From: a virus
Length of the DNA stretch: 57,692 nt
Strand: one strand, 5' to 3'
Virus record (IMG/VR): IMGVR_UViG_3300037755_000365
Coordinates: 1 to 57,692 of that record
In this document: piece by piece, positions 1 to 57,692 of the stretch
Layout: each line of letters opens with the position of its first letter
Position numbering within the stretch: the stretch's first letter is position 1
Notes under the pieces: generated by a model
What the model saw: the letters and a program-made list of their open reading frames with translations, nothing else
What the model was told of the DNA's origin: nothing
Database searches by the model: none
Program-made: the position numbers and the translations under genes

Positions 1-30
1 AGAACTCATCAATGGTGAGACATCGCTCGT
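1..30. repeat. 30-nt terminal overlap (copy 1), identical to 57663..57692; circular closure of the contig
   Basis: agaactcatcaatggtgagacatcgctcgt is present at both window ends; an ORF reads in frame through the joined ends. Confidence 0.95.
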
Positions 31-481
31 TCTCTATCCGACTGGGTTCGCGATACTGACCTGTGACGGAGCGGAGTGGCATGGGTTCGTAGATCCGGGA
101 ATTAGAGCGGGATCGTTCAATCCGACCCCGACCGGCGTGACATCACCAAGCGGTGCAATGTCGTTCTCGATACGTCGGAACAAGGCAACGCTAGCGGTCA
201 CGACGCTTGTTGGCGGAGTCAGCAGCTCGACCGCTTTCACGGTGACTGGACTCCCTGCGTATCTGACGCCTAATTTCGTTCAGGTGCATCCGACGTTCGT
301 TGCTAATGGTGCCGTGACGCCGGCAAATCGTCCGGCGATCGTCTCGATAAGCACGGGCGGCGTGATGACGTTCTCAATGGGCGATCCGTTCTCGACGACT
401 GGTTTCACGAATGACGGAAATCCAAAAGGTCTAACAGTGGGTTGGATGCTTACGTATCCGCTCTGGCTCACGCTGCCGTAA
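1..481 (+). CDS. tail fibre / receptor-binding protein 1, 3' part (5' part is 57295..57692; joined ORF 282 aa)
   Basis: Frame 2 is open from base 2 (ELINGETSLVLYPTGF...) and continues the ORF that runs off the window end; stop at 479-481. Confidence 0.7.
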   Translation, partial: ELINGETSLVLYPTGFAILTCDGAEWHGFVDPGIRAGSFNPTPTGVTSPSGAMSFSIRRNKATLAVTTLVGGVSSSTAFTVTGLPAYLTPNFVQVHPTFVANGAVTPANRPAIVSISTGGVMTFSMGDPFSTTGFTNDGNPKGLTVGWMLTYPLWLTLP

Positions 482-495
482 GTAAGGGTATAGAG

Positions 496-708
496 ATGCA
501 AGTCAAGCAAGCAACCCATTTCATGGGCTCGAAGGACTGCGAGTTCAAAATTAACGGCAGGCCGCTGACGGAATTCAGGAGAGCTCGTTTGCGATTGATC
601 GCGAAGGCTTTGAATCTTTCTGCCGAAGGCCCTAAGAACATGCTGTTGCACCGAATCGTGGCGAAGCTTCGCGCGAACGGAGCAGACACGGAGTTGAGCA
701 ATCTATGA
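496..708 (+). CDS. small protein with SAP/HeH-like helix-extended-helix motif
   Basis: ATG at 496 inside track ORF 442..708; LRLIAKALNLSAEGPKNMLLHRIVAKL; stop overlaps next start (ATGA at 705). Confidence 0.5.
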   Translation: MQVKQATHFMGSKDCEFKINGRPLTEFRRARLRLIAKALNLSAEGPKNMLLHRIVAKLRANGADTELSNL

Positions 709-2657
709 CGTCTCCGTATCAATCGCCTACTCCGATCACTGGTTATAACGCGACGCCGCCATCCGACGACGGCTCAACCGTTTCATCGAACCAGCTCTCG
801 TGGGCGAAGCATAAGACCAAGCTCAGCGACCCGATAAAGACGTTTGTCGAGGCGATCGACGCGAACGTACAGGCCGCGTTCACCGCGATTTACGGGGAAA
901 CCGACGCCGAAACCGCCCCAGGCGTGACGGTCGTCAATCCACAGTTTCCGTTCGGCGATCTGCGGCGCATCGGGGTAGTGCCGAACAGCGAAGACGCGGC
1001 GTCAGCGAACGCTTCGGCAATGGCAGCGTACTTCGATCCCACGGTTGCAAACGGGCCACGCGGCAATTTCTATTTTCCGAACACAACCGGCTCAGATACC
1101 TACTACTTCGACGGCATGATCCCATTCCGCAATGGGGTCCACATCGATTGCCGTGGCTGCATCCTTGATTTTGAGAAAACCTACGCGTCCGGTGATGACC
1201 AGCGCGCGTTCTTCATGGCCATCAAAGACTTTTCGATGATTAATTTCGAGATGCACATCGACTACAACGGCAGTGCTGGCGTTCATGCCGGCAACGCATT
1301 CAGGTTCGGTAACCGAAATAATCAAGGGCCTGATTTCCCGTTTGGTATGGAAGAGGACCTTCCGTACATTATGGGAGACATCAGGCTCGCAAGCTTTAAG
1401 ATCGTAACGAACAACCCAGTGAACGACGGGGTGATCCTAGCGCTCGGTGGTCCAGAAAGAGTTGTGATCGAGGATTTTGATATCGACGGTGGAGGAGCGA
1501 GCTCATACGGCATCCTGGCTGAAACGGGTAACTGGTCTGATAACGGCGTCCCTAGTAATTCCGGCAAGTGGTCGAGCTCTCATCCTGCGCATTGGAGGAT
1601 TTCCAGAGGTCGCATCGTTGCCCTTGACGATAGTCTGACCGAAGGTGCCGGCATTGGTTGTATCGGCATGCACTCGTCGCTCATTGAAGATATCCAAGTC
1701 GATACGGCTTATGTGGCGGTCGAGAGCCGTCCGAGCGAATCGCTTTTCTATCGTGTCGCTCCTAAGGATTCTCAGCGCACGGCGATGCAGTACGGAAACA
1801 TATCCGGTAAGAACATCGCAAACACAGGCGCGGTATTGGTCGGCGCTTCGTCCTCAACATCACTAGCGACAGAACTGGCAACGCTTGCGACCGATCAGCT
1901 TCGACGCGCCGCACAGATAAACCTGATTACGTACGTCATGACCGGGTTCAACTTCCCGGACGCAGCGGTTGGTATTGCCATCTCCGGTCCCACGACGCTT
2001 CGACGCGGAGAGATTCGCGGCTACAGTTCTTCAGGGGCGATAAGGGTTTTCCCAGAGGCCGGTCCGATAGACTTCTTCGGCATTCGGATATTTGATGGCG
2101 ATGGTTCCGCGTTTGACTTGGCAAACCCGCGCGCGATTTCAGGCAGCCTTACAACCATCAGCGGGCGCATAGAAGGCTGCAAGGTCGGCGGTGCCACAGG
2201 CCCAGGTTTTGCCATAGCAGACACAGACGGGCTAGAAGTCGTCAACAACGATGTTGGATATGCTACGTCACTCGATGATGCCGCAGATGAGTCCACCATG
2301 ACGCAGGTTGTCAGCGTCACCACAACCGCTAAAAACGTCACGTTCAAGAACAACTACGCGACTATTATTGGAGCCGGCCCGGCATACGGGAACCAAGGAA
2401 CGTCGGATCGCGGATGCAACATCGTAAGCCCACGGGGAGCGAGCAGCTTCACCGCGAATGTCTGGCAGATTGATGGCGTCGCGCGGGCAACCCAGGGCGC
2501 TCTTGAGGACGCTACGCACGCCATAAACACCGACAACAAATATGTCGGCAAACAAGTATTTGACGTGACAAACGAAGTCGAGCGGACCGCTATGGGTGCC
2601 GGCACCACTGGCGCTTGGAAAGGCAAAGACGGCACTGCCGCAATTACCCCGTCATGA
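705..2657 (+). CDS. tailspike / receptor-binding protein 2, pectate-lyase-like beta-helix
   Basis: 650 aa; N-terminal ~58 aa shares 33 identities (hand alignment) with the ORF starting 57295; then GVVPNSEDAASANASAMAAYF..FYFPNTTGSDTYYFDG and repetitive beta-helix-like coils. Confidence 0.8.
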   Translation: MTSPYQSPTPITGYNATPPSDDGSTVSSNQLSWAKHKTKLSDPIKTFVEAIDANVQAAFTAIYGETDAETAPGVTVVNPQFPFGDLRRIGVVPNSEDAASANASAMAAYFDPTVANGPRGNFYFPNTTGSDTYYFDGMIPFRNGVHIDCRGCILDFEKTYASGDDQRAFFMAIKDFSMINFEMHIDYNGSAGVHAGNAFRFGNRNNQGPDFPFGMEEDLPYIMGDIRLASFKIVTNNPVNDGVILALGGPERVVIEDFDIDGGGASSYGILAETGNWSDNGVPSNSGKWSSSHPAHWRISRGRIVALDDSLTEGAGIGCIGMHSSLIEDIQVDTAYVAVESRPSESLFYRVAPKDSQRTAMQYGNISGKNIANTGAVLVGASSSTSLATELATLATDQLRRAAQINLITYVMTGFNFPDAAVGIAISGPTTLRRGEIRGYSSSGAIRVFPEAGPIDFFGIRIFDGDGSAFDLANPRAISGSLTTISGRIEGCKVGGATGPGFAIADTDGLEVVNNDVGYATSLDDAADESTMTQVVSVTTTAKNVTFKNNYATIIGAGPAYGNQGTSDRGCNIVSPRGASSFTANVWQIDGVARATQGALEDATHAINTDNKYVGKQVFDVTNEVERTAMGAGTTGAWKGKDGTAAITPS

Positions 2658-3738
2658 CCTTGTGAGTCCGGGGTAACAGGATATTTCTAGTTGCAAGCGC
2701 TGGTCGTTCCACGATCACCCACGACAGCCAAGCAAGTCCGATGGATATGGCGAGCATCGTGAGTAGAGAACTGTACCCGAGTTCCAGCATGGCGTTTGCG
2801 ACAGGCATGTGGTAGAGGTACAGCCCGTAGCTCAAATCGGCCGGAAGATGGATCGGTCTTGAATAGGCCGCAGAGACGACGAGCATAGCAAGTATCGTCT
2901 CAGACACGGGATTGATTAGATTCCCGCCGACGTTGAAGCCGAGCGACCACAGTAGGCCGGATTGAGCGAGATAGATTGCGATCCATATGTGGAGTTTCCC
3001 TGCCAGCAGTTTTCGCACGACTCCAGTGTTCCTTTGCAGGATCACGCCGATAAGGAACATATAGAGAAACGGCGCTAGTGAAACGTTCGCAAGCTTCACG
3101 AGCAAGGCGTCTGATCGCCAAGCGAACCACACGAACACTTGATTCGCGATCACTCCGAGGATGATCGCGACAAGTAGTGATTTGTTCGAGCGGAGCAGCC
3201 AGTACAAGACGGGAAGGCAAAGGTAGAACTGAAGCTCTACCGGGATCGTCCATAGGCTGCCGTTCAAGACTCCGACACCGTACTCACGGAGATAGTCCGG
3301 GTTATAGAACTGGACGATGGTCAGTTGTGCCAGAACCCATAGAGCCGTGAAGTCGATACCGGAGATCAAGTAGACGCTAGCCATGCTAACGGCCAAGCAG
3401 GCCCAAAGGCCCGGATAGATTCGCAGCGCCCGCTTGATGAAGTAGGCGCGTAGGTCTGATCGCTCAAAACTGGCGGACACGAGGTAGCCCGAGATCACGA
3501 AGAATATCGGGACACCAGGGAATATCTGAATGACGCTGGTTAGTGCGTTCGGTTCGATGTTTAGGTGAAGGACGCCGTGAATGATGGCTACCTGTAGGGC
3601 AGCGAGGATGCGCAGTAGATCGAAGTTGTTGCGCCTGTCCACGGCGGGATAGTAGCAAAGGAACCCGATGAACCTCGAAAAGCTCCTGTCCACCCTTCGC
3701 TTGGAGGAAGGGTGAATGTTCCCAGATTTACGATCCAT
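2644..3738 (-). CDS. acyltransferase family 3 (OafA/Oac-like) integral-membrane O-acyltransferase
   Basis: 364 aa, about ten hydrophobic segments, AT3 N-terminal signature NNFDLLRILAALQVAIIHG; alternative GTG start at 3642; convergent 14-nt overlap with tailspike stop. Confidence 0.8.
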   Translation of the reverse strand: MDRKSGNIHPSSKRRVDRSFSRFIGFLCYYPAVDRRNNFDLLRILAALQVAIIHGVLHLNIEPNALTSVIQIFPGVPIFFVISGYLVSASFERSDLRAYFIKRALRIYPGLWACLAVSMASVYLISGIDFTALWVLAQLTIVQFYNPDYLREYGVGVLNGSLWTIPVELQFYLCLPVLYWLLRSNKSLLVAIILGVIANQVFVWFAWRSDALLVKLANVSLAPFLYMFLIGVILQRNTGVVRKLLAGKLHIWIAIYLAQSGLLWSLGFNVGGNLINPVSETILAMLVVSAAYSRPIHLPADLSYGLYLYHMPVANAMLELGYSSLLTMLAISIGLAWLSWVIVERPALATRNILLPRTHKVMTG

Positions 3739-4204
3739 CAGCCTGACGCTGTATCAGGTAGCGCAGCGGTTCGTCGGCATGAAGGAGATTGCCGGCGAGA
3801 AGGACAACGGATTCATCGTCTGGGCGCATAGCCTCGTGGGGCTCCCTGATGCCGATGACGAAACGCCGTGGTGCGCGAGCTGGTTGAACGGCTTGTGCTT
3901 CATTCTCGGCCTTCCCATGTCGAATTCCGCGGCAGCCCGTTCGTGGCTCAACGTGGGCGTCCCTGTGGATTTGGACGACGCGATACCTGGCTTCGATGTG
4001 GTGATCCTACAGCGCGGCTCAGGGCCTCAGCCTGGGCCTGACGTGACGAGCGGGGCTCCGGGGCACGTAGGGTTGTTCGCGGGGCTTCAGGGCGACGTCC
4101 CCAACCATTACGTGCTGATTCTGGGCGGCAACCAAGCGGATCAGGTTTCGATTGCGAGATTCCCTCGCGACCAGGTTCTCGGTGTGAGACGCCTGCATGG
4201 CTAG
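3716..4204 (+). CDS. cell-wall hydrolase, TIGR02594 / NlpC-P60-CHAP-like (candidate endolysin)
   Basis: PWCASWLNG .. GHVGLFAGL .. ILGGNQADQVS pattern typical of the phage-associated TIGR02594 family; no signal peptide; followed by small membrane proteins. Confidence 0.65.
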   Translation: MFPDLRSISLTLYQVAQRFVGMKEIAGEKDNGFIVWAHSLVGLPDADDETPWCASWLNGLCFILGLPMSNSAAARSWLNVGVPVDLDDAIPGFDVVILQRGSGPQPGPDVTSGAPGHVGLFAGLQGDVPNHYVLILGGNQADQVSIARFPRDQVLGVRRLHG

Positions 4205-4562
4205 CGCCGTTGCCGAAGTCGGCGCTCGGATTGCCTTGTGGTGGATGGATAACCGTCCGTTCAGTCCCGCGAAGCGAGCCGAGCGCAAATCCAAACGCAA
4301 AGAGAAGAAAGCACGCAGACGCGCCAAGCGTCGCGGCGAGGAATTCACCAGTGAGCTTTTGCCCGAAGACACCGTAAGAGAGGATTCCCATATGGCTGCT
4401 TATAGCAAACTGATCGTTATGCTCGTCGGCGCGGCGTTGACGTTCCTGTCGAGATGGTTCCCTGGTCTCGAAGGTGCCGATGCCGAGGCGATCGTCGAGG
4501 CGGCGCTGCTGCTTCTAACCGCACTCGGTGTGTGGGCGGTGCCGAACAAGCCGGCGCAGTAA
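4197..4562 (+). CDS. membrane protein, very basic N-terminus plus two C-terminal TM helices (holin-like candidate)
   Basis: ATG overlaps lysin stop; KRAERKSKRKEKKARRRAKRR then LIVMLVGAALTFLSRWF and AALLLLTALGVWAV; internal Met at 4392 could be an alternative start. Confidence 0.45.
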   Translation: MASAVAEVGARIALWWMDNRPFSPAKRAERKSKRKEKKARRRAKRRGEEFTSELLPEDTVREDSHMAAYSKLIVMLVGAALTFLSRWFPGLEGADAEAIVEAALLLLTALGVWAVPNKPAQ

Positions 4563-4575
4563 GCGGAGAACCGAC

Positions 4576-4710
4576 ATGACCTGGCAAATATTCCTGCTGG
4601 TGCTTGCGCTCGTATTGTTCGTGCTGGCAGCACTGAACATCAGCGCACCACGAGTTAATCTCGGCTGGGCTGGGATGGCGGCGTTATGCGCCTACTGGAT
4701 CTTTGGGTAG
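4576..4710 (+). CDS. 44-aa two-TM membrane protein (holin/antiholin-like candidate)
   Basis: ATG at 4576 preceded by GGAG; MTWQIFLLVLALVLFVLAALNISAPRVNLGWAGMAALCAYWIFG. Confidence 0.45.
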   Translation: MTWQIFLLVLALVLFVLAALNISAPRVNLGWAGMAALCAYWIFG

Positions 4711-4720
4711 TGCAGACACG

Positions 4721-4966
4721 ATGACCGATACCATTGCTATCGCCTTCCTTCTGCTGTCGGTAGGCTGGCTGGTGACTGCGCTCACGGGACTCATCAACGT
4801 GCGAATTGCATTGCGCCATGAAAAAGAACTTCGGGCGCAGGCAAAGGCACTAGGCGAAGTCGTGCATAACACCAACGGTATTCAGGCCGCGCTAGTCGCC
4901 TCCGAGCGCAAGGACGCCTTCGCGGAAGGGGTAAAGAGCGAACATGATAAGGGTCAGAGGCCGTAG
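4721..4966 (+). CDS. bitopic membrane protein (N-terminal TM + coiled coil)
   Basis: ATG at 4721 in track ORF 4703..4966; IAIAFLLLSVGWLVTALTGLI then helical charged region. Confidence 0.5.
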   Translation: MTDTIAIAFLLLSVGWLVTALTGLINVRIALRHEKELRAQAKALGEVVHNTNGIQAALVASERKDAFAEGVKSEHDKGQRP

Positions 4967-4987
4967 CTACACAAAAAGCCGCGGGCC

Positions 4988-5395
4988 ATGACTGAGACGA
5001 CGTCCAAGTTATTAGGCTCGTGGCTTTCGATAGCCGTGCAGGGAATCACCATTCTGACAGTGGTCTCTGGTGCGGCATGGGTGGTAGCAAAGCCGATCAT
5101 TCAGGAAGCCATCACAGAGAACGTGCGCAACAGCATCAGGGATCTCGAGGCCGCTACGACGATGCGCGCGGCGCAGCTCGAGACCGCATTCAATGAGAAT
5201 AACGCTGCGCTCGCAATGCGGCTATCGCGCCTCGAGGCCAAGCTCGACATCGAGCCCGAGCTCCGCAGCTTGATTGCGTTGCGCTGCATGGGGCAATTCG
5301 GGGTCAACTCAACGATCACGCGCCTGAAAAGAGACTATCGATTCAGAACGGGGGACGATTACCAGGAGCCCGATTGCGAGCGCTTGGTCAGGTAG
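4988..5395 (+). CDS. bitopic membrane protein (N-terminal TM + coiled coil), i-spanin-like architecture
   Basis: 135 aa; WLSIAVQGITILTVVSGAAWVVA then heptad-like helical region. Confidence 0.55.
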   Translation: MTETTSKLLGSWLSIAVQGITILTVVSGAAWVVAKPIIQEAITENVRNSIRDLEAATTMRAAQLETAFNENNAALAMRLSRLEAKLDIEPELRSLIALRCMGQFGVNSTITRLKRDYRFRTGDDYQEPDCERLVR

Positions 5396-5449
5396 TGGCG
5401 ATTGCCGTGGCGATCTGGAAGTAAGGTACACCCGACATGACCACGGCCA

Positions 5450-5473
5450 AATAATTGTATGCGCTACGTAGCG
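5450..5473 (+). repeat. imperfect direct repeat, left copy, flanking the endonuclease-like cassette
   Basis: aataattgtatgcgctacgtagcg vs aataattgtgtgcaaaacgtagag at 6114..6137 (19/24 identical). Confidence 0.7.
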
Positions 5474-6030
5474 GCGCCGGTTCTGAGAGGCGTAAAGATG
5501 GCCCTTTCTGGTTTCCAGCCACGGTGTAGCCGTCTAATCAGCTGCTGATACGTAATGCCACCGACCCTGGCCCAATCTTGAACGCTTCGGTTTTCGCCGC
5601 GGCAGGCCAAGAATCTTGTAGTACGTCTATTCTTGGCTTGGTCAGTGTAAGTAGCCCAGCGACAGTTATCCGGGTTGTATCCACGCTGGTTGTCAATACG
5701 CTCAAGTGTATACCCATGTGGAGACATGCCCATGTCTGCAATGAAGTTCTCAAAGCTACGTGCCCATCTGTCGCAAACAGTAATTCCTCTGCCGCCGTAA
5801 CTGCTCCATCTGGGATTGTTTGGATTGCCGCATCGTTCGCGCATGTTCTCCCAAGTCTTGTGCTCGCGGCTGTCGCTTAGCCCATGAGAACGATTGGTGC
5901 GTGCATGGTTGGCCAGATACCGCAATGGCTGACCTTTGACCCACCCTTTCTTTGCCACAGAGTATGGGGCTAGCTTTGTGGGTAGGCCGCAGCCGCACTC
6001 GCACAGTTTGATAGGATTCGCGTCAGCCAT
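5464..6030 (-). CDS. free-standing homing-endonuclease-like DNA-binding protein (HNH/AP2-like family)
   Basis: 188 aa; SYGGRGITVCDRW..FENFIADMG..GYTLERID..GYNPDNCRWAT; opposite strand to both neighbours. Confidence 0.6.
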   Translation of the reverse strand: MADANPIKLCECGCGLPTKLAPYSVAKKGWVKGQPLRYLANHARTNRSHGLSDSREHKTWENMRERCGNPNNPRWSSYGGRGITVCDRWARSFENFIADMGMSPHGYTLERIDNQRGYNPDNCRWATYTDQAKNRRTTRFLACRGENRSVQDWARVGGITYQQLIRRLHRGWKPERAIFTPLRTGAAT

Positions 6031-6113
6031 GACATACCCCCGTTAGGTGTGGCGTGGTCAGAGGTCCTAGATGCCGTTAGAGCGGGCTCTGGGCCTCGCC
6101 ATTATAACGCAGG

Positions 6114-6137
6114 AATAATTGTGTGCAAAACGTAGAG
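6114..6137 (+). repeat. imperfect direct repeat, right copy, flanking the endonuclease-like cassette
   Basis: See 5450..5473; contains the GTG at 6123 that opens track ORF 6123..6539. Confidence 0.7.
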
Positions 6138-6293
6138 TATGCAACAATAGAGCGGAGCACGGAACGGGATAAGGCCCCGCCCCGTACTCCTGACACCCAG
6201 TCCCCTAATCGGAGGGAACCGGATGCTGTACCGCAAGTTATATCACTCAAGCCGTCGCTTCTGTCCAGAACGCGACATAAGGCTTACGTGACC

Positions 6294-6539
6294 ATGGCGC
6301 GCGCTGGAGATCATGGGCACCCATGGGTCGGCATAGTCCTTGCGGCTCTAGTCGGAGTCGTGTTCGGCATGTTCGGATTCTGGCTCAACGATCAGCAGAA
6401 AGAGATTGACTACGTGACTGCCGTCGCGTCGAACAACTCCGTACGTCTTACGTCTGTGGAGACTCGGCAAACCGAAGTCATCGAGGAAATCCGGCGCCGC
6501 TTGAGCAACATCGAGACGGAGTTACGCAACCGTGACTGA
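6294..6539 (+). CDS. bitopic membrane protein (TM + coiled coil)
   Basis: ATG at 6294 within track ORF 6123..6539 (GTG 6123 also possible); WVGIVLAALVGVVFGMFGFWL then helical region. Confidence 0.45.
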   Translation: MARAGDHGHPWVGIVLAALVGVVFGMFGFWLNDQQKEIDYVTAVASNNSVRLTSVETRQTEVIEEIRRRLSNIETELRNRD

Positions 6540-6852
6540 GAACGTGACGGAGCTAGAGAACGGCCGGCCGAAGCAGGGTGAGGAAGGCGGGGCTGTGCGG
6601 TCTCCTGGATCGGTGCAGGCGGACTCTGGCGGCGGCTCGCAGCTATTGCACATCGAGCTCGGGCTCGGGAAAAGCGCGATTATCCTTCTGTGGATTTCAT
6701 GCTTCATATCGGCGGTAGCGCTCGTCGGGCTGTGGGCAAATTACGCGGCATTGCGTACCGTTAGCGCGCAGTACCAAGTGTTGCAGTACGACCATCAGGC
6801 GCTCAAAGCTCAGTTGGTCGCGCAGGGAATTTACGAAGGAACGGAGCATTAG
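6532..6852 (+). CDS. membrane protein (central TM + C-terminal helix)
   Basis: 106 aa; AIILLWISCFISAVALVGLWA; start overlaps previous stop. Confidence 0.5.
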   Translation: MTENVTELENGRPKQGEEGGAVRSPGSVQADSGGGSQLLHIELGLGKSAIILLWISCFISAVALVGLWANYAALRTVSAQYQVLQYDHQALKAQLVAQGIYEGTEH

Positions 6853-6853
6853 C

Positions 6854-7120
6854 ATGAGTCATGTCGCCTCTCATCATTGTGGCGGGGTCGGGGAAATCGT
6901 CGGCGAGATCGCTATTTCGTCCGGCGGTAATACCAAGCCTCTGCCGAAGTATTCGCGCCTCAATCTAGCCATTGCCCTGAACACGGAAGGGCTCACGCAC
7001 GAGGAAGCTGAAAGGCTCGACCGCAAAATCATGAAGTACCGCATGAAAATTTACAACGCCGTGGCCCAGGCCGGCGAGACCATCCACGCGGCTCCGCCCA
7101 CGCATCACGACTGGTACTGA
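6854..7120 (+). CDS. hypothetical protein
   Basis: 88-aa ORF abutting neighbours on both sides. Confidence 0.5.
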   Translation: MSHVASHHCGGVGEIVGEIAISSGGNTKPLPKYSRLNLAIALNTEGLTHEEAERLDRKIMKYRMKIYNAVAQAGETIHAAPPTHHDWY

Positions 7121-7121
7121 G

Positions 7122-7388
7122 ATGAACACCGGCAGCATCATCCTAGCCGCCGCCGGCTCTCTCGCGGTTCTGACCGGGAGCGCTTTCGGCGTGGTGCAGG
7201 TCGCAGACTCACGATATGCGCCTATGCAGGCATTCGCCGACGTGCAATGGACGGCCCTCAAGGAAGCGATACGCGAGGTCAGGAAGGATCTGGAGGAGTC
7301 TCCGAACGATCGGGACTTGCAGTATCAGCTAGACGACTTGATTGACCGGCTGTGCAGAAGTTTTCCATCGGATCGAGAGTGCTCCTGA
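7122..7388 (+). CDS. membrane-anchored/secreted helical protein
   Basis: MNTGSIILAAAGSLAVLTGSAFG N-terminal hydrophobic segment then charged helical region. Confidence 0.55.
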   Translation: MNTGSIILAAAGSLAVLTGSAFGVVQVADSRYAPMQAFADVQWTALKEAIREVRKDLEESPNDRDLQYQLDDLIDRLCRSFPSDRECS

Positions 7389-7404
7389 TTCGTTCGGGCA
7401 CGGG

Positions 7405-7947
7405 CTAATAGTGATGGTCGTGTGCAGCGAATTCACGAGTACCCATAATCTCTGCTACTTCGGCGAAGGTGTACGGCCGCCATTCGTGCGTGTCGCTTCC
7501 GACATCTAGCCTTCTCCCAATCGGCGCCAGATTCCCGTGCGAGTGGCCGTGGAGATGCCACGCTCCATAATGACTTCTGTTCCATACCTGGAAGGCGTAA
7601 TGGCATAGTACGAGCCGGTCTCCGGTATCCTCTACCTTGAGTTCGTAGTAGTCCTTGGCCCACTGGAAGTGGTTGTAAGCCAGCCGATTCAGATGGTCGT
7701 GGTTGCCCTCGATGAGATACTTAACTCCGTTCAGGCGAGCTAGGATGGCGGCCGTCTCGGCCTGCTTGCGAAAGCTCACGTCTCCCAGGTGGAAGATGTG
7801 GCCGTTCTGTGGCACGACCTCGTTCCAACGCCGGATCAGTTCCTCGTCCATTTCGTCGATGCTTGAGAACGGGCGACCGAACCTCTCGACCATCGCTTTG
7901 TGGCCGAAGTGCGTATCGGACGTGAAGTAGATCTGGTCGCTTCTCAT
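7405..7947 (-). CDS. calcineurin-like metallophosphoesterase
   Basis: SDTHFGH, HLGDVSF, GNHDH, HGHSHG metal-binding motifs in canonical order; 180 aa. Confidence 0.85.
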   Translation of the reverse strand: MRSDQIYFTSDTHFGHKAMVERFGRPFSSIDEMDEELIRRWNEVVPQNGHIFHLGDVSFRKQAETAAILARLNGVKYLIEGNHDHLNRLAYNHFQWAKDYYELKVEDTGDRLVLCHYAFQVWNRSHYGAWHLHGHSHGNLAPIGRRLDVGSDTHEWRPYTFAEVAEIMGTREFAAHDHHY

Positions 7948-7963
7948 TGAGAATCTGCCTCAC

Positions 7964-8089
7964 TCAAACGGCGGAACACAATAAGAACATCACGACCGAT
8001 CCTGCTATCAGCCCCCGAGAGAACCCATTCCCGACCCCCTGGCAATAGGCATCGATAATTTTAGAGTTTATCCAAGCTGTCGAAATCAT
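7964..8089 (-). CDS. 41-aa hydrophobic peptide (below ORF-track cutoff)
   Basis: Hand translation MISTAWINSKIIDAYCQGVGNGFSRGLIAGSVVMFLLCSAV; ATG overlaps upstream stop (ATGA at 8086-8089). Confidence 0.35.
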   Translation of the reverse strand: MISTAWINSKIIDAYCQGVGNGFSRGLIAGSVVMFLLCSAV

Positions 8090-8589
8090 TGTCGTAACCT
8101 CTCAAATTCATTAGCAGCATCTTCCATCACTATTTCCTCATTCGTGTTGTGCTTCTCTACAGCAGAGTCCGTGCGCTCGTTGCACCACTTGAGATTGCAC
8201 GTAAGACATTCGGTGAAGTAGCCAAGTTGGCGGTGCTCGTGATTTCCGTTGTAGCAGACGCCCGGCTCCTGCCCTTCCACGGCAGTCGCGAATAGCGAAT
8301 CCTCGAGATCTTGAAGCCTCTCGTTCGGTATCCAACTTGAACCGTCCGCGCAGTGATCGACGCCTTGCAGCGCTTGACGGAGCGCCGATTGAGTCGCGCC
8401 TAATCTGCGCAGAGCATCGTCGCGCTCGCGCTTCACGTCCACATAGCCGACGATCTCAAGATCAGCGGCCAGCATGTCACGGAGCTTCGCAATTTCTTGC
8501 TGGGACGCGCCTAGCTTGCGCAGTTGCTCGCGGAGTTCTTTGCGAAGCTCGTGCTCGTCCATCATGTCGATCTGGTCAGGTTCGCTCAT
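8086..8589 (-). CDS. coiled-coil protein, paralogous segment shared with 25810..26283
   Basis: 167 aa; IAKLRDMLAADLEIVGYVDVKRERDD encoded by the 78-bp inverted repeat. Confidence 0.6.
   Translation of the reverse strand: MSEPDQIDMMDEHELRKELREQLRKLGASQQEIAKLRDMLAADLEIVGYVDVKRERDDALRRLGATQSALRQALQGVDHCADGSSWIPNERLQDLEDSLFATAVEGQEPGVCYNGNHEHRQLGYFTECLTCNLKWCNERTDSAVEKHNTNEEIVMEDAANEFERLRQ
8416..8493. repeat. 78-bp inverted repeat, arm A (partner 25975..26052)
   Basis: Reverse complement matches arm B at 73/78 positions including a 38-nt perfect run. Confidence 0.9.
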
Positions 8590-8762
8590 TCCGTCTCTCC
8601 AGCGCTTCCACTTGGTCCAGTATCAACGGACGCTTTGCCGGCCTCCCAGCCCTCGCGGAATGCGTACCACGCGATTAGGCGCTCGTGTTCTGAGCCCGGA
8701 ACTTCGTCTATCGGCCGATCCTTCTTCATCCAAGCCATGAACGCTTCGTCGATTTCGCTCAT
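8586..8762 (-). CDS. hypothetical protein
   Basis: ATG at 8762 (MSEIDEAFMAWMKK..) overlaps upstream stop as ATGA. Confidence 0.45.
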   Translation of the reverse strand: MSEIDEAFMAWMKKDRPIDEVPGSEHERLIAWYAFREGWEAGKASVDTGPSGSAGETE

Positions 8763-8956
8763 TTCGTCTCCCCACTGCTTCCAGTAATCTCGTGACCATT
8801 GGCACGCATGATCGCGACGTAGCAATCATCGCAGACCACGGCACAGTCCACATCAACAAAGCCGGCGGCGTCGCGCTCGGCTGCGGCCTCCTCATCGGAC
8901 CATCCCTTATCGAACACGCCGCCGCAGTTGTCGCAGCGGTATTGATTTTCGTTCAT
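8759..8956 (-). CDS. small zinc-ribbon-like protein
   Basis: ATG at 8956 preceded by GGGAG; YRCDNCGG .. VVCDDCY. Confidence 0.5.
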   Translation of the reverse strand: MNENQYRCDNCGGVFDKGWSDEEAAAERDAAGFVDVDCAVVCDDCYVAIMRANGHEITGSSGETK

Positions 8957-9147
8957 CGTGTCGTGTCTCCCGAGGACTGACGTCGTTTGCACCGTTTGCA
9001 CCACCGATCCGATCTGGGGCTCTCTAGCCGTCCAGGAACGATCAGAGAGCTGTCGCATAGTCGAATCCGGAATCCGGGCTCGTCAAGCGCCCCGACGTAG
9101 ACGTGTGCAACACGGTCCACTTCGCTCTGTCGCCATTCGGTGCTCAC
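8953..9147 (-). CDS. hypothetical protein
   Basis: GTG at 9147 overlaps upstream stop (GTGA); stop overlaps next ATG (ATGA). Confidence 0.35.
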   Translation of the reverse strand: MSTEWRQSEVDRVAHVYVGALDEPGFRIRLCDSSLIVPGRLESPRSDRWCKRCKRRQSSGDTTR

Positions 9148-9371
9148 GATGTTCTGCTTTCCCGAAGCATGCGTTCTTTCTCTCTGGCTGCGGCCATGTT
9201 CGCCTCCACGACGACAGGCTGTAGCTCGGCGAGCGTCTCCGTCCATACTGAAACGAGCAGCGTGTCGCCCGTGACTCCGGGGCCGACCGTGTACTCGAAG
9301 CCGGCGGCCGTCAGGTGCTCCTCGAAGATTTGGAGCTTCCAGGCGTCGATCGCTATCGCTGCTTTCTTCAT
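9144..9371 (-). CDS. hypothetical protein
   Basis: 75-aa ORF, ATGA coupling on both ends. Confidence 0.5.
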   Translation of the reverse strand: MKKAAIAIDAWKLQIFEEHLTAAGFEYTVGPGVTGDTLLVSVWTETLAELQPVVVEANMAAAREKERMLRESRTS

Positions 9372-9592
9372 GTGTCCCTCCGAAGCACTGCCGTTTTCAG
9401 GGCCCTCTCGAGCACCTCATAATCCAAGCCTTCCACGCATAGATGGCACAGTACGAGCTGGAGAATGCCGTCGACGCCACCGTGCTTGTGCGAGCCCGGT
9501 AGGTAGCCGAGGTCAATCACGATCGTTCGCCAGTCGTCATCATTGATCTCGCCCGTATCGTCGCCGCAGGCGTCGCAGATGACCTGGATCAT
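9368..9592 (-). CDS. small Cys-containing protein (ICDACG paralogue 1)
   Basis: ATG at 9592; MIQVICDACGDD .. CHLC. Confidence 0.5.
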   Translation of the reverse strand: MIQVICDACGDDTGEINDDDWRTIVIDLGYLPGSHKHGGVDGILQLVLCHLCVEGLDYEVLERALKTAVLRRDT

Positions 9593-9816
9593 GGGCGCTG
9601 CCTCGACTCGGCCTCTTGGGCCTCTACCATCTCGACGTCGTGACACTCCGACTTCATATGCTCGCCCGGCATCAGGCAGCGGTCGGGGAAGCAACAGCCC
9701 CACTCGTGCTCGGGGTTTCCGTCCGGCTCGTCAGACTCGTCGCAGCGGCATACCGAGTTCGGTTCCTCGCAGCGCTCACACCAGTAGCCGTACTCGGATG
9801 GATCTATTTCAATCAT
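9589..9816 (-). CDS. small Cys-rich acidic protein
   Basis: ATG at 9816; YWCERCEEPNSVCRCDE .. WGCCFPDRC. Confidence 0.45.
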   Translation of the reverse strand: MIEIDPSEYGYWCERCEEPNSVCRCDESDEPDGNPEHEWGCCFPDRCLMPGEHMKSECHDVEMVEAQEAESRQRP

Positions 9817-10009
9817 GGGTCGCGCCCTCCGAAGGCGCGGGCGGTTCGGCCTCGAGCGGATCAATCGCTCCCTCGCATGGACATAGGCACCAATGTTGCC
9901 GTCCGCAGTTGCCGCAGTCTCCGCGCTCACACGCCTCGCAGCGCGACACTTCGGCGATGATCCTGAGCACGTCTCGCTCGACGCCGGACATTTTGCCGCC
10001 TCTAGCCAT
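9809..10009 (-). CDS. small Cys-rich protein
   Basis: 66 aa; CEACERGDCGNCGRQHWCLCPC. Confidence 0.45.
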   Translation of the reverse strand: MARGGKMSGVERDVLRIIAEVSRCEACERGDCGNCGRQHWCLCPCEGAIDPLEAEPPAPSEGATHD

Positions 10010-10211
10010 CGCGTTTCTCCAGTGTCGCCGCGAGCCCCGGTAACGCTTTCAGCAGATCGGACTTGCATCCGGCACACAGTTCCAACTCGGCGTAGATCTC
10101 GCGTCCGCCATCATCGCCTCGGAATTGCAGCACGACGCCATCCGGGAAGAATGGCGGATTGCCCCAATCGTCCTTTTCTCCGCAAGCGTCGCAGATGATG
10201 ATCTTACTCAC
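10002..10211 (-). CDS. small Cys-containing protein (ICDACG paralogue 2)
   Basis: GTG start; SKIIICDACGEKDD .. CAGC. Confidence 0.5.
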   Translation of the reverse strand: MSKIIICDACGEKDDWGNPPFFPDGVVLQFRGDDGGREIYAELELCAGCKSDLLKALPGLAATLEKRDG

Positions 10212-10381
10212 AGGGTCGTGCTCTTTGAGGACAGTCGTCTGATGTACGCAGCGACCGCCTTAGCTGCTTTCCTGTAGGACGCCTGGACACTCGCTTCATC
10301 TGTCGCCCAACCAACCATCCAGCCGGTGTGCCGCTCGATGATACGGGCGACGGTCTGTTGCTGTTTGTCAGTTAGGGTCAC
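10208..10381 (-). CDS. 57-aa hypothetical protein (below ORF-track cutoff)
   Basis: Hand translation VTLTDKQQQTVARIIERHTGW..; stop overlaps next start as GTGA. Confidence 0.3.
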   Translation of the reverse strand: MTLTDKQQQTVARIIERHTGWMVGWATDEASVQASYRKAAKAVAAYIRRLSSKSTTL

Positions 10382-10607
10382 GAGATTGCCTCGGCACGGA
10401 ACGAGCGGCCTGCGCCTCGTTGTGCGGATTCACTGTTGGGCTCGTTACAGCGCCGTTGTTGCGAATGACCGCCCACGACCACGCTTCGGCGCCCGCAACG
10501 CGAAGCTCGAACTGAATCTCACCCTCCGGCAACTCCGGGTGTCCGGTGTTGCGAAGGACGTTCTGAACCGCGTCTGCGATCGCTCGCTTCTGAGCTACTG
10601 AAAACAT
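10368..10607 (-). CDS. hypothetical protein
   Basis: 79-aa ORF in the leftward operon. Confidence 0.5.
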   Translation of the reverse strand: MFSVAQKRAIADAVQNVLRNTGHPELPEGEIQFELRVAGAEAWSWAVIRNNGAVTSPTVNPHNEAQAARSVPRQSRDPN

Positions 10608-10612
10608 CGTGC

Positions 10613-10732
10613 TTACTCCCTGCGCGGTAATAGCAGATCAAGGAACGCGTGCTTGTTCGCGTCGTCTCGATAGTCTAGCCCGCGCTCTTTGCACCAAGCT
10701 CGATATAGGTCGTAGAGAAATCCGCTCTGCAT
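10613..10732 (-). CDS. 39-aa hypothetical protein
   Basis: ATG at 10732 preceded by GGGGAAGGGG; longer track version 10613..10828 would overlap upstream gene. Confidence 0.35.
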   Translation of the reverse strand: MQSGFLYDLYRAWCKERGLDYRDDANKHAFLDLLLPRRE

Positions 10733-10748
10733 AACCCCTTCCCCTGCG

Positions 10749-10988
10749 CTATGCAGTGGGCTGAAACTTTCGTTCGGCGCCCCAGTCGCAACGCTTCCAT
10801 CGGCCAATCGGTTTGTACCGAAGCGCAACCATGATCTTTGTGAGCGACGCCAACGTTAGCTCTCCGGTCGGTGGCGCCGAGATGTCCCAAGTTCTGTTGT
10901 CGTCCTCGGCGAAGAATACGCGAGCCACCCCATCATCCTCATACAACTGAACCAGCGTTTTGTCGGTCGGGTTCACCCAGTTAGGCAT
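10749..10988 (-). CDS. hypothetical protein
   Basis: ATG at 10988 with GGAG 6 nt upstream. Confidence 0.45.
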   Translation of the reverse strand: MPNWVNPTDKTLVQLYEDDGVARVFFAEDDNRTWDISAPPTGELTLASLTKIMVALRYKPIGRWKRCDWGAERKFQPTA

Positions 10989-11015
10989 TGCGATCTCCAA
11001 AGGTAATGGCCCATG

Positions 11016-11198
11016 TCAGGCAGCGTCCTCGGCCTCGTTCTCCGCAGTCGATCGGCCGTCGCCCTTGATGGCAACGAAGCCCTCATCGTGCTCAACGCAT
11101 ATGATGTCGTTGATCCATCCGTCCGGCTTGTCGGTCACGTAAACGTCGGTGCCAGCGGGGAAGTCGCTCAGCTTCGCAATCAGTTCCCAAACCTTCAT
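11016..11198 (-). CDS. hypothetical protein
   Basis: 60-aa acidic ORF. Confidence 0.5.
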   Translation of the reverse strand: MKVWELIAKLSDFPAGTDVYVTDKPDGWINDIICVEHDEGFVAIKGDGRSTAENEAEDAA

Positions 11199-11313
11199 GT
11201 TCGTCCTCCGTTCACCATAAACTCGCTCCTATTCGCGCCCAGCGACGCTATCAGCCGCTATTCGCACTGTTGGCGTAGACGTAAGTTTCTGATTCGGCGA
11301 GAATCGCCATCGG

Positions 11314-11359
11314 ATTCGTAATGCGTGGGTCGGCGGTTCGAATCCGTCCACCGGCACCA
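11314..11359 (+). other. 3' half of a tRNA-Thr(CGU)-like gene; candidate attP core
   Basis: Canonical numbering fits: anticodon loop TTCGTAA (CGT), TGCGT, variable GGGTC, T arm GGCGG-TTCGAAT-CCGTC, acceptor CACCGGC, A73, CCA. No matching 5' half upstream; 33 nt from integrase stop. Confidence 0.65.
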
Positions 11360-11392
11360 ATCCAATCAATGACTTATGTCGCCATTCGCACA

Positions 11393-12493
11393 TCATTGCG
11401 TTGTCTTCGCACCAGGCAGGCGCGCCACTTTGTCCGGCAGATTGCGCTTGTCCAGCACGTCCACCACGCGATCCTGATTCCCCGGCGCCAGGTGGGCATA
11501 CCGTTCCGTCTGCGTGATCGACTTGTGGCCGAGCCATTTCTGCACGTCGTACAGCGAGACGCCGGCCTGCACGAGCCGTGAAGCGCAGGTGTGCCGTAGC
11601 GAGTGGGTCGTCACGTCCCGCAAGCCCGCCTTGTTACGGATCAGGATGAATCGGTGGCTGAACCAGCTCACGGCCGATTCCTCGCGCTTCTTGCTCTCGG
11701 TCGCCCCGCGGACACGCAGCATCCAGTAGCGGTTGCCGAGCAGAAACTCGATCGCAGCCAGTGCGCGCTCCGTGAGAATCACGCCGTTGCTGTCCGCGGC
11801 TTTCCGATCGGTAAAGAGAGCCCGCGTCCGTTGCGTGCCCTTCGACTTCACGAGATCGTAGGAGCGGACCTTGACGAACTCTCCGAGCCTCGCTCCCGAG
11901 TCAACGAGGAAGGTGATACCGGCGCGCATAACGTCGCATTGCTCGTATGGCAGCGAGCCGCACGTGGTCAGCAACAGCGCTTCCTCGTCTGGCTCGTCGC
12001 GCAACCAGCGATCCTTGGCGCCCGCGGCCTCGAGCTCCGGCACGGCTGGTAGCTGTTTGATCCAGCCGAGCTTCTGCGCTTCCTTGAGCGCGAACAGGAG
12101 ACACGAGAGCCGCGCCCGGATCGTGGCCGGCGCGAGATCGCGGTTCCGCATGTCCGTGACCCACTCCACGAGGCGGGCGTAGTCCACCTTCGTGACGGGC
12201 TCGCCCCCGAGTTCCTTCGCGACGACCTTGCGGATGTAGTTCTTCTTCGTGGCCCCTTTGGCGTGCTGCCACCGGAGATCCCATGTGTGATCTAAGGCGT
12301 CACTGACCTTCTTCTTGTTGAACATCCCGCCAGAATCGGCGAGGTACGCGTCTAGCTCAATACGATCGAAGCGGATGGTCCGCTCGCCGTGCCGAATCTC
12401 AGTGAGTTGCGGGCGGATTCTCTCGTCGAAGATGAACCGGCTCACCCCGAGGTAGTCGCGGGCTTGCGCTGGGCTTAGGTGCTGGCCACTCAT
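11393..12493 (-). CDS. int: tyrosine integrase with N-terminal excisionase-type HTH
   Basis: HSLRHTCASRLVQAGVSLYDVQKWLGHKSITQTERYAHL catalytic box; N-terminus LSPAQARDYLGVSRFIF..RFDRIELDAYL. Confidence 0.9.
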   Translation of the reverse strand: MSGQHLSPAQARDYLGVSRFIFDERIRPQLTEIRHGERTIRFDRIELDAYLADSGGMFNKKKVSDALDHTWDLRWQHAKGATKKNYIRKVVAKELGGEPVTKVDYARLVEWVTDMRNRDLAPATIRARLSCLLFALKEAQKLGWIKQLPAVPELEAAGAKDRWLRDEPDEEALLLTTCGSLPYEQCDVMRAGITFLVDSGARLGEFVKVRSYDLVKSKGTQRTRALFTDRKAADSNGVILTERALAAIEFLLGNRYWMLRVRGATESKKREESAVSWFSHRFILIRNKAGLRDVTTHSLRHTCASRLVQAGVSLYDVQKWLGHKSITQTERYAHLAPGNQDRVVDVLDKRNLPDKVARLPGAKTTQ

Positions 12494-12630
12494 GACCGCA
12501 GTCCCGGCACACGAGCATGGAACCGCGAAGCGCGAGCTTCGAGCCGTCGAGCGGGCAGAGCGCCGGCCCGGTATCTTTTATTGTTCGCATGCATCGATTC
12601 TACCATTAGTGCAGGGCTTCCGTGCGGCGG

Positions 12631-12855
12631 TTACCCTTTCGCATCCAAAAACTGATTCAGGCGCTTTGCGAGCAAGCGCGCATCTGCTGAAGTGAGCCTT
12701 GTAAGATGCTCTGCCCCTCCGTCTTTCGTTGGATACCATACGACCCCGATGCGGTCGTCTAATGGATTACGAAACACGACCGCGTTCGGTGCGCCGCCCT
12801 GAATGTTGCCGAGCGGCTTACGGAGAACGCAGACGATGTTGGCTCTTTTAGGCAT
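12631..12855 (-). CDS. hypothetical protein
   Basis: ATG at 12855 in track ORF 12631..12915. Confidence 0.45.
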   Translation of the reverse strand: MPKRANIVCVLRKPLGNIQGGAPNAVVFRNPLDDRIGVVWYPTKDGGAEHLTRLTSADARLLAKRLNQFLDAKG

Positions 12856-12869
12856 GGTTGCTGAAAGAC

Positions 12870-13070
12870 TCAGTACAGTCCCCACTCGCGCGTGGGCGGC
12901 CGCGGCTCGTAGCAAATGCCCTTTTCAGCCACGAGCACGTAGAACGTGCGACCCCAACGCTGCATAGACAGCCGTCTTGCTTCTGAGGCCGCAGCCTCAT
13001 GGGTGGCGTGCATTTTTGTGGGGCCGGCTCCCTCCGGCGACCACACCATCCAGAATCGACGTTCGGTCAT
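12870..13070 (-). CDS. hypothetical protein
   Basis: 66-aa ORF. Confidence 0.5.
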   Translation of the reverse strand: MTERRFWMVWSPEGAGPTKMHATHEAAASEARRLSMQRWGRTFYVLVAEKGICYEPRPPTREWGLY

Positions 13071-13097
13071 TTCGTAAATCTCCCGTCTGGTTGAAGC

Positions 13098-13268
13098 TCA
13101 GTCTCTATCCGGGACTTTGGCGCGCCGCTTGCGCGCTACGATGTCGCTGATGTACGGCGCCGAGACCTTGAACATTCTCGCCGTGGCGCGAATTCCCCCA
13201 GCACGCGTGTACATTTTTCTGATCCAGCGAACATCGCTATCGCTCAGTTTTGGTCGTTTCTTCTTCAT
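13098..13268 (-). CDS. 56-aa HTH protein (below ORF-track cutoff)
   Basis: Hand translation MKKKRPKLSDSDVRWIRKMYTRAGGIRATARMFKVSAPYISDIVARKRRAKVPDRD; resembles the C-terminal HTH tails of the HNH proteins at 23251 and 32840. Confidence 0.45.
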   Translation of the reverse strand: MKKKRPKLSDSDVRWIRKMYTRAGGIRATARMFKVSAPYISDIVARKRRAKVPDRD

Positions 13269-13293
13269 GCTCGTGCGTTGGTTGTCCAGTTAC

Positions 13294-14139
13294 CTAAAGC
13301 CACGCGCGCCCGATGTGGCGCGCGAGATCGAGCGGGATTTTCGCGATCATCGCAGAGGCGGCTTTGCGCTTGCTCGACTTTGAGCCTGCGTTCTTGATTC
13401 CGTCTCGCGGATCATTCCGTCCGTCAGGATTGCGCCCCTTGCCGCTCGTCGTGTTGTGCGCGACGTTGAACCAGGAGCCGCCGGTATTCTTTCGGCCAAC
13501 GGCGCCATTGAAAGCTACCGGCTTATAGCCTTCTTTCCCGTAGTCGCTCCAAGAGAAGCCACCGCGCTTTACGCCTTCTACGCTTTGCAACTTGCGCACC
13601 ATTGGCATCAGCGCCGGCACGTCGCCCCACAAGTGGAACGAGCCGAAGTTCCACCGTGACCGACCGACCCACGGAATGGCGCCGCGCACGTTCTCGACCA
13701 CGAGCGGTATGTGATGCCCCGCCGCCTCGATCGCCTCTCGCTGAATCCGAAAACAGGCATCGAATAGAGCACTGAGCTCGTTGACCGTCCTCGATCCCGT
13801 GTAGCCGTCTGGAAACTCGCCCTCACCACGCAGCGCCGCAGCGATCTGCTTTGCCCGCGTCCACGGCATTGCCATGTAGCTGTACTCTGTGCAGGGCGGT
13901 GAGGCGACAATCAGCGACGCATCCTTGAACTGCCGGCCGTGCAGCGTGAGCACGTCTTGGATCACGAGCTTCCCCGGATAGCGGTGCTCGCCGTAGACGT
14001 GCCGCTCGTTGTCGAAGCCGATCACGTCGTAACCCTCGGCTAATAGACCATCCGTCCATCCCCCGAGCCCGCAAAAAAGATCAATTGCCAATGTCAATTC
14101 GTCCTCTGCTGTTCTTGGCGGCGGTTGCCTATCGCACAC
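13294..14139 (-). CDS. DNA (cytosine-5) methyltransferase, orphan
   Basis: Motif I DLFCGLGG, motif IV ASPPCTEYS, motif VI VVENVRG; no adjacent restriction endonuclease recognisable. Confidence 0.85.
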   Translation of the reverse strand: MCDRQPPPRTAEDELTLAIDLFCGLGGWTDGLLAEGYDVIGFDNERHVYGEHRYPGKLVIQDVLTLHGRQFKDASLIVASPPCTEYSYMAMPWTRAKQIAAALRGEGEFPDGYTGSRTVNELSALFDACFRIQREAIEAAGHHIPLVVENVRGAIPWVGRSRWNFGSFHLWGDVPALMPMVRKLQSVEGVKRGGFSWSDYGKEGYKPVAFNGAVGRKNTGGSWFNVAHNTTSGKGRNPDGRNDPRDGIKNAGSKSSKRKAASAMIAKIPLDLARHIGRAWL

Positions 14140-14278
14140 CGGCCCGGTATCGCACGTAATTACTCCCGAAAATACCGCCGCCCACCATCGCCAAAATCCA
14201 GTCGTGTGGGACCACGTTCGTAACGATGGAGAATAGGGCGATGCCCGCGCCGATAAACATCCAAGTGACTGTGTTCAT
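14129..14278 (-). CDS. 49-aa two-TM membrane peptide
   Basis: ATG at 14278 preceded by GGAG; MNTVTWMFIGAGIALFSIVTNVVPHDWILAMVGGGIFG. Confidence 0.4.
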   Translation of the reverse strand: MNTVTWMFIGAGIALFSIVTNVVPHDWILAMVGGGIFGSNYVRYRAGVR

Positions 14279-14289
14279 AGTGTCTCCGT

Positions 14290-14496
14290 CTAAACCGGAC
14301 TCGGTTCTTCGTATGCGAGCACCGAAACCACATAAGGAACTTCCGGCTTCGGCGGATAACAGTACGGGCATTCGCATTTTTTGTAGTGCCGCGTACCGCA
14401 GTCTTTGCACGGCCATTTTTTGTGCGCCTCGCAGAAACGAAGGCGTGCACGCGGGTTCTCACTCTTGACGATGTAAAATGCCGCTGCCCCCATCAC
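14290..14496 (-). CDS. small Cys-rich protein
   Basis: 68 aa; CEAHKKWPCKDCGTRHYKKCECPYC. Confidence 0.45.
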   Translation of the reverse strand: MMGAAAFYIVKSENPRARLRFCEAHKKWPCKDCGTRHYKKCECPYCYPPKPEVPYVVSVLAYEEPSPV

Positions 14497-14500
14497 ACTG

Positions 14501-14689
14501 TTACCCTGTGATCCGCGCCGTGGTCGCTACGTGATCGTCCACGATCTCCTTTGCGACATGGATTGCCGATCTCGCGCCGTGCAGCCACGCCTCTTTCAGA
14601 AGTTTCAGCGCGTCCTTCGGCATCTCGTCGGTGTCGATGTCGTTCGCATCAACGAAGTCTTGCCATTGGTCGGTCATCCAGTCGCTCAT
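14501..14689 (-). CDS. hypothetical acidic protein
   Basis: 62-aa ORF. Confidence 0.5.
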   Translation of the reverse strand: MSDWMTDQWQDFVDANDIDTDEMPKDALKLLKEAWLHGARSAIHVAKEIVDDHVATTARITG

Positions 14690-14799
14690 GATCCTGTTAC
14701 CTCATCTGCCCTCAGCGCCCACCACGACCGCCTGTCTTCGCGGGCGGCACCGCGACAGGATTGTTGTAGTCATGGCGGGCGCCTTGGGCATTTCAAAAC

Positions 14800-15504
14800 T
14801 CACCACATTGCTTCCACGCGCTTCACCATCAGCGCAAGTTCATCGTTGAATCTGTCGATGCCGTCTCGAAGCTCTGCCAGTTCGTCCTTGACCTTGCTGC
14901 GCACGACGCGGTAGACGAACGGCGGCAAGCCGCGACAATGACTCATGAAGTCCCACCACTCACGCTCGGAGACGAGCAGCGAGCCGATGACCTGCCATCG
15001 GTATTGGCTCGGTAAGGTGCCGGCCTCCAAGTTCTCGATCTGGCGGTGCGGTAGAACGTCCTTGATCTCAAGCCCGCCGTCGTCTCCGATCAGCGAGTCC
15101 GGGGAACAGCCGCAGGTATCGTTGCGGATGAAGGCCACGCGCTCGGGGTCGATTCCGTTAAGCATGGCGTAGAGCGTCCGTGCCGAGTCCTCGTTCTCCT
15201 TGCCGCGCTCCGTGTGCCGATTACCCGCCCACTCCGATTCACCGACCTCGCCAGTGATAATCTCGCCCGCCAGCGTGCGCATGTAGTTCACGCGCATCAC
15301 GTACTCTTTGTGCGATGTGCCTCCACGCGGCCCGGCCTTAGCCATGACCTTGTGGAACTCAGAGCTGGTCGGGATGCCAAGCCGCAGAGCCAGCCATTCA
15401 TCTGAGCCTTGCTCGATGTCGCGGTAGACCTCCACTATTCGGCCTCGGGTGTCTTGCGAGACTTCTTCGATTGTTCGCCCTTGGCGCGGAGCAGCTTCAC
15501 GCAC
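14800..15504 (-). CDS. YqaJ-type (lambda-Exo-like) recombination exonuclease
   Basis: EQGSDEWLALRLGIPTSSEFHKV and GCSPDSL..GGLEIKD; directly downstream of the SSAP gene; true start may be internal (70-nt overlap with erf). Confidence 0.8.
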   Translation of the reverse strand: MREAAPRQGRTIEEVSQDTRGRIVEVYRDIEQGSDEWLALRLGIPTSSEFHKVMAKAGPRGGTSHKEYVMRVNYMRTLAGEIITGEVGESEWAGNRHTERGKENEDSARTLYAMLNGIDPERVAFIRNDTCGCSPDSLIGDDGGLEIKDVLPHRQIENLEAGTLPSQYRWQVIGSLLVSEREWWDFMSHCRGLPPFVYRVVRSKVKDELAELRDGIDRFNDELALMVKRVEAMW

Positions 15505-16139
15505 GTATCGAAAGCGCGCGCAGGAATGTCCTCCAACGTCTCGGCCTTGAGGTACTTGAGAAAGGCTTCCTCGTCGGCCTCGGTCTCGGCGATCTTCTCC
15601 TTGAGCAGCGTTACCTGTTCCGCTGAGACGCGCGGAACGCCGCCGTAGGGCTCGACACGGCTCTCGTCGTCCTCCCCAGTCTCGATGTTGAATACTTTCA
15701 GGATGACGCCTTTGGTAGCGTAGGAAACCGCCTTACCTGGTGCCTTGTCGCCTGAGTCGTTGGCGTGCGACTCGGCGGGCACAACAATCTTGTCGTCTGG
15801 CTGGTCGCAGTTCACGAACTCGATATCGTATTTCGCTTCGTAGCGCCAGATCGGCGTGCCGTGCTTCGTCTCCCCTACTTGCGAGATGGCGCTTGAGATC
15901 AGTTTGGGTACGATCAAGACGCCATGTTCAATCAGGTGATTGCGGACCAAGGCCGTTACGGCGTCGTGCGTCGTGGCTTTGTACGGCTTGCCACCAGTCT
16001 CAACCGTCTTGTCCTTTCGGACGTACCAGACCTTCATGCGGACCTCGTTGACCCGCTGATAGATGTTCAGCGGCACCTTCGGTGGCTCCTGAGTTTCCAG
16101 AGCCGGGATGCGAGGAACTTCGTTCTTGTTAGCGGCCAT
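15435..16139 (-). CDS. erf: ERF-family single-strand annealing protein
   Basis: ATG at 16139 within track ORF 15435..16379; 234 aa; KATTHDAVTALVRNHLIEHGVLIVPK core; paired with exonuclease. Confidence 0.65.
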   Translation of the reverse strand: MAANKNEVPRIPALETQEPPKVPLNIYQRVNEVRMKVWYVRKDKTVETGGKPYKATTHDAVTALVRNHLIEHGVLIVPKLISSAISQVGETKHGTPIWRYEAKYDIEFVNCDQPDDKIVVPAESHANDSGDKAPGKAVSYATKGVILKVFNIETGEDDESRVEPYGGVPRVSAEQVTLLKEKIAETEADEEAFLKYLKAETLEDIPARAFDTCVKLLRAKGEQSKKSRKTPEAE

Positions 16140-16455
16140 ATCCAATCTCCTGCGCCACGTCTCGGGCGCGTTCTCGATCTTCCTCGTAACACAGCCGCGC
16201 GTACTCGAAAGCCTTCTCCACGCCCGACTCGTCGATGACCATGCGCCGAAACAGCAGGCCGACTTCGGCAAGATCGCCGTCGCGCGTGAGAGAGAAAAGC
16301 TCCGATAGCTTTTTCCAGTCCGCCGTAATCTCGCCCGTGTCTGATTGGTGAGCCGTGAAGTACGCAATCGCAAGCTCAAACTGATCGCAGCCCGGTACTT
16401 GGCGCCATCTTGCGTATTGCTCGGCGAGCTGGCGAAGGTGCTTGTCGAAGGTCAT
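16129..16455 (-). CDS. hypothetical protein
   Basis: ATG at 16455 (MTFDKHLRQLAEQ..), ATGA coupling to upstream gene. Confidence 0.5.
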   Translation of the reverse strand: MTFDKHLRQLAEQYARWRQVPGCDQFELAIAYFTAHQSDTGEITADWKKLSELFSLTRDGDLAEVGLLFRRMVIDESGVEKAFEYARLCYEEDRERARDVAQEIGYGR

Positions 16456-16721
16456 GGTTGCTTGTCGTAATTCATCACGTACTCTTTCGCCTCTTCCTTC
16501 GAGACTTCTTTGCCATCCCAGTCGAGATAGACCGTCTCGAAGTCGCCCGCGTCGATCAGGTCGCAAATGAGTTGCTTCTGCTCGAGCGTGTCGTGGTGCA
16601 AGGCCGCGCTGAACGAGTGGCCCAAGCTGGCCCACTTTTGCAACAGCTCCCTGGCCTTGTCGCTCTCGAAGTGCCACGACTTCAGGCTTCCCCACTTCAG
16701 CGTCAAGTACTCGTCGCTCAT
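16452..16721 (-). CDS. hypothetical protein
   Basis: ATG at 16721 (MSDEYLTLKWG..). Confidence 0.5.
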   Translation of the reverse strand: MSDEYLTLKWGSLKSWHFESDKARELLQKWASLGHSFSAALHHDTLEQKQLICDLIDAGDFETVYLDWDGKEVSKEEAKEYVMNYDKQP

Positions 16722-16879
16722 GCCTGCGCCCTCTCCGAAACCGTCTCGCCCCAAGGCGCAGGCTCGGCCACGAGATTCCCGTCGCGGTTCACGATGTGGA
16801 AACCGATTCGCGCAAATGCTTCGGCTAAGTCCATGACCTTGATTCGGTCGTCTACGAATATCTGTGTGTGGTCATCCAT
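16718..16879 (-). CDS. hypothetical protein
   Basis: ATG at 16879 (MDDHTQIFVDD..). Confidence 0.4.
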   Translation of the reverse strand: MDDHTQIFVDDRIKVMDLAEAFARIGFHIVNRDGNLVAEPAPWGETVSERAQA

Positions 16880-17111
16880 GAGGAACCTCTTTCGGTTGGA
16901 ACGTTGGGCACTTCTCCGGCATATGCTTGCGCCAGATGTACCCGCCCTTAAGAACGACTGGCTCGCCGTTGCGGTGACGAAAGTCGCCAACGAAAGCGCG
17001 CGGCACGTGGACTACCTTTTCCCATGTGCAGCGACCAGGCCGGTGGGGATTAACGCGACCGTTCTTGGTCAACTCCCATTTGGCATGCTTGCATTCCGAG
17101 CAACTGTTCAC
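16872..17111 (-). CDS. hypothetical Cys-containing protein
   Basis: 79 aa; MNSCSECKHAKW. Confidence 0.5.
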   Translation of the reverse strand: MNSCSECKHAKWELTKNGRVNPHRPGRCTWEKVVHVPRAFVGDFRHRNGEPVVLKGGYIWRKHMPEKCPTFQPKEVPHG

Positions 17112-17368
17112 TCCGGCACCCCCGACTCAATGCGGCGCTTCTCTCTCGCCGCGGCTTGGTACTGTTCCTCGATGCCCTGTGGCGTCGATGCGCCGTAGCC
17201 CGGTATCGAGCGCGGGTTCTTGCGGTAGAACGCGTCCTGGCGTTCGAGGCTGAGCATGATTGCGTCGTCGTGCCCGCAATCGCACCGGAGCTTCCCGTGC
17301 TCGTCGCGAGGACAGGGACGTTGGTTTCGGTCGCAATAGCTTCCGCTGACGACGTGGCGTAGGGTCAT
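17108..17368 (-). CDS. hypothetical protein
   Basis: 86-aa ORF, overlapping stops/starts both sides. Confidence 0.5.
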   Translation of the reverse strand: MTLRHVVSGSYCDRNQRPCPRDEHGKLRCDCGHDDAIMLSLERQDAFYRKNPRSIPGYGASTPQGIEEQYQAAAREKRRIESGVPE

Positions 17369-17709
17369 AGGTTGGCCTCGATGTAGTCGGCGATCGCAGA
17401 GAACGGCTCACCGTTGTCATTCATATTGGCGAGCTCCAAAGCGTCGGCATACTTAAAGCCAGCGCGTTCGTATACCGATGGATCGAAGTGGCCCTCCGGT
17501 AGATCCCCGTCGTCGTCACCAACGCGATCCTCGACAGGCGGCAACCATGCATCTTCCCCGTGCTCCCACTGAGCATCAGGAGCAAGCACGTCGTACAGCA
17601 CGCCCAGGCAGCAATAGGTTTCGTCGTGGGCGCGCAGGAATCCTTCGCCCTGCTCGTACTTCCCGCTCCGCAACGCCTCGACCCACTTCGCTTTCAACTC
17701 GGGATTCAT
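17365..17709 (-). CDS. conserved phage hypothetical protein
   Basis: ATG at 17709; KWVEALRSGKYEQGEGFLR..YCCLGVLYD pattern seen in many phage ORFs. Confidence 0.6.
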   Translation of the reverse strand: MNPELKAKWVEALRSGKYEQGEGFLRAHDETYCCLGVLYDVLAPDAQWEHGEDAWLPPVEDRVGDDDGDLPEGHFDPSVYERAGFKYADALELANMNDNGEPFSAIADYIEANL

Positions 17710-17795
17710 ATCTGTACTCCACAAGCCAAAATCAGCAGCACAAGAAAGGCGATGCCGATGGCGTAGTCCTTTAGGGTTGGGTGCTGCTGAATCAC
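17706..17795 (-). CDS. 29-aa hydrophobic peptide (below cutoff)
   Basis: Hand translation VIQQHPTLKDYAIGIAFLVLLILACGVQI; GTGA and ATGA coupling at both ends. Confidence 0.3.
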   Translation of the reverse strand: MIQQHPTLKDYAIGIAFLVLLILACGVQI

Positions 17796-18019
17796 GGCAC
17801 AAATCCGTCGCATCGATTGCAGATTCCGTCCTCGTCGTCGATGTACGGCACGCCGTGCGGACAGCTATCCGGGGACAGAGCATCATTCGCGACGCTGTAG
17901 ATGGCGGCGAGCACCTTGTGCTGGTCCTCCTCGAAACCCTCTTTGGAGGCGTCTGCTAGCCGGCGGCATTCCTCTAACGCTCCGCGAAGTGTTTGTCTGC
18001 TGTCCTGATTCTCGTTCAT
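17792..18019 (-). CDS. hypothetical protein
   Basis: 75-aa ORF. Confidence 0.5.
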   Translation of the reverse strand: MNENQDSRQTLRGALEECRRLADASKEGFEEDQHKVLAAIYSVANDALSPDSCPHGVPYIDDEDGICNRCDGFVP

Positions 18020-18195
18020 CCTCTAACCCCTCGCGTTTCGGCCAGAAGCAACTTGATCCTTTGGGCGCTCGTTTCGTTTTCGCGCCGGATCATGTCGCAG
18101 AATCGACATGCGTTACGGTGACACGGCTGCACAGCAGTCAGGTCGTTGGTGCAGTCATACCGGCGTGAGTCGGGGAAACGGATAACGTTGTTCAT
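18016..18195 (-). CDS. 59-aa Cys-containing protein (one residue below cutoff)
   Basis: Hand translation MNNVIRFPDSRRYDCTNDLTAVQPCHRNACRFCDMIRREN..; ATGA coupling at both ends. Confidence 0.4.
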   Translation of the reverse strand: MNNVIRFPDSRRYDCTNDLTAVQPCHRNACRFCDMIRRENETSAQRIKLLLAETRGVRG

Positions 18196-18608
18196 GCTGT
18201 TTTGCCTCGCGTAGACAGTGAACTAATGGCGTCCACAGGATCGGTAAGCGGCATGAGGTGCTTGCAAGGAACCCAAAACGGCTTCGGGTGTCCGTCGTCA
18301 TCAGGCGTAACGAGTGCCACGAAACCATCGCGTCCGCGCATCAGCCGCAGATCAAGACTTGCCCCGGAGGCGTAGCGGAACACGTCGTGCTCGTAGGGCG
18401 ATTGCTTGTGTACGGTTACCGATCCGGTCCGGCCTTTGTGTTTCCGGCCGCCTTCTACCGTCACGCGCAATCCGCGATAGATGCGGTCGTCCGGCACGAT
18501 GTTGGTGAGTGCTTGCCAGTATTCGCGCGAACCAAAACGAATTTCGTTGTTGCTCTGTTGCTCGCTCACTTCTCCCTCCCGTTCAGAACCGTCGTTCGGT
18601 CGTTGCAT
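18192..18608 (-). CDS. first gene of leftward early operon, hypothetical
   Basis: 138-aa ORF, 295-nt untranslated region upstream. Confidence 0.55.
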   Translation of the reverse strand: MQRPNDGSEREGEVSEQQSNNEIRFGSREYWQALTNIVPDDRIYRGLRVTVEGGRKHKGRTGSVTVHKQSPYEHDVFRYASGASLDLRLMRGRDGFVALVTPDDDGHPKPFWVPCKHLMPLTDPVDAISSLSTRGKTA

Positions 18609-18738
18609 TTGCTACTCAGCGAAACACGGCGTTAATATGGGCTGTCTCGACTTGCCGACAAGAACAATGCGGGGGCGGAACCGTGACGATTCTCGATTCG
18701 ACCTGACTGGTTGCCCTGTGCGTTCAGCATGGGGCCAG

Positions 18739-18765
18739 AGTATAGCAAGCTAGGTATCACGTCAA
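18739..18765 (-). promoter_or_regulatory. candidate leftward early promoter (PL-like)
   Basis: On minus strand TTGACG-15 nt-TATACT; -10 embedded in CTAGcttGCTATACTC motif also found at the rightward promoter; flanked by GTATAGC/GCTATAC inverted repeat. Confidence 0.4.
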
Positions 18766-18903
18766 GCAAGCTATACCGCCAAAGCGAAAAAAGGCGGTAA
18801 GGAGGACGTATCGTGGCCTCAGACCGTGGGTATCGGCGCTATCGGATGGTTGAAAACGTGGCCTGGGTGGACTTCAGGCCGTGCGATCGGTGCCTGCGAG
18901 GGC

Positions 18904-19152
18904 CTAGCGAGGCTTGCGCGACGTGCTGCGCGGGGTCTCGCGCTCTGACGGTGGACCGAAGAGAAGATATTCTTGAGTCGTGCCGAGCACTTGTGAAAGC
19001 GCTAGAAACGTCACGTTTTTGACGTTCTTGGTGATGTCTTTTTCCCATTGGTGAACAGCGCCCTTAGTGACTCCGAGCTGAGCCGCTAGCTGTTCCTGCG
19101 TCAGTCCCTTCGATTCTCGAAGGACTCGTATCCGTTCGCCCATCGTGCTCAT
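18904..19152 (-). CDS. CI-like XRE-family repressor
   Basis: ATG at 19152; ERIRVLRESKGLTQEQLAAQLGVTKGAVHQWEK; divergent from Cro-like gene. Confidence 0.75.
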   Translation of the reverse strand: MSTMGERIRVLRESKGLTQEQLAAQLGVTKGAVHQWEKDITKNVKNVTFLALSQVLGTTQEYLLFGPPSERETPRSTSRKPR

Positions 19153-19186
19153 GCCGGTAGCGTAAACCTGCGCCGCAGGAGCATAC

Positions 19187-19214
19187 TTGATTTGTCGGTC
19201 TAGTAAGCTATACT
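19187..19214 (+). promoter_or_regulatory. candidate rightward early promoter (PR-like)
   Basis: TTGATT-16 nt-TATACT; -10 ends 10 nt before the ATG at 19225, implying a (near) leaderless mRNA. Confidence 0.5.
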
Positions 19215-19224
19215 CGGCGCTACC

Positions 19225-19428
19225 ATGCTGAAGTCTGATGTCATCAATCACTACGGGTCCGCTCCTAAAGTCGCAGAGGCTCTTGGGCTCACAAAAGCGG
19301 CCGTTTACGCCTGGGACGATCTGGTTCCGCCGCTGAGTGCCGCGAAGCTGCACAAGCTGACGCGCGGAAGACTGAAGTTCGATCCTGACGTTTACGACGG
19401 CTGGAATAACCGCAAGGCAACCGCCTAG
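19225..19428 (+). CDS. Cro/YdaS-type HTH regulator
   Basis: VINHYGSAPKVAEALGLTKAAVYAWDD; divergent to repressor. Confidence 0.7.
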   Translation: MLKSDVINHYGSAPKVAEALGLTKAAVYAWDDLVPPLSAAKLHKLTRGRLKFDPDVYDGWNNRKATA

Positions 19429-19528
19429 TTCTCGTTATGACGAGAACCCTACACCAGCCGATCGACTCCGTGTCGCAAATGCGACATAACTCAACAGCTT
19501 ACGTAAATCATCCCCGCTGTGCGCTCGA

Positions 19529-19741
19529 ATGGATGGCGAGGATCAAGTGAGCACCAACACCGAATGGATCGACATCAGCGTAACCGCCGAGACGGACAGG
19601 GCGGTCCTGCTGAGCAACGGAAAGGACGAGGCGTGGATTCCCCGCTCGCAGATCGTGGACGAGGAAGAACCTTTGCGGAAGGGCGTCGAGACTCGTGTCG
19701 AGCTGCCGGTGTGGTTGCTCGAAAAGTCGGGGCTCGTGTGA
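19529..19741 (+). CDS. hypothetical protein
   Basis: 70-aa ORF. Confidence 0.5.
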   Translation: MDGEDQVSTNTEWIDISVTAETDRAVLLSNGKDEAWIPRSQIVDEEEPLRKGVETRVELPVWLLEKSGLV

Positions 19742-19896
19742 ATCCAATGATCCCCCGCCCCCTTCCGGCAGAGCCCGTTACCAGAAGGTGGCGATTTCGA
19801 TTTATGGACGGTGAGGCGTGGAATGCAGACACGCAGGCGACGGGGGCCGCAGGGTTAGGCATCGCGAGGTGCCCGAATGCAAGGGTGGATTTATGA
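19738..19896 (+). CDS. 52-aa hypothetical (below cutoff as separate gene)
   Basis: GTG overlaps upstream stop (GTGA); stop overlaps next ATG. Confidence 0.3.
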   Translation: MNPMIPRPLPAEPVTRRWRFRFMDGEAWNADTQATGAAGLGIARCPNARVDL

Positions 19897-20009
19897 CCGG
19901 TCATTCCACCCCCAAGGGACCGGACCGTAAATGCCGAAAGGCCAGAGTGAACCTGCAAGCCGGAGTAGCGCCCGGCCACCGTCCGCCTTTGCTCCGGGAG
20001 CGCACATGA
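19893..20009 (+). CDS. 38-aa basic hypothetical
   Basis: ATGA coupling at both ends. Confidence 0.3.
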   Translation: MTGHSTPKGPDRKCRKARVNLQAGVAPGHRPPLLRERT

Positions 20010-20185
20010 GCCTCAACATCCCACTCGTCAACCGCGAGGGCGTTCTCCGTCTCGCTCCGTGGGTAGTGGCGAATCCGAGCAAGCTCACCGATGCCGAGCT
20101 CGACACGATCGGGCGACGGCTCCTCGAGGATCAGCCGGTTTCATTCGTCGAGCGCCGGCCGTTCAATGACGACCACCTGTCGTGA
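20006..20185 (+). CDS. hypothetical protein
   Basis: ATG at 20006 (MSLNIPLVNREG..). Confidence 0.45.
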   Translation: MSLNIPLVNREGVLRLAPWVVANPSKLTDAELDTIGRRLLEDQPVSFVERRPFNDDHLS

Positions 20186-20280
20186 GCCCCGACACCCAGA
20201 AAAACGTGCTCGCTGCCGTTGCTCTAGTGCTCCTTGGAGTGTTTATCGGCCTTGGTATATCGGGAGGGCTCTACGCGTGA
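20182..20280 (+). CDS. 32-aa TM peptide (below cutoff)
   Basis: VSPDTQKNVLAAVALVLLGVFIGLGISGGLYA; GTGA coupling at both ends. Confidence 0.3.
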   Translation: MSPDTQKNVLAAVALVLLGVFIGLGISGGLYA

Positions 20281-20444
20281 GACCACTTAATCCTGAGACG
20301 CTTTTTTCCGGCAAGTACGGCGCACCGAAAGTATCCGAGCTGCGTAAGCGGCTGAGCGAAGCATGGCGATGTAGAGCCGATCCAGAAGTCGTTCGCGGGT
20401 TGACTCTGCAGGCCCTCGAGGAGTTCAAGCGAAAGCGCAAATGA
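20277..20444 (+). CDS. hypothetical protein
   Basis: GTG at 20277; VRPLNPETLFSGKYGAPKVSELRKRL.. Confidence 0.4.
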   Translation: MRPLNPETLFSGKYGAPKVSELRKRLSEAWRCRADPEVVRGLTLQALEEFKRKRK

Positions 20445-20448
20445 GACA

Positions 20449-21288
20449 TTGGAACACGGACAGCTCGATCAAGGCGGACACGCGCTATCCGCGGTGGCTC
20501 AAATGGGCTGCTCGTCAACGGTGGATTCCGAATTGGGCAATGCGCATTTTGTGGCGGCTTGCCTGATGTACGGCAAGATTTTCTCGTCCATGTATGACGG
20601 CAGCCTGTACGGCCAGTGGGAAGCCATCGTGACTTTCCAGCAAATGATCGTGCTTGCCGATGCCGAGGGATACGTGGACATGACACCTCAAGCTCTAGCC
20701 GCGCGCACGAGCATCCCACTTGAGATTATCCAGAAGGGCATCGAGCTACTGCTTAGCCCTGACAAGTATAGCCGAACTCCAGACTGCGATGGGCGACGGA
20801 TAGAACTCGTCGACGACGCGCGACCGTGGGGATGGCGGGTAGTCAATCACCGGAAATACAGGCAGATGGCCTCGGCCGAGGAAAAACGCGAAGCGGATCG
20901 GATCCGTATCGCCGAAAAGAGAGCAGCCGAAGTGAAGTCGCAACCTGTCGCGGGGCGTCGCAACGTGTCGCAGCCAGTCGCGGATGTCGCACATGCAGAT
21001 GCAGATACAGATACAGAAGCAAAGAAGAAGGGCGCGCGAGGCGCGAACCCGCCGGCAGGACTGAATTCCGAAGCATGGGAGCGGTGGAGGCAATACCGTC
21101 GCGAGATTCGCAAGCCGATCAAGTCAGCTTCAATGCTGGCCGCCCAACGCAAGTTGGCCGGATACGGTGCGGATCAAGCAGCGATCGTTGAGCAGTCAAT
21201 CGCGAATGGCTGGACGGGACTGTTCGCGCTGAAGGACAAGCCGAACGGGAAGCACACGCCGCCCGTCGATGATGGGGTCTACACCTGA
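20449..21288 (+). CDS. replication initiation / replisome-organizer-like protein
   Basis: KIFSSMYDGSLYGQWEAIVTFQQMIVLADAEGYVDMTPQALAARTSIPLEII..RPWGWRVVNHRKYR; start uncertain (TTG 20449, ATG 20503 or 20566); precedes primase-helicase. Confidence 0.65.
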   Translation: MEHGQLDQGGHALSAVAQMGCSSTVDSELGNAHFVAACLMYGKIFSSMYDGSLYGQWEAIVTFQQMIVLADAEGYVDMTPQALAARTSIPLEIIQKGIELLLSPDKYSRTPDCDGRRIELVDDARPWGWRVVNHRKYRQMASAEEKREADRIRIAEKRAAEVKSQPVAGRRNVSQPVADVAHADADTDTEAKKKGARGANPPAGLNSEAWERWRQYRREIRKPIKSASMLAAQRKLAGYGADQAAIVEQSIANGWTGLFALKDKPNGKHTPPVDDGVYT

Positions 21289-23090
21289 TGCAGGCCGCCG
21301 AGATCGCGCGACTGCTTGCCGGCGACGTTGAGGGCGTCTGCCGGTACCTGCTGCCGGGCGGAAAGCGCGACAACCACGAGTGGCGCGCGGGATCCGTAGG
21401 GGGCGAGTCCGGCAAGAGCTTGGGCGTGCATCTCACGGGCGAGAAGGCGGGCATATGGGCCGACTTTGCCGGCGACGGCAAGGGCGACTTGCTCGACCTG
21501 TGGCGCGAGAGTCGCGGCGTCGATTTGCCGGATGCGATGCGCGAGGCGTGCGCGTATCTCGGGATCCCGGAGCCGACGTTCGTCAGCGGCAAAGCGCCTG
21601 TGTGCAAGCCGATCGAGAAGCCGCAATGCACGGATCCGCGCGACGAGGTTGCGGCGTGGCTCGAGGAGCGCGGGATCAGCCTCGACGCGCAGGAAGCGTA
21701 CAAGCTCCGGGCGAATGGTGACGAGGTTCTGTTGCCGTACTTTCGTGACGGCGAGCTTGTGGCGGTCAAGTACCGGAACATCCGCGACAAATCCCGGATG
21801 CGTGTCGAGAAGGGCGGCGCCATGCCGCTGTTCGGATGGCAGGCGATACCGGACGACGCGCGCTCCGTGGTGCTGACCGAGGGCGAGCTTGATGCCGTGG
21901 CGTCGTGGCAGATGGGCTACCCGGCGCTGTCTGTTCCGAACGGGGCTCAGGGCTTGACGTGGATCGAGGTCGAGTACGGGGCGCTTGAGCGATTCGACGT
22001 GATCTACGTCTGGATGGACGCCGACGAGCAAGGGCAGATTGCGTCCCGGAAGATCGTCGACCGTCTCGGGGCCCACCGGTGCCGCGTGGTCAAGCAGACG
22101 AGCGGCAAGGACGCGAACGACGCGCTGCTGAAACGGCTCGATGCCGGCGATCTCATCAAGCGAGCGCAGACGCTGGATCCGGCCGAGCTAAAGTCAGCCG
22201 GGACGTTCACGGACGAGGTTATCCGGGCGTTCTACCCGCCCGATGATTTCGTGCCGGGGATCCTGCCGCCGTGGGGAAAGGCCGAAGGCAAGATTCTTTT
22301 GCGGCCGGCCGAGCTGACGATCATCACGGGCATCAACGGCCACGGCAAAAGCATCCTGGCTTCGCAGATAGCCCTTGATGCGTGCTGGCAGGGGAACCGG
22401 TGTTGTATCGCCTCGATGGAGATGCAGCCGAAGCTCACTTTGCAACGGATGGTCCGGCAGGCAGCGGCGCTCAACGGTGCCATTGACGGAAATCCGCTGC
22501 CGTCCATCCCGTTCATCCGCGCGATTCAAGGCTGGCTCGATGAGCGTCTGTGGCTCTTTGCCGTGACCGGGACGGCCAAGGTCGAGCGAATGATGCAGGT
22601 GTTCGAGTACGCGCAGAAGCGGTACGAGATTGGCCTATTCGTCGTGGATTCGCTCGCGAAGTGCGGACTCGCTGAGGACGACTACAACGGCCAGAAATCG
22701 TTCGTGGAGCGCCTCAAGGACTTCACGATCGAGACCGGTGCCCACGTGCTGCTGATTACCCATCCGCGGAAGTCGAGCAGCGAGGACGATCAGCCAGGAA
22801 AGATGGACGTTCGGGGGGCTCAGTCCATCACCGACATGGCCGACAACGGCTGCTCGCTGTGGCGTAACAAGCGCAAAGAGGAAGCCGCGCAAAAGCCCGA
22901 GGACAAGCGCACCGATGCCGACGAGAAGCAGCTCGAGCGGCCAGACGCGTTCTTGACGTGGTGGAAATCCCGCAACGGATCCTGGGAGGGGAAGTTCGCG
23001 CTGTGGTGGCACGAGTCCTCGCAGCAGTACGTCGAGTCGGAGCGCGGCAGGCCGAAAACCTACGTCAACTACCAGGCGAGAGTCGCATGA
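21288..23090 (+). CDS. bifunctional Toprim primase / RecA-fold (DnaB/gp4-like) helicase
   Basis: Toprim VVLTEGELDAVASW, Walker A GINGHGKS, Walker B LFVVDSL; 600 aa. Confidence 0.85.
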   Translation: MQAAEIARLLAGDVEGVCRYLLPGGKRDNHEWRAGSVGGESGKSLGVHLTGEKAGIWADFAGDGKGDLLDLWRESRGVDLPDAMREACAYLGIPEPTFVSGKAPVCKPIEKPQCTDPRDEVAAWLEERGISLDAQEAYKLRANGDEVLLPYFRDGELVAVKYRNIRDKSRMRVEKGGAMPLFGWQAIPDDARSVVLTEGELDAVASWQMGYPALSVPNGAQGLTWIEVEYGALERFDVIYVWMDADEQGQIASRKIVDRLGAHRCRVVKQTSGKDANDALLKRLDAGDLIKRAQTLDPAELKSAGTFTDEVIRAFYPPDDFVPGILPPWGKAEGKILLRPAELTIITGINGHGKSILASQIALDACWQGNRCCIASMEMQPKLTLQRMVRQAAALNGAIDGNPLPSIPFIRAIQGWLDERLWLFAVTGTAKVERMMQVFEYAQKRYEIGLFVVDSLAKCGLAEDDYNGQKSFVERLKDFTIETGAHVLLITHPRKSSSEDDQPGKMDVRGAQSITDMADNGCSLWRNKRKEEAAQKPEDKRTDADEKQLERPDAFLTWWKSRNGSWEGKFALWWHESSQQYVESERGRPKTYVNYQARVA

Positions 23091-23254
23091 ATGTTCCACG
23101 TGAGCGCCGTCCGACCATCGACGAGATAGCGGCCGAGATCAAGCGCGAGCGGAAGGGAAAGCGGGCGAGGCCGAAGAAGCGGAAACGTCCAAAGACGAGC
23201 GAGATTTTGAAGGCGCTGGCGACCCTGAAAAAGCTGCACGGTGACGAATCATGA
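23087..23254 (+). CDS. 55-aa highly basic protein
   Basis: ATG at 23087 overlaps helicase stop (ATGA); KRERKGKRARPKKRKRPK. Confidence 0.4.
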   Translation: MNVPRERRPTIDEIAAEIKRERKGKRARPKKRKRPKTSEILKALATLKKLHGDES

Positions 23255-23787
23255 ACCACTCAACCAACGAGTTTAGAACGATCAACAGATTCCCTGGTTA
23301 TAGGTTCTATTCCGATGGCTATGTGATGAGCGCGTGGCAGCCGGCCGGCATGGGCCACGGGATGAAAGTCGGCAGGCATTGGCATCGATTAAAGCCGGGG
23401 ACGGTAAAGGGCTACAAGGTTTTGCGGCTGTCGAATGGGAATGGAACGATTGAGCGGATACAGCTGCACGTTGCAATAGCTGAAGCGTTTTGGGGTCCTA
23501 AGCCGCGCCCAGAAATGGATTGCTGTCACAACGATGGCGATAGGAGTCACTCTGCTCTGAGCAATCTTCGGTATGACACGAAGGCTGGCAACTGTGCTGA
23601 TAAGCACAAGCACGGGACGATGTACGGAGGCGAGCGGCATCACGACGCACGTCTAACTGTTGCCGACGTTCTGAGAATTCGAGAGGAGCGCGGACAGCAA
23701 CCTATCGCTGATGTGGCGCGCCGTTACGGAATCAGCATCCGATCGGTATTCAACGTGCTCAGTCGACATACGTGGAAGCACGTCTGA
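23251..23787 (+). CDS. HNH homing endonuclease (NUMOD4-like N-terminus, HNH_3 core, C-terminal HTH)
   Basis: FRTINRFPGYRFYSDGYVMS; CCHNDGDRSHSALSNLRYDT; C-terminal LTVADVLRIRE..IADVARRYGIS. Confidence 0.8.
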   Translation: MNHSTNEFRTINRFPGYRFYSDGYVMSAWQPAGMGHGMKVGRHWHRLKPGTVKGYKVLRLSNGNGTIERIQLHVAIAEAFWGPKPRPEMDCCHNDGDRSHSALSNLRYDTKAGNCADKHKHGTMYGGERHHDARLTVADVLRIREERGQQPIADVARRYGISIRSVFNVLSRHTWKHV

Positions 23788-24131
23788 TGCGACATTCCAC
23801 GTCGAAACCGACGAAAGCGGAGCAATCGAGGCTTGACAGAATCCATGATCTGCCGTGCCTGTGCTGCGCGATCGAGCAAGTGGCTCAGCCGTTGCCGACC
23901 GAGGCCCATCACCTGACCGACAAGGGCTCTCGAAAGCTCTCAGGCGGGCACATGGCGACGATTCCGCTTTGTTCATGGCATCACCGTGGCGTGCCGATTA
24001 CGGCTCTGACAGCACACTGGATGCGTGCTTACTACGGACCTTCGCTCGCGCTTCACAAGCGGGACTTTAACGACCTGTACGGGACGGATCGGCAGTTGTT
24101 GGAGGACTTCGACACGACGGAGGCTGCGTGA
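23787..24131 (+). CDS. Ref/DUF968-like HNH-type nuclease
   Basis: RLDRIHDLPCLCC .. EAHHLTDKGSRKLSG .. IPLCSWHHRG. Confidence 0.5.
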   Translation: MRHSTSKPTKAEQSRLDRIHDLPCLCCAIEQVAQPLPTEAHHLTDKGSRKLSGGHMATIPLCSWHHRGVPITALTAHWMRAYYGPSLALHKRDFNDLYGTDRQLLEDFDTTEAA

Positions 24132-24424
24132 GGCGAGCGGCGAAGATCGACGGGAATCAACCTGAGATTGTGGCCGACCTGCGCCGCATTCCTGGTTGCA
24201 GCGTGGCGGTGACGTCAGCGGTCGGCAACGGATTCCCTGATCTCGTCATTGGCTACCGAGGCTTTAATTTTTTGGTCGAATTGAAAGACGAGACGCAGCC
24301 GGCACATCGTCACGAATTGACGCCTGAGCAAGCGGAGTTCCATGCGGACTGGAACGGGCAAGTGCTCAAGGCGTTTTCGTTCATGGACATTCTCAATTTC
24401 ATGATCGGCAGGACTGGGCAGTGA
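24128..24424 (+). CDS. small PD-(D/E)xK nuclease (resolvase/VRR-NUC-like)
   Basis: DGNQPEIVADLRR .. GFPDLVIGYRGFNFLVELKD .. LTPEQAEFH. Confidence 0.55.
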   Translation: MRRAAKIDGNQPEIVADLRRIPGCSVAVTSAVGNGFPDLVIGYRGFNFLVELKDETQPAHRHELTPEQAEFHADWNGQVLKAFSFMDILNFMIGRTGQ

Positions 24425-24846
24425 AGCGCCGCCGCGAACTCCAGCACGAGGTTGCCGACGAGAGCGGCATTGAGCTTGCGTTGAAGTGGGCCGGTGAGAT
24501 GGTACGCCGTGGTTTGCCGGCGGGCGCTGTGCTGATTCGCATTACCAGACCCACACGGACGCTCGATCAAAACGCAAAGGTCTGGCCGATGCTGCACGAC
24601 GTGTCGAGACAGGTGGAATGGTACGGCCAGAAGCTCACGCCTGAGGAATGGAAGGACGTATTTACCGCAGCGTTGAAAAAGCAGCGAGCCGTTCCCGGCA
24701 TCGATGGGGGATTCGTGATTCTCGGCGCGCACACGAGCCGGATGACGATTCGGGAATTGTCGGAGCTAGTGGAATTGGTATACGCATTCGGGGCTGACCA
24801 CGACGTGAAGTGGAGCGAGCCAAAGAAGCAGGAGAAAGCCGCATGA
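24421..24846 (+). CDS. ninB: NinB-family recombination protein
   Basis: RPTRTLDQNAKVWPMLHDVSRQVEWYGQKLTPEEWKDVF. Confidence 0.7.
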   Translation: MKRRRELQHEVADESGIELALKWAGEMVRRGLPAGAVLIRITRPTRTLDQNAKVWPMLHDVSRQVEWYGQKLTPEEWKDVFTAALKKQRAVPGIDGGFVILGAHTSRMTIRELSELVELVYAFGADHDVKWSEPKKQEKAA

Positions 24847-25094
24847 ATATTGGACGGATAACATTCTCTCCGCATCGTGCTCACACGACCGGCGATTTTG
24901 ATTGCTTGGTGTGCGGGCAATCGGGTGGACACGGGAATCTCCCTTGCCCAAAGCTAGAGTTCGGGCCATCGCCAACTCCGGTATACGCTCCGAATCCGTC
25001 GCCACTGCCGATAGGCGCTCGCCCAACAGACTTTGGTGAAAAGCTCGACCGCATTATCGAATTGCTGGAGCAACTGATTGAGCGCGAGCCATGA
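24843..25094 (+). CDS. hypothetical protein
   Basis: ATG at 24843 overlaps ninB stop (ATGA). Confidence 0.45.
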   Translation: MNIGRITFSPHRAHTTGDFDCLVCGQSGGHGNLPCPKLEFGPSPTPVYAPNPSPLPIGARPTDFGEKLDRIIELLEQLIEREP

Positions 25095-25213
25095 ATAACC
25101 CACGAGTCTGGCCCGAGCACGAGCCCAAACTCTCGCCACGGGCGAAATTCTGGCGAGTCTATGCGTGCGGGCTAGTGGCTGTTGGCATTGGGATAGCGGC
25201 GGCGTGGTTGTGA
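25091..25213 (+). CDS. 40-aa C-terminal-TM peptide (below cutoff)
   Basis: MNNPRVWPEHEPKLSPRAKFWRVYACGLVAVGIGIAAAWL; ATGA coupling. Confidence 0.3.
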   Translation: MNNPRVWPEHEPKLSPRAKFWRVYACGLVAVGIGIAAAWL

Positions 25214-25380
25214 TACCGCCGGATTTCCCGCCGGCGGTCGGGGGCCTGACGCTTGCTCCGGTCGAGCATTCCCAGCCGGTCGGTCAGGTGAGCTAATTTT
25301 AGCATGAACGGTGGCGTGGTTTTAGGTTTCGTTCCCCGACCCTTTAGCGACCCCCACCGACAAAGGGGAGCGGAGGCGGA

Positions 25381-25424
25381 GAGCCGGGCCGGGAAAGCTC
25401 TGCTCGGGCACCCGGCCCGGTCTC
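25381..25424 (+). promoter_or_regulatory. GC-rich hairpin upstream of the Q-like gene
   Basis: CCGGGCCGGG .. 17 nt .. CCCGGCCCGG (10-bp perfect stem, extendable); no U tract; 19 nt upstream of AGGAG-ATG at 25443. Confidence 0.4.
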
Positions 25425-25442
25425 GATGCTAGGAGATTGTAA

Positions 25443-25820
25443 ATGGCGGCAGTAGTTCGTGAAATATCCGATGCTCAAGGCGAGAAGTGGGTCCACAAGC
25501 GGCTCCTTGAGTGGGCTCCCTGGGCGCGTTGTGCGTCTCCTGGAACCGAGGGCACGTCCGAGGGTTACTTACGCGAGAGAACCGATCCAGGGCACCCTGG
25601 CGAGCCGACAGCGGAGATTGCGAGGACGGACAAAGCCGTTGCAAAGATGCGTGTCGAGCGAAAGGATTATTGGCGACCGCTGGCTATGTTCTACCTCGAA
25701 CCTGGCGAGATTTCCGAGTACGAAATCAGCTTGAGGTTCGGGTATTCGTTGGAACGGACAGCGGAGATGCTGCGGCAGGCACGCATTCTGATCGGGTATC
25801 ATTTGAGGCGTGGGGAGTGA
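25443..25820 (+). CDS. late-gene regulator, Q(82)-like antiterminator candidate
   Basis: KRLLEWAPWAR near N-terminus and C-terminal LAMFYLEPGEISEYEISLRFGYSLERTAEMLRQARILIGYHL resemble the phage-82 Q family layout; position between nin-like genes and a promoter-terminator unit. Confidence 0.5.
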   Translation: MAAVVREISDAQGEKWVHKRLLEWAPWARCASPGTEGTSEGYLRERTDPGHPGEPTAEIARTDKAVAKMRVERKDYWRPLAMFYLEPGEISEYEISLRFGYSLERTAEMLRQARILIGYHLRRGE

Positions 25821-26283
25821 GGCAGCAAAAATGGTTGAACGTCTGGAAATTGACTTGACCGATGGGCCTCGCGGCGGAGTGATCGGCAAGATGGTGCCGG
25901 CCGAGAATGGGCGATATGTTGCCCATGATGACTATCAACGGCTTCAGTCCAAGCTCAACGAGGCCAAGCAAAAGATTGCGAAGCTAAGCGATATGCTGGC
26001 CGCTGATCTTGAGATCGTCGGCTATGTGGAGGTGAAGCGCGAGCGCGACGATTTCCGCTCCCGATTGGACGCGGCTCAAAAAACTTGCGGGTTACTGGCC
26101 CAGGAGAGCATGCGGCTTACAGGAAGAAAGCTCGGCGATCCAATCGAGGCTCACGTCGTACGCGAGGACGGCACTCTTGAGCCGGTAACGATCACGGTAG
26201 GTTTGGTAGAGACACGCGAGCAAGATGACACTTACGTCAGCGCCGATCCGGCTGTCATCGAAGCCGACAAGCGCCGCGTTTGA
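25810..26283 (+). CDS. coiled-coil protein, paralogous segment shared with 8086..8589
   Basis: 157 aa; IAKLSDMLAADLEIVGYVEVKRERDD encoded by arm B of the inverted repeat. Confidence 0.55.
   Translation: MGSEAAKMVERLEIDLTDGPRGGVIGKMVPAENGRYVAHDDYQRLQSKLNEAKQKIAKLSDMLAADLEIVGYVEVKRERDDFRSRLDAAQKTCGLLAQESMRLTGRKLGDPIEAHVVREDGTLEPVTITVGLVETREQDDTYVSADPAVIEADKRRV
25975..26052. repeat. 78-bp inverted repeat, arm B (partner 8416..8493)
   Basis: 73/78 identity to reverse complement of arm A. Confidence 0.9.
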
Positions 26284-26297
26284 ATGAGCAAAACCCC

Positions 26298-26325
26298 TTG
26301 AATTCCCTACCCAAACTATTACACT
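26298..26325 (+). promoter_or_regulatory. candidate late promoter (PR-prime-like)
   Basis: TTGAAT-16 nt-TACACT in the 134-nt gap after 26283; followed by hairpin CTCTAGT-tgcc-ACTAGAG and a terminator. Confidence 0.4.
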
Positions 26326-26370
26326 AACGGAATCCCAGCACTCTAGTTGCCACTAGAGCAAGCACACCAG

Positions 26371-26399
26371 AACCCGCCATCGCGCGGGTTTTCGCGTTT
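26371..26399 (+). terminator. intrinsic terminator candidate (tR-prime-like)
   Basis: AACCCGC-catcgc-GCGGGTT followed by TTCGCGTTT; about 70 nt downstream of the candidate promoter and 19 nt before the next start. Confidence 0.55.
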
Positions 26400-26417
26400 A
26401 TAGCCCCGGAGAATTCC

Positions 26418-29075
26418 TTGAAGCGATTCGGTTCGAGCCTTGCGTTCGCCTGCGTGCTATGGGTGGGAATCCCCTTGCCAGACAGCTCCGAAGCGCAGTG
26501 GGTTCGTCCGGACACCAAAGTTGGCACTACGTGGCCCTGCGTAGCTCCCGATGGCGCCGAGTACGACACGCTGTACAAAGGCCCCGGAGCGGCAACGATC
26601 TACTGTAACGGCATGTCCGCTGCTGTTCGGGTGATTGAGGGGATTCTCGGCATGTCGGTAGCCGACGCCGCACTGTCGCTCACGGCGCAACGCTGCGAGG
26701 ACGGACTGATCATCCTCACCGACCCGACGTGCACGCGGGACGACATCGCAACGCTCAGCCTCGACCAGCTCTGCTTACCCTCGATGACCAATATCTCGGC
26801 GGCCTTCGAGGAAAACGTGCGCTCCTGCTGGTCCGGCACTGAGGCAACATCGGCGCTCGACATCTTCATCGACACGGTATCCGGCGACACCGCAGAGGAT
26901 AGCTTCTCGATCGACGGCACGCCGGCCGAGGAAGGCGATAACGTCGTCAACGACAACCTGATGGCCGCGAGCGGCACGCTCCGGTTCCGGGGCGTCGGGG
27001 CAACGCTCACCGTGCAGTCGAGCGGAATCAACTGGGATATCGTCGGAGTGCCGGAGGGCGACCTGAGCCCGCCGACAACCGTACAAGGGTGCATCATCAC
27101 GACCGACGTCGGCTTGATCGAATACACATGCCCTCCTGCAATCGACACGGGCGGCGCAGGCATGTCCTATGTCGAGGTCTACGATGACGCGATGCTCGTC
27201 GAGACGATCAACGTTGCGTCGGGTTTGCAGCTCGATCACTCGTCGCTCGTCGAGTTCGGCACGACCGGATCGCCTATGTACACGCCTGGCGATCTGGAGT
27301 TCGAGATCGAGGATTGCGCGGGCGAGGGACTGCCCGTAACAGGAAACCAAGGCTTCTGCGCGGGCACGCCCCAAGCGGTTTCCGGAGTGTTTTGGGCACA
27401 ATCCTGTACGGCGACTGGCAGCGTGACGACGACCTCCGATTTCTCGTTAACGGGTTGGATGTTCCGAGCGACGAGCAACCCGGCCGACCAGACTGAGCGC
27501 TATATCGCGGCGTGGAAGCAGGTAGACGAAGCACTCACCAACGTTCGCAACTTGTTTCGATGGGTCGTCCAAGATGGCGGCTCGGCGGCTAGCTCGAATC
27601 CCGGTCTGGGCGACTATGACTGCGTAGCGCTGCAACGTATCTCGAACGGAGACTTCCGTGGTCACGCCAAGGATTTCACGGACGAACAGTGGCTACCGCA
27701 AATGACCGACAACGCGCTAGCGTTGCCCGACACGTTGTTCGCCGCGCCGATGTGGCATGCAGCGACCTCTGCCGATTCGGGTGCGCTGGTCTCGTCCACG
27801 ATGACCCAGGCGGGCGTTACCAACGCGCCGTGGTTCTCCGGCAGCTACGAGACGATGGCAGCCGCTGACCTGACTTTCGTCGCGTGCGATGCAGACGATA
27901 ATTGCGCACCTGCGAGCGTGACGTACTCGGCGACGCCCGGAGCACCGCCGATGGCAGGCGCAAAAAACTGGAACCCTGGATTTCAACTGCAAGAGCCGCA
28001 TGTGGGCTGGCTCGCGAATAGTGGCCAATGGTCAGACGTTCAGTCCCGCATTGCCGAGGTGTGCTCGACGACGAATGTAGTTGGCTACCACATCAGATTC
28101 CCGTGGGGTAATTTCGAGCCGACCACGCAAGGTGGTTATACCTTCACGCGAATTGATCAGATGCTGGCAATGCTGGCGGCGTGCGACAAGCAGCTAATCC
28201 TCCAGCTACAGGCGGCCAGCTTTGGCGGCGGCGGCATTTGCTCGCAGGCGGCGCCCCTATATGTCCGCACCGAATCGCAGTACGACGGCGGCGCCATGGT
28301 CGCAAATAGCGGAAACGCTTGTTATGCGCTCGTGTGGAAACAGGCAGTCATGGATCGCTTCATCGCCGCGAAGAGCGCGATCGCGAACCGATATGACGGC
28401 GACCCCAACTTCGAGGGGTTCGTCATCACCGAGACGGCGATTTCGCCGATGCCGGCAGCGGCCGGGTATTCCCCATCGGCACACATCACGCAGCTCAAGC
28501 GGGCCATCGACTCTGCTGCCAGCGAATTCGAACAGACCCAGATCATCGTGTTTTTCAATTATTTGACCGGCTCGAATCCGACGCAGCAAATCGATTTTTT
28601 CCAGCACATCCTCAACGCCGGGGCAATTCATAGCGGCCCGGACACACGCCCTCAAGTGTTGGTCGATTGTCTGTACCAGAGCGGCCCGCCATGTGCGCAC
28701 GACTCGCCCCGCACGAGGAATCCCATCACATCGCGGACTCAAGGCGAGCGCGTCTTGATCGGAGAAACCGGGGGGGTCGATTACCGTGGGCTGATTGGCC
28801 GCATGTGCTCGATACAGGTGAGTTCGCTCGGTACCGGATCGAACAACGGCGGCAACTACATGCCTGAGGAGTTGCTCGATGAGTGCAACACCCTGGCCTC
28901 ACACTACCAAAGCCTGATGTACAAGAACTACCAAACCGGTGGAGAGCCGGACGAGGGAAATTGGAACATGGGCGGGATGCTCGACCCCCGAGGCACCAAG
29001 GACTGGGTAGAAGAGGGCGACTGGATCGTAACGAATACGGACTGCCCGCCTAACGTGACGGCGGGCTGTCTGTGA
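26418..29075 (+). CDS. 885-aa secreted, disulfide-rich protein with C-terminal clan-GH-A-like TIM-barrel glycosidase domain
   Basis: TTG start with GGAG 6 nt upstream; signal-like MKRFGSSLAFACVLWVGIPLPDSSEA; 24 Cys in the mature part; YHIRFPWGNFEPTTQGGYTFTRIDQMLAMLAACDKQLILQL resembles GH42/GH5 beta-strand 2-3 region. Confidence 0.75.
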   Translation: MKRFGSSLAFACVLWVGIPLPDSSEAQWVRPDTKVGTTWPCVAPDGAEYDTLYKGPGAATIYCNGMSAAVRVIEGILGMSVADAALSLTAQRCEDGLIILTDPTCTRDDIATLSLDQLCLPSMTNISAAFEENVRSCWSGTEATSALDIFIDTVSGDTAEDSFSIDGTPAEEGDNVVNDNLMAASGTLRFRGVGATLTVQSSGINWDIVGVPEGDLSPPTTVQGCIITTDVGLIEYTCPPAIDTGGAGMSYVEVYDDAMLVETINVASGLQLDHSSLVEFGTTGSPMYTPGDLEFEIEDCAGEGLPVTGNQGFCAGTPQAVSGVFWAQSCTATGSVTTTSDFSLTGWMFRATSNPADQTERYIAAWKQVDEALTNVRNLFRWVVQDGGSAASSNPGLGDYDCVALQRISNGDFRGHAKDFTDEQWLPQMTDNALALPDTLFAAPMWHAATSADSGALVSSTMTQAGVTNAPWFSGSYETMAAADLTFVACDADDNCAPASVTYSATPGAPPMAGAKNWNPGFQLQEPHVGWLANSGQWSDVQSRIAEVCSTTNVVGYHIRFPWGNFEPTTQGGYTFTRIDQMLAMLAACDKQLILQLQAASFGGGGICSQAAPLYVRTESQYDGGAMVANSGNACYALVWKQAVMDRFIAAKSAIANRYDGDPNFEGFVITETAISPMPAAAGYSPSAHITQLKRAIDSAASEFEQTQIIVFFNYLTGSNPTQQIDFFQHILNAGAIHSGPDTRPQVLVDCLYQSGPPCAHDSPRTRNPITSRTQGERVLIGETGGVDYRGLIGRMCSIQVSSLGTGSNNGGNYMPEELLDECNTLASHYQSLMYKNYQTGGEPDEGNWNMGGMLDPRGTKDWVEEGDWIVTNTDCPPNVTAGCL

Positions 29076-29216
29076 TCAAAACCACGCGTGAGGCGTGCCG
29101 GTATCCGAGTCGATCTCTTCCTGCTCTGGCGGCAGGATGTCCGGTGTCATCCAGATGACGAAGGCGATGATGGCAATCGGTGCGCCGAGGATAGTGAGTA
29201 GCGTGAGTGCAGTCAT
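29076..29216 (-). CDS. 46-aa TM protein on the opposite strand between the two giant genes
   Basis: AAGGAG 6 nt upstream of ATG; MTALTLLTILGAPIAIIAFVIWMTPDILPPEQEEIDSDTGTPHAWF; its ATG and the ATG at 29215 share the palindrome TCATGA. Confidence 0.4.
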   Translation of the reverse strand: MTALTLLTILGAPIAIIAFVIWMTPDILPPEQEEIDSDTGTPHAWF

Positions 29217-31290
29217 GAGGTTCTCCTTGTCGTTTCGCCGGATTCTAGCACTCCTGGTGGTAGGAATTGTGACCTGCTTCACATCTTCCGCCCATGCCGA
29301 GATGACTGTTGGGGCGTCCGACATTCAGTTCGCCGCCACTCACGACGGCTCGTTTGCGCTCTCGGCGATGCCGACCCATGCAGCGGGCGACCTCATCGTG
29401 ACAATCCCGGTCGGGTCAAACGACAAATTCAGTGGCGGCGCTGACGGCGAGACGATTGGGACTGCCATTTCCGGCCACACCGCGCTGCGGGCCAATTTCC
29501 AATCGACCGACACGAATGTTGATCTCGTGGCCGGTGCTCACTGCCGGGTCGCGCTCTCCAGTTCCGAGTCCCCGCCAGAAATTACGACTACATACGCCGA
29601 CAACAATGCGGACGTCGTTGGCATGGGCGTGTTCATCGTGCAGACCGATGGATCGTTCGACTGCGGCAATCTGCCGATTGATATGTCGGCGGGTCTCGCA
29701 GAGGATGAGTTCGGGCACATCGACCACGAGGCGCTAGACGTGACGGGCGACAACCGTCTCGTGATTGCCGTGGGCGTCACCGCCACGACGTACACCGCCG
29801 CTGCGGCACCGACGTTTGCTGACATGATGTGGGCCGAGCTCGACACGCCCGCTGGGATTGATCTGGCTCTGCTGGTTGCCTACGACTTGCAGACAACGGA
29901 AACGGATATTTCGGCGGCCATCGACACGAATGCTTTCGAGCTGACGAGCGAGGCCAACGCGGCTAAGCCCGAGTTGAGCTTCATCTTCAGCATCGGCGAC
30001 GAGGCGGAAACAGCTCCGACAATCACCAGCGCTCTCACCTGCGGCACTCGTGACGCCGATGGAATGAATTGCGCCGTCACGGTAGACGAGGACTCGACGG
30101 GCCACATGGTGGCTTGTCGGGTGAATTCTGCAACACCGACCGATGCGCAGCTCAAAGTAGGCGACTGCACAGGGGATGAGGATGCGCTCGAATACGAGAC
30201 CGCATCTCTCACGGCTACGGTCTCATGGAGTGCGCATTTCACAGGCTTGGCATCTCGTCCGGCCTACGATATCTACTTCATCGCCACGAATGCCGGTGGG
30301 GATTCGGCTCAAGACGCGAACGTAGACGAGGAACGCGGCTGTGCAACGGTGTTCGGCGGTGACTGCGACATCTTCCCGCTCACGTCTTTGGCAATGGCCG
30401 GCTGGGCCGCACTGTCGAACATGGCGGTATTCGGCGATGCAGCCGATGAAACCTTCTGGGGCACGACGACCGAGATAGCAGCCGGTGATTGGGTCGAGAT
30501 CGCGACAGTAGGTAGCATCATCGGCTGCGAGTTCACGCACACGACCACGGGCGATTTCACCGTTGCAGGGGTAGGCGGTGTCGGTGATTGTCCCTCGGCC
30601 AAGGAGAGCGTTCGATTCGGGATTATGAGCGCGACCACGGGCAACCTGTTTGCTTCTGCTGGTGCTACTTATCCCGGCTCATACGAGGGCCAGTACGACT
30701 TTCTCTACTTGAACAATGGTCCGCCGACCTGCCCGGAAGGCTCTGATCATCCGTTCCAAACAGGCGAAGCGTACAGCCGGGATTTCAGCCTAGAGATCAG
30801 CGATCCTGACGGAGACGCGATTGATCTCGCCGTGTTCACCGGAGCGGTCATCAACGGCCTTGCCCATAGTGGTACTGGTAATTTGCTCTACTCCGGCACC
30901 GTCGACGACATGGACGAGGACGAGACCGGGAGTGAGATTACCAGACGATTCGACGATGGGACGGGCGATCACTGTTTCGTTGCCGATGTCGAGTGGCCGA
31001 TCGACACGATTACCGTGCCTGACCTCGTTGGAAGTGACACGGATGAGGCCATTACACTTGAGCTAGCTGCTTTCCCGTTTCGGTCAGAGCCCACACTCGA
31101 CACGAGCGAGACGGACTACAGCGACACAGTGCCCGCGGGCGACATCATCAGCCAAGACCCTGCTGCCAGTACCGAGGTCGCGTTCGATCAGGAGCTGAGC
31201 GGGGTGGTTAGCTTGGGTGAGGAACCGCCACCTTTGGAGGGCGGCAGGGGCGGCAGAAGACCGTTTGGTTTGGGACTAGGGGTGAACTGA
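29215..31290 (+). CDS. 691-aa secreted acidic protein with cadherin/He_PIG-like and C-terminal PASTA-like segments
   Basis: Signal peptide MRFSLSFRRILALLVVGIVTCFTSSAHA; 12 Cys in mature part; ISDPDGDAIDLAVFTGAVINGLAHSGTGNLLYSGTV; VPDLVGSDTDEAI..YSDTVPAGDIISQDPAASTEV..VVSLG. Confidence 0.7.
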   Translation: MRFSLSFRRILALLVVGIVTCFTSSAHAEMTVGASDIQFAATHDGSFALSAMPTHAAGDLIVTIPVGSNDKFSGGADGETIGTAISGHTALRANFQSTDTNVDLVAGAHCRVALSSSESPPEITTTYADNNADVVGMGVFIVQTDGSFDCGNLPIDMSAGLAEDEFGHIDHEALDVTGDNRLVIAVGVTATTYTAAAAPTFADMMWAELDTPAGIDLALLVAYDLQTTETDISAAIDTNAFELTSEANAAKPELSFIFSIGDEAETAPTITSALTCGTRDADGMNCAVTVDEDSTGHMVACRVNSATPTDAQLKVGDCTGDEDALEYETASLTATVSWSAHFTGLASRPAYDIYFIATNAGGDSAQDANVDEERGCATVFGGDCDIFPLTSLAMAGWAALSNMAVFGDAADETFWGTTTEIAAGDWVEIATVGSIIGCEFTHTTTGDFTVAGVGGVGDCPSAKESVRFGIMSATTGNLFASAGATYPGSYEGQYDFLYLNNGPPTCPEGSDHPFQTGEAYSRDFSLEISDPDGDAIDLAVFTGAVINGLAHSGTGNLLYSGTVDDMDEDETGSEITRRFDDGTGDHCFVADVEWPIDTITVPDLVGSDTDEAITLELAAFPFRSEPTLDTSETDYSDTVPAGDIISQDPAASTEVAFDQELSGVVSLGEEPPPLEGGRGGRRPFGLGLGVN

Positions 31291-31628
31291 TGAAAAATAG
31301 GTCGGCCATCATTCTTGTGCTTGTGTTGGCATCAGGCTTCCTCTATGCGCAAGGTCGGAGCACTCAAAATATCGGCCAAGTCGGCGAGTTTTCGATTACG
31401 AACTTCCCTATTCTCGGCGCATTGGCCGCGCAAAGTGACACAGTGAATTTCACTGCTCCTAGCGCACTTAGGGTCAACGCGGATGGTGCGGTTACTGTTA
31501 CGTGCTGGGGCAATCCAGACGCGAACTCGATCACTTTGACATTGGCAGCTGGGGAATTTGTCCCGTGCCAAGTCAAGCGGCTTTGGGATAGCGGAACGGA
31601 CGCAATCACGATTCATCGTTTCTGGTGA
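31290..31628 (+). CDS. 112-aa secreted beta-rich protein
   Basis: Signal peptide MKNRSAIILVLVLASGFLYA; 2 Cys; ATGA coupling with upstream stop. Confidence 0.6.
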   Translation: MKNRSAIILVLVLASGFLYAQGRSTQNIGQVGEFSITNFPILGALAAQSDTVNFTAPSALRVNADGAVTVTCWGNPDANSITLTLAAGEFVPCQVKRLWDSGTDAITIHRFW

Positions 31629-32257
31629 GCATACTGGTTGCAACGCCATGCTACGGCGGGCAGCTCCGGGTTGAGACGTTCAACTCACTCCTCGGCATCG
31701 CTCAGCTTTGTGGGGCTCACGGAATCGAGCTAGACATGCTTTTGACTGGCAATGAGTCAGCCATTACTAGGGGGCGAAGCAATCTTGCGGCTACGTTCCT
31801 GCGGACAGACCGCAAGACGCTCGCGATGATCGATGCCGACATTCAGATTGAGCCTGAGGACTTTCTAAGGCTCGTAGATCTCGACAAGCCGATCAGGGGT
31901 GCGGCGGTGTGCCTCAAGACGCAGGACCACTCAGAAAGCCTCTCGGTGTACCGAGATGGCAAGCGCGTCACGCGGGCCGAGATGCCGGCCGAGCCTTTCG
32001 AGGTAGACTTCATCGGCGGTGCGGTCATGTTCATCGAGCGGGAAGTGCTCGAGAGGCTATCGGCCATTCCAGAGCTTAGCTACACGGACCCGATCAACGG
32101 CGATGGGGCGCATATTTTCATCGAACGGATCGTTGATGGCACTTTGCTCAGCGAGGACTATTCGCTGTGCAGTCTCGCGCGAGAGCACGGGTTTTCCGTT
32201 TGGTGCGATCCGAGCATCAAGGTCACTCATTTCGGGCAAGGGAGTTGGCGAGCATGA
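31625..32257 (+). CDS. GT-A-fold glycosyltransferase
   Basis: GTGA coupling; SILVATPCYGG .. LAMIDADIQIEPEDF (DxD). Confidence 0.65.
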   Translation: MSILVATPCYGGQLRVETFNSLLGIAQLCGAHGIELDMLLTGNESAITRGRSNLAATFLRTDRKTLAMIDADIQIEPEDFLRLVDLDKPIRGAAVCLKTQDHSESLSVYRDGKRVTRAEMPAEPFEVDFIGGAVMFIEREVLERLSAIPELSYTDPINGDGAHIFIERIVDGTLLSEDYSLCSLAREHGFSVWCDPSIKVTHFGQGSWRA

Positions 32258-32574
32258 AAGAGTTAGGAACCTTAAGGCTCCGAGAGATGGCGCTGACGCA
32301 GGCCGAAAAGCAGCACGAAGAGATGGTGCAGCCTCACGTTCCGAGCTACCCCTACGGCCTCCGTTTGAGCCTGGGAGAGGAAGAGCTGAAGAAGCTCGGC
32401 ATTGACATGCCGAACCTGGACGATACTTTCCTCGTGATCGGAGTCGGCAAGGTCAAGGAAGTGTCGGAGCGGGAATACGACGACCACACACACAAGCACG
32501 TCGAGATCCAGCTAGAAAAGCTGACGCTCGAGCCGCAGGACGTAGTGAAGCTCGGCAAGGTGGAGGCTGCCTAA
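32254..32574 (+). CDS. conserved phage hypothetical protein
   Basis: ATG at 32254 (ATGA coupling); YPYGLRLSLGEEELKKLGI motif. Confidence 0.5.
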   Translation: MKELGTLRLREMALTQAEKQHEEMVQPHVPSYPYGLRLSLGEEELKKLGIDMPNLDDTFLVIGVGKVKEVSEREYDDHTHKHVEIQLEKLTLEPQDVVKLGKVEAA

Positions 32575-32627
32575 GCCATTGAAACCTGGTAGGTAGGGTA
32601 GCCAAGCCCGGAGGGAGATCGCCGCTC

Positions 32628-32849
32628 TTACGGCTTCTCAGGCTGCCGTTTCCTGCCAGCGAGGCATTCGAGCGTGAATTGGGCGTGATACGGAATCTTG
32701 TGAGTACCAGATAGCCAGAAACGCATCGTTCTCCGATGAACGCCGATAGCCGCCGCTGCGGAGTTCCCTGAAAGCCCAGCGCGCTTTATTAGTTCCCGAA
32801 GATACTTCGGGTCTGGGTTGTACTTGGACCGGTCTGGCATCAAACCCAT
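32628..32849 (-). CDS. XRE-type HTH protein
   Basis: LRELIKRAGLSGNSAAAAIGVHRRTMRFWLSG; lower GC than surroundings by eye. Confidence 0.6.
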   Translation of the reverse strand: MGLMPDRSKYNPDPKYLRELIKRAGLSGNSAAAAIGVHRRTMRFWLSGTHKIPYHAQFTLECLAGRKRQPEKP

Positions 32850-33301
32850 AGGTAGGCTCCTCCGGTGATAACGCCGATGATGACGCTAGCCCCGACATTG
32901 TATTTGATCATCATTCTGGCAACGGCGCGGTGATCTCTGGAACTAGGTACCTTTGCTCTGATTTCTCGCACTGCCGAAGCGTTCAGCTTCCCTGTAGACC
33001 GTAATGATGTGGCCATATCGTTGGAGTTTTCCCAGTGTGTGCCCTCGACCAAATGGTCTGGGTTAATGCAAGGACGGTTGTGGCAAAGATGCCTGATAAC
33101 AGGTTTTGACGGGATGCCATTGGCGATAAAATATGCGAGTCGATGGGCAAGGTAAGTGCGCCTTTGGTAGGAGATGATCGAGTAGCCGCTACTGGTTGCT
33201 TTGTTGGTCAACCGCCAGCAACCGTTTGGCAGCTTTTCTGTGAGAGCATTGAATTTCGAGACGAAGCAAGGATCTGAAGCTGGTAGCGCGTAGTTCTTCA
33301 T
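32840..33301 (-). CDS. HNH_3-type homing endonuclease with C-terminal HTH
   Basis: YLAHRLAYFIANG..IRHLCHNRPCINPDHLVEGTHWENSNDM. Confidence 0.75.
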   Translation of the reverse strand: MKNYALPASDPCFVSKFNALTEKLPNGCWRLTNKATSSGYSIISYQRRTYLAHRLAYFIANGIPSKPVIRHLCHNRPCINPDHLVEGTHWENSNDMATSLRSTGKLNASAVREIRAKVPSSRDHRAVARMMIKYNVGASVIIGVITGGAYLWV

Positions 33302-33393
33302 TGTGGTGAAGATTATACACCATCGGGCAGAAAGTTCGAGCGGTTATGCGCATAGGCAGTCAGCGAGGAAACGGGTAGCAGGATCAGCAGGTT

Positions 33394-33762
33394 ATGGCAG
33401 CTCGACTCAATCCGCGTCATCAAACGATGGTCCGGCAGAAGATCCAAGCCTCGGCGATCTTGAACAAGATGGAAGCGCACATCTTCGAGAAGTGCTCCTG
33501 TTACCACGAGGACGAAGAGAAGCAACGCCGCTGCTCGGTCTCCGACCCGAGCGGAGCCAAGATCAGCATGTACTTACTCAGTCAGTCGATCGGCAATCCT
33601 CCGCAAGAGATCAACGGAGAAGTCACGGTAACAGCTAACGTCGTGGTCCAAGCTCTCGTCGCCAGGCTAGGCCCAGAGCGAGCAAGGCAAGCACTCGAGA
33701 TCCAAGCTCCTGGCCTGGTAGCTCTACTGCAGGCTCCAATCGAGGCGGAGTACAGCGAATGA
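33394..33762 (+). CDS. hypothetical protein (weak small-terminase-like candidate)
   Basis: 122-aa ORF; helical N-terminus MVRQKIQASAILNKMEAHIF; assignment speculative. Confidence 0.5.
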   Translation: MAARLNPRHQTMVRQKIQASAILNKMEAHIFEKCSCYHEDEEKQRRCSVSDPSGAKISMYLLSQSIGNPPQEINGEVTVTANVVVQALVARLGPERARQALEIQAPGLVALLQAPIEAEYSE

Positions 33763-34019
33763 ACGAGCTCGATACACTCTTACGCCAGCAAGTAGCAGCG
33801 ATACAGCGTCTCCGAGCGGCCGAGGAACACGAGAAGCTCGCCATCGAGCAACTGAGGGATGCTGAGCATCAAGCGAATATTGCCAACGAGGCCGTGCAAG
33901 CATTCCTTGCGGCGAGAACTGAAGCCATAGCGGAGAACTTATGCTCCGACCCGTTCGCTCAAGACATGGATTCGGCGCGAGGCCAAGCCAGGTTTCATGC
34001 TGGCATCTGGGAAAGCTAG
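33759..34019 (+). CDS. coiled-coil hypothetical protein
   Basis: 86 aa, ATGA coupling. Confidence 0.5.
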   Translation: MNELDTLLRQQVAAIQRLRAAEEHEKLAIEQLRDAEHQANIANEAVQAFLAARTEAIAENLCSDPFAQDMDSARGQARFHAGIWES

Positions 34020-34085
34020 GTCGGGTGCATGCAATCCTTTATCGTTGCCTGTCGCGCGGTCCAACTAGAGATTAGGTTGCCGAGC

Positions 34086-34105
34086 ATGATGCAAGTTTGC
34101 ATCAT
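34086..34105. repeat. perfect 20-bp palindrome in ORF-free region
   Basis: ATGATGCAAGTTTGCATCAT (9-bp arms, 2-nt centre). Confidence 0.9.
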
Positions 34106-34480
34106 CAGGAACGTAACGCATTGATTATGCGAGCAATTTAGCGATGAGCCGCTCGAGTGTTCGGGGTTTGGCCCGGATCGGTGGATAGTGGGCTGGCTGA
34201 GGCACGGTAGAGCCCGAATCTGTGCATAACCTGAGCCGTGCAGCGGTGGATAAGGTACGCCCACACGGTAAGTTATTGATTCGAAAGCGATACAGGACAC
34301 CGCATCGCTTTACATAATGGTGATTATGCGCACGGCACACCGCAGCAATGGGAAACGCGAGCGAATCGGAGCAGAGCCAGGGGTGAGGCGGGGCGCGGTG
34401 CGGCAAGGCCGGGGGCACCCCTTGCGGTCATAGAGCCTTTGCCTTTGCCTCATATTTTCGCGGGCTCCAAATCGCCCAAG

Positions 34481-34509
34481 TTGATACGGTGGCAACATTC
34501 TGAGAGAAT
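34481..34509 (+). promoter_or_regulatory. candidate promoter for the HTH-HNH block
   Basis: TTGATA-17 nt-GAGAAT, 33 nt upstream of ATG 34542. Confidence 0.35.
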
Positions 34510-34541
34510 GAGCCGGGCAGGTATCGACACGCTGTCAACAA

Positions 34542-34763
34542 ATGGACAAAAAAGCCTTGCGCGAGGCATTGAAGAAGTTCGGGATTAGGCAGGCGGAGCT
34601 CGCGTCCCGGCTGGGCGTTGCGGAAGAGACTGTATCCAGGTGGGCAAACGGGCACCAAAAGGTGCCGGGGTACTGCGAGGCGTATCTGAGCGCGCTCGAT
34701 GAGCAGGGCCGTCTCCGTGGGGTTCTTTCTGACATCGCCGCTCTAGCAGAGCCGGAGCGATGA
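34542..34763 (+). CDS. XRE-type HTH protein
   Basis: LKKFGIRQAELASRLGVAEETVSRWANG. Confidence 0.65.
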   Translation: MDKKALREALKKFGIRQAELASRLGVAEETVSRWANGHQKVPGYCEAYLSALDEQGRLRGVLSDIAALAEPER

Positions 34764-35650
34764 GCGGATACGTTGTCATTTCTCGCCACGGAAGCCGCAA
34801 GAACGGCGAGGCGACGTGGCTATGTCGTTGCGGTTGCGGCACCGAGCGAATTATCCGGACTAGCCGGATGAGTCCTGGGAAGCGGTGCATTCGATGCACA
34901 CGCGAAGCCGCGGCGCGCTCGTCAATAGACTTAACCGGTAGGGTGTTCGGGTCGAAGACTGTCACAGCTAAAGCCGGAGAGGATCTTTGGCTTGCTGGGT
35001 GCACGTGTGGTTCGGAAGCGGTATATAGGACGTCCACTGTCCGTGCCGTAGGAACCGACCACTGCATGGACTGTAGGCCGATGGCTCGGCCGCGAAATGG
35101 TGGATACACGAAAGGCAAGGCGGGCGTTGACAGGACCGGGCAACGGTACGGGCACTTGATCGTGCTCAGGCAGGACGAGACTTTCAGAGATTGCGTCCGC
35201 TGGCTGTGCCGGTGTGACTGCGGGAATGTTGTTTCGAAGAGCACGAACGCCTTCTTGAAGAAGGGGCTGAGATTTTGCGGCGCGGCGTGTCCTTTCTGGG
35301 TGCGACCATCTGGCAAAGACCACCACCGCTATAGGCACGGGATGTCCGGTACGCGCGAGTATCAGTCTCGTTATCGCGGGAAGCGTGGCGGCAGAAGAGC
35401 CGGATCGCTACCTCGTGGCTACCTGACTGTCTTATGGGGCCGGCAAGGTGGTCGATGCGCCTGTTGTCGGACCAAGATCCCTCGCGCGTCTGAAAGAACC
35501 GGCCAAGTACACTTGGACCATATTGTTCCGATTGCTGCTGGTGGTGAGCACGAGCAGTACAACGTGCAGTTGCTTTGCTCGACATGCAATGTGAGGAAAT
35601 CGTTTAAAGATCCGCTCAAGTGGCGTCAGCAGCATGGATACCTGCTATGA
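34760..35650 (+). CDS. HNH endonuclease with three N-terminal zinc-ribbon repeats
   Basis: WLCRCGCG..CIRC, LAGCTCGS..CMDC, WLCRCDCGN..FCGAAC; C-terminal HLDHIVPIAAGGEHEQYNVQLLCSTCNVRK. Confidence 0.75.
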   Translation: MSGYVVISRHGSRKNGEATWLCRCGCGTERIIRTSRMSPGKRCIRCTREAAARSSIDLTGRVFGSKTVTAKAGEDLWLAGCTCGSEAVYRTSTVRAVGTDHCMDCRPMARPRNGGYTKGKAGVDRTGQRYGHLIVLRQDETFRDCVRWLCRCDCGNVVSKSTNAFLKKGLRFCGAACPFWVRPSGKDHHRYRHGMSGTREYQSRYRGKRGGRRAGSLPRGYLTVLWGRQGGRCACCRTKIPRASERTGQVHLDHIVPIAAGGEHEQYNVQLLCSTCNVRKSFKDPLKWRQQHGYLL

Positions 35651-35982
35651 GCCGCTGGCTGCTCGCCCTTCTGCTGATTTCCAGTTCTGTTTTCGCCCAG
35701 GACTTCGGATCGGCCGGCGAGGGATTTTCGCGCGGTTTCGAGGCTGGGTCGAACGCGCGTCGAAATAGAGCCCTGGCTGCTGAATCTCGTCAGCGGAGTG
35801 AATTGTTGGAGCTGGAACGGCGGCGGCAGTGCGAGGAGCTTGCGGAGGAGAGCTGGCGCCGGAAGCTCGAGGCTTTCCAAGCCATACGTGGCTTGCTCGA
35901 AGGGGCAAGATTGGAAGCTGAGAGCGACAAGCTGATCGAGGCGTATTTGGCGTATCGGGTCGAGCTCGAAGGGTGTGCGTGA
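35647..35982 (+). CDS. secreted coiled-coil protein carrying the GFSRGF motif
   Basis: Signal peptide MSRWLLALLLISSSVFA; mature N-terminus QDFGSAGEGFSRGFEAGS mirrors N-terminus of 53300..54670; 2 Cys. Confidence 0.55.
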   Translation: MSRWLLALLLISSSVFAQDFGSAGEGFSRGFEAGSNARRNRALAAESRQRSELLELERRRQCEELAEESWRRKLEAFQAIRGLLEGARLEAESDKLIEAYLAYRVELEGCA

Positions 35983-36182
35983 TGAAGGAATGGGGAGACG
36001 CCTTTAAGCGGGTTTTGGCTGATGCCGGATTGAGCGAGGAAGTTTTGGCCGGAAGGTTGGGCGTGAAGTTGTCCACAGTTCACAAGTGGACAATTACCGG
36101 AGCCCCTAACTACGTTTATGCGCATCTTGAGGATGTTCTGACTGGACGAACACCTACTGTGGCAAAAACGTCGAGGACGTGA
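35982..36182 (+). CDS. small HTH protein
   Basis: LSEEVLAGRLGVKLSTVHKWT. Confidence 0.5.
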   Translation: MKEWGDAFKRVLADAGLSEEVLAGRLGVKLSTVHKWTITGAPNYVYAHLEDVLTGRTPTVAKTSRT

Positions 36183-36442
36183 TGAAAGCATGGCTTCTCT
36201 TGCTCATGCTGCCGTTTTCGGTCCTTGCCGACGAGCCGAAAGATCCGATCCGGGTGCAATGCGAGCAGGGCCTGCACGATTCGCTGCAGGAGATGCTCGA
36301 ATCTGTTGCTGGGGCTGAGAAGGTGCTGGGCAAGTACGAGATCGAAGGGAGCTTGTTGGAGAGCGTGCTTGCGACGTACCGGGCGAACGTGGAGCTGTGT
36401 GTTGCCGGGGTTGAGTATTTCAAGGGGCTGGCGCAGGAATGA
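36182..36442 (+). CDS. secreted helical protein
   Basis: Signal peptide MKAWLLLLMLPFSVLA; 2 Cys. Confidence 0.55.
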   Translation: MKAWLLLLMLPFSVLADEPKDPIRVQCEQGLHDSLQEMLESVAGAEKVLGKYEIEGSLLESVLATYRANVELCVAGVEYFKGLAQE

Positions 36443-36675
36443 ATGAAGGTTCCCTTGGCGCACACCGCTGGATTCCATTTTCTGAGCAGTGGCCGGAAGA
36501 GGCTGGATTGTATCTTGTCGCCAATCGCATCAGGTGGACTGGAATTTGGATAAATCCGAAGTCTGCTGAATATCCAGATGGGCTGATCGTTGATCATAAC
36601 GAAGTGTTCTTCAACGAGGCGCCAACACATTGGGCAGAGGGGCCGGCTTTACCTGCCAGCAATGAGAGGGAATGA
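36439..36675 (+). CDS. DUF551-like phage protein
   Basis: HRWIPFSEQWPEEAGLYLV pattern. Confidence 0.5.
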   Translation: MNEGSLGAHRWIPFSEQWPEEAGLYLVANRIRWTGIWINPKSAEYPDGLIVDHNEVFFNEAPTHWAEGPALPASNERE

Positions 36676-36971
36676 GCATGCACACCTACCGTGGCAAGAA
36701 CATAGAGGAATTGCGGCGTGCGGAGTTGCGGCACGTAGCCGCTGAACTGGGTGTAAGCGCTGACGGATCAAAGATCGAGATTCTGGGCAGGATCGCAGCG
36801 GTTGCTGCTGTTGATGGTGTCGTCGAGCTCAGCAAGCCGGCACCAAAAGTCGTGAGGGAGCCCGTCAAGGTCGTGAAGGCACCGAAACTCGTGGTAAGGG
36901 CACCCGTCAAACGGGTCGTGGTGAAGAAAGCGGCGAAGAGGGTACCGGTGAGGGCGGCCAAAAAGCGCTAG
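36672..36971 (+). CDS. SAP/HeH domain protein with histone-H1-like K/V/A/P repeat tail
   Basis: NIEELRRAELRHVAAELGVSADGSKIEILGRI then PAPKVVREPVKVVKAPKLVVRAPVKRVVVKKAAKRVPVRAAKKR. Confidence 0.6.
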   Translation: MSMHTYRGKNIEELRRAELRHVAAELGVSADGSKIEILGRIAAVAAVDGVVELSKPAPKVVREPVKVVKAPKLVVRAPVKRVVVKKAAKRVPVRAAKKR

Positions 36972-37083
36972 AGCTGCTCACAGTCATGAGGCGGTCACTC
37001 TGCTAAAAGGTTTCGAGTTCCTCGGGATTGCCCAGAGGGACTATCCGCAAGACCTCGTAGACAAATTCCAAGGCAAGAAGCTG

Positions 37084-37602
37084 TTGGTTGTCGCGGGCGC
37101 GAAATGCGTCTGGAACGACCTCGCTTTGCTTGGGGTTAGGGGCGGCGAGAACGCCGGCTGGGACGTGATGTGCGTCAACGACATCGTGATGCACTACCCC
37201 GGCAAGGTGAAGCACCTGTATTCGAACGACCACCGGCTGATTCCGCACTGGCTAGGAGCTAGACGGAAGCAGTACGAGCGCGCGTATGGTCCAGTCCAGC
37301 ACGTTCACTCATGCAGGGTCGGCGGTCGGCATAACTGGCCATGGCCTGGGCACGGAACATCTGCTTTAGGCGCCGTGTACACGGGTCTTGCGATGGGCTA
37401 CACGATCGTGATTTGCGGCTGTCCGCTGGACGACAGTCCGAACTACTTTTCGCCCGATTGGGAGCTGCGGAACTTCACGAAAGAAGTTGGCGTGAAGTCT
37501 GACGGCACGATGCAATATTGGGAGGCGGCGAAGCAGAAATGTTTCAGGAATCGCGTGAAAGCGATGAGCGGTCGAACCCGCGCGTTGCTCGGGGCGCCAT
37601 AG
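37084..37602 (+). CDS. Rossmann-like DUF115/MAF (MptE-like) putative transferase (tentative)
   Basis: (FQGKK)LLVVAGAKCVWNDL..WDVMCVND..GTSALGAVYTGLAMGYTIVICGCPLD. Frame is open back to 36952 with no ATG/GTG/TTG; CTG at 37000 preceded by GAGG may be the real start. Confidence 0.55.
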   Translation: MVVAGAKCVWNDLALLGVRGGENAGWDVMCVNDIVMHYPGKVKHLYSNDHRLIPHWLGARRKQYERAYGPVQHVHSCRVGGRHNWPWPGHGTSALGAVYTGLAMGYTIVICGCPLDDSPNYFSPDWELRNFTKEVGVKSDGTMQYWEAAKQKCFRNRVKAMSGRTRALLGAP

Positions 37603-37772
37603 GCTGTCCGTCAGGCAAGCAGGGATACCCGACGACGAAGGCAGCCAGAACGGCGTTGAACCGCTGCATGCGGCGCAAAGGACGACGTAGGCACGAGAGT
37701 TCGTTCTATAGGTGCGAGTGCGGAGACTACCATCTCACGAGCGAGCTTCCGTCCGATACGCGATTCAGGTGA
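37539..37772 (+). CDS. small zinc-binding protein
   Basis: YRCECGDYHLTS motif; overlaps upstream gene by 64 nt. Confidence 0.4.
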   Translation: MFQESRESDERSNPRVARGAIGCPSGKQGYPTTKAARTALNRCMRRKGRRRHESSFYRCECGDYHLTSELPSDTRFR

Positions 37773-38368
37773 AGGTCACGGCCGTGATCCCGGTGGGTCC
37801 GGGTCACAAGCAGTATGCGGAGGATGCGGCAGGGTCCGTCTATCGCGCATGGGCGAATTCTAAAGGGCCGTTCGAAGAACTTAACGTCGTCATTATTGAC
37901 GACACGTTGGGGAAGAGAGGTCGTTCAGCTTCGAGGAATCACGGCATCAGCCGTAATCCTTCGGACTGGTACTTTTTGCTCGACGCAGACGACGAGATGC
38001 TCAGCGACGCTTTTCAAAACGTCGCCATTGAGTCTGCGGCGACGTTTGGTGCGGTGTGTCTCGACGGCGTGATTGCCAAAGAGAACATCTACCCATTGAC
38101 TCGAGAGATGCTGTTCGCTCACGGAGCGAAGGGCACCTTGAGCATGGGCTGCTTCGTGCGAGGTGATGTAGCAAGAGCAACGCCGTTCGATGAGACGTTG
38201 GAAACAGGAGAAGATTTCGATTTCTACATGAGGTTGCCGGATTTCGTGAAGATAGATCGACCGCTGGTGTCGATTGGCTACCGGAAGCCGAGTGCCGGAG
38301 GCCCTAAGGGCTACAAAGACATCAAGTGGAGAGAGATTTGCTGGAGCGTCATTGACCGCTATCGCTGA
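37769..38368 (+). CDS. GT2-family glycosyltransferase
   Basis: GTGA coupling; VTAVIPVGPG..VVIIDDTLGKRGRSASRN..LLDADDEM. Confidence 0.75.
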   Translation: MKVTAVIPVGPGHKQYAEDAAGSVYRAWANSKGPFEELNVVIIDDTLGKRGRSASRNHGISRNPSDWYFLLDADDEMLSDAFQNVAIESAATFGAVCLDGVIAKENIYPLTREMLFAHGAKGTLSMGCFVRGDVARATPFDETLETGEDFDFYMRLPDFVKIDRPLVSIGYRKPSAGGPKGYKDIKWREICWSVIDRYR

Positions 38369-38828
38369 GCACACGCTGCCGGCTCCACGATCTCTGATTC
38401 ATTGCCAAACAGTTCTCGATATCGGTGCCGGTATCCGGCCGATGCGGTGGTACGTGCCAGAAAGGCACATTTGCGCCGATCCACACGAGCCGTATGTAGA
38501 AGTCTTGAGGCAGTTTGGATACGAGGCGCATCACAAGAACGCGATCGAAGCATTGAGCCTTATTGAGGCCGAGGCGATCTATTTTCTCGACGTGATCGAG
38601 CACATGGACAGGGATCTTGGAACGCGGGTCATCGAGCTCGCGTTGTCAAAACCGCACAAGCAGATCGTGATTTACACACCGATCGGATTCGTCGAGCAGC
38701 GTGAAGATTGCTGGGGGCTCGGCGGGGAGTATTGGCAGACGCATCGGTCTGGATGGATGCCCGCGGATTTCCCAGGCTGGACGATAGAGACATTCAAGCG
38801 GGAAGGATTTTTCGCCATACATGAGTAA
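38352..38828 (+). CDS. class I SAM-dependent methyltransferase
   Basis: Motif I VLDIGAGIRP; YFLDVIEHM; TTG start at 38352 assumed (track ORF opens at 38274). Confidence 0.65.
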   Translation: MTAIAEHTLPAPRSLIHCQTVLDIGAGIRPMRWYVPERHICADPHEPYVEVLRQFGYEAHHKNAIEALSLIEAEAIYFLDVIEHMDRDLGTRVIELALSKPHKQIVIYTPIGFVEQREDCWGLGGEYWQTHRSGWMPADFPGWTIETFKREGFFAIHE

Positions 38829-39867
38829 GTACAGCCAGCTCAAGCCCGCGTTCCATTTGGACCGGATTGTGCAGCTTCGCCAAGGTAAGAATCCGGTTCC
38901 CGTTCACGTGCAACTGATTTTGAGCGACCTGTGCCAGCAGTCGTGCAGTTGGTGCGCATACCGCATGGACACTGGACTTTCTACTGAATTGTTTTGGACG
39001 GAGACGACGCACAACCCGAATCGAAAGATCGAGACATCGAAGGCGCGCGAGATTCTTGACGATTGCGCTTCGATGGGGGTCAAAGCGATTCAATTCACTG
39101 GAGGTGGAGAGCCTACTGTTCATCCAGAACATCGTGAATTATTCGCATACGCTCAGGACTTAGGGCTTGATACGAGCCTGGTCACGAACGGCGTTCGGTT
39201 GGATGTCGAGAGTGACAGCACCCTTCGGATGAAGTGGATTCGCGTCAGCATCGATGCGGGACGCGAGGAAACCTATTGCAAGATTCGCAACGTCAACGCG
39301 ACGCATTGGCGGAAGGCGTGGGCAAACGTCGAGCGATTGGCGAAGCGCTTCGAGGGTGCGCTCGGGGTCGGGTTTGTCGTAGCGCCGGAGAGCTTCAAAG
39401 AGATTGGCGAATGCGCTTCAAGGTGCAAATATGCCGGCGTTTCTAACATGCGAGTCGGGGCCGTGTTTTCAGAGCAAGGAATCGGCTTCTACGGAGGCTT
39501 GATTCCCGAGATCGTCGAGGCGATCAACGAGGCTAAGGCAAAATACGACGGCGACGGGTTCGAGATCATCGACCTGTTCGGGAGACGGCTCGGAGATTTG
39601 GAAAACGGTAGCCCGACCGATCCATTCTGCGGCTACCAGCACATGACGATGTACATCGGTGGAGATTTGAACGTCTACCGATGTTGCAACACGTCTTACA
39701 CGAAGGCTGGTTTGCTCGGGAGCCTCAAGGAGACGAGCCTCAAAGAGCTGTTCGGAACGCTCGACTACTCGTTCGATGCAAGGCAGTGTCGCTACTGCCA
39801 GTTTCTCGGACAAAACGAAGCGATTTCCGCGCTGATTAAAGAGCCAGAGCACGTAAATTTCGTATGA
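38821..39867 (+). CDS. radical SAM enzyme with C-terminal auxiliary Cys cluster
   Basis: C38-x3-C42-x2-C45 (CQQSCSWCAY), FTGGGEPTV, C-terminal FCGYQ..YRCCNTS..CRYCQF. Confidence 0.85.
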   Translation: MSKYSQLKPAFHLDRIVQLRQGKNPVPVHVQLILSDLCQQSCSWCAYRMDTGLSTELFWTETTHNPNRKIETSKAREILDDCASMGVKAIQFTGGGEPTVHPEHRELFAYAQDLGLDTSLVTNGVRLDVESDSTLRMKWIRVSIDAGREETYCKIRNVNATHWRKAWANVERLAKRFEGALGVGFVVAPESFKEIGECASRCKYAGVSNMRVGAVFSEQGIGFYGGLIPEIVEAINEAKAKYDGDGFEIIDLFGRRLGDLENGSPTDPFCGYQHMTMYIGGDLNVYRCCNTSYTKAGLLGSLKETSLKELFGTLDYSFDARQCRYCQFLGQNEAISALIKEPEHVNFV

Positions 39868-40391
39868 CCACGGCGCAATTCGCATCGATGTCCGACGTGG
39901 ATGCGGACAACTTCATGCCTATTTCCGAGGTTCAGCCGGTCAGAACCTTGCTCGCGAGAATGGTCGGGCATGGAACGGTGGTCGATATCGGTTGCGGCAA
40001 GGGCGACGAAGTGTCTGACCTATTCGACCCTGAAAAGTATCTCGGAATCGATTGCTCGGAGGCGTTGATACGAATAGCAAGGCACCGAAACCCTGGATTC
40101 AGATTCGAAACGATCCAGGGCCTGGATCTGAACGGTCACTGGGACTACGGGATCATCAAGGCTGTCCTGGAGCACGTGCCGCCTGACGAGGCAGTCGCGA
40201 TTTACGAGAACGCGAGGCGCGTATGCGACGTGCTGCTGGTTGCCTGGCACACGGAACCTGGGAGAGAAAATCTCGCCTGGTACGACGGGGAGATAGGGAG
40301 GATGCAGCAGAACCGTCACGACCGATCAAAGTTTTCAGGGATAGAGCATCGTGAAGTGTGCGGGAAGCATGTGGTCTGGACGGTTATTTGA
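39864..40391 (+). CDS. class I SAM-dependent methyltransferase
   Basis: VVDIGCGKGDEV..LGIDCSEALI..IKAVLEHVPPDEA; ATGA coupling. Confidence 0.75.
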   Translation: MTTAQFASMSDVDADNFMPISEVQPVRTLLARMVGHGTVVDIGCGKGDEVSDLFDPEKYLGIDCSEALIRIARHRNPGFRFETIQGLDLNGHWDYGIIKAVLEHVPPDEAVAIYENARRVCDVLLVAWHTEPGRENLAWYDGEIGRMQQNRHDRSKFSGIEHREVCGKHVVWTVI

Positions 40392-40959
40392 GGATTTCTT
40401 CCCTGTCTCGGATTCGATTGCACTCGTCACTACGGGTAAGAAGCTAGACGCGCTTGATCGAATAGAGACGGTCGGCTACTCCGTTCGCGGCAGTAAGGTC
40501 GAGATCGGGGAACGTCTTGCTGTTCTAACGCATGGGACCGGTTTGAGGCTTGGTGGTTTGTTTAACGGTCGGCTCGTGTACTCGGAGATAGGGAAAGGAA
40601 TTGTTGGCGAACCCAACAACGCGCCGGCTAGTGCGCATCAACCGTTCGTAAAGGACGGCTCTGTTTATTACACGGACGGTTGGCCGCAAGTTCGCATCTA
40701 CAGAAACGGCGAAGTGTTCTTGGATCACTTCAACGACATGGAGCAAGTCGGTAATCCGTGTTGGGTTGGCGATTCGATGTATTTCGAGGCGCGTGCCGAC
40801 GACGACCCGAGAAGACCCGATCTTTGGGAGATTTGGCGCTATGACGGGAATCTCGATTTCGTGTGCATGGGAGCAAACCCGTCCTATTGGAACGGTAGGC
40901 TTTTTGTAGGCGAATGGAATGGGCGAAATTTCGACTACCGATGCGCAACGATTGATTGA
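40369..40959 (+). CDS. beta-propeller-like hypothetical protein
   Basis: Repetitive beta-rich sequence (YFEARADDDPRRPDLWEIWRYDG); start ATG 40369 or GTG 40351. Confidence 0.5.
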   Translation: MWSGRLFEDFFPVSDSIALVTTGKKLDALDRIETVGYSVRGSKVEIGERLAVLTHGTGLRLGGLFNGRLVYSEIGKGIVGEPNNAPASAHQPFVKDGSVYYTDGWPQVRIYRNGEVFLDHFNDMEQVGNPCWVGDSMYFEARADDDPRRPDLWEIWRYDGNLDFVCMGANPSYWNGRLFVGEWNGRNFDYRCATID

Positions 40960-41509
40960 TGCGAAGGCTTACCCGCCGACGCATACTTACGATCTAGCGA
41001 CGCTCATTCCCAGATACCCGTTGAATCATCGGCTCTCGATTCTGTTGCGGGTTTGCCCGGATATGTTCAAGGCAAATCGGTTTCTGGACGTCGGGTGCTC
41101 GAAAGGGTTCTTTGCGCTCAAGGCGGCGAAAGAAAGCAGTTCTGTTCTTGCCATAGATCCAGACGAGGAAGCGCTCAAGTCTTGGGAAAGCGTTTGTCCA
41201 AAGAACGTGACGCAGAAAGTTGGCACGTTCAAAGACGTGTCTGGCGAGTTCGACATGGTGTGGATCGGCAACGGCCACCACTACCTATACAGAGAAGACC
41301 GGAATTACGTCGATCGCCTCAAGCGAATCGCAACCGATAGGGTGCTGATCGAGGGGCCGACTGGGCCGAAGCGCTTTGAGATGCGGAATTTCGGGCCGCA
41401 CCAAACCGAGGTGGAATTGTTGGAATCGATGCAGGACTTCTATCTTGTGAGGCGGGCAGAGTCAGAAACGAAAGGCAGGGCTGTTTGGCTGTTCAAGACG
41501 CGCTCGTGA
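40919..41509 (+). CDS. class I SAM-dependent methyltransferase
   Basis: FLDVGCSKGFFAL..VLAIDPDEEAL..FDMVWIGNGHHY. Confidence 0.7.
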   Translation: MGEISTTDAQRLIDAKAYPPTHTYDLATLIPRYPLNHRLSILLRVCPDMFKANRFLDVGCSKGFFALKAAKESSSVLAIDPDEEALKSWESVCPKNVTQKVGTFKDVSGEFDMVWIGNGHHYLYREDRNYVDRLKRIATDRVLIEGPTGPKRFEMRNFGPHQTEVELLESMQDFYLVRRAESETKGRAVWLFKTRS

Positions 41510-41988
41510 CGTTGCCGCACAACCGTTACGGAGAATATTTGGAGCACGTGTATACGAAGATGGCCGTTCATGTTCCACCAGACTCGACGGTGCTCGAGAT
41601 CGGGGCTCGTCATGATCGTGGCGTGATCTCCAAGCGCGTGATCCCGCACAAGACGTTTTTGACCGTGGACAGGAATTCTCGGAGAGGTGACATGACGGCC
41701 GACGTGCTGTACGAGGAAATGCAAGCCGGCGTGATTCTATCGACGTGCATTTTGCACCATACGCCGGAGAGCTTGATTCCTAAACTGCTGGATAACCTCG
41801 TGGCTCCGCTGCTGATGTTCTCTGGGCCGAACGTTGAGGCCATGCCGAAGTTGTTTGGTGACCATCGGTGGCACATCGAGATACCGAAATTCGTGGGATG
41901 GCTGGAAGAGCGAGGCTACACAGTCACGTGGGAGCGCGTAGGGCTGTCTGAGCCGCTTTGCGAAGTGCTGGTGCTAGCCAAGAGATGA
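41506..41988 (+). CDS. methyltransferase-fold protein (divergent)
   Basis: GTGA coupling; VLEIGARHD..FLTVDRN..ILSTCILHHTPE. Confidence 0.5.
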   Translation: MTLPHNRYGEYLEHVYTKMAVHVPPDSTVLEIGARHDRGVISKRVIPHKTFLTVDRNSRRGDMTADVLYEEMQAGVILSTCILHHTPESLIPKLLDNLVAPLLMFSGPNVEAMPKLFGDHRWHIEIPKFVGWLEERGYTVTWERVGLSEPLCEVLVLAKR

Positions 41989-42662
41989 TCTCGGTCGTCA
42001 TGCCGTTCTGGTGCCGTCAGGAGGCGCTGGACAGGGCATTTGCTATCTACGGCGAGCTATACAGAGATTTGCCGATCGAGTTCTCGGTCTGCGACGACGG
42101 CTCGGACCCGCAAGTCTCGATGGCTAAGGCCAGTCATCCGTTTACGGTGACGCTGTTGCCGAAAAAGGCTAGAGCATTGAATCCGTGCGTGCCGATCAAT
42201 CGCGCGGTGGAGGCTTCTACCGGCGACGTGATCGTGCTGACGAATCCAGAGATCGTTCACACGGAACGGACGCTCGAAAAGATGCTCGAGCTCCTGACTG
42301 GCGATGACGATTACGTGATGGCGTCGTGTCTCGACTCGTCCGGGCAATGGCTTGCGGGGTCAAAGGTGCGATACGACCAGAACGGGAGGCTCCCCGTTCC
42401 AGATGGGGGTCATTTCCATTTCTGCTCGATGTTCCATCGGTCGCTGTGGGAGAAGGCTGGCGGATTCGACGAGGACTATCGAAATGGCCAGGCGTGCGAC
42501 GACAACGACTGGCTGTGGAGGCTTCATAGAGCCGGAGCGGTATTCAAGCTCTGCGAGAGCGTGGTGACGCACTACCGCTCTCAACTGAAATGGAACTTGC
42601 CGCACAACAGAGAGCTTTTCATGGCGAAGTGGGGATTGAATGGGCGCCAAGCCACGGCTTAG
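41985..42662 (+). CDS. GT2-family glycosyltransferase
   Basis: ATGA coupling; MISVVMPFW..FSVCDDGSDP..GDVIVLTNPEIVH. Confidence 0.75.
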   Translation: MISVVMPFWCRQEALDRAFAIYGELYRDLPIEFSVCDDGSDPQVSMAKASHPFTVTLLPKKARALNPCVPINRAVEASTGDVIVLTNPEIVHTERTLEKMLELLTGDDDYVMASCLDSSGQWLAGSKVRYDQNGRLPVPDGGHFHFCSMFHRSLWEKAGGFDEDYRNGQACDDNDWLWRLHRAGAVFKLCESVVTHYRSQLKWNLPHNRELFMAKWGLNGRQATA

Positions 42663-42933
42663 GTGGACGGGTGAGTCTTGGCATGGACTCGCACCCGTAA
42701 AGAACCATTCGTCTTACAAATCTCCTGAAACGCTCGCTGCCGAAGTGTCTCGGATGATTATTGAGAACGGATTGACCGATGTCGTGATGATCGGTCAGGC
42801 ACCGGGACGCGACGGGGCAGCCAAGTGTTATCGCTGGATGACGAGCGGCACGCTGCTTTGGTACGTGGAGCTGCTGAGATTCAACGCGGTTCACGGACGA
42901 TTTCCCTACGAAAGCAACGGCGGCCCGATCTGA
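42640..42933 (+). CDS. hypothetical protein
   Basis: 97-aa ORF abutting next start. Confidence 0.45.
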   Translation: MGAKPRLRWTGESWHGLAPVKNHSSYKSPETLAAEVSRMIIENGLTDVVMIGQAPGRDGAAKCYRWMTSGTLLWYVELLRFNAVHGRFPYESNGGPI

Positions 42934-43530
42934 GTGCTGATCGGGACAACGTGGTGGACAGGGCCTGGAAGCATCTACGGTCCTGAGTATCCCCGTGCTC
43001 TGAGAAGTCAGTTATCTGATCTAGGCCAGGATCTGATCGTTCTTGGGAACGGCGACGGATCGGATCGGCCGCTCAAGACTGGATTCACTCGCTGGTGGTC
43101 GAAACTGGAATGGCTGGCACCGTGGAACGCGGATATTCGCCCAGCTCTAGTGGTTGATCTAGACACGTTCGTCGTCGGAGGAATCGGCCCGGTTCTTTCC
43201 CTGGACGACACGAAGCTATGGCTGATCCGTCAGTTTTGGGGAACGAAACGACTCGGTGAGTCCGGGCTGTTCATCGTGCCGAAAGACACGGGCGCGATGT
43301 GGGAAGCCGCATTGAGGTACAGCCAAGACAAATACGGAGACGGAGCCTTTCTGCGGAAGTTTCCGCATGAATTCATCGTGGACGAGGTAGACGGCATTTT
43401 GAGCTACAAAGCGCATCACTTGCAGGACGGATACCCGGATGGCACGAGGATCGTTTGCTTTCACGGGAAGCCGAAGCCGGCAAATGCTTGTGGCTGGGCG
43501 CAAGAGTTCTTTTGGCGACACGCATGCTGA
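42934..43530 (+). CDS. GT8-like nucleotide-diphospho-sugar transferase (phage type)
   Basis: GTG start; WWSKLEWLAPW..ALVVDLDTFVVG..RIVCFHGKPKP. Confidence 0.6.
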   Translation: MLIGTTWWTGPGSIYGPEYPRALRSQLSDLGQDLIVLGNGDGSDRPLKTGFTRWWSKLEWLAPWNADIRPALVVDLDTFVVGGIGPVLSLDDTKLWLIRQFWGTKRLGESGLFIVPKDTGAMWEAALRYSQDKYGDGAFLRKFPHEFIVDEVDGILSYKAHHLQDGYPDGTRIVCFHGKPKPANACGWAQEFFWRHAC

Positions 43531-44993
43531 CTGATCCTACCGATTTCTCCGACGAAGAGTTGCTTGCGGCGCTATCGAAAATCGCCGAGGAAAACAAGCT
43601 GCTCGAATGGTTCGACGAGAAATTTCCCTATCGCTGGCAGCGCGCGTTCTTCGATGCGGGGGAATGGGCGAAGCAAAGGTGCGTAATTGCCGCGAATGGC
43701 GTTGGTAAGAGCTTTTTGACTTGCGCAGAGCTGGCCATGCACGTCACGGGCCGTTACCCGCCTTGGTGGAAGGGCGCGAGATTCGACTACGGCGGATGGG
43801 AATGTTGGATCGGTAGCATCGACAACGATATGCAAAAAAGAGGCCCTCAACGCGCATTGTTGGGCCGAGAACTCGAATCTGTCGGCACTGCATTGATCCC
43901 GAAGGATTCGATCAAGAGCATCGAGCTTCGCCAGGCCGGCGTTAAGTCGGTTGTCGATACGTTGGTCATCAATCACATTTCCGGTCGTCCAGTGACCGTT
44001 AAATGGCTCACGTTTGAACAGGGCTGGAGGAAATGGCAATCCGGCGACCCGAAAATCATCTTGTGGGATGAAGAGCCTGACGAATCGATCGTGGATCAGA
44101 AGGACATCATGACCGAGACACTGACTCGGCTGGTGCGTAACAACGGCATTTGGATCGTCGGCTATACGCCGTTGCTAGGTGAGACCAATCTGACCAAGCA
44201 CTTCATGGATGCCAACAAGGACGATGGCATTTTCTACGTCGGAGCCACATGGGATGACGCTCCGCACATGGACGCCGAGCAAAGACGCATCATTGAGAGC
44301 CAGTACCCGGCCCACCAAAGGGATGCCCGCACGAAGGGCATCCCGATGCTCGGCACGGGCCGCATCTTCACCGTTGGCGATTCGGACATCCTGATCGACC
44401 CGATTCACATACCGGATCACTGGGCAAGGATCTGCGGAATAGATTTCGGCATGGCGCATCCGTGTGCTGCGGCGTGGGTGGCGTGGGATCGTGACACCGG
44501 CTATTTCTACCTGTACGACTGCTGGAAGAAAGAGAGCGCCAAGACCTACGAGCATGCGCAGGTCATCAATTCACGGGGGAAGTGGATACCCGTTGCATGG
44601 CCCCACGACGGCGAGAAGCGAGACCCGAAGAGCGGCCAACGATTCGCAGACATTTATCGTGGCGAGCACGAGGTCAACATGCTTTCGAAGTCAGCGAGGT
44701 ACAAGAACGACACCGGTGGTTCTCAGGCTCAATGGCCGATCATCGAGGAAATTCGATTGCTCATGGAGTCGGGGAAATTCAAGGTGTTTCGCACGTGTAC
44801 GGACTGGGTGACGGAATTTCACAGCTATCACACCAAGGACGGAAAGATCGTGTCCCGGCGCGATGACGTTCTCAAGGCAAGCTTCTACGCGAAGATGATG
44901 GTGCGGTATGCCGTCAGCAAGAAGGAAGGCGACCGCATCCTTAGGCTGGAGCAACGCTCTGCGCCGGCAGCATTTACCACGGCAGTTCACTGA
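43524..44993 (+). CDS. terL: terminase large subunit
   Basis: ATG at 43524; Walker A AANGVGKS; C-terminal nuclease-like region; followed by portal. Confidence 0.85.
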   Translation: MLTDPTDFSDEELLAALSKIAEENKLLEWFDEKFPYRWQRAFFDAGEWAKQRCVIAANGVGKSFLTCAELAMHVTGRYPPWWKGARFDYGGWECWIGSIDNDMQKRGPQRALLGRELESVGTALIPKDSIKSIELRQAGVKSVVDTLVINHISGRPVTVKWLTFEQGWRKWQSGDPKIILWDEEPDESIVDQKDIMTETLTRLVRNNGIWIVGYTPLLGETNLTKHFMDANKDDGIFYVGATWDDAPHMDAEQRRIIESQYPAHQRDARTKGIPMLGTGRIFTVGDSDILIDPIHIPDHWARICGIDFGMAHPCAAAWVAWDRDTGYFYLYDCWKKESAKTYEHAQVINSRGKWIPVAWPHDGEKRDPKSGQRFADIYRGEHEVNMLSKSARYKNDTGGSQAQWPIIEEIRLLMESGKFKVFRTCTDWVTEFHSYHTKDGKIVSRRDDVLKASFYAKMMVRYAVSKKEGDRILRLEQRSAPAAFTTAVH

Positions 44994-45349
44994 TGAAGAA
45001 ACCACCGCTGAATACGCACTGGTTTGAGAAGTGGGCGGCTAAGAACTGCATGAGGCCCGTGTGCAAGGTATCCGACCCAGACGGAGAGATCCTGCTGGCA
45101 GACTCAATCGAGCCGATTAGGGTGTTGGGCAAGTACCGTACTGGATACGCCATTCTTCGAGACGACCTTAAGTTCGGCAACTACAACGACTACGACATGC
45201 AGGAGTTTGTTCTCTACTCGCGTGAGGGTGGGGTACAGAAGCGAGTGAACGAGGCACTGACCTACGCGAGAGCGATGCAATCGGAATTGAAGCAATCAGG
45301 ATTTTATGATGGCGAAGCAAAAGGCCGTTTCAGTCAGCGCCAGAATTGA
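44993..45349 (+). CDS. hypothetical protein
   Basis: 118-aa ORF between terL and portal. Confidence 0.5.
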   Translation: MKKPPLNTHWFEKWAAKNCMRPVCKVSDPDGEILLADSIEPIRVLGKYRTGYAILRDDLKFGNYNDYDMQEFVLYSREGGVQKRVNEALTYARAMQSELKQSGFYDGEAKGRFSQRQN

Positions 45350-47174
45350 GCCAGGCGATCTCCCGCGGATAGCGGAATCGATCGTTGCTGAGTTCAAGGC
45401 GCGTAAGGAGCGGAGAAAGACGCTCGAAAAGCATTGGGACGAGATCGATCGCCAGCTTCGCATGGAGCCTGAGCTTTCTCATAAGAAGCTCGCAAACGGG
45501 CAATTAGACCCTGACAGGGCATGGATGCCGGAAGTAGAGCTACCGCTGCAGGCTCAAACGCTCGAGATGCTGACTTCTGACGTTAGGAGACTCAAGTTTC
45601 CGAACAACCGAGATTTTTTCCAGGCGAGAGCCGCGCTGACCGATGAATATTTGAAGCGGTTCAATTCTGCCGGATCGGTGTTTCCTGGCGAGAAGGGGAA
45701 AGGCGATCCGAATGCGGTGATGAACCAGGACAACGCCGACAAGCTCGTCCAGGCCACGATTTCTCACTGGCACGCTCAATACGACTTCCGCGGCCACATG
45801 GACCAAATAGATGCGCAAGCGTTGAGCTACGGGTTCGGAGTCGGGAGGCTTCGCAAGGTCAATCGTCGAATTCTAGGCCATGACTCTAGATTGACCGGAT
45901 TCGAGAATCAGCGCATTCCCGTATTGATTCCGCGTGATGCTCGTAAGGTGTATCTCGACGACAGCCTGCACGCATTGATGCACGAAGGCTATGCGCTGGG
46001 GCCGAACATCATCCAAACCAGGACGATGCAATACGCCGATCTCGTCGCTGCGGCCAAGGCGGGGGGAAGCGATCCGAAAGACGAGGAAGGCGGGTACGTT
46101 CAGTCGGAAATCGCCAAGATCCAGCCGAACAAGGACGGGACCATCGAGCTCGTCGAGCTGGAAGGCGATTTGGTCGTCGATCGATCGGCCGATACCGTGA
46201 TCGAGCAGGACGTGGTGGTCACTGTTGCGTTCGGATCTGGGGTGCCGGCTTTCGTGCGCTACCGAGAAGGCGAGAAGTTTTCGACCTACTACATCCAGAG
46301 CTATCACCTGGAAGGGTCTGCATATCGTTACGGGGCGTCCCCGTTGCTCAAGGGCATGCCGGTAGCAAAAGCCGCAGCACAAGCAATGAATCGGGTCATC
46401 GAGTCAGGGCTACTCAAGAATTCGCCCCCGGTCGGATGGGACAAGAACGACATGGCGCTGGCGGCGATTGGCGGTCCGAAGATTCGTCCCTACGCGCTCT
46501 GGGGAACGTCCGATCCTGCGGCTATTACGGCGTTCAATGAGGTAGGCGGCGATCCTCAGACCCTATGGACCATATTCACCGGGCTCGTGAACCTTTACGT
46601 GGACGTGACGGGCGTGAATCCGCCTAGGCTCGGCGCGCAAACGAAGAGCCACACGACCGCGTTTGCGAAAGACGCCGAATTGTCTCAAGGCGCCATTCGC
46701 ACCGTCGATTTCGTTCGGTCGAGTCTCGAGGGGCCGATGACGAGGCTCTTGCAGCTCGAATACCGAATGGGTCTCCCGCTGATGCGCGGACGGCAGACGA
46801 TTTACGTCGAGGCGTGGAACGAGTTCGTATCGTTGAAACGCAATCACTTGCCGGACATCGTGAAGTTCACAGCCATTGGGGCCGGTGCTCCTGCGGAAGA
46901 GCAGGCGATGTACGCCAAGAAGCTTTCTTCTGCGCAGACGGCGCTGCAGATCGACTCTCTCGCGATCCAGTTGGGCCGCGAGCCGAAGATCGAGCATGGA
47001 ACCTTGATCGAGCAACTTCTAAGCGAGGGTGGTTGGACGAATGTCACAGACATCATTGTCCCCAGAGCAGACAGCGTTGCTCCGGGATTTGAGCCGGAAT
47101 CCGACCTGGGCATCGGTACTGGAGTACCTGGAATCGTCTCTCAGCGAAACGCCGCGCTGGAAGCGGTCGGATAA
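45306..47174 (+). CDS. portal protein
   Basis: 622 aa, position after terL and before scaffold/capsid. Confidence 0.75.
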   Translation: MMAKQKAVSVSARIEPGDLPRIAESIVAEFKARKERRKTLEKHWDEIDRQLRMEPELSHKKLANGQLDPDRAWMPEVELPLQAQTLEMLTSDVRRLKFPNNRDFFQARAALTDEYLKRFNSAGSVFPGEKGKGDPNAVMNQDNADKLVQATISHWHAQYDFRGHMDQIDAQALSYGFGVGRLRKVNRRILGHDSRLTGFENQRIPVLIPRDARKVYLDDSLHALMHEGYALGPNIIQTRTMQYADLVAAAKAGGSDPKDEEGGYVQSEIAKIQPNKDGTIELVELEGDLVVDRSADTVIEQDVVVTVAFGSGVPAFVRYREGEKFSTYYIQSYHLEGSAYRYGASPLLKGMPVAKAAAQAMNRVIESGLLKNSPPVGWDKNDMALAAIGGPKIRPYALWGTSDPAAITAFNEVGGDPQTLWTIFTGLVNLYVDVTGVNPPRLGAQTKSHTTAFAKDAELSQGAIRTVDFVRSSLEGPMTRLLQLEYRMGLPLMRGRQTIYVEAWNEFVSLKRNHLPDIVKFTAIGAGAPAEEQAMYAKKLSSAQTALQIDSLAIQLGREPKIEHGTLIEQLLSEGGWTNVTDIIVPRADSVAPGFEPESDLGIGTGVPGIVSQRNAALEAVG

Positions 47175-47280
47175 GGGCAAATCTGAAGAGGAAAAGCGGG
47201 CCGAGTGGATTTTCCATTCGGGCCGGTTGGAGCAGTTGGAAAGCATCTTGTTGATATTGAGAGGAAATCATGGTAGATAA
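47041..47280 (+). CDS. 79-aa ORF overlapping the portal 3' end in another frame
   Basis: ATG at 47041; covers the otherwise non-coding 47175..47269; stop overlaps scaffold start region. Confidence 0.35.
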   Translation: MSQTSLSPEQTALLRDLSRNPTWASVLEYLESSLSETPRWKRSDKGKSEEEKRAEWIFHSGRLEQLESILLILRGNHGR

Positions 47281-47926
47281 GACAGACACAGGCCAGTCAG
47301 GCTCACCCGATCAGGAGCGCAATGCTCCGAAAGAGGGCACCGACGCGCCGAAGGGGACTCTCGAAAAGGCGTTAGCCTCGTGGGATTCCGCTTCAAAAGG
47401 GACTGACGGCGACGGTGGCAAGAAGCCACAAGCCAGCACCAAAGACCAAGACGAGATAACCGAGCTTCGTGCGGAGCTGTCTCGACTGAGTTACGAGAGC
47501 GACATGAAAGCGCTCGTAACCGAGGTCAGGGGTGACTTGGATGTCGATTACGAGGATGTGGAGCGTTGGCTGAACACGAAGGCCGACAAAGATCCTAGGC
47601 TTACTAAAGCCTGGGATGAGCGCCACGCCAACAAGTCGAGATTCCAGGATGTCGTCAAGGCGCTCGTTCCTGAATACCAAGAGTACGTCAAATCCTTCGC
47701 GACTCGCGTTTCGAAGGGTGGCGAAAAGGGTAAGAAGGACGACGACGAAGGCAAGAATGCCGGGAAGGACGACAAGGGTCTAGCCGCTGCTGTCAGACAA
47801 GCGCGTGATGCTGCGCCAAGCAATGGCCAGTTCGGGGACGTGAAGTGGGCGCAACTCTCGGATAACGAGCTAGCGGCCAAGAAATCGGAAGTCTTCAGAG
47901 CTGCCAAAGCGGGCGCGTTCAAGTAA
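47270..47926 (+). CDS. scaffolding protein
   Basis: 218 aa, charged, helical, low complexity; immediately upstream of capsid gene. Confidence 0.65.
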   Translation: MVDKTDTGQSGSPDQERNAPKEGTDAPKGTLEKALASWDSASKGTDGDGGKKPQASTKDQDEITELRAELSRLSYESDMKALVTEVRGDLDVDYEDVERWLNTKADKDPRLTKAWDERHANKSRFQDVVKALVPEYQEYVKSFATRVSKGGEKGKKDDDEGKNAGKDDKGLAAAVRQARDAAPSNGQFGDVKWAQLSDNELAAKKSEVFRAAKAGAFK

Positions 47927-47938
47927 CGAGGGACTCTG

Positions 47939-49024
47939 ATGGCACTTACCATTTCGGCAACCGATGTAGAGTTGCCCAAGCCGCTAAACGCGGTTTTTCA
48001 ACAGACCTTGCTTCGCAACGCTCAGATTCGCGCGCCGTATTTCGTCGGCACCGTTTCTGGAGAACTGGTCAAGCAAAAGGGTGCGAGCCTGGCTGCATGG
48101 CGGCGTATCGAGAATCTCGCCGTAGCGACTTCCGCTCTGTCCGAGCTGACCACGACAGCCAGCTACATGCAAGGCCGAAGTTCCGCGGCGCTCTCGGTGA
48201 CTCCGGTCACGGCCACGATGTCGAAGTACGGAAACTTCGTCATCCTGAACGAGGAAGTGGACCTGTTCAACTTCCCCGAGCAGTTCGACAAGATCCTGCG
48301 CATCATGGCGATCAACGCCGGGCAAAGCCTGAACCAGCTTCAACGAGATGTTGGAGAGGACAATGCTACGTTGATCTATGCGGGTTCTGCAGCGTCGGAC
48401 GGAACTGTATTGAGCGTCATCACGCTCGACTCGATCAAGCTCGCAGTCAACACGCTAGACCGGAATTCGGCCATGACTTTCACGGCCATGACGACGGGCT
48501 CGCAGAACGTCGGCACGGTGCCGATCAACATGGCCTACTGGGGCTTGACGCATCCCGACGTTGCGGTGGACATCGCTGGTCTCACCGGCTTCACTTCGGT
48601 CGAGAAGTACGCGGGTCAGACGCAAGTCGCGATGGGCGAGTTCGGCACGATCACGGTGGCCGGCAAGGCGGTGCGGTTCATCTCGTCAGAAGATGCCGGC
48701 GTCGATGCAGGCTCAGGCGAGACGGGGGCTGGGTCCGCGGACCTGAACGACACGTCTGACAACGCGGATCTCTACACCACGCTGATCTACGGCGAGGAAG
48801 CGATCGGCTCCGTGGGTCTCGGCGAGCAGTGGACTGATGGCATTTATCGTGCGGGCGAAGAGCTCGATCCGGTCGATGTCATCATCAAGCGCCCCCAGGG
48901 TACCGGCACGTCCGATCCGTACAACGAAATCTCGACGGTCGCGTGGAAGGCGTGGCACACGGGTGCGATTCTGAACGCGAACTGGGTCCGAGGCATTCGT
49001 TCGGGTGCGACCGACCTCACGTAA
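47939..49024 (+). CDS. major capsid protein (HK97-fold type)
   Basis: 361 aa, position, followed by strong terminator. Confidence 0.8.
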   Translation: MALTISATDVELPKPLNAVFQQTLLRNAQIRAPYFVGTVSGELVKQKGASLAAWRRIENLAVATSALSELTTTASYMQGRSSAALSVTPVTATMSKYGNFVILNEEVDLFNFPEQFDKILRIMAINAGQSLNQLQRDVGEDNATLIYAGSAASDGTVLSVITLDSIKLAVNTLDRNSAMTFTAMTTGSQNVGTVPINMAYWGLTHPDVAVDIAGLTGFTSVEKYAGQTQVAMGEFGTITVAGKAVRFISSEDAGVDAGSGETGAGSADLNDTSDNADLYTTLIYGEEAIGSVGLGEQWTDGIYRAGEELDPVDVIIKRPQGTGTSDPYNEISTVAWKAWHTGAILNANWVRGIRSGATDLT

Positions 49025-49048
49025 GACGCAGCCAATGCGGCAACTTTA

Positions 49049-49077
49049 GAAGCCCCGCTGGTCGGGGCTTCTTTTTT
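49049..49077 (+). terminator. rho-independent terminator after capsid gene
   Basis: GAAGCCCCG-ctggt-CGGGGCTTC followed by TTTTTT. Confidence 0.85.
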
Positions 49078-49090
49078 GGAGAAATGGAAG

Positions 49091-49720
49091 ATGGCGAATT
49101 TGTCTCAGCTCGTAGGCGAAGACAGCAGAAAGCCGGTCGAGCGTCTTCGTAGATGCCAGGTGTACAAGATGGTCGAAGCGTTGGGTATCACGTGTCCGCC
49201 AGGGTCGCCCAAGACCATGATGATCAAGCTGCTGGAGGCGAACAACGTCGATATTTCCAAGCCCGTCCAAGGCATTCCAGGAATCGATTGGAACGTCACG
49301 GTCGGGACCGACAGCGAAGGGCGTCAACGGCAAGAAATCTATCCAGTAGCACCCTTGCACGCGAGCGCGAGGAAAGGTGTTAACGCCGCAGAGGCTTTGG
49401 ATAGGCGCAAGCAGGAAACCGAGAAGCGCGAGGCCGACAAATTCGCAGAATCCAGAATGGCTGCACTCGAAAAGGAGAACCAGCGTCTCCGTGACGAGGC
49501 AGAGCGTACCAAGGCGGAGTCGGATCAACTGAAGGCCATCATCGAACAGCGGCTGAAGGCGCTCGAGGAACCAAAGGAAACCGAACAGCCTGAAGTTCAA
49601 ACGAGCTCCGCTCAATCCGACTATTGGGCGATGTACCGCAAAGCGAAGGGTATGGGGCTCGAGGTAAAGCGCGGCATGACACGCGATGAGCTGGATACGC
49701 TCATCAAGGCGCAGAGCTAG
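49091..49720 (+). CDS. coiled-coil protein with HeH/SAP-like motifs
   Basis: ATG at 49091 with GGAG upstream; VYKMVEALGITCPPGSPKTMMIKLLEANNV and MTRDELDTLIKAQ. Confidence 0.55.
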   Translation: MANLSQLVGEDSRKPVERLRRCQVYKMVEALGITCPPGSPKTMMIKLLEANNVDISKPVQGIPGIDWNVTVGTDSEGRQRQEIYPVAPLHASARKGVNAAEALDRRKQETEKREADKFAESRMAALEKENQRLRDEAERTKAESDQLKAIIEQRLKALEEPKETEQPEVQTSSAQSDYWAMYRKAKGMGLEVKRGMTRDELDTLIKAQS

Positions 49721-49724
49721 GATC

Positions 49725-50435
49725 GTGGCCAAAACTTTGTTGGAGGGAGTCAACGCTGTCCTGACGAAGGTAGACGTGCTGGACAGCGATAGCGGTCTAT
49801 TGACCTCTCTCACCGACTCCGCAAGGCAGACGTACATCGATCTAGCGGTTCAAGTGCTGAACGAGTCGCTGGACCATCTGTATTCAGCCGCAGAAAAGAC
49901 CAAGCCGAAGCAGCTCGGTGAAGGAACGATTACGCTCATAGCCGGCGATCAGGACTACGCATTGAGTAGCGCTGTCGTGATCCTGAGACGCGAGTTCCAT
50001 CTGATCGACGAGACGAATAACCACACGATCGCGATTCTCGACGATGACGGGTATCGCCAGATCGTCATGGGAGATTTGGAGGCCAACGACACCGGACTTC
50101 CTTCCTGTGCGGCGATTCGCCCAACGGATGGAGAGTTGTTTTTCGATCGCGAACCGACTGCGGCCGAAGCAGGAAGGATCTACAAGTACCGTTACGACAA
50201 GGAACTTGAGTTGACCTTGGCGGCCGACACGTTCCCGTTCGGCAACGCAGCGTTTCGAGCACTTATCCCTGCGGCAGCGGAGCTGTGGAAGCTATACCGT
50301 CACCAGGAATTCTCGCAGGGTCTTTTCGATTCGTCACTAGCAAGAGCGGCGAGGATGGTGCTGATGCTTCCTGCAAGTGAATCCTGGATGCCGGGACGTT
50401 CAGGTGGTAATTCGACCGATCCGCTCGAAGCATGA
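49725..50435 (+). CDS. head-tail adaptor / tail-tube-A-like structural protein
   Basis: GTG at 49725; position in podovirus-like gene order. Confidence 0.5.
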   Translation: MAKTLLEGVNAVLTKVDVLDSDSGLLTSLTDSARQTYIDLAVQVLNESLDHLYSAAEKTKPKQLGEGTITLIAGDQDYALSSAVVILRREFHLIDETNNHTIAILDDDGYRQIVMGDLEANDTGLPSCAAIRPTDGELFFDREPTAAEAGRIYKYRYDKELELTLAADTFPFGNAAFRALIPAAAELWKLYRHQEFSQGLFDSSLARAARMVLMLPASESWMPGRSGGNSTDPLEA

Positions 50436-52045
50436 CGCAAAAGATTCGCGATGAGGGCGCCGAAGTCCTGCGCTTCGGCGGGGGTCAAAACTCGCGCTCA
50501 TCGGAAGATCAGATCGACCCGCTGGAATGCACGGGTGGACAGAACTACATCCTCGATCCTGGAAATGGGGAGTTTCGTCCAAGGGGTCCGTTCGACCTAA
50601 TCGGCACTGTTCCAAATGGAGCAGAAATTCGCGGGTTTGTAACCCTGCAGAAGTCTGACGGCACGGTCACGATGCTGGTTCAGGCCGGGGCTGTTGTTTA
50701 CTCGTGGGATGGCGCTTCGACCTTTACGGTGGTCGGAACCGTCAATCAACTGGCAAAGCTTCGGGGTCCGAGAGAAGCGAACTGGGCCTTGGACGATAAG
50801 GTCATCGTCTCGGACATCAACCTGCAGGAAGAGCTGCACGAGTGGGACGGAACGACGTTCCAGCAGGTAGCGTTTATCGAGAGTGACGGCTCAACATCGT
50901 TCGGAACGTTCAGGGCCAGGTATTGCATCGTCGAGAACGAGAGGGCGTTCTACGCCAACATTTACGACAACGGGGCCAGCTTCCCGCATTTGCTCGTCTC
51001 TAGCCAGAGGGGCGATTACACGGTTGTAGCGGCATCTGGAATGCCGGACGCCGACCGTCCGAGCTCTTCTCACGGAGACGAAGATCCGTGGTTTTTGCCC
51101 GTACCGCAACTCAAGCCGATCAACGGGCTTGCGTTTGCGTTCGGGCTTCTGGCGATCAGTCAGAGCAATGGCGCGTTCGAAAGGCTCTCTGGGTCAACGG
51201 CGAAGGACTTCTCGCTCACGAAGCTGCACGACGGGTCCGGTGCTTCTGGATTCGAGTCCGTGGTCGCGACGAGCAACGATATCGTTTACGGAGCACCGGG
51301 ACGCATCGAAAGCCTTGAATCGACCGATAAGTTCGGCGATGTGGAGTTCGACGACCTGTCGTTCAAGATCAAGACGGATATCGAGGATTACACCGGCTGG
51401 ATGCTGGTCTACAACCCGCGGCAAAAGCGCATCTACTGCTTTCCAGAAGATCAGCAGGAAGTGTGGGTGCTGCACATCGACTTTATTGGAACGGACCTAT
51501 CTCCGTGGGCCAAGTGGACGACTCGTCACGCACTGTCGTTTCTTCCCTCAGCCGTCATGGTGTGCCGAGACCCATCAGACGGTCTCGAGTACACGTTCAT
51601 GGGCGACTCGCAGGGAAACCTGTATCGGCTCGAAGGAACTGGCGCGAACGGTGATGGCGGAACCGATCCGGTAGAGGTAGAGAGAACGTCCAAGCTGTTT
51701 TCTGCCGGCCTCGATACGAAAGCGTTTCACATCGACGGTTGGCTGCAGCAGCGAAAGCTGGAGACTAGCAGCACGGTAACTCTCAGGTTCTTATTCTCAG
51801 GCGAGCATCCGCACGACGTTGAAAAACGCATCGTCACGTCTGCGGTCGTCTTCGACACACCTTACGGTGGAGCGGTCTACTATGGCGGTAACTTCTATTA
51901 CGGTCCCAAGCAACTCAACCGACTCGTCCGAAAGCTCTTCGGTGTTCCGGGGCTCGCCAACCAATTCCAAGTCGAAGTCTCGGTTGAAGGGCAGGATCAG
52001 TTTGCCATCACGGAAATCGGACTCCGATACGACATCTCGAGCTAA
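50432..52045 (+). CDS. tail-tube-B/nozzle-like structural protein
   Basis: 537 aa, beta-rich, position. Confidence 0.55.
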   Translation: MTQKIRDEGAEVLRFGGGQNSRSSEDQIDPLECTGGQNYILDPGNGEFRPRGPFDLIGTVPNGAEIRGFVTLQKSDGTVTMLVQAGAVVYSWDGASTFTVVGTVNQLAKLRGPREANWALDDKVIVSDINLQEELHEWDGTTFQQVAFIESDGSTSFGTFRARYCIVENERAFYANIYDNGASFPHLLVSSQRGDYTVVAASGMPDADRPSSSHGDEDPWFLPVPQLKPINGLAFAFGLLAISQSNGAFERLSGSTAKDFSLTKLHDGSGASGFESVVATSNDIVYGAPGRIESLESTDKFGDVEFDDLSFKIKTDIEDYTGWMLVYNPRQKRIYCFPEDQQEVWVLHIDFIGTDLSPWAKWTTRHALSFLPSAVMVCRDPSDGLEYTFMGDSQGNLYRLEGTGANGDGGTDPVEVERTSKLFSAGLDTKAFHIDGWLQQRKLETSSTVTLRFLFSGEHPHDVEKRIVTSAVVFDTPYGGAVYYGGNFYYGPKQLNRLVRKLFGVPGLANQFQVEVSVEGQDQFAITEIGLRYDISS

Positions 52046-52100
52046 GCAGCGGGATCTTCTCAAACGCAAGCCGAGAGTACGGCAGACGCAAGACTCCGAC

Positions 52101-52532
52101 ATGCGGTGGTTGTGGGCCGCGTACGAGATGGGCACGTGGCGCGAGATTATGGACGCCGAACTTCCGCAAAAAGCATTCGCGGAAAAGATGCTCGAAATGA
52201 TCGCGAGTTGCCCCTACGACTGGATTCTAGAAGCGAAGGGGAAAGAGGGGATCAGGCCAGTGGGTCTCGTGCTCGGCCAAAACGTCGGCAGGGGCATCGA
52301 GCCGTTCGTGGAGTGGTTTCCATGGGCGACCAAGAGGAACCAGATTGAAGCGGCGGCGGCATTCCTCAAAGAGATTTCGCCGCGGTTCAAGATTTTCGTC
52401 TTTGCGGATGAGCCGGAAGACAAGTTCTGGGGCAGGTTTGTTCGTCGTGGAATGATTCGGAGGGGGTGCAAGGTGGTCGATTACTTTTCCCGCGGGGAGC
52501 ACGCCCTGATGTTCTACACAGCAGGAACCTGA
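52101..52532 (+). CDS. conserved hypothetical (possible GNAT-like fold)
   Basis: ATG at 52101; VEWFPWATKRNQIEAAAAFL motif; upstream extension of track ORF overlaps previous gene. Confidence 0.5.
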   Translation: MRWLWAAYEMGTWREIMDAELPQKAFAEKMLEMIASCPYDWILEAKGKEGIRPVGLVLGQNVGRGIEPFVEWFPWATKRNQIEAAAAFLKEISPRFKIFVFADEPEDKFWGRFVRRGMIRRGCKVVDYFSRGEHALMFYTAGT

Positions 52533-52536
52533 TGCG

Positions 52537-53295
52537 ATGAAAGTCTGGACGAAATCTGTTTGGCAGATGACAGATGACGGGTTGGTGTTTTTGCCGTGTG
52601 AGTCCGAGTGCTTCGAATACGAAGGCTCGGTTGCTGAGGCAAAAAGCATCGTCAAGGGATTGTTCGGTGGCAAGAGCTCTTCCGAGAAGATTCTCAACAA
52701 GTTCACTCCTGCGAGTTTCACGGCGCCAGGATTGACCGGGCAGTTCAACCGCGGCACGAACACGTTCAACGTGCAACGTACTGCAGAGGGGCAACGCACG
52801 CTCGATGCGCTGCGTGGAGGATTCGAAGGATTTGCATCCACGATACGCGGGTTACGTCCAGATGTTGCGCCTGGCTTCGGCAGGTTGACCAAGAGTCGCG
52901 TAGACGCGATCCGTGGAGCCGGGCGAAGGGCCGTTGGGAATCTCCGCGAAGAGCTGTCGAGACGGCGAGTCCTTGGTTCCAGCTTCGCTCAGCGAGAAGT
53001 AGCAGCGACAGAGGCAGAGTTCGGACGTCAGGAAGAGGCGGCGAGAGCGGAGTCGTTCCTGCAGGAGCTAGAGCTTACGCGCGATCTCATCGGCCAGGAG
53101 TTCCAGGCATCGATCGCGGGTTCTGCAGCCGTGCTCGATCAATTGAATTTCGAGACGACGGTCTCAACCAATTTGAGCAACAGCGCGTCTCAGCAGATGC
53201 AGGCGAACATCACGGCACAAGCGCAGGCTAGATCTTCGCAAGAAGCCGGTACGGCGGAGTTTCTGGGCACGGTAATTGGCGCATTTTTGGGGTAA
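52537..53295 (+). CDS. internal virion/ejection-like protein
   Basis: 252 aa, helical, hydrophobic C-terminus; position. Confidence 0.5.
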   Translation: MKVWTKSVWQMTDDGLVFLPCESECFEYEGSVAEAKSIVKGLFGGKSSSEKILNKFTPASFTAPGLTGQFNRGTNTFNVQRTAEGQRTLDALRGGFEGFASTIRGLRPDVAPGFGRLTKSRVDAIRGAGRRAVGNLREELSRRRVLGSSFAQREVAATEAEFGRQEEAARAESFLQELELTRDLIGQEFQASIAGSAAVLDQLNFETTVSTNLSNSASQQMQANITAQAQARSSQEAGTAEFLGTVIGAFLG

Positions 53296-53299
53296 GTAG

Positions 53300-54670
53300 A
53301 TGGCCAACGGATTCGATTCTGCTGGAGCTGGGTTCTCTCGCGGGTTCGCGAGTGGGCGTCAGATAAAGGCGAACAAGCAAGCGGCAAGGAGCGAAGAGCA
53401 GGCAGCCAAGACAAAGCAGTTCAAAGAAACGCTCGATGCTGCGCGTGAGCAGTCTCTCGACACGTTTACGCAGTTCTCCGACCTTGCGAGACAAGTAGCC
53501 GAACGTGGTGGGACCGAGGATGAGATAGGGGAATTCCGTCGGGGGGCACAAGCAGCCCTAGCCACTTACGGACAAACGCTAGAGCAGATTCGCGCTCAAG
53601 CAACGAACCTTGGGCAAGACGGTTCTGTCGTCCCTTCTGGTCAAGACTTCGTGAACCAGCACATCGGCGTTTTCGATGCTGCCGTGAAGGCTGGATCGAT
53701 GATGACGCCTGGGCAGACGGGTGCCAGGACCGCACAGGAAAAGATGGCCGAAGCGAAAGCCGTGGCAGATGAGTTCGGCGTGCCAGCGGAACGTGTTGCA
53801 GCGGCAATGGGCATTGTTCCGGGACAGAACATTGCTCGCGTCGGTCAGCGTGTCGTCAAAGACATGGGTGAGGCCGAAGTGTTCTTGGACGAAGACACCA
53901 ACGAGCTATTCGTGCAGGACGCGGAAGGCAACCGAACCGTGCTCCCGAGCGATGCGCTGACGACGCCTATCGAGAGAAGCGAGACCGGAGGACCGGGCTC
54001 GTTCGATCCGAGAACTCAGTCTCAGCTTGGTGAAGCCACATCTAATTTTCAAAGCGCTGCCGTGGGTAGCAGTGTTGCGATCCAGTCTGCTGCCGGGCTC
54101 TTGGCCATCGCGAAAGAAAGCCCAGAAGCGCTTGGCGCTCCTGGAACTATTCTGCGTATTGGCAATGAATTCGTTAGAACCGCAGTGTCTTTGGCGCAGA
54201 TGTTTCCGAGACCGGAGAACAGAGAAGTCGCTCCAGAACGGAATATGGAGAACTTCAATTTCGAGAACTTCAAGGGTCAGATGCGGGAAACGGCCATTGA
54301 GAGTCAGGCTTTCAGGTCTGGCGTGTTCGGAATAGCGTTTGCGGCAGCCGTCGCAGACCAAGGCACACGCCCGACCGACAAAGATATTCAGGCGTTCATT
54401 GACCAGATTGGCGGATCGACTGCCGACCCGGAAGGTTTCGCGCGAACGATCAAGACGTTCGTGGAGCGGATCGATTACAGGTTAAGAGCAACAGCACGTG
54501 TGATGAAGATTCCTGCAGACGTGCAAGAGCCTGCATTCGCCGAAATAGATTCAGCACTTGAAGAATTCAATGCGTTCTTCGCGCAAAGCAAGCCGGAAGA
54601 GCTAGAAGGCTTCGGCGACTTGACGCCGGAAGAGCAGGAAGAGCTTCGGGAGCTGATGCGTGGCAACTAG
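53300..54670 (+). CDS. internal virion/ejection-like protein with N-terminal GFSRGF motif
   Basis: 456 aa; MANGFDSAGAGFSRGFASG; position. Confidence 0.55.
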   Translation: MANGFDSAGAGFSRGFASGRQIKANKQAARSEEQAAKTKQFKETLDAAREQSLDTFTQFSDLARQVAERGGTEDEIGEFRRGAQAALATYGQTLEQIRAQATNLGQDGSVVPSGQDFVNQHIGVFDAAVKAGSMMTPGQTGARTAQEKMAEAKAVADEFGVPAERVAAAMGIVPGQNIARVGQRVVKDMGEAEVFLDEDTNELFVQDAEGNRTVLPSDALTTPIERSETGGPGSFDPRTQSQLGEATSNFQSAAVGSSVAIQSAAGLLAIAKESPEALGAPGTILRIGNEFVRTAVSLAQMFPRPENREVAPERNMENFNFENFKGQMRETAIESQAFRSGVFGIAFAAAVADQGTRPTDKDIQAFIDQIGGSTADPEGFARTIKTFVERIDYRLRATARVMKIPADVQEPAFAEIDSALEEFNAFFAQSKPEELEGFGDLTPEEQEELRELMRGN

Positions 54671-57302
54671 CGCCAAGGAGATGCTTGAAAAGCTGCGGGC
54701 CGAGAATAATCCGGCTCGTCAGCAACTAGAGCAGCTTCGCCAACAACGCTCCGCGCAGGAACTGGAGGGCGTCGATACGACTCCGTTCGAAATCCCGATG
54801 GCGAAGGCTAGCCCGTCTGTCGGCGGAACTGGTGGTCTGAGGGAAACGACTCCGCAACCGTTGAAGTTGGCGCCCGAGATTCAGACCGCCGCGCAGTCCG
54901 GTGTCGATGTCCTGTCTGGAGCGCCAACAGGGCGCGCTTTTGCTGGATTTGCACAGAATCAGGCCCTACAGGCACAGGAGCTAGAAAAGGCGCTCACGGA
55001 GCACTACGGGAAGTCTGTGCGGGTCCGCGTTGGACCGCAGAGCAAGCAGCTCGAGTTCCTGAATCCCGAGACGAACCGTTTCACGCTCGTCGATGAGGCC
55101 AAGGTTTCCTTACGAGACATCCAGGAGATGGCAGGCCCCGCGATCACGATGGGCGGCGCCGTGGCCGGAGAACTCATTGCTGGGCCTCCAGGAGCCGCTG
55201 CCGGTGCTGCGGTCGGTGAAGGCGTCCGTAGAGCCATCGGCACGGCTGCGGGCGTGCGAGATGAGACTGCCGAGGAAACCGTCAAGGGAGTGGCCGGAGT
55301 TGCCGCGATTGAAGGTGTTGCATCAGGGGCGGGTCATTTGGTCGCGAGAGCAGCACAAGGAGCGAGAAACCTTGTCCGCCCTGCGGCCGTTTCGCCTAGT
55401 GAGGCGCAGCGGCTGCTATCCGCATCGGAAGCGGCCCAGTCCGTCGCCGATGAAATCTCAGCCAGAACAGGACAACCGTTGCGGCCGTTCACCGGCCAGA
55501 TGGCCGAAGACCCCGCGCTGATCGGAGAGCAGCAACGAATCCTTTCGAGTCGCCAGACCGGCGTCGAGGCGAGACGGCAGTTGGCTCAAAACGAGACGAC
55601 GCTTGAGGCGTTTTTCGATCAAGTCACACCTGGAGATGCCGGACCGTTGACTGCCACCGGCAGAGCCATACAGACCGAGGCTCGTGAGCAAACCCAGCCA
55701 CGCATCGAAGCCATAAGCGACGGCGTGCAGCGGCAAATATCCGATCTCGAGGGAATGACCTCTGCGCTTCCTCGTGCTCAAAACCAGCAGATCGGCAACC
55801 AGCTCAGAGAGCTTGCCTATACTCAAAGAGTCGCACTGAAAGAAGTCGAGGATCGTGCGTGGGATTCGGTGAGACGCGGGATGGGCGTCAACCCTGAGAC
55901 ATCCCTGTCGCAATACCAAGTTCCTGTTAGCGGCGATCTCGAGAAGACATTGCTCCAATTGCGTGCCGAGGCACAGCAAGCGCTCGATCCTGCTACGTCG
56001 GCCGGAAAGCGGCAGTTGGCAACTGAGCGTCTATTGCCAGACCCAGAAGACTTGAGCGATGACGACCTGGAATTGCTTCGCACGTTCGGAATGTCAGTAG
56101 ACGACCAGCAACACACGGTCGATCTCAACCAAGTTCAGGTGCTTTTGCAGTCGCTACGTAAGCGGGAGCGGATCTCTCGCCAAGGAGTGGTCGCAACCGA
56201 TCCGGCTGGACGGGACATCAGCAGGCTGAGAGACGCGCTGGTGACGCAGCGTAATACCTATCTGCGAGAGGTGGACCCTGAGCTTTTGATCGAGCTCGAG
56301 GCGGCTGAAGCGTTGACAGCGACCAGGGCAAGGCTTTTCGACAAGGGGCTGGTTGGCGGGATTCTTCGGCGTATCGACGGCGAGTATGCGATCACGGATT
56401 CTGAAGTTGTTGGCAGAACAATAGGCTCAGGAGACCCAGAGGCCATTCAGCACTTGGTCAGCGTGCTGTCTACTCATCCAGCAGGTGTTCCAACGCTGCA
56501 AAATTCCATGCTGGCCGTGTACCGCAACGAGGTTATTCGAGACGGTGTTCCGCGCGGGGAACTTCACCGTCGATTCATCGAGCGACACGGAGAAGCATTG
56601 AATGCGCTTTTCCCCGGCGAAAAGAAAATCCTCGAGCTTGGCGAATTCGAAAAAGTGGTGACTCGCAACGTCAAGCGTTTCGAAGACTTAGAAAAAGGTG
56701 TGCAGAGAAGCTTCCGCGGAAAGATTCAGGATTTAGCACCAGAAAGAATTGCCGAGAACGCGCTGAGTAACTCGTTTTCCGTCAAAGATGTGAGCCGGTT
56801 GATGTCACTGGCGGACGCAGCGGGCATGAAAGACCAGTATCAGCGCGCGGTTGGCGACATGATTCGGCGCCGGTACGTTTCGAATACTGGCGGGATCAAT
56901 TTCAACACGCTGGAAAAGTTCGTCGGCAAGGAATCGGAAAGGCTCTCGGCCGTTTTCGGGCCAGGGTATGTCCGCGACATGCGGTTATTGCTGAAAGGAC
57001 TTTCGACGGTTAGAACAACTGCAGGGGGCATTGCGACAACTCGTAATCCGACGCTGATGGAAGCACTGGCACGCACTACGGTTGCCAGGCCGCTATCTCC
57101 TGGTGGCGTCGCGTTGACGCGCTTTCTCGGATACCGGCAGCGAGCTGGGGAGCGAATGATCGCCGAGGCGATCATGAGTCCGCAGGGGTTGCACGCCATC
57201 ATCCAGCAGGGGCAAACCGACATCGCAGATAGGAAGATAGCTCAGCTACTCGCTGTCATGGGCGCATCATCGCTTGCGATAGAGGCCAACGAAGGTGAGT
57301 AA
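54660..57302 (+). CDS. large internal virion/ejection-like protein
   Basis: 880 aa, helical; precedes tail fibre genes. Confidence 0.6.
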   Translation: MATSAKEMLEKLRAENNPARQQLEQLRQQRSAQELEGVDTTPFEIPMAKASPSVGGTGGLRETTPQPLKLAPEIQTAAQSGVDVLSGAPTGRAFAGFAQNQALQAQELEKALTEHYGKSVRVRVGPQSKQLEFLNPETNRFTLVDEAKVSLRDIQEMAGPAITMGGAVAGELIAGPPGAAAGAAVGEGVRRAIGTAAGVRDETAEETVKGVAGVAAIEGVASGAGHLVARAAQGARNLVRPAAVSPSEAQRLLSASEAAQSVADEISARTGQPLRPFTGQMAEDPALIGEQQRILSSRQTGVEARRQLAQNETTLEAFFDQVTPGDAGPLTATGRAIQTEAREQTQPRIEAISDGVQRQISDLEGMTSALPRAQNQQIGNQLRELAYTQRVALKEVEDRAWDSVRRGMGVNPETSLSQYQVPVSGDLEKTLLQLRAEAQQALDPATSAGKRQLATERLLPDPEDLSDDDLELLRTFGMSVDDQQHTVDLNQVQVLLQSLRKRERISRQGVVATDPAGRDISRLRDALVTQRNTYLREVDPELLIELEAAEALTATRARLFDKGLVGGILRRIDGEYAITDSEVVGRTIGSGDPEAIQHLVSVLSTHPAGVPTLQNSMLAVYRNEVIRDGVPRGELHRRFIERHGEALNALFPGEKKILELGEFEKVVTRNVKRFEDLEKGVQRSFRGKIQDLAPERIAENALSNSFSVKDVSRLMSLADAAGMKDQYQRAVGDMIRRRYVSNTGGINFNTLEKFVGKESERLSAVFGPGYVRDMRLLLKGLSTVRTTAGGIATTRNPTLMEALARTTVARPLSPGGVALTRFLGYRQRAGERMIAEAIMSPQGLHAIIQQGQTDIADRKIAQLLAVMGASSLAIEANEGE

Positions 57303-57692
57303 TCCGTACAGCTCCGTCACGATCCAGAACTACAACATTTCGCCTCCAAGCGACGACGGTTCTGCGATTGCCACGAATCAGCTCGAATGGTCCAAGCACA
57401 AAACGAAGCTTGGTGATCCGCTCAAGACCGCAATCGAGTCGATCAACACGAATGCGATAGCTGCCTTCGGCAAGCGGTTCGGGACGGAGGTTTCTGAGCA
57501 TTCATCGAACTATCAGATAGTCCCCGGAGACCAAGGAAAGTATCTCGTCGGGACGTCTGGTTTCACGTTCACGCTGCCTGCAGCAAGTGATGCGGGAGAG
57601 GGATTCCCCCTCCTGATCGTGAACAGCGGGACCGCGAACGTCACGATCGATGGTAATGCGTCAGAACTCATCAATGGTGAGACATCGCTCGT
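57295..57692 (+). CDS. tail fibre / receptor-binding protein 1, 5' part (continues at base 31 of the window)
   Basis: GTG overlaps upstream TAA (GTGAGTAA); VSNPYSSVTIQNYNISPPSDDGSAIATNQLEWSKHKTKLGDPLKT shares the anchor motif with 705..2657. Confidence 0.7.
   Translation, partial: MSNPYSSVTIQNYNISPPSDDGSAIATNQLEWSKHKTKLGDPLKTAIESINTNAIAAFGKRFGTEVSEHSSNYQIVPGDQGKYLVGTSGFTFTLPAASDAGEGFPLLIVNSGTANVTIDGNASELINGETSL
57663..57692. repeat. 30-nt terminal overlap (copy 2)
   Basis: Identical to 1..30. Confidence 0.95.

Follow-up and report, generated by a model that had tools for sequence, protein, structure and literature searches.

Organization of the locus

The window (the whole stretch analysed, 57,692 nucleotides) is a 57.7-kb phage contig that was assembled as a circle with a 30-bp terminal overlap. 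A sequence-only reading of it had described three open reading frames of 885, 691 and 112 residues, here denoted P1, P2 and P3 (Table 1). All three are present in the ORF listing of the window, and their share of the genome, ∼ 5.2 kb or 9%, was also reproduced. P2 begins at M41 of a 731-residue open frame, and P3 overlaps the P2 stop codon by one nucleotide (TGATG), its ATG being coupled to that stop. The gene caller placed the start of P1 at M66 and that of P2 at M30, whereby both signal peptides were lost, but called P3 at its full length, for which there is no alternative start. Orthologues keep these N-terminal regions, which shows that the longer P1 and P2 starts are real. P1, P2 and P3 are real late genes in a conserved phage module, and the phage that carries them is temperate.

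Located 20–45 nt 5' of the P1 start, in the window and in the related loci L001 and L003, is a GC hairpin with a T-run behind it. A consensus terminator scan did not flag the hairpin of the window because its T-run is interrupted; we regard it as a candidate read-through terminator heading the late operon. A scan of the plus strand for sigma-70-like promoters found none. The proposal that P1–P3 are the first genes of the late transcript is plausible. The start codons of P2 and of the small gene between P1 and P2 lie in one CATG palindrome, an arrangement repeated by the counterparts of the small gene in L003 (9718–9915) and L001 (4311–4499). The small gene is preceded by AAGGAG on the minus strand and has a terminator-like site at 29097–29083 of that strand; a Pfam search with its product gave no match.

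The GT-A glycosyltransferase that had been predicted after P3 was recovered (PHROGs phrog_1574, E 4.7e-24; Pfam Glyco_tranf_2_3 borderline at 26.8 bits versus 27), and the same gene follows P3 in L006. Next comes a gene for a capsid decoration ('staple') protein, identified by Pfam PF21628 (Gp10-like, E 4e-9) and by gp10 in PDB entry 3j40_N (E 1.5e-6). It has the same place in L006, after P3 and the glycosyltransferase, and lies within the head module in L004. The P1–P3 module immediately precedes the genes for the small and large terminase subunits and the portal in L004, L007 and L009; in L011, too, it lies directly 5' of those for the two terminase subunits. Elsewhere the window carries a lysozyme-like gene with several membrane-protein genes (3716–5395), an O-antigen acetyltransferase-like gene (2644–3738) and, at 37.7–43.5 kb, four glycosyltransferase-like, one radical-SAM and two methyltransferase genes.

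Table 1. Features of the P1–P3 locus, with positions in the window.
Feature	Position	Strand	Remarks
Terminator-like hairpin, CCCGC-6 nt-GCGGG then TTTTCGCGTTT	26373..26399	+	Read from the sequence; just 5' of P1
P1 gene	26418..29075	+	TTG start; GGAG 6 nt upstream
P1 signal peptide, MKRFGSSLAFACVLWVGIPLPDSSEA/QW	26418..26495	+	TTG start; passes heuristic
P1 N-terminal Cys-containing module, residues 27–100	26496..26717	+	Only in close phage orthologues
P1 central β-sandwich domains, residues ∼ 181–509	26958..27944	+	AF2 all-β, pLDDT mostly 70–95
P1 C-terminal (β/α)8 barrel, residues ∼ 510–885	27945..29075	+	AF2; ends with CPxN...C motif
Small opposite-strand gene between P1 and P2	29076..29216	-	46 aa; one N-terminal membrane helix, acidic tail
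P2 gene	29215..31290	+	
P2 signal peptide, MRFSLSFRRILALLVVGIVTCFTSSAHA/EM	29215..29298	+	Passes heuristic
P2 body	29299..31008	+	Very acidic, 12 Cys
P2 PASTA domain, residues 599–660	31009..31194	+	Pfam PF03793
P2 tail, RRPFGLGLGVN	31255..31287	+	Basic pair, then (hydrophobic-Gly)n repeat; proposed P3-pentamer plug
P3 gene	31290..31628	+	
P3 signal peptide, MKNRSAIILVLVLASGFLYA/QG	31290..31349	+	Passes heuristic
Mature P3, 92 aa	31350..31628	+	Spike-base jellyroll (predicted); one Cys pair (C72, C93)
Glycosyltransferase-like gene	31625..32257	+	No signal peptide; overlaps P3 end by 4 nt
Epsilon15 gp10-like capsid decoration ('staple') gene	32254..32574	+	No signal peptide; two genes downstream of P3

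Signal peptides and cysteines

Signal peptides were called by a heuristic (positive n-region, uncharged hydrophobic core and small-x-small cleavage site) and not by SignalP. P1, P2 and P3 pass, as do all orthologues and exported-looking neighbours tested but one, an L004 P2-like protein whose sequence had been begun at the wrong start codon. P0158, a P3 homologue that lacks a signal peptide and was used as a control, was correctly rejected. None of the other window genes (0/70) passes. The Sec signal peptides that had been proposed for all three proteins hold up on this count and on their retention in orthologues, where sequences vary but properties are constant.

The P1 signal peptide is kept in L001, L003 and L004 (MKRF..SEA/QW and ..AIG/QW); its codons, which are under purifying selection, differ between the window and L004 by nine synonymous and four conservative changes. 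In P2 the hydrophobic core and the A-x-A site, followed by an acidic residue, are kept in L003 and L001, the cleavage sites being AHA/E in the window, AQA/D in L003 (..IIAQA/DV) and AMA/D in L001 (..YSAMA/DI). The signal peptides of the P3 homologues (P0154–P0157 and those of L007, L009 and L013) all differ in sequence. Gln stands at +1 of the proposed cleavage site in every divergent P3 homologue and in the four P1 orthologues; the heuristic's own cut in the P3 homologues falls two or more residues later.

Recounting the cysteines of the mature proteins returned the earlier figures of 24 (P1), 12 (P2) and 2 (P3). Of the 74 P1-family members that bear a signal peptide, 62 have an even mature count (p = 1.4e-9), versus 29 of the 64 that lack one. 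A cysteine pair is present in six of seven P3 homologues with a signal peptide (L013 has none). P0158 has zero cysteines, and the two solved spike bases, those of RcGTA and phage Carin-1, show none within their aligned parts. This phage's portal, major capsid protein, scaffold-like protein and large ORFs at 53300–54670 and 54660–57302 also have zero cysteines. Cysteines track the signal peptide, and we infer that P1–P3 leave the cytoplasm via Sec, lose their signal peptides to signal peptidase I and acquire disulfides as they fold outside it.

P3 resembles the base of capsid head spikes

P3 matches the NCBIfam model NF048002 ('spike base protein, RCAP_Rcc01079 family') with E 1.6e-7 and 31.5 bits (cut-off 28). 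In a phmmer comparison residues 36–112 align with residues 16–92 of PDB chain 8cjz_h (E 0.002), and mature P3 and this chain are both 92 residues long. The AF2 model of P3 is of moderate confidence (mean pLDDT 66.7) and does not contain the N-terminal arm. Foldseek with this model against 350,542 PDB chains gave 8cjz_h (E 4.5e-5) and Rcc01079 (6tb9, E 8.9e-4), with the next match above 0.05. The mature N-terminus, QGRSTQ, aligns with the N-terminus of P0158, MARSTQ. By sequence and by predicted fold, P3 is a homologue of the capsid head-spike bases of RcGTA (Rcc01079) and Carin-1 to which a signal peptide has been added.

P2 ends in a PASTA domain and a hydrophobic-Gly tail

Mature P2 contains 109 Asp and Glu versus 19 Lys and Arg residues. 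The search for full-length close homologues yielded only one, P0005, at 62% identity. Outside the PASTA region P2 has no Pfam, PHROG or PDB match; the He_PIG/cadherin-like segment suggested earlier has no Pfam He_PIG match at E ≤ 1. The PASTA-like segment, in contrast, turned out to be a true PASTA domain (Pfam E 1.5e-7, 31.7 bits versus a cut-off of 23.2) that can be aligned to the repeats of this type in PknB. In the settings where such domains are known, the PknB and PBP2x families, they bind fragments of peptidoglycan.

Six-frame scans of the window and loci L001–L006 for the tail motif located it at a protein C-terminus solely in the protein directly 5' of a P3-type gene, in the window, in L004 (..RRNIGIGIRIGL) and in L006 (..RRIGIGLGL); L003 lacks both the tail and a P3 gene. 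The same tail precedes a P3-type gene in L007, L008/L009 and L013, and in all six cases a PASTA domain is followed by a basic (hydrophobic-Gly)n C-terminus directly 5' of a base gene with a signal peptide. The tail-then-base gene pair thus recurs in six independent phage loci. The alternating hydrophobic residues of the window tail number just four (F, L, L, V).

The head spike of RcGTA is reportedly composed of a base, the Rcc01079 pentamer, and a fibre, Rcc01080 (Westbye 2016; Bardy 2020). No sequence similarity was detected between P2 and Rcc01080. The RcGTA fibre binds the base pentamer via the peptide IALGLGLGL (Bardy 2020, PMC7296036; PDB 6TB9), which the P2 tail resembles.

P1 is a predicted multi-domain protein with a (β/α)8 barrel

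In the N-terminal module of P1, C41, C63 and the motif TIYCNGM are invariant in the alignment, and residues 31–70 are modelled with pLDDT ∼ 65–80; the alignments of most family members begin only at about residue 70–95. The central region gives weak Pfam DUF1349 (concanavalin-like) matches in P1 relatives. The C-terminal barrel has eight alternating strands and helices with pLDDT mostly > 90, and its best Foldseek matches in the PDB are GH5, GH14, GH35 and GH42 enzymes (E ∼ 1e-7). Of the clan-GH-A-like TIM barrel that had been proposed, the fold is borne out by AF2 and Foldseek but the clan is not: β-4 ends in Thr671-Glu672, with no Asn-Glu pair, and position 798, that of the β-7 nucleophile, is Ser. 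We therefore rejected P1 as a demonstrable member of clan GH-A; without this nucleophile it may bind sugars instead of cleaving them. The family's most conserved acids, E567, E672 and D742 (after β-6), are near-invariant and retained in P1, which suggests a different catalytic arrangement.

The P1 family comprises 1539 representatives at E ≤ 1e-3, and no family model for it was found in Pfam, NCBIfam or PHROG. In L016 and L017, relatives of the barrel that lack a signal peptide are encoded next to genes for tail-fibre, tail and major head proteins, and a BFVD match is a protein of Erwinia phage phiEaP8 annotated as 'putative cellulase or glycoside hydrolase'. The barrel family is large, uncharacterised and found in phages. 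We saw no feature in P1 for attachment to P3 or to the capsid. The model is consistent with a soluble, multi-domain, glycanase-type enzyme in which β-sandwich modules precede the barrel.

A model for P1–P3

We favour a reading in which P1–P3 are an exported, oxidatively folded, glycan-targeting set whose P2–P3 part is a capsid-type spike. P2 and P3 would form a fibre-on-base spike of the type seen on the five-fold vertices of RcGTA and Carin-1. Five mature copies of the P3 jellyroll would make up the base, and the C-terminal RRxFGLGLGV tail of one P2, just after the PASTA domain, would plug the hydrophobic pockets of the pentamer. Transcription would read through the hairpin 5' of P1, and the three proteins would be exported and oxidized in the periplasm. 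Once the holin/endolysin cassette (3716–5395) opens the envelope, the exported proteins could meet finished capsids, and the freed N-terminal arms of P3 (mature N-terminus Gln21) could dock on capsid pentons, carrying P2 with them. P1 would stay free and act on a host surface or envelope glycan. We consider the core of this model, namely export, a P2–P3 spike complex and a glycan-directed P1, to be probable. The complete chain, with docking on capsids, is put forward tentatively, as somewhat short of an even chance; binding of P2 to P3, docking after lysis, and the activity and substrate of P1 are presumed steps. A five-fold adaptor has, in our view, no evident use except on a five-fold vertex. 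Against docking, proteins and capsids would be in different compartments before lysis, we know of no tailed phage that adds periplasm-matured proteins to its capsid, and a full-text literature search for such proteins found no precedent.

The exported glycan-degrading/adhesin set of the sequence-only reading stands as regards signal peptides, even cysteine counts, barrel, PASTA domain and glycosyltransferase; clan GH-A, He_PIG and independence of the virion do not. The last is its weakest part, because the homology of P3 to spike bases, the plug-type tail of P2 and the staple gene two genes downstream indicate a set built partly from virion-decoration parts. Phage particles assemble inside the cell, so secretion signals on spike-type proteins are odd. 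The signal peptides are therefore more surprising than that reading realised.

A refined form of the earlier view, in which P1–P3 work separately from the virion, whether in the periplasm or once lysis has released them, is the strongest competitor, although we think it doubtful. The proteins would remodel capsule, EPS or LPS, destroy or mask receptors on debris and neighbouring cells, or exclude superinfecting phages, and the P3 pentamer would merely multimerise or cap P2. The export evidence (heuristic and cysteine parity) serves this view equally, and it has no need of a route from periplasm to capsid, for which no mechanism is known. The phage's heavy investment in surface-glycan genes (2644–3738 and 37.7–43.5 kb), the lack of a visible attachment feature in P1 and the peptidoglycan binding of known PASTA domains also agree with it. 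It leaves unexplained why six lineages have retained a five-fold vertex adaptor along with a plug peptide, why mature P3 is as long as a virion spike base and has an N-terminus resembling that of P0158, and why the module adjoins staple, terminase and portal genes.

Alternatively, the N-termini may not be working export signals, and the proteins would remain in the cytoplasm as ordinary components of the virion (head spikes, a depolymerase) that assemble by the usual route. The virion homology of P3, the P1-family barrels in structural modules of other phages and the gene caller's choice of starts 3' of the P1 and P2 signal peptides fit this view. We judge it unlikely: no other start is available to P3, whose ATG is coupled to the stop codon of P2; the regions that encode the signal peptides are open and translated and are under purifying selection; cysteines differ between proteins with and without signal peptides in both the P3 and P1 families; and Gln recurs at +1 of the proposed site.

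In lambda and P22 the lysis genes follow the late regulator and precede the terminase genes, and endolysins with signal peptides exist. An accessory lysis or cell-wall module, in which P1 would be secreted to hydrolyse wall or envelope glycans and its partner P2 would target peptidoglycan via the PASTA domain, would suit that position (directly 5' of terminase genes in L004, L007, L009 and L011), the PASTA domain and the endolysin precedent, but is very improbable given the separate lysozyme-like gene with its membrane-protein neighbours and the action of the closest folds to the P1 barrel on β- or α-glycans. No peptidoglycan hydrolase with a barrel of this kind is known to us, and a spike base together with proteins of 885 and 691 residues that carry 24 and 12 cysteines resembles no known lysis protein.

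Comparison with known systems

The spike bases of RcGTA and Carin-1 (PDB 8CJZ) are the closest relatives of P3 by family model and by fold, and the Carin-1 chain also by mature length. P2 shares with the RcGTA fibre an alternating hydrophobic-Gly peptide, and fibre and base genes are adjacent in both systems. The N-termini of the solved bases bind the capsid. P2 and P3 differ in their cleavable-looking Sec signal peptides and cysteine pairs, and P2 carries the presumed plug C-terminally, behind the PASTA domain, whereas the RcGTA fibre has it at the N-terminus.

P1 has the (β/α)8 barrel of clan GH-A (GH5, GH35, GH42) and of GH14 β-amylase, with a W..LE..G.Y motif after β-2 and a near-invariant Glu ending β-4. 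The PDB matches at E ∼ 1e-7 have target-normalised TM scores of 0.4–0.55 at 9–14% sequence identity. Unlike clan GH-A, P1 lacks the Asn before the β-4 Glu, and the β-7 nucleophile position is Glu in just 68 of 132 P1 relatives. Phage depolymerases (tailspike or tail-fibre enzymes, with soluble forms freed at lysis) are likewise large, multi-domain proteins with a glycosidase-like domain, and in other phages P1-barrel relatives without signal peptides have their genes among those for tail-fibre, tail and head proteins. The usual fold of depolymerases is, however, a trimeric β-helix, and P1 has a Sec signal peptide, 24 cysteines and no recognisable virion-anchor domain.

P2 shares with PknB-type kinases and class B PBPs a PASTA domain above the gathering score, which would be extracytoplasmic, as in all known cases. 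In P2 it is a single copy that ends a phage protein, directly followed by the putative base-plug tail, and in L006 it is a stand-alone exported-type protein of 123 residues, both unlike PknB and the PBPs. Endolysins with signal peptides, SAR endolysins and Stx- or Bor-type morons resemble P1–P3 as phage-encoded proteins with N-terminal export signals, some of them encoded just after the late regulator. They are small lysis enzymes, toxins or lipoproteins, none homologous to a capsid decoration protein, and a run of three exported, cysteine-rich, modular genes (seven in L006) is a feature of the present loci that is absent among them.

P3, a putative spike base with an export signal

P3 (112 aa) is the last of three consecutive proteins, P1, P2 and P3, that begin with predicted Sec-type signal peptides. 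By sequence and by modelled fold it is a member of the spike base family of RcGTA and phage Carin-1, with putative capsid binding. It matches the NCBIfam entry NF048002 ('spike base protein, RCAP_Rcc01079 family') with 31.5 bits against a cut-off of 28 (E 1.6e-7), residues 55–109 aligning to profile positions 30–82 of 85, and it also matches phrog_12296, which is annotated 'tail fiber protein'. A phmmer search of the PDB retrieved the Carin-1 chain 8cjz_h, 'Spike Base Protein' (E 0.002), with P3 36–112 aligned to chain residues 16–92; on this alignment mature P3 (92 aa) has the length of the 8cjz_h chain. The AlphaFold2 model of P3 is of moderate quality (mean pLDDT 66.7, core 70–86). A Foldseek comparison of the model with 350,542 PDB chains gave exactly two matches at E <= 0.001, the Carin-1 capsid spike base 8cjz_h (E 4.5e-5, TM 0.72) and Rcc01079 of RcGTA (6tb9_A1; E 8.9e-4, TM 0.60, rmsd 2.6); the next match had E > 0.05.

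Signal peptides of differing sequence are present in the database homologues P0154, P0155, P0156 and P0157 and in the P3 homologues of the related phage loci L007, L009 and L013. Six of these seven proteins have a cysteine pair and the L013 protein has none. A further homologue, P0158 (86 aa), has neither signal peptide nor cysteine, and its start, MARSTQ, matches the start of mature P3, QGRSTQ. The family and fold matches, the length and the start of P0158 together suggest that P3 is a complete spike base preceded by an export signal.

P2 and its C-terminal tail

In RcGTA each capsid penton bears a pentamer of the base, anchored through its N-termini. The pentamer takes up one head-fibre molecule, whose residues 2–10 (I-A-L-G-L-G-L-G-L) lie in its pockets as a five-point star; the solved models contain residues 2–10 only of the fibre, Rcc01080 (PMC7296036). 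P2 ends in ...GGRGGRRPFGLGLGVN. When the six-frame open frames of the window and of loci L001–L006 were scanned for an alternating hydrophobic-Gly motif, the motif was found at a protein C-terminus solely in the protein encoded just 5' of a P3-type gene. Tail and base gene co-occur in six independent cases, and in most of these loci the tail comes after a PASTA-like segment. The tail carrier of L006, a 123-aa protein, consists of signal peptide, PASTA domain and tail and nothing else. In L003 both are missing: there is no gene for P3 and no tail on P2. By analogy with the RcGTA fibre, we infer that the tail of P2 plugs into a P3 pentamer. In any case, also should the proteins work apart from the virion, this defines a conserved gene pair of the type 'PASTA-plus-plug / exported spike base'.

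C-terminal tails of proteins encoded just 5' of P3-type genes
Locus	Tail
Window	..RRPFGLGLGVN
L004	..RRNIGIGIRIGL
L006	..RRIGIGLGL
L007	..GRKVGIGLGLGL
L008/L009	..RTRLGLGLE
L013	..NSVGIGVRIGL

The PASTA-like segment of P2 that the sequence-only reading had proposed is borne out by Pfam (residues 599–660, PF03793, 31.7 bits against a gathering score of 23.2, E 1.5e-7) and aligns with the PASTA repeats of PknB. A He_PIG/cadherin-like segment (PF05345) had been proposed as well, from a resemblance seen by eye only; Pfam gave no He_PIG match in P2 at E <= 1, and the domain was found instead in a different exported protein, encoded in L006. Apart from PASTA, P2 has no recognisable fold, and its mature part contains 109 D+E versus 19 K+R. 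We considered a halophilic host as the source of this acidity and rejected it because no unusual acidity is seen in other proteins of the phage. P2 has one close full-length relative, the database protein P0005 (62% identity).

Signal peptides and start codons

Signal peptides were assigned with a heuristic of our own, without SignalP, that looks for a positive n-region, an uncharged hydrophobic core of 8–18 residues and, at -3 and -1, residues that are small. All three open reading frames exist as first described and carry predicted signal peptides by this heuristic, and the mature cysteine counts of 24, 12 and 2 proved correct. The orthologues and neighbours tested also passed, with the sole exception of the P2-like protein of L004, for which a wrong start had been entered. 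Of 70 other genes of the window, none passed.

In the protein database, automatic gene calling places the start of P1 at Met66 and that of P2 at Met30, so that both signal peptides are lost, and the P2 orthologues in L003 and L001 are shortened likewise. P3, whose ATG overlaps the P2 stop as TGATG, is retained by the gene caller at its full 112 aa. Because two of the three proteins lost their signal peptides to the caller, metagenomic phage annotation probably under-counts proteins of this kind.

P1 starts with TTG at 26418, with GGAG 6 nt 5'. Its orthologues in L001, L003 and L004 use the same start position with ATG, and their signal peptides read MRRFAIAAIAALIALPAIG/QW, MKRLKSALLGAALLFALPAIG/QW and MKRFTSSLALALVLWIGIPLPDSSEA/QW respectively. 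Over 28 codons, the signal peptides of the window and of L004 are separated by nine synonymous and four conservative changes, which argues that the signal peptide of P1 is translated and under selection. The ATG of P2 (29215) and the start codon of a small opposite-strand gene lie in one CATG palindrome, an arrangement that is also present in L003 and L001. Since the first P2 codons overlap the Shine-Dalgarno site of that gene, the P2 signal peptide might be a by-product of it. We rejected this idea because the upstream frame is open in the window, L003 and L001 and encodes in each a hydrophobic core followed by AHA/E, AQA/D or AMA/D, so that open frame, signal peptide properties and A-x-A/acidic site are all kept in three orthologues. 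The proposed cleavage site of P3 has Gln at +1 in every homologue with a signal peptide.

The cysteines of the P1 family follow the signal peptide. Relatives with a signal peptide (n = 74) have a median cysteine content of 1.78%, and the mature count is even in 62 of them (binomial p for the excess of even counts 1.4e-9); relatives without one (n = 64) have a median of 1.04% and an even count in 29 (p = 0.81). The difference in content has a Mann-Whitney p of 7e-7. We regard this pattern as the best indirect support here for working signal peptides. Cysteine parity, Gln at +1 and purifying selection on the codons are all consistent with translocation and cleavage of P1–P3. The alternative that the three proteins stay in the cytoplasm is at odds with the association of cysteines and signal peptide, and we consider it improbable.

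The barrel family of P1

Searches of Pfam, PHROGs, NCBIfam and the PDB sequence set gave no match for P1. A word-indexed search found three relatives only, and an exhaustive profile search 1539 representatives at E <= 1e-3 (168 at E <= 1e-30), most of which align from about residue 70–95 to the end or over residues 500–885 only. Cluster look-ups returned nothing other than 'hypothetical protein' from metagenomes. In the AlphaFold2 model (137 sequences, mean pLDDT 76.7), residues 1–180 are poorly modelled, residues 180–510 form beta-sandwich domains and residues 510–885 a (beta/alpha)8 barrel of eight alternating strands and helices, with pLDDT mostly >90. Foldseek matched the model to PDB entries of GH5, beta-amylase (GH14), GH35 and GH42 at E ~1e-7, with target-normalised TM scores of 0.4–0.55 and 9–14% identity. 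A match in BFVD is the 'putative cellulase or glycoside hydrolase' of Erwinia phage phiEaP8.

The clan-GH-A-like TIM barrel suggested from the sequence alone stands at the level of the fold, with its glycosidase matches; the nucleophile Glu of beta-7 is missing. Ser798 takes its position in the window (strand 795–799), where 68 of 132 relatives have Glu, and the alternative Glu of a Q-x-P-E-[LM]-G-G motif is absent from P1 of the window (IQVSSLGTG). Glu672, at the end of beta-4 (strand 665–672), is shared by 129 of 135 relatives; it follows Thr in P1 and E, G or S in the relatives, never a conserved Asn. The most constant acidic residues of the family, E567, E672 and D742, are all present in the window.

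We rejected a cellular origin of the P1 relatives, as the two that can be placed (P0009 and P0010, both with signal peptides) sit on phage contigs of 54 and 44 kb, in a P1-like position 3' of early genes. A tblastn search of the PLSDB plasmids with the P1 barrel gave no match, and P0010 gave two weak matches only, to hypothetical proteins of enterobacterial plasmids. In L011 a P1 relative lies directly 5' of terminase and portal genes; the L013 contig stops before any such genes appear. Barrels of the P1 type also occur on twelve IMG/VR viral contigs, on several of which the protein lacks a signal peptide and its gene lies in the midst of structural genes: between the genes of the major head protein and a tail protein (L016), next to a tail-fibre gene (L017) or 3' of portal (L020). 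From these placements the barrel has two phage settings, one without signal peptide among structural genes and one with it. The family is large and unannotated and comprises >1,500 clusters at 50% identity. Also with proteins that worked apart from the virion, it would be a new source of candidate polysaccharide-active enzymes.

Gene neighbourhood and genome setting

The identical 30-bp sequences at the two ends of the window suggest a complete, circularly assembled genome. It is that of a tailed phage of temperate type.

Features of the window
Feature	Position	Strand	Remark
Identical 30-bp ends	1-30; 57663-57692		
O-antigen/O-acetyltransferase-like gene	2644-3738	-	phrog_3333, E 3e-39
Lysozyme-like gene, then several membrane-protein genes	3716-5395		probable lysis cassette
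Primase-helicase, HNH endonuclease, RecA-dependent nuclease, NinB	21.3-24.8 kb		
HNH-type endonuclease gene	23251-23787		
GC hairpin and T-run	26373-26399		5' of P1
P1	26418-29075	+	885 aa
Small opposite-strand gene	29076-29216	-	between P1 and P2
Terminator-like hairpin of the small gene	29097-29083		
P2	29215-31290	+	691 aa
P3	31290-31628	+	112 aa
Glycosyltransferase-like gene	31625-32257		phrog_1574, E 4.7e-24
gp10-like gene	32254-32574		PDB 3j40_N, E 1.5e-6
HNH-type endonuclease gene	32840-33301	-	
HNH-type endonuclease gene	34760-35650		
Sugar/modification gene block	37712-43530		
Glycosyltransferase-like genes	37712-38368; 41958-42662; 42934-43530		
Radical-SAM gene	38821-39867		
SAM-methyltransferase genes	39864-40391; 40919-41509		
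Large terminase	43455-44993		
Portal-like gene	45306-47174		
Major capsid protein	47939-49024		

The glycosyltransferase-like gene directly 3' of P3 belongs to a PHROG of unknown function, scores 26.8 bits against the cut-off of 27 for Pfam Glyco_tranf_2_3 and contains 'DAD' in its sequence. It is followed by a homologue of the epsilon15 capsid staple gp10. This gp10-like gene lies ~15 kb 5' of the major capsid gene, and its counterpart in L004 is in the head module. Of the three HNH-type endonuclease genes of the genome, the one on the minus strand comes right after these genes. The trio of P3, glycosyltransferase and gp10-like gene recurs in L006, there after six further proteins with signal peptides. 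On this 63-kb phage contig (2913–10330), the module is enlarged to seven consecutive signal-peptide proteins: 322 aa (fn3), 484 aa (He_PIG), 399, 256 and 427 aa, 123 aa (PASTA) and the P3 homologue. Tails of an FGIR type (..MIGFGIRPVS, ..TRFGIRTVE) are found on the 484-aa protein and on a 117-aa protein without signal peptide (3917–4270), a hint that one base may be common to several different fibres. In L004, L007 and L009 the module lies directly 5' of the genes for small and large terminase and portal.

The hairpin 5' of P1 has counterparts in L001 and L003 and fits a read-through terminator heading the late operon; no promoter was identified. The small gene between P1 and P2 recurs in L003 (9718–9915, minus strand) and L001 (4311–4499, minus strand). 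Its product of 46–65 aa has a single membrane helix at the N-terminus and an acidic tail. The gene has its own Shine-Dalgarno site, inside the first P2 codons, and the terminator-like hairpin; it may be expressed apart from the late operon.

Elsewhere in the genome, the lysozyme-like gene aligns with the C-terminal part of phrog_1259, 'baseplate hub subunit and tail lysozyme', and is followed by four small proteins with hydrophobic, membrane-like segments; no lipobox-type outer spanin was found near these lysis genes. The O-acetyltransferase-like gene, which sits between the tail region and the lysis genes, resembles a lysogenic-conversion gene. The sugar/modification block just 5' of the terminase gene could be directed at host glycan, virion proteins or DNA. 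The window has no tRNA genes.

Among isolated phages the window has no close relatives. Neither a megablast search of INPHARED with 26000–34000 nor tblastn searches with P1, P2 and P3 gave a match, and the major capsid protein shares <40% identity with its counterpart in any isolate. The solved structures nearest to it are neither Carin-1, RcGTA nor epsilon15. Scans of GTDB genomes with P1 and with P3 found nothing, and no host could be assigned. To speak of a periplasm presupposes a two-membrane (diderm) host, which is suggested by NinB, the O-antigen acetylase-like gene and the proteobacterial homes of the known spike bases.

How the set may work

P1, P2 and P3 would be exported by Sec and oxidised, and pentamers of P3 would catch the tail of P2. 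Once the separate holin/endolysin system had opened the envelope, these spikes would meet finished capsids and dock on their pentons, whereas P1 would be a free enzyme of glycanase type. Of the possible fates of P2–P3 spikes we favour docking on capsids over free action and consider it quite possible. We lean this way because a five-fold adaptor and its plug have been kept together in many lineages, which would be difficult to account for if there were no five-fold partner, and because of the virion-base length of mature P3, its P0158-like N-terminus and the adjoining capsid genes. Against docking stand the lack of a precedent, the separate compartments of spike and capsid until lysis and the position of the plug, at the opposite end of the fibre from that in RcGTA. 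A full-text search of the literature found no precedent for tailed-phage virion proteins with signal peptides, and to our knowledge the passage of spike parts through the periplasm is contrary to what specialists would expect.

More generally, and more tentatively, in temperate tailed phages of this kind a portion of the virion surface may be matured extracytoplasmically: P3 and P2 would be exported by Sec, form their disulfides in the periplasm and snap onto the five-fold vertices of finished capsids only on opening of the membrane by the holin or at burst. If true, this post-lysis assembly step outside the cytoplasm would be new in kind among tailed phages. It would allow the display of oxidatively folded glycan-binding modules that are impossible in the reducing cytoplasm, and it would mean that tailed-phage assembly is not strictly cytoplasmic and that capsid decoration can be completed in the lysate.

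The main rival has the set working apart from the virion, as the sequence-only reading had proposed for an exported glycan-degrading/adhesin set. We regard it as a serious, if doubtful, account of the set. A role of P1–P3 in lysis is very improbable, for it conflicts with the separate lysozyme-like and membrane-protein genes, on which ground we rejected the three as a lysis cassette.

Comparison with known systems

The head spike of RcGTA and Carin-1 is the closest known system; P3 agrees with that family in sequence and modelled fold, and its binding to a capsid is putative. Unlike the solved spike bases, P3 has a 20-residue signal peptide before the N-terminal arm, and the plug peptide is C-terminal in P2 but N-terminal in the RcGTA fibre. 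P1 can be likened to a phage depolymerase but comes from an unannotated barrel family, and it departs from clan GH-A in one defining feature, the beta-7 nucleophile. What appears to be new is that parts of a spike and an enzyme domain, which other phages encode among their structural genes, occur here in exported, disulfide-bearing versions.

Follow-up and report, generated by a model that had tools for sequence, protein, structure and literature searches.

We propose that positions 37000-43530 of the window (the whole 57,692-nt stretch of viral DNA that was analysed) form a late-expressed, variable locus that would decorate virion proteins with a glycan tailored by methylation and radical chemistry, a reading that we hold, from sequence, at about even confidence. 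A sugar coat for the virus particle is the most likely product because many unrelated, uncultured phages have related blocks among their head genes. Moreover, the inventory of two GT2 glycosyltransferases, a GT8-like transferase, a MAF-class protein, several methyltransferases and a radical SAM (rSAM) enzyme supports a glycan-building and tailoring set.

Layout and gene content of the block

An ORF check of the window recovered all thirteen + strand ORFs of the block at 36672-43530, leading into the large terminase gene (terL), and every junction given in the initial annotation proved exact: GTGA at 37769 is the g03 stop and the g04 start, GTGA at 41506 joins g09 to g10, ATGA at 39864 joins the rSAM gene g06 to g07, ATGA at 41985 joins g10 to g11, and the terL ATG at 43524 gives a 7-nt overlap with the g13 stop. 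Three more overlaps measure 8 nt (g05/rSAM), 23 nt (g11/g12) and 41 nt (g08/g09), while g12 and g13 abut. The features are as follows.

g01, 36672..36971, + strand: small basic protein with a weak SAP-like N-terminus (SAP_new25 E = 1.4e-3, below the cut-off)
g02, 37000..37602, + strand: remotely MptE/DUF115-like (MAF-class) Rossmann-like protein, conserved left frame gene
g03, 37539..37772, + strand: small Cys-rich protein (phrog_3424, 2.7e-8)
g04, 37769..38368, + strand: GT2 glycosyltransferase, GT-A fold with DxD motif (PF00535, 24.0 bits vs cut-off 23.3)
g05, 38352..38828, + strand: Hen1-type class-I SAM methyltransferase, methyltransferase domain only
g06, 38821..39867, + strand: radical SAM enzyme with a twitch-like C-terminal Cys cluster (PF04055, 2.9e-16)
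g07, 39864..40391, + strand: class-I SAM methyltransferase (Methyltransf_25, 1.3e-8)
g08, 40369..40959, + strand: conserved protein with 26 homologues
g09, 40919..41509, + strand: class-I SAM methyltransferase (Methyltransf_25, 3.2e-8; Methyltransf_11, 8.8e-7)
g10, 41506..41988, + strand: conserved protein whose one methyltransferase-like feature is the motif-I-like VLEIGA
g11, 41985..42662, + strand: GT2 glycosyltransferase of chondroitin-synthase / beta-4-GalT-like type (PF00535, 4.5e-8)
g12, 42640..42933, + strand: small ORF in a variable slot between g11 and g13, no match in the profile libraries searched
g13, 42934..43530, + strand: GT8-like (glycogenin-like) retaining glycosyltransferase, conserved right frame gene overlapping terL
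terL, 43524..44993, + strand: large terminase (Terminase_6N and Terminase_6C)
major capsid protein, 47939..49024, + strand: putative acceptor (phrog_1357 'major head protein', 1.4e-42)
intrinsic terminator, 49048..49072, + strand: first strong one 3' of the island (10-bp stem, 7 G-C pairs, T-run)

The sole apparent gap in the block, 112 nt between g01 and g02, is a start-calling artefact, since both the open frame of g02 and its conservation among homologues extend as far as CTG at 37000; the real gap is 28 nt. This CTG, with GAGG 8 nt upstream, is the likely start of g02: P0121 and P0122 share with it a conserved N-terminal part encoded ahead of the first canonical start. The start of g05 is probably TTG at 38352. 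Such tight same-strand coupling is not unusual in itself, because the + strand carries the entire region from 18.9 to 57.7 kb. No promoter-like site was found on the + strand of the block, and a convincing terminator is absent before the one at 49048..49072, just past the capsid gene, which probably marks the end of the island transcription unit; the terminator scan revealed no comparable site between 33.0 and 49.0 kb. This uninterrupted stretch agrees with the suggested late co-expression with capsid genes, and we infer that the island would be expressed together with the packaging and head genes late in infection.

Profile and structure searches bore out most of the motif-based calls, including both GT2 enzymes and the radical SAM enzyme; the calls that they did not sustain were a methyltransferase at g10, a beta-propeller at g08 and a SAP DNA-binder at g01. 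The DUF115/MAF-like assignment of g02 holds as a remote one: PF01973 was matched by two of seven homologues (best E = 1e-5), the AF2 model (pLDDT 95) matched MptE-like models from viruses (E = 2e-5 to 1e-3) and, weakly, MptE in the PDB (probability 0.87, TM 0.38), and the family profile also matched the GT42 sialyltransferases CstI/CstII (E = 0.01-0.03). The g11 family profile matched the chondroitin synthase K4CP at 2.9e-31. The GT8-like call for g13 is likewise borne out by profile matches to glycogenin (1.2e-6), Skp1 alpha-galactosyltransferase (1.3e-5) and phrog_1962 'glycosyltransferase' (2.9e-15); Citrobacter phage phiNP_030 belongs to the same family (hhalign 1e-53), and P1 PmgQ is a distant relative.

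Among the remaining ORFs, g01 probably lies outside the conserved block, judging from the lack of homologues at all 91 rSAM loci and in the close relatives L030, L096, L097, L100 and L101. No match to g08 was found in Pfam, PHROG, NCBIfam or the PDB, and several of its 26 homologues share contigs with the closest rSAM relatives. The small g03 is kept at the same position in L100 (65% identity), and g12 is not conserved, its slot being empty in L100 and filled by unrelated genes in L101 and L096.

The methyltransferases and the radical SAM enzyme

Of the four class-I methyltransferases originally annotated, g05, g07 and g09 stood. The fourth, g10, went unconfirmed: Pfam, NCBIfam and PDB searches returned neither a family nor a structure match, and its hhalign alignment with the g05 family spans 17 columns, at motif I, with a probability of 3%. 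The g05 family profile matched bacterial and plant Hen1 methyltransferase domains (1e-10 to 6.5e-6), with D-V-I-E-H aligned to the E-V-I-E-H of Hen1 and H-R-x-x-W-T to D-H-R-F-E-W-T, and g05 is likely a metal-dependent sugar O-methyltransferase. Its nearest solved relatives are, however, the Hen1 RNA 2'-O-methyltransferases, which act on RNA ribose. Methyltransferases belonging to nucleic-acid families would count against a glycan role, and g05 touches on this point; but it consists of the methyltransferase domain alone, is missing the N-terminal RNA-binding part of Hen1, has no Pnkp partner that we could find, and is always accompanied by glycosyltransferases. In about 25 loci the rSAM gene lies immediately 3' of a g05-like gene.

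This kinship bears on the possibility that the locus modifies nucleic acid, combining sugar transfer with radical chemistry and with methylation of ribose or bases; the substrate would be the 3' end of an RNA, or else the phage DNA, prior to or in the course of its packaging. The Hen1 family methylates the terminal ribose 2'-OH, BlsE (the best rSAM sequence match) works on a nucleoside sugar, the locus adjoins terL in this lineage, and glycosyltransferases of DNA-hypermodifying phages are known (Pyle et al., 2024, as cited in PMC12619734). We nevertheless consider such a target quite improbable: the phage is lambdoid and temperate (integrase, CI/Cro); the approximately 75 window ORFs scanned hold no thymidylate-synthase-like hydroxymethylase, TET/JBP or dNTP-pool gene, in line with the annotated absence of dNMP hydroxymethylase and TET-like genes; the core elsewhere lies beside capsid genes, not replication or packaging genes; and its neighbours across loci are sugar-pathway enzymes.

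The rSAM enzyme g06 belongs to an unnamed, mostly phage-borne family with 1,115 metagenomic homologues (234 clusters at 50% identity, E <= 1e-30), and all its NCBIfam matches fall far below their cut-offs. Its invariant cysteines are C38/C42/C45 together with C270, C288, C289, C323 and C326; the conserved C-terminal ones suggest an auxiliary Fe-S cluster. The best PDB sequence matches are the sugar-modifying BlsE (1.4e-7) and DesII, and these, together with its sugar-gene neighbours, tie the enzyme to sugar chemistry and count for the virion glycan. Among distant cellular relatives, L016 adjoins PseB-like and PseC-like nonulosonic-acid genes and L019 lies within a sulfotransferase/GT2/MT/GT4 cluster, while the phage neighbours include KdsA/KdsB/KdsD-like genes, NDP-sugar epimerases, sulfotransferases, GT1 and Methyltransf_24.

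The fold is less discriminating, as Foldseek ranked SkfB, BlsE and DesII best for the AF2 model (pLDDT 85.5, TM ~0.6), and the peptide-modifying SkfB, SuiB, PqqE and anSME match it as well as the sugar-modifying enzymes do. Possibly, then, the enzyme acts on a peptide or protein, either a co-encoded small product or the capsid, that is subsequently glycosylated in a RiPP-like or glycocin-like manner. Peptide S- and O-glycosyltransferases do occur among GT2 enzymes, and the cassette contains or adjoins small ORFs (g03 and g12 in this phage, 78 aa in L012, 123 aa in L095). However, no small ORF was found to be conserved across loci, g06 has no RiPP-recognition domain (its CxxxCxxC starts at residue 38), and the family, in phages and in its cellular relatives alike, is found in the company of sugar-nucleotide and glycan enzymes; we give a peptide target a low probability. 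It is very improbable indeed that the product is a free small molecule, that is, a modified nucleotide sugar or glycoside serving as metabolite, signal or inhibitor. Resemblance of the rSAM to the antibiotic-sugar enzymes BlsE, DesII and AprD4 and the several tailoring methyltransferases would suit it, yet scaffold-forming and export genes are missing beside three to four glycosyltransferases and the placement is consistently in virion-assembly modules.

Recurrence and genomic setting

Two loci from independent metagenomes, L100 and L101, repeat the same genes in the same order with proteins 48-85% identical; both have orthologues of g07, g08 and g09, as well as of g10, the last at 68-75% identity, and g04 has orthologues in these two and in L096. 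The recurrence exceeds chance and the island is not a one-off insertion. Close relatives retain the frame genes beside terL (g02 in L030, L096, L097 and L100; g13 in these and L101) and have a swapped interior. Hence the initial picture of an island welded onto terL does not apply: this lineage has ancestrally carried a glycan locus here, and relatives have exchanged the genes within it. None of 50,697 deposited phage records holds an rSAM relative above 30% identity; neither these records nor the literature searched yielded a described system with an rSAM enzyme in such a context, as previously noted.

Beyond close relatives, a core of Hen1-like methyltransferase, rSAM, GT2 and GT8 recurs among head genes of unrelated, uncultured phages, repeatedly in the order g05-rSAM-g11-g13. 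The g11-like GT2 is the most constant rSAM partner (76 of 92 loci), followed by g13-like (40/92) and g05-like genes (34/92). Whereas the locus adjoins terL in this phage, other lineages carry the core next to the major capsid gene, in several cases directly 3' of it: in L099 the rSAM start is the final base of the capsid gene's listed range, in L012 the cassette is flanked by the capsid and head-tail connector genes, in the podovirus L095 it sits one gene past the capsid gene, and in L009 between the MuF-like and capsid genes. A head or tail gene is recognisable within 10 kb in at least 43 of 84 non-redundant rSAM loci; by our count, 17 of the 18 loci with an rSAM sharing 50% identity or more with that of the window likewise have one within this distance.

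These settings also bear on the possibility that the enzymes modify a host envelope glycan (LPS, capsule) or surface protein (flagellin, pilin) during lytic growth, masking receptors so that progeny are spared loss on debris or competitors are excluded. Glycosylation of LPS, capsule and flagellin typically involves GT2, GT8 and MAF-class enzymes, the PseB/PseC-like genes beside a cellular rSAM relative are of the kind used for flagellin sugars, Kdo-pathway genes lie beside the rSAM in one phage, and the phage itself is temperate. We consider this unlikely, as repeated siting beside capsid genes in unrelated phages would not be expected and the block reads in the same direction as the late operon of packaging and head genes, into which it is translationally coupled. 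Because of this coupling and the lack of a promoter-like site on its own (+) strand, expression in the lysogen is unlikely. Moreover, profile searches of the island found no flippase, polymerase, Gtr-type or polyprenol-phosphate transferase gene and, in agreement with the initial annotation, no Wzx/Wzy-type or nucleotide-sugar gene; its proteins are soluble, with no membrane-spanning segments found; and away from the island the genome already has a classical conversion gene, Acyl_transf_3, encoded on the other strand next to the tail-fibre region. The gene content supports the annotated view that the island is not a conversion cassette of the Gtr/Wzx/Wzy type, nor does it correspond to a known DNA-hypermodification cluster.

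The proposed glycan and its acceptor

For the virion glycan that we favour, soluble glycosyltransferases would assemble a short oligosaccharide from host nucleotide sugars. The MAF/sialyltransferase-class g02 possibly uses a CMP-activated ulosonic acid, g04 and g11 would carry out inverting GT2 steps, and g13 a retaining, glycogenin-like GT8 step. By taking a hydrogen off a sugar carbon, g06 may oxidise, epimerise, deoxygenate or decarboxylate one residue; g05 would O-methylate a hydroxyl of a metal-bound vicinal diol, and g07 and g09 would add further methyl groups. The acceptor, which we infer from gene position alone, would most likely be a protein of the virion, with the major capsid protein (73-85% identical to those of relatives) as the probable one.

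Several observations count against a virion glycan. Here the island adjoins terL and lies 4.4 kb from the capsid gene; g06 is as near in fold to peptide-modifying enzymes as to sugar-modifying ones, and g05 is near the RNA-ribose Hen1 enzymes; and roughly half the rSAM loci lack a recognised structural gene in their vicinity, mostly where the homologue is distant and the genome large. In mycobacteriophages a Ser/Thr-rich tail is glycosylated, whereas no obvious tail of this kind was seen in the capsid protein of this phage. Additionally, GT2 and GT8 enzymes free of membrane segments can also work on lipid-linked intermediates at the inner membrane.

If the virion is the target, as position favours, particles would exit the cell bearing a methylated, unusual glycan, and the exchange of interior genes between close relatives would diversify it, in the manner of bacterial O-antigen loci.

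Gene order and transcription signals of the block upstream of terL

By its gene content, the window is the ~57.7-kb genome of a temperate lambdoid phage, which carries, besides an integrase gene, ERF and YqaJ recombination genes, a primase-helicase, NinB and CI/Cro-type regulators. The block of interest is coupled to the packaging and head operon. All thirteen plus-strand ORFs that the initial annotation had placed at 36672-43530 (g01 to g13, in order) are present, and the junctions that it quoted are exact to the nucleotide, both the overlapping stop and start codons (GTGA at 37769 and 41506, ATGA at 39864 and 41985) and the terL ATG at 43524, which overlaps the g13 stop by 7 nt. Additional overlaps join g05 to g06 (8 nt), g11 to g12 (23 nt) and g08 to g09 (41 nt). 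The sole apparent gap, 112 nt between g01 and g02, is an artefact of start calling; the g02 frame is open 5' of its first canonical start, and the protein sequence encoded there agrees with the N-terminal ends of homologues whose overall identity is 81-83%. Judging from the sequence, g02 likely starts at the CTG at 37000, with GAGG 8 nt upstream, the alternative being a start-codon substitution carried by the assembly. Within 36972-37084, the codons of the 28 conserved N-terminal residues of g02 include no ATG, GTG or TTG.

Our scan of 33.0-49.5 kb returned two promoter-like sites against 6.6 expected, with none on the plus strand inside the block, and no convincing plus-strand terminator besides one hairpin directly 3' of the major capsid gene (47939-49024).

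Lifestyle and transcription features of the window
11393-12493, minus strand: integrase gene, a temperate/lambdoid marker
49048-49072, plus strand: strong intrinsic-terminator-like hairpin with a 10-bp G+C-rich stem (7 G-C pairs) and a T-run

Tight same-strand packing is ordinary in phage late operons. Since the same order recurs at 48-85% protein identity in contigs from independent metagenomes (L100 and L101), the ORFs of the block are real genes. Its base composition does not differ from that of the rest of the genome, a search for tRNA genes found none, and a search for flanking repeats, which would mark a mobile cassette, gave nothing beyond chance-level matches and shared motif-I codons. 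Just 5' of the block, two small ORFs (35620-35982 and 36179-36442) start with signal-peptide-like hydrophobic segments (MSRWLLALLLISSSVFAQ and MMKAWLLLLMLPFSVLA), and the interval from there to terL yielded no terS candidate. The early/middle region of the window contains two very large ORFs, one of 885 aa without a Pfam match (26418-29075) and one of 731 aa with a C-terminal PASTA domain (29095-31290); a PASTA protein is also found in the related contig L096.

Enzyme families encoded in the block

Both predicted GT2 glycosyltransferases, g04 and g11, exceed the PF00535 cut-off of 23.3 bits (24.0 and 33.6 bits, respectively), and the motifs IIDD...DADD and CDDGSD are present in the window proteins. 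A profile built from 28 g11 relatives matches the chondroitin synthase K4CP at 2.9e-31. As a single protein, g13 has no Pfam match at E <= 0.1; it matches phrog_1962 ('glycosyltransferase'), and a 24-sequence family profile matches glycogenin-1 (1.2e-6), Skp1 alpha-galactosyltransferase (1.3e-5) and 'Glycosyl transferase family 8' (7e-3). Within the family, D-L-D is invariant and the FHG-x-P-(K/R)-P end is conserved. These profile matches and motifs are in keeping with the GT8-like assignment made from the sequence alone, by which g13 would be a retaining transferase; proteins are the substrates of its nearest relatives of solved structure.

The proposed DUF115/MAF-like nature of g02 has partial support: homologues and viral models speak for it, while the window protein itself has no Pfam match and its fold match to MptE is weak. 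PF01973 is matched by two of seven g02 homologues (best E = 1e-5), and the eight best PDB matches of the g02 profile are the Campylobacter GT42 sialyltransferases CstI/CstII (E 0.01-0.03). An AF2 model, built with database homologues, is very confident (pLDDT 95). Foldseek of this model against the PDB gave nothing significant, the match to solved MptE being weak (probability 0.87, TM 0.38, E = 0.03), and the viral model library alone was informative, with several 'MptE-like' models at 2e-5 to 1e-3 (probability 1.0). A tblastn search of g02 against 50,697 deposited phage records found no match. The central Rossmann motif G-x-S-x-x-x-A ... L-G ... G-x-D is common to g02 and the Maf/DUF115/GT42 proteins, although g02 is, at 200 aa, far shorter than Maf; we regard it as a putative, remote MptE/DUF115 (MAF-class) protein.

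The radical SAM enzyme (rSAM) g06, at 38821-39867, was correctly recognised (PF04055, 60.5 bits against a cut-off of 29.5). C38-x3-C42-x2-C45 and the G-G-E-P motif at 95-98 are invariant in 23 sequences, as are five C-terminal cysteines, C270, C288, C289, C323 and C326, in the pattern C-x17-CC-x33-C-x2-C. SPASM/twitch cysteines serve auxiliary Fe-S cluster(s), the full SPASM form being a seven-cysteine motif, which is absent from g06. The g06 model (pLDDT 85.5) matches SkfB, BlsE, DesII, SuiB and PqqE at TM ~0.6 in Foldseek; the twitch/SPASM enzymes SkfB, SuiB and PqqE are thus among its top fold matches, and BlsE and DesII are among the top three targets (TM ~0.63). The best PDB sequence matches, BlsE (1.4e-7) and DesII (0.04), are both sugar-modifying enzymes. 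BlsE is cytosylglucuronate decarboxylase and DesII is TDP-4-amino-4,6-dideoxyglucose deaminase, both acting on C-H bonds of nucleoside-linked sugars. Identity of g06 to either is only 15-19%, the phage family differs in its five conserved C-terminal cysteines, and the peptide maturase SkfB equals BlsE and DesII in fold score, so that Foldseek does not separate sugar-acting from peptide-acting relatives. Named families were tried as well: 43 NCBIfam models matched g06, all far under their cut-offs (best viperin_w_prok, 57 bits against 180; rSAM_BlsE, 36 against 400; PqqE, 39.5 against 381), and g06 was therefore given no named family.

Of the four class-I methyltransferases claimed initially, g05, g07 and g09 stand, g07 and g09 as ordinary members of the class. 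For the fourth, g10, motif I is the one supporting feature; neither its comparison with the g05 family by hhalign nor a search of the PDB gave a supporting match. No Pfam model matches g05 as a single protein; the profile of its family finds the methyltransferase domains of Hen1 proteins (1e-10 to 6.5e-6), with D-V-I-E-H and H-R-x-x-W-T aligning to the E-V-I-E-H and D-H-R-F-E-W-T of Hen1. In Hen1, the residues of these motifs coordinate a metal, to which the ribose 2',3'-diol is bound; besides the metal-binding motifs, a Hen1 RNA 2'-O-methyltransferase is recognised by an RNA-binding domain at its N-terminus and, in bacteria, by its association with Pnkp. The phage protein shares the metal/diol motifs, yet it is a bare methyltransferase domain of ~160 aa that lacks the N-terminal RNA-binding part and is always linked to glycosyltransferases. 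Since it also has no NCBIfam match at all, bacter_Hen1 included, and the scanned window ORFs include nothing like Pnkp, we rejected g05 as a Hen1 orthologue; from its motifs, it may act on a diol in a Hen1-like manner.

Two further assignments were not upheld: g08, taken for a beta-propeller, matches nothing in the PDB or any library and is best called a conserved protein, and the SAP match of g01 is sub-threshold.

The radical SAM family, its companions and the relatives of the phage

The large protein collection contains 1,115 homologues of the rSAM enzyme, of which the best 120 are 53-75% identical to it and almost all unnamed; an exhaustive search gave 234 clusters at 50% identity with E <= 1e-30. 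Only four matches, at 24-29% identity, were obtained by tblastn against the 50,697 deposited phage records, and megablast of the block together with terL and portal found no match in the same records. The gene is rare in representative bacterial genomes (ten loci, mostly MAG contigs), and 78 loci were retrieved from IMG/VR. Nearly all of the family is found in the genomes of uncultured phages, as a rule close to head genes. Part of it contains inteins (protein P0067, which has Hint_2 and Intein_splicing domains, and representatives P0266-P0372; loci L005, L007, L036, L077 and L086). Lengths of 480-1150 aa are reached by at least 22 of the 150 best cluster representatives, and in these long proteins the match is split after query residue 44/45, just past CxxxCxxC, or 91/92, at the GGE SAM-binding motif.

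Since single-linkage clustering of neighbouring ORFs merged all transferases into one cluster, we counted the companions in 92 rSAM loci with iterated profiles made from the window proteins. A g11-like GT2 accompanies the enzyme in 76 of the 92, a g13-like GT8 in 40 and a g05-like methyltransferase in 34, and the order g05-rSAM-g11-g13 is repeated across loci. Other companions vary (Methyltransf_24, GT1, sulfotransferases, B12-dependent rSAMs and NDP-sugar epimerases/dehydratases), and all of these are glycan-building or sugar-tailoring functions. In one phage, L011, genes like KdsA, KdsB and KdsD lie beside the rSAM gene, which amounts to a phage-encoded ulosonic-acid pathway adjoining MuF-like and capsid genes. 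Among distant cellular relatives, the rSAM gene of a Magnetococcales MAG lies between a PseB-like dehydratase and a PseC-like aminotransferase fusion, and that of Desulfamplus amid a sulfotransferase, a GT2, a methyltransferase and a GT4-TPR protein. The variable companions and the cellular neighbours argue that the enzyme acts on a sugar rather than on a peptide, a choice which the fold alone cannot decide. A RiPP-like peptide substrate would be permitted by the g06 fold, and it seems very unlikely to us, there being neither a recognition domain nor a conserved small ORF.

The recurrent core is placed among head genes in at least four unrelated types of structural module. The commonest neighbours from outside the cassette are terL, portal, prohead protease, capsid, gp6-like connector and tail tube genes. 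Seed-based labelling places a head or tail gene within 10 kb in at least 43 of 84 non-redundant loci. By our own count, such a gene is equally near in 17 of the 18 loci that share 50% or more rSAM identity with the window; both figures are lower bounds, the unlabelled loci being mostly distant homologues in genomes of 100-200 kb.

Radical SAM cassettes in other phages
L011, 97-kb phage contig, 5902-15409: KdsB-like CMP-sugar synthetase, KdsD-like SIS+CBS isomerase, KdsA-like DAHP_synth_1 protein and B12-binding rSAM
L099: Gp13-like capsid gene ending at the base where the rSAM gene starts, then GT2, methyltransferase and connector genes
L012/L013, HK97-type siphophage: cassette between the capsid gene and the head-tail connector
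MW202801, podovirus: cassette one gene 3' of the capsid gene, its rSAM only 25% identical
L009: cassette between the MuF-like and capsid genes

In close relatives of the phage, terL is 59-78% and the capsid protein 73-85% identical to those of the window. Each of them has its glycan locus where the window has it, with g02 as the left frame and g13/terL as the right one, and the interior is exchanged between them; g01 and g12 are not conserved in the relatives.

The locus in close relatives (x, other gene; MT, methyltransferase)
L100: window order g02 to g11, then g13; g12 missing
L101: contig starting at g04, in window order from there on; g11 and g13 separated by two unrelated genes
L030: minimal set g02-g05-rSAM-g11-g13
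L096: g02-g04-(SDR sugar epimerase/dehydratase)-g11-x-x-g13, without rSAM
L097/L098: g02-(pectate-lyase-fold protein)-x-MT-g13

Hence, the description of the block as an island welded onto terL gives way to that of a locus shared at one site with an exchanged interior. Its proteins are about as divergent as terL and portal are; the locus has therefore descended with the phage and been reshaped by the exchange of modules, instead of being welded on recently. In L096, an RF-1-domain (peptidyl-tRNA hydrolase-like) protein is encoded at 9334-9726, just 5' of the glycan locus, and an ArdC-N/MPTase-PolyVal protein nearby.

Part of the locus also occurs in a cultured lambdoid phage.

Cultured relative of the frame genes
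L102, Citrobacter rodentium phage phiNP (OR565852), 6442-8279: genes 031-029, between the lysis genes and terS-terL

Its order is a gene annotated as alpha-2,3-sialyltransferase, the g13-family gene phiNP_030 (hhalign 1e-53) and a gene without an assigned role, followed by terS-terL; a sialyltransferase-annotated gene and a g13 homologue thus occupy the same site as in the window, directly upstream of the packaging genes. Distant relatives of g13 are P7 HdmD and P1 PmgQ, the latter aligning over 65% of the query at 28% identity. Unlike the block, these P1, P7 and phiNP genes come without rSAM, methyltransferases or GT2, and they are labelled 'putative morphogenetic function'. The phage phiNP offers a tractable model for the frame genes and, together with P1 PmgQ, a cultured entry point to part of the locus.

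Probable role of the locus and its meaning for phages

With its enzyme families, its position in the packaging and head operon, its recurrent core and its exchange of interiors between close relatives, the block is very probably glycan machinery. We propose a late-expressed locus for glycan assembly and tailoring, in which four transferases would make an oligosaccharide from host nucleotide sugars; sugar-activation genes are absent from the locus, and relatives sometimes add them. The rSAM enzyme would change a sugar carbon, and the Hen1-type enzyme g05 and the two other methyltransferases would methylate the altered sugar. The acceptor would be a virion protein, most likely the capsid protein, and we hold the chances of a virion protein being the target to be about even.

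The same enzyme classes would allow a substrate in the host envelope or flagellin, modified during lytic growth; late-operon position, the lack of membrane components and the capsid adjacency in other phages make this unlikely, as does the presence of a separate Oac-like conversion gene at 2644-3738. This minus-strand gene encodes an Acyl_transf_3 membrane acyltransferase, of the class that includes O-antigen acetylases, and adjoins, on the opposite strand, a 650-aa ORF (705-2657, plus strand), a candidate tail fibre or spike; the pair is a conventional lysogenic-conversion arrangement separate from the block. Like the block, GtrABC/Oac/Wzy-type cassettes are phage-borne sugar-modifying genes of temperate phages, but they encode prophage-expressed membrane proteins, whereas the proteins of the block are all predicted to be soluble and belong to a late operon. 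None has a clear transmembrane segment (maximum 19-residue hydropathy <=1.7) and none matches Gtr, Wzx or Wzy; in agreement with the initial annotation, membrane topology and the place within the operon led us to set seroconversion aside.

Modification of nucleic acid by the locus would fit the resemblance of g05 to Hen1 and of g06 to BlsE, as well as the adjacency to terL. DNA-hypermodification clusters link transferases to a base-creating gene (a thymidylate-synthase-family dNMP hydroxymethylase, TET/JBP or similar). Among the ~75 window ORFs scanned, there is no Pfam family of thymidylate-synthase-like hydroxymethylases or TET/JBP, as had been noted from the sequence, and the sole DNA-modification gene detected in the window is a C5 cytosine DNA methylase gene or fragment of the early region (13294-14139, minus strand; N-terminal part of PF00145 only). 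Since the phage is lambdoid and temperate and no base-modifying gene was found among these ORFs, DNA hypermodification was set aside; the sugar-pathway neighbours also speak against a nucleic-acid target, which we consider quite improbable. That the locus makes a free metabolite appears to us more improbable still.

The proposed glycan machinery has partial counterparts. Particle glycosylation by virus-encoded enzymes is established in chloroviruses and a few mycobacteriophages; to our knowledge, virion glycosylation is not viewed as a general phage feature. In chlorovirus PBCV-1, virus-encoded cytoplasmic GT-A enzymes and sugar O-methylation place an unusual methylated glycan on the major capsid protein. 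The likeness to the block is one of gene classes (glycosyltransferases with methyltransferases), whereas the chloroviruses are eukaryotic giant viruses with an unrelated gene organisation and are not known to have rSAM, MAF-class or Hen1-type enzymes. In mycobacteriophages, according to the summaries of Freeman et al. 2023 in PMC11600133 and PMC12619734, proteins of the capsid and the tail tube carry decorations made by tandem glycosyltransferases and an O-methyltransferase. Such a system is defined by glycans that are attached to virion proteins and depend on phage glycosyltransferases, and its comparison with the block is one of gene content and position. It likewise pairs phage-encoded glycosyltransferases with a methyltransferase; as summarised there, however, it includes no radical SAM enzyme, MAF-class protein or Hen1-type methyltransferase, and it belongs to actinobacterial hosts and places glycans on C-terminal tails, whereas the capsid protein of the window has no obvious tail. 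The initial annotation knew of no described system with an rSAM enzyme in such a context, and we found none in the largely open-access literature searched, a negative that is weak because the search lay mostly outside subscription journals. Virus-encoded glycosylation machinery is thus already known; what is new is a large, uncharacterised phage-borne rSAM family sitting with head genes.

More tentatively, and with some doubt, we suggest that many uncultured tailed phages of Gram-negative and environmental bacteria possess an O-antigen-like hypervariable capsid-glycosylation locus, not recognised before, whose signature would be a dedicated twitch-type, sugar-tailoring rSAM together with a Hen1-type sugar O-methyltransferase, with sulfate, ulosonic acids and C-/O-methyl groups as lineage extras. 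If so, the particles would display a diversifying glycan coat, affecting adsorption, environmental stability or recognition by hosts and predators. A virion glycan would mean that phage surfaces are chemically more diverse than assumed, with a bearing on adsorption, on adherence to mucus and particles, on how antibodies recognise phages in therapy and on how unexplained capsid densities are interpreted. It would also give enzymologists a new sugar reaction of the radical SAM kind and a sugar methyltransferase of Hen1 type. The exchange of interiors between near-identical phages would then be the phage counterpart of bacterial surface-antigen diversification. Even with another target, the rSAM family stands for a phage function that is abundant and clearly delimited, yet entirely uncharacterised.

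What the first reader, a model, noticed from the sequence alone, without database searches (positions are those of the whole stretch)
38821..39867. Phage radical SAM enzyme with an auxiliary Cys cluster inside a sugar-transferase operon
The 348-aa ORF has the canonical C-x3-C-x2-C motif (C38, C42, C45: CQQSCSWCAY; nt 38932..38955) and a GGE-type SAM motif (FTGGGEPTV). It also has a second C-terminal Cys group (FCGYQ...YRCCNTS...CRYCQF) reminiscent of SPASM/twitch auxiliary clusters. These clusters occur in sugar-acting (BtrN-like) and peptide-modifying rSAM enzymes. No obvious short precursor-peptide ORF sits beside it. Its neighbours are methyltransferases and glycosyltransferases, which favours a carbohydrate substrate. 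It does not look like QueE/7-deazaguanine or viperin context.
Basis: partly seen in the sequence, partly recalled or inferred. Interest (0 to 1): 0.6.

Follow-up and report, generated by a model that had tools for sequence, protein, structure and literature searches.

The report
Phage-only twitch radical SAM sugar-tailoring enzyme
This temperate phage carries an intact radical SAM enzyme with a second iron-sulfur site. It belongs to an unstudied, almost purely viral family that nearly always sits beside a glycosyltransferase and often next to head genes, so it most likely tailors a sugar for a phage-made glycan; the reaction and the target are untested.

Summary
Window 38821-39867(+) encodes a 348-aa radical SAM (rSAM) protein with C38/C42/C45, a GGGE motif and five C-terminal cysteines (C270, C288, C289, C323, C326). 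All are 97-100% conserved in 99 representatives down to about 33% identity.

A confident AlphaFold model places those cysteines around a beta-hairpin plus helices, the twitch layout. Its best structural matches tie: SkfB (Z 23.9), DesII (23.7) and BlsE (23.0). No curated family cut-off is reached, including viperin, MoaA, BlsE and SkfB. A PADLOC pVip hit matches only the generic core.

The family is large and essentially viral, with no close relative in 50,697 GenBank phage records. A GT2 glycosyltransferase lies within 5 kb in 70 of 95 loci and abuts the rSAM gene in 35. A small methyltransferase abuts it in about 24 loci and is fused to it in one homolog. No precursor peptide is conserved, and hm-pyrimidine DNA-modification genes are rare.

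Best reading (about 0.55): an oxygen-independent sugar-tailoring enzyme in a soluble glycan cassette co-oriented with the head genes, probably decorating the virion.

This scan has flagged similar cassettes in at least 20 other genomes. I class it as a new variant of a known kind.

The parts
38821..39867 (+). Radical SAM enzyme gene (P0001, 348 aa): partial TIM-barrel core plus a C-terminal twitch-type domain
   Evidence: ORF and translation. Pfam PF04055 at 60.5 bits. AlphaFold2 model built on a 36-sequence alignment, mean pLDDT 87.8. Fold matches SkfB, DesII and BlsE at Z 23-24.
38932..38955 (+). CX3CX2C motif (C38, C42, C45), ligands of the SAM-binding [4Fe-4S] cluster
   Evidence: Read directly from the sequence. 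Invariant in A1 and 97-98% conserved in 99 representatives, the rest being gaps. Inteins in homologs use C42 or C45 as the +1 residue.
39094..39120 (+). FTGGGEPTV: GGE-type SAM-binding motif (residues 92-100)
   Evidence: G94, G95, G96 and E97 are 98-100% conserved. The motif aligns with the GGEP motif of BlsE. T93 is an intein insertion point in homologs.
39628..39798 (+). Twitch-type auxiliary-cluster region: C270, a beta-hairpin (residues 276-286), C288-C289, a helix, then C323-x2-C326
   Evidence: C270, C288, C323 and C326 are 100% conserved and C289 98%. The hairpin E276-279/E284-286 and helices H307-311 and H329-339 appear in the model. The SkfB profile alignment places C270 and C288 on SkfB cysteines flanking its hairpin. 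Pfam SPASM PF13186 is detected in homolog P0221 at the equivalent place.
38352..38828 (+). 'X' small divergent class I methyltransferase-like protein (ORF open from 38274; motif VLDIGAGIRP). It is translationally coupled to the rSAM gene.
   Evidence: There are no Pfam, NCBIfam or PHROG hits. It is homologous to the N-terminal methyltransferase domain fused to the rSAM in P0221. Family members abut the rSAM gene in about 24 loci. The overlap with the rSAM start is 8 nt.
39864..40391 (+). SAM-dependent methyltransferase (175 aa), starting in an ATGA overlap with the rSAM stop
   Evidence: Pfam Methyltransf_25/12/23/11. Recruited by the iterated X-family profile. Overlap seen in the sequence.
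40369..40959 (+). Unknown 196-aa protein, possibly a partial beta-propeller
   Evidence: No family hits. ESM Atlas structure neighbours are PD40, Kelch and GH43-type propellers at TM 0.6-0.73, which is a lead only.
40919..41509 (+). SAM-dependent methyltransferase (196 aa)
   Evidence: Pfam Methyltransf_25/11/12. Weak NCBIfam matches, including the MftM oligosaccharide methyltransferase, are far below cut-off.
41506..41988 (+). Unknown 160-aa protein with a Rossmann/methyltransferase-like motif (VLEIGA)
   Evidence: Motif seen in the translation. No family hits. The assignment is an inference.
41985..42662 (+). GT2 glycosyltransferase, the family-wide partner of the rSAM (cluster c1)
   Evidence: Pfam Glycos_transf_2, E 4.5e-8. 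The c1 profile lies within 5 kb of the rSAM in 70 of 95 loci and abuts it in 35. No transmembrane-like segment.
42934..43530 (+). Second conserved glycosyltransferase (cluster c2), overlapping the terL start
   Evidence: phrog_1962 glycosyltransferase, E 2.9e-15. The c2 profile lies within 5 kb of the rSAM in 25 of 95 loci.
37769..38368 (+). GT2-like glycosyltransferase (cluster c14; ORF open from 37712)
   Evidence: Pfam Glycos_transf_2 at 24 bits against a cut-off of 23.3. Homologs lie beside the rSAM in L015, L023, L037, L038 and L073.
37084..37602 (+). Unknown 172-aa protein at the head of the cassette
   Evidence: No family hits. A homolog sits upstream of X and the rSAM in L008. ESM Atlas neighbours are viral hypothetical proteins.
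42640..42933 (+). Unknown 97-aa ORF between the two glycosyltransferases
   Evidence: ORF list. No family hits. No homolog in the related loci.
43524..44993 (+). Terminase large subunit, directly downstream and overlapping the cassette. Portal (45306-47174) and major capsid protein (47939-49024) follow.
   Evidence: PHROG terminase, portal/adaptor and major head hits. The only strong terminator-like site on this strand is at 49048-49072, after the capsid gene.

Best explanation
P0001 is a two-cluster, twitch-type radical SAM enzyme that tailors a sugar in a phage-encoded glycan pathway.

Shown:
- An intact SAM-cluster site (C38/C42/C45, GGGE, R141-x-S143-x-D145).
- A C-terminal beta-hairpin-plus-helices domain carrying five universally conserved cysteines.
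- Membership of a large, almost exclusively viral family whose constant neighbour is a soluble GT2 glycosyltransferase.
- A frequent abutting, and once fused, partner that is a small SAM methyltransferase.
- All cassette proteins of this phage lack membrane-like segments, and the cassette runs without a terminator-like site into terL, portal and capsid genes.

Inferred mechanism:
1. The reduced SAM cluster cleaves SAM to the 5'-deoxyadenosyl radical.
2. That radical abstracts a hydrogen from a sugar carbon, either of a host NDP-sugar or of a sugar already transferred by the GT2.
3. The substrate radical is resolved by one-electron transfer to the auxiliary [4Fe-4S] cluster (C270, one of C288/C289, C323, C326), giving a keto-sugar. 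Alternatively, the spare cysteine of the CC pair returns a hydrogen to give an epimer.
4. The flanking methyltransferases methylate the product, and the glycosyltransferases build it into a methylated glycan.

The most likely acceptor is a virion protein, because of the position in the late head operon and the soluble enzymes. That step is the least certain.
For: Enzyme:
- Pfam PF04055 hit and the motifs.
- Cysteine conservation.
- AlphaFold2 model at pLDDT 87.8 with a hairpin flanked by C270 and C288/289.
- Top folds tie: SkfB (twitch), DesII and BlsE (both sugar-acting) at Z 23-24, in both the Foldseek-seeded search and the independent search of 48,161 chains.
- BlsE is the best PDB sequence and profile match, at E 3e-13.
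- SPASM PF13186 is detected in homolog P0221.

Context:
- A GT2 lies within 5 kb in 70 of 95 loci and abuts the rSAM in 35.
- An X-type methyltransferase abuts it in about 24 loci and is fused N-terminally in P0221.
- An NDP-sugar 4,6-dehydratase/epimerase is present in 8 loci.
- Other glycosyltransferase families and a B12-rSAM also occur in the cassettes.
- Head or packaging genes lie within 5 kb in at least 21 of 95 loci.
- In GenBank podovirus MW202801 the same type of cassette follows the capsid gene.
- No transmembrane-like segment occurs in any cassette protein.
- The only strong terminator-like site is after the capsid gene.
- The phage carries a separate membrane O-acyltransferase as its seroconversion-type gene.
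Against: - No activity, cofactor content or substrate has been measured for any family member.
- SkfB, a peptide maturase, ties for best fold. Fold similarity within the SPASM/twitch group does not fix the substrate.
- BtrN and SpeY, the textbook twitch sugar dehydrogenases, are only Z 14-15 and Z 10.
- I could not obtain model coordinates, so the five cysteines were not shown to converge in space.
- This window's cassette has no recognisable NDP-sugar biosynthesis gene.
- The acceptor (virion protein, DNA, or something else) is untested.
- No cultured phage carries a close homolog, so no virion chemistry is available.
Confidence: 0.55

Rival explanations
1. The enzyme modifies a protein or peptide, for example a virion protein, by thioether cross-linking, epimerisation or C-H functionalisation, like the SPASM/twitch RiPP maturases. 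The glycosyltransferases and methyltransferases then act on the same protein.
For: SkfB is nominally the top fold match (Z 23.9). SuiB, CteB, PqqE and ChlB follow at Z 18-21. The SkfB profile alignment covers the twitch hairpin. The gene sits among head genes.
Against: The protein has only about 25 residues before the core, so no recognition (RRE/PqqD-like) domain, and Pfam finds none. No small ORF is conserved beside the gene in 95 loci, and the window's genes overlap, leaving no room for one. Partner genes are glycosyltransferases, methyltransferases and an NDP-sugar dehydratase, not proteases or transporters. SkfB NCBIfam scores 36 bits against a cut-off of 300.
Confidence: 0.13
2. The cassette hypermodifies phage DNA or a nucleotide. 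The rSAM enzyme acts on a nucleotide, as viperin does, or on a base or sugar destined for DNA glycosylation, and so protects the genome from host nucleases.
For: PADLOC pVip models hit the core at E 3.8e-16. The NEB preprint reports GT-A glycosyltransferases for DNA glycans near terminase genes, and 'annotated viperins' in such pathways (10.1101/2023.12.21.572611, section 9). The phage has a C5 DNA methyltransferase at 13294-14139. BlsE acts on a nucleoside sugar (PMC3715490).
Against: NCBIfam viperin scores 57 bits against a cut-off of 180, and the hit covers only the generic core. Viperin folds score Z 17-18, well below the top tie. Among 32 long viral records with the family, thymidylate-synthase-type hydroxymethylases occur in 2, Tet_JBP in 0 (that search had no positive control), and C5 methyltransferases in 4. 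The window has no ThyA or Tet_JBP hit, and its C5 methyltransferase lies 24 kb away on the other strand.
Confidence: 0.13
3. The cassette remodels a host cell-surface glycan (serotype conversion or superinfection exclusion) or makes a soluble glycoside. The rSAM enzyme tailors the sugar, but the product is not on the virion.
For: Glycosyltransferases near radical SAM cassettes in pelagimyophage variable regions have been read as O-antigen modifiers (PMC7029224). The phage is temperate, with an integrase at 11393-12493.
Against: All cassette proteins lack membrane-like segments, unlike Gtr- or Oac-type converters. The cassette is co-oriented with terL-portal-capsid and abuts terL, rather than forming a separately expressed moron. 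The phage already carries a membrane Acyl_transf_3 gene on the opposite strand near the genome end.
Confidence: 0.17

Closest known systems
DesII (TDP-4-amino-4,6-dideoxy-D-glucose deaminase/dehydrogenase; PDB 8HZV/8HZY)
   Same: Top-tier fold match: Z 23.7, 323 residues aligned, covering residues 3-348. Same partial-barrel core and same C-terminal beta-hairpin-plus-helices domain (PMC11434129). It acts on an NDP-sugar in a pathway that ends at a glycosyltransferase (general knowledge).
   Different: About 17% identity. DesII has an extra N-terminal six-helix domain and binds a single cluster. The phage enzyme lacks that domain and has five invariant C-terminal cysteines.
BlsE (cytosylglucuronate decarboxylase, blasticidin S pathway; PDB 7VOB)
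   Same: Best sequence match in the PDB, at E 1.4e-7 for the single sequence and 3e-13 for the profile. Fold Z 23.0 over 293 residues. It is a sugar-ring radical enzyme working next to a glycosyltransferase step (PMC3715490).
   Different: About 20% identity. TIGR04466 scores 36 bits against a cut-off of 400. The sequence alignment stops before the cysteine-rich C-terminus. BlsE's proposed second-cluster motif is CxCxxC, not C-x17-CC-x33-C-x2-C.
BtrN / SpeY / anSME (twitch and SPASM dehydrogenases)
   Same: An auxiliary cluster held by a cysteine before and a cysteine after a beta-hairpin, plus a downstream CxxC. The spacing here, C-x17-C...C-x2-C, is the layout I recall for BtrN (memory, not tested). 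The proposed role as electron acceptor for oxidation of the substrate radical comes from these enzymes (general knowledge).
   Different: Much weaker fold scores: anSME Z 17.4, BtrN Z 14-15, SpeY Z 10.1. No sequence-level hit. There is an extra invariant cysteine, forming a CC pair.
SkfB (sporulation killing factor maturase; PDB 6EFN)
   Same: Nominal top fold, Z 23.9 over 283 residues. The profile alignment spans the core and the twitch hairpin.
   Different: SkfB has a peptide-recognition N-terminal region and an adjacent precursor gene (general knowledge). The phage enzyme has neither. TIGR04403 scores 36 bits against a cut-off of 300.
Mycobacteriophage virion glycosylation (Che8, Corndog, Myrna; Freeman et al. 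2023, cited through PMC12363180)
   Same: Phage-encoded glycosyltransferases that decorate capsid and tail-tube proteins. This is the only experimentally shown phage system resembling the proposed end use.
   Different: No radical SAM partner was found for those systems in the texts I could read; the original paper is not held. The window's GT2 has no tblastn match in 50,697 phage records. The hosts and phage lineages are unrelated.
Phage DNA glycan hypermodification pathways (C5-MT/5mYOX or ThyS plus GT; bioRxiv 10.1101/2023.12.21.572611)
   Same: GT-A-type viral glycosylation clusters, sometimes near terminase and with extra sugar-modifying genes and 'viperin' labels.
   Different: The defining hm-pyrimidine-forming enzymes are absent here and rare in related records. 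That text does not mention radical SAM.

Membership tests
Radical SAM superfamily (PF04055) | CX3CX2C cluster motif and a score above the Pfam gathering threshold | tested here: met
   C38-x3-C42-x2-C45. 60.5 bits against a cut-off of 29.5. The motif is 97-98% conserved in 99 representatives.
Radical SAM superfamily (PF04055) | SAM-binding GGE and ribose motifs | tested here: met
   G94-G95-G96-E97 and R141-x-S143-x-D145 are 95-100% conserved. They align to the GGEP region of BlsE.
Twitch/SPASM subclass | C-terminal beta-hairpin flanked by cysteines plus a downstream CxxC, giving one auxiliary cluster (twitch) rather than two (SPASM) | tested here: met
   Layout: C270, hairpin 276-286, C288/C289, then C323-x2-C326. 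All are 98-100% conserved. Only five cysteines are present, too few for two clusters.
Twitch/SPASM subclass | Match to the Pfam SPASM model PF13186 | tested here: inconclusive
   No hit in P0001 at E <= 0.01. Homolog P0221 does hit at E 1.3e-7 in the equivalent region.
Twitch/SPASM subclass | Actual binding of a second Fe-S cluster | not testable with these tools
   This needs Fe/S analysis, EPR or Mossbauer spectroscopy, or a structure.
BlsE (TIGR04466) | Score at or above the curated equivalog cut-off | tested here: not met
   36.1 bits against a cut-off of 400.
DesII | N-terminal six-helix domain and a single-cluster architecture | tested here: not met
   The model aligns to DesII only from chain residue ~103-107 onward. 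The phage protein has about 25 residues before the core. The extra conserved cysteines contrast with the single cluster of DesII.
Viperin / pVip (NF038283; PADLOC pVip) | Score at or above the curated cut-off and a viperin-type C-terminal domain | tested here: not met
   57 bits against a cut-off of 180, matching residues 33-161 only. The PADLOC hit covers profile positions 4-145 of 257. The C-terminus is a cysteine-rich twitch domain. Viperin folds score Z 17-18 against 23-24 for the top tie.
   MoaA TIGR02666 scores 36.5 bits against 284, and the archaeal model 36.9 against 325. QueE and NrdG are not among the 25 NCBIfam families listed out of 35 that matched. Folds: MoaA Z 18-19, QueE Z 11.5, PFL-activase Z 13.4.
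RiPP maturase (SkfB TIGR04403, sactipeptide-type) | Curated cut-off reached, a peptide-recognition domain, and an adjacent precursor peptide gene | tested here: not met
   36 bits against a cut-off of 300. No N-terminal domain. No conserved small ORF in 95 loci. The flanking genes overlap the rSAM gene.
N_Twi_rSAM (NF033640) | Score at or above the subfamily cut-off | tested here: not met
   50.7 bits against a cut-off of 170.
Phage virion-glycosylation cassette | Phage-encoded glycosyltransferases expressed with structural genes | tested here: met
   Three glycosyltransferase genes lie on the same strand and abut terL. No strong terminator-like site occurs before the end of the capsid gene. 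Co-expression itself is inferred.
Phage virion-glycosylation cassette | A glycan attached to a virion protein | not testable with these tools
   The phage is uncultured. This needs mass spectrometry or glycan staining of virions or of co-expressed proteins.
hm-pyrimidine DNA glycosylation pathway | A hydroxymethylase (ThyA-like) or a 5mC/T dioxygenase in the genome | tested here: inconclusive
   ThyA family: none in the window and 2 of 32 related records. Tet_JBP: none, but that search had no positive control, so absence is not shown.

The most novel reading that the evidence does not exclude
The rSAM-GT2 pair is the conserved core of a phage-exclusive, oxygen-independent glycan-tailoring module. 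The radical enzyme creates a sugar the host does not make (a keto, epimerised or deoxy sugar, then methylated), and the module installs it on the capsid or another virion protein of uncultured, non-actinobacterial phages. That would be the first radical chemistry in virion glycosylation. A rarer variant, which I put at roughly 0.05-0.1 and which is also not excluded, has the same pair glycosylating DNA without any hydroxymethyl-pyrimidine precursor enzyme.
Probability: 0.35. Interest if true: 0.75.

Novelty: new variant of a known kind. Interest (0 to 1): 0.55.

Why it matters
Virion glycosylation has been shown experimentally only in a few mycobacteriophages, where it blunts antibody recognition. 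Sugar-acting radical SAM enzymes are known almost only from antibiotic pathways.

This family has 234 clusters at 50% identity with E <= 1e-30. It is nearly confined to viruses, tightly paired with a GT2, and conserved enough to host homing inteins at three catalytic-motif sites. If it tailors a virion glycan, radical sugar chemistry would be a widespread and so far unnoticed part of how environmental phages dress their particles. That could bear on host recognition, particle stability and evasion of host or predator recognition. It would also supply new enzymes for anaerobic sugar modification.

There is a practical point too. Defence-system annotators label this family 'viperin' (PADLOC pVip, 57 bits), which is very probably wrong and may contaminate surveys.

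Tried and rejected
- **Single-sequence AlphaFold2** gave pLDDT 35 and was discarded.
Context came from the search for related loci instead.
- **Cultured relatives.** Megablast of the 8-kb island against GenBank phages found nothing. tblastn of the rSAM found only 5 records at <= 29% identity. tblastn of the GT2 found nothing. BFVD holds only distant rSAM proteins, at <= 19% identity.
- **Informative fusions among longer homologs.** All 11 are intein carriers. The one useful fusion, P0221 (methyltransferase plus rSAM), came from the representative search.
- **DNA hm-pyrimidine route.** ThyA, Tet_JBP and C5 methyltransferase are absent or rare. I rejected this as the general partner, not as impossible.
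- **Precursor-peptide search.** No small ORF family was seen in more than 3 closely related loci.
- **Viperin reading.** The PADLOC pVip hit was rejected as a generic core match.
- **Unknown ORFs.** Pfam at E <= 5 on the five unknown window ORFs found nothing. ESM Atlas gave only weak leads for two of them.
- **Is window 37084-37602 a Maf/CstII-like c5 protein?** The c5 profile does not hit the window at E <= 10.
- **Literature.** Searches for a described phage rSAM-glycan system found nothing. Freeman et al. 2023 is not held.
- **Cysteine geometry.** I could not measure Cys-Cys distances because model coordinates are not exposed.
Full report
**Observation.** Window 38821-39867(+) is an uninterrupted 348-codon ORF. 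Pfam finds only Radical_SAM (E 2.9e-16, 60.5 bits against a cut-off of 29.5). It is the only such gene in the genome. The window is a complete 57.7-kb IMG/VR virus record with direct terminal repeats. It encodes a T7-type primase-helicase, terminase, portal and capsid, and also an integrase, so the phage is temperate.

**Family.**
- The word-indexed search returned 1115 homologs at E <= 0.001. The best 120 are 53-75% identical and come almost entirely from metagenomes. The only names given by sources are generic ones ('MoaA/NifB/PqqE/SkfB family radical SAM enzyme', 'radical SAM protein').
- The exhaustive search of 50%-identity representatives found 234 clusters at E <= 1e-30.
- A motif-seeded scan of IMG/VR confirmed 99 viral loci. 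A similarly motif-seeded scan (QFTGGGE(P) plus a second conserved motif) of one genome for each of 185,579 prokaryote species gave only 13 loci, nearly all MAG contigs. One of them duplicates an IMG/VR provirus, with a capsid gene 2 kb away.
- GenBank phages hold nothing closer than 29% identity, and BFVD nothing closer than 19%.
- The family is therefore large, essentially viral and uncultured.

**Conservation.** In 36 close homologs all eight cysteines are invariant. In 99 full-length representatives down to about 33% identity:
- C38/C42/C45 are 97-98% conserved, the rest being gaps.
- C270, C288, C323 and C326 are 100% conserved, and C289 is 98%.
- G94-G96, E97, R141, S143, D145, R48, R211, N123, Y286 and N332 are at least 94% conserved.

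**Structure.**
- AlphaFold2 on the 36-sequence alignment gave pLDDT 87.8 and pTM 0.88. The single-sequence run failed.
- The model shows the partial barrel, then a hairpin (276-279/284-286) with C270 before it and C288-C289 after it, then helices with C323-x2-C326 in front of the last one. This is the twitch layout.
- Foldseek ranks DesII and BlsE first.
- VIA-align gives SkfB Z 23.9, DesII 23.7 and BlsE 23.0, which is a tie. Then come SuiB 20.7, PqqE 19.8, MoaA 19.2, viperins 17-18, anSME 17.4 and BtrN 15.0.
- The search of 48,161 chains that does not depend on Foldseek reproduces this order. It adds QueE 11.5, AprD4 10.4 and SpeY 10.1.
- By sequence, BlsE is the best solved relative (E 1.4e-7 for the single sequence, 3e-13 for the profile). 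The SkfB alignment runs through the hairpin and pairs C270 and C288 with SkfB cysteines.
- Every NCBIfam match is far below its cut-off: viperin 57/180, W-cofactor maturase 56/380, N_Twi 51/170, MoaA 36/284, SkfB 36/300, BlsE 36/400.
- PADLOC's pVip model hits at 57 bits, but only over the generic core. This probably explains the 'annotated viperins' reported in viral glycosyltransferase clusters (10.1101/2023.12.21.572611).

**Context in this phage.** From 37084 to 43530 the plus strand carries, with overlapping or abutting stops and starts:
1. An unknown ORF (37084-37602).
2. A weak GT2 (37769-38368).
3. The small protein 'X' (38352-38828, motif VLDIGAGIRP).
4. The rSAM gene.
5. A methyltransferase (39864-40391).
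6. An unknown ORF that may be propeller-like (40369-40959).
7. A methyltransferase (40919-41509).
8. A Rossmann-like unknown (41506-41988).
9. A GT2 (41985-42662).
10. A 97-aa ORF (42640-42933).
11. A PHROG glycosyltransferase (42934-43530), which overlaps terL.

X ends 8 nt inside the rSAM gene, and the next methyltransferase starts in an ATGA overlap. None of these proteins has a membrane-like segment; the maximum 19-residue hydropathy is 1.7. The only strong terminator-like hairpin on this strand between 31 and 50 kb follows the capsid gene at 49048-49072. A promoter-like site lies at 34481-34509. Co-transcription with the head genes is therefore plausible but inferred.

**Context across the family.** I called ORFs in 95 loci, clustered them and built profiles.
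- The GT2 family of 41985-42662 lies within 5 kb of the rSAM in 70 of 95 loci and abuts it in 35.
- The c2 glycosyltransferase is within 5 kb in 25 loci.
- Other glycosyltransferase-like families (c3, c4, c6, c8, c14) are within 5 kb in 7-20 loci each.
- A Methyltransf_24 protein is within 5 kb in 16 loci, a B12-binding rSAM in 8, and an NDP-sugar 4,6-dehydratase/epimerase in 8.
- A CstII/Maf-like transferase family is within 5 kb in 17 loci.
- X-type methyltransferases occur in 34 loci and abut the rSAM on one side or the other in about 24.
- In homolog P0221 the same methyltransferase type is fused to the N-terminus of the rSAM, and that protein also matches Pfam SPASM.
- The closest relatives that share terL and portal (L008, L036) have the minimal order: X (or an unknown ORF), rSAM, GT2 (or an unclustered ORF), c2 glycosyltransferase, terL. 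This window has two methyltransferases and two unknown ORFs inserted.
- Using only ten head-gene profiles, 33 loci contain a terminase, portal, protease or capsid gene, 21 of them within 5 kb.
- GenBank podovirus MW202801 has a distant homolog right after its capsid gene, followed by a glycosyltransferase, a PhyH dioxygenase, a methyltransferase, a NodB-like deacetylase and another glycosyltransferase.

**Tests of the rival readings.**
- *Peptide maturase.* There is no recognition domain. No small ORF is conserved beside the gene, and there is no intergenic room in the window.
- *DNA hypermodification.* The window has a C5 methyltransferase 24 kb away on the other strand, but no ThyA or Tet_JBP match. 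Among 32 long related records, ThyA occurs in 2, Tet_JBP in 0 (no positive control) and C5 methyltransferase in 4.
- *Host-surface conversion.* The cassette enzymes are soluble and sit in the head operon. The phage has a separate membrane Acyl_transf_3 gene at 2644-3738(-), of the O-antigen acetylase type.

None of these rivals is excluded outright.

**Interpretation.** It is shown that this is an intact radical SAM enzyme with a conserved twitch-type cysteine set, in a viral family whose constant partners are a GT2 and small methyltransferases. Its closest solved relatives are the sugar enzymes DesII and BlsE, tied with SkfB.

The rest is inferred. SAM-derived 5'-deoxyadenosyl radical abstracts a sugar hydrogen. 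The auxiliary cluster takes the electron to give a keto-sugar, or the spare cysteine of the invariant CC pair returns a hydrogen to give an epimer. These roles are established for BtrN/anSME-type and NeoN/HygY-type enzymes, which I cite from general knowledge. The neighbouring methyltransferases and glycosyltransferases then complete a methylated glycan. The acceptor is most likely a virion protein, by analogy with mycobacteriophage capsid and tail-tube glycosylation (Freeman et al. 2023, cited via PMC12363180), but this is the weakest link.

**Novelty.**
- Full-text searches found no paper describing a phage radical SAM enzyme in a glycan cassette.
- Pelagimyophage work mentions 'radical SAM cassettes' in variable regions rich in glycosyltransferases, without analysing them (PMC7029224).
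- A cyanophage paper files a similar gene under 'antibiotic synthesis' (PMC12801897).
- Earlier notes of this scan report comparable rSAM/glycosyltransferase/methyltransferase cassettes beside head genes in at least 20 other genomes. I treated those as leads, and they agree with what I measured here.
- I class this as a new variant of a known kind: a twitch rSAM sugar-tailoring enzyme recruited into a phage glycosylation cassette.

Noticed in passing
homologs P0067, P0124-P0127, P0131, P0132, P0138, P0139, P0150, P0161, P0166, P0168, P0174, P0175, P0177-P0179, P0181, P0188-P0190, P0230, P0270-P0275: About 15% of the family's 50%-identity representatives (23 of 150) carry inteins with Hint, Intein_splicing or LAGLIDADG domains. 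There are three insertion sites, all inside catalytic motifs: before C42, before C45 (the radical SAM cysteines serve as the +1 nucleophile) and before T93 of FTGGGE. Some proteins carry two inteins. The window's copy has none.
   Followed up: partly
window 2644-3738 (-) and 11393-12493 (-): A membrane Acyl_transf_3 O-acyltransferase (PF01757, E 2.8e-25), of the O-antigen acetylase type, and a tyrosine integrase (PF00589). The phage is therefore temperate and has a separate candidate serotype-conversion gene, unrelated to the soluble cassette.
   Followed up: no
window 13294-14139 (-): A short C5 cytosine DNA methyltransferase-like gene (PF00145, N-terminal part only, 26 bits). It lies in the early minus-strand arm next to YqaJ exonuclease and ERF recombinase genes (14800-16379).
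   Followed up: no
related loci, e.g. L037:6376-7050, L002:5373-6164, L058:8689-9312: A ~220-aa family (cluster c5) is present in 20 of 95 loci, often directly after the capsid gene. It matches PF01973 (MptE/Maf-like) weakly in 7 of 9 members, and its profile hits Campylobacter CstII sialyltransferase at E 0.002. This is a candidate CMP-sugar (nonulosonic acid or Kdo type) transferase. It is absent from this window.
   Followed up: partly
related loci, e.g. L019:5755-7086, L045, L046, L071, L074, L076, L078: A B12-binding radical SAM protein (PF02310 plus PF04055, cluster c11) lies within 5 kb of the twitch rSAM in 8 loci and abuts it in 3. Some cassettes therefore carry two different radical enzymes.
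   Followed up: no
P0001 against PADLOC: The PADLOC pVip (prokaryotic viperin) models hit this non-viperin family at E 3.8e-16. Automated defence annotation of viral contigs would mislabel it.
   Followed up: yes
window 49048-49072 (+) and 34481-34509 (+): A 10-bp GC-rich hairpin followed by a T-run sits right after the major capsid gene. A lone sigma-70-like promoter match lies in the ORF-free gap at 34.0-34.5 kb. Together they would bracket one long transcription unit covering the HTH/HNH genes, the glycan cassette, terL, portal and capsid.
   Followed up: no
L027:11451-11663, L028:11153-11362, L041:1478-1690: A ~70-aa zinc-ribbon ORF with a CxxC...CxxC pattern follows the rSAM gene in three closely related loci. 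It is not conserved elsewhere in the family.
   Followed up: no
window 40369-40959 (+): An unknown 196-aa cassette protein. Its ESM Atlas model resembles part of a beta-propeller (PD40, Kelch or GH43-like neighbours, TM 0.6-0.73). It has no homolog in the 95 related loci.
   Followed up: partly
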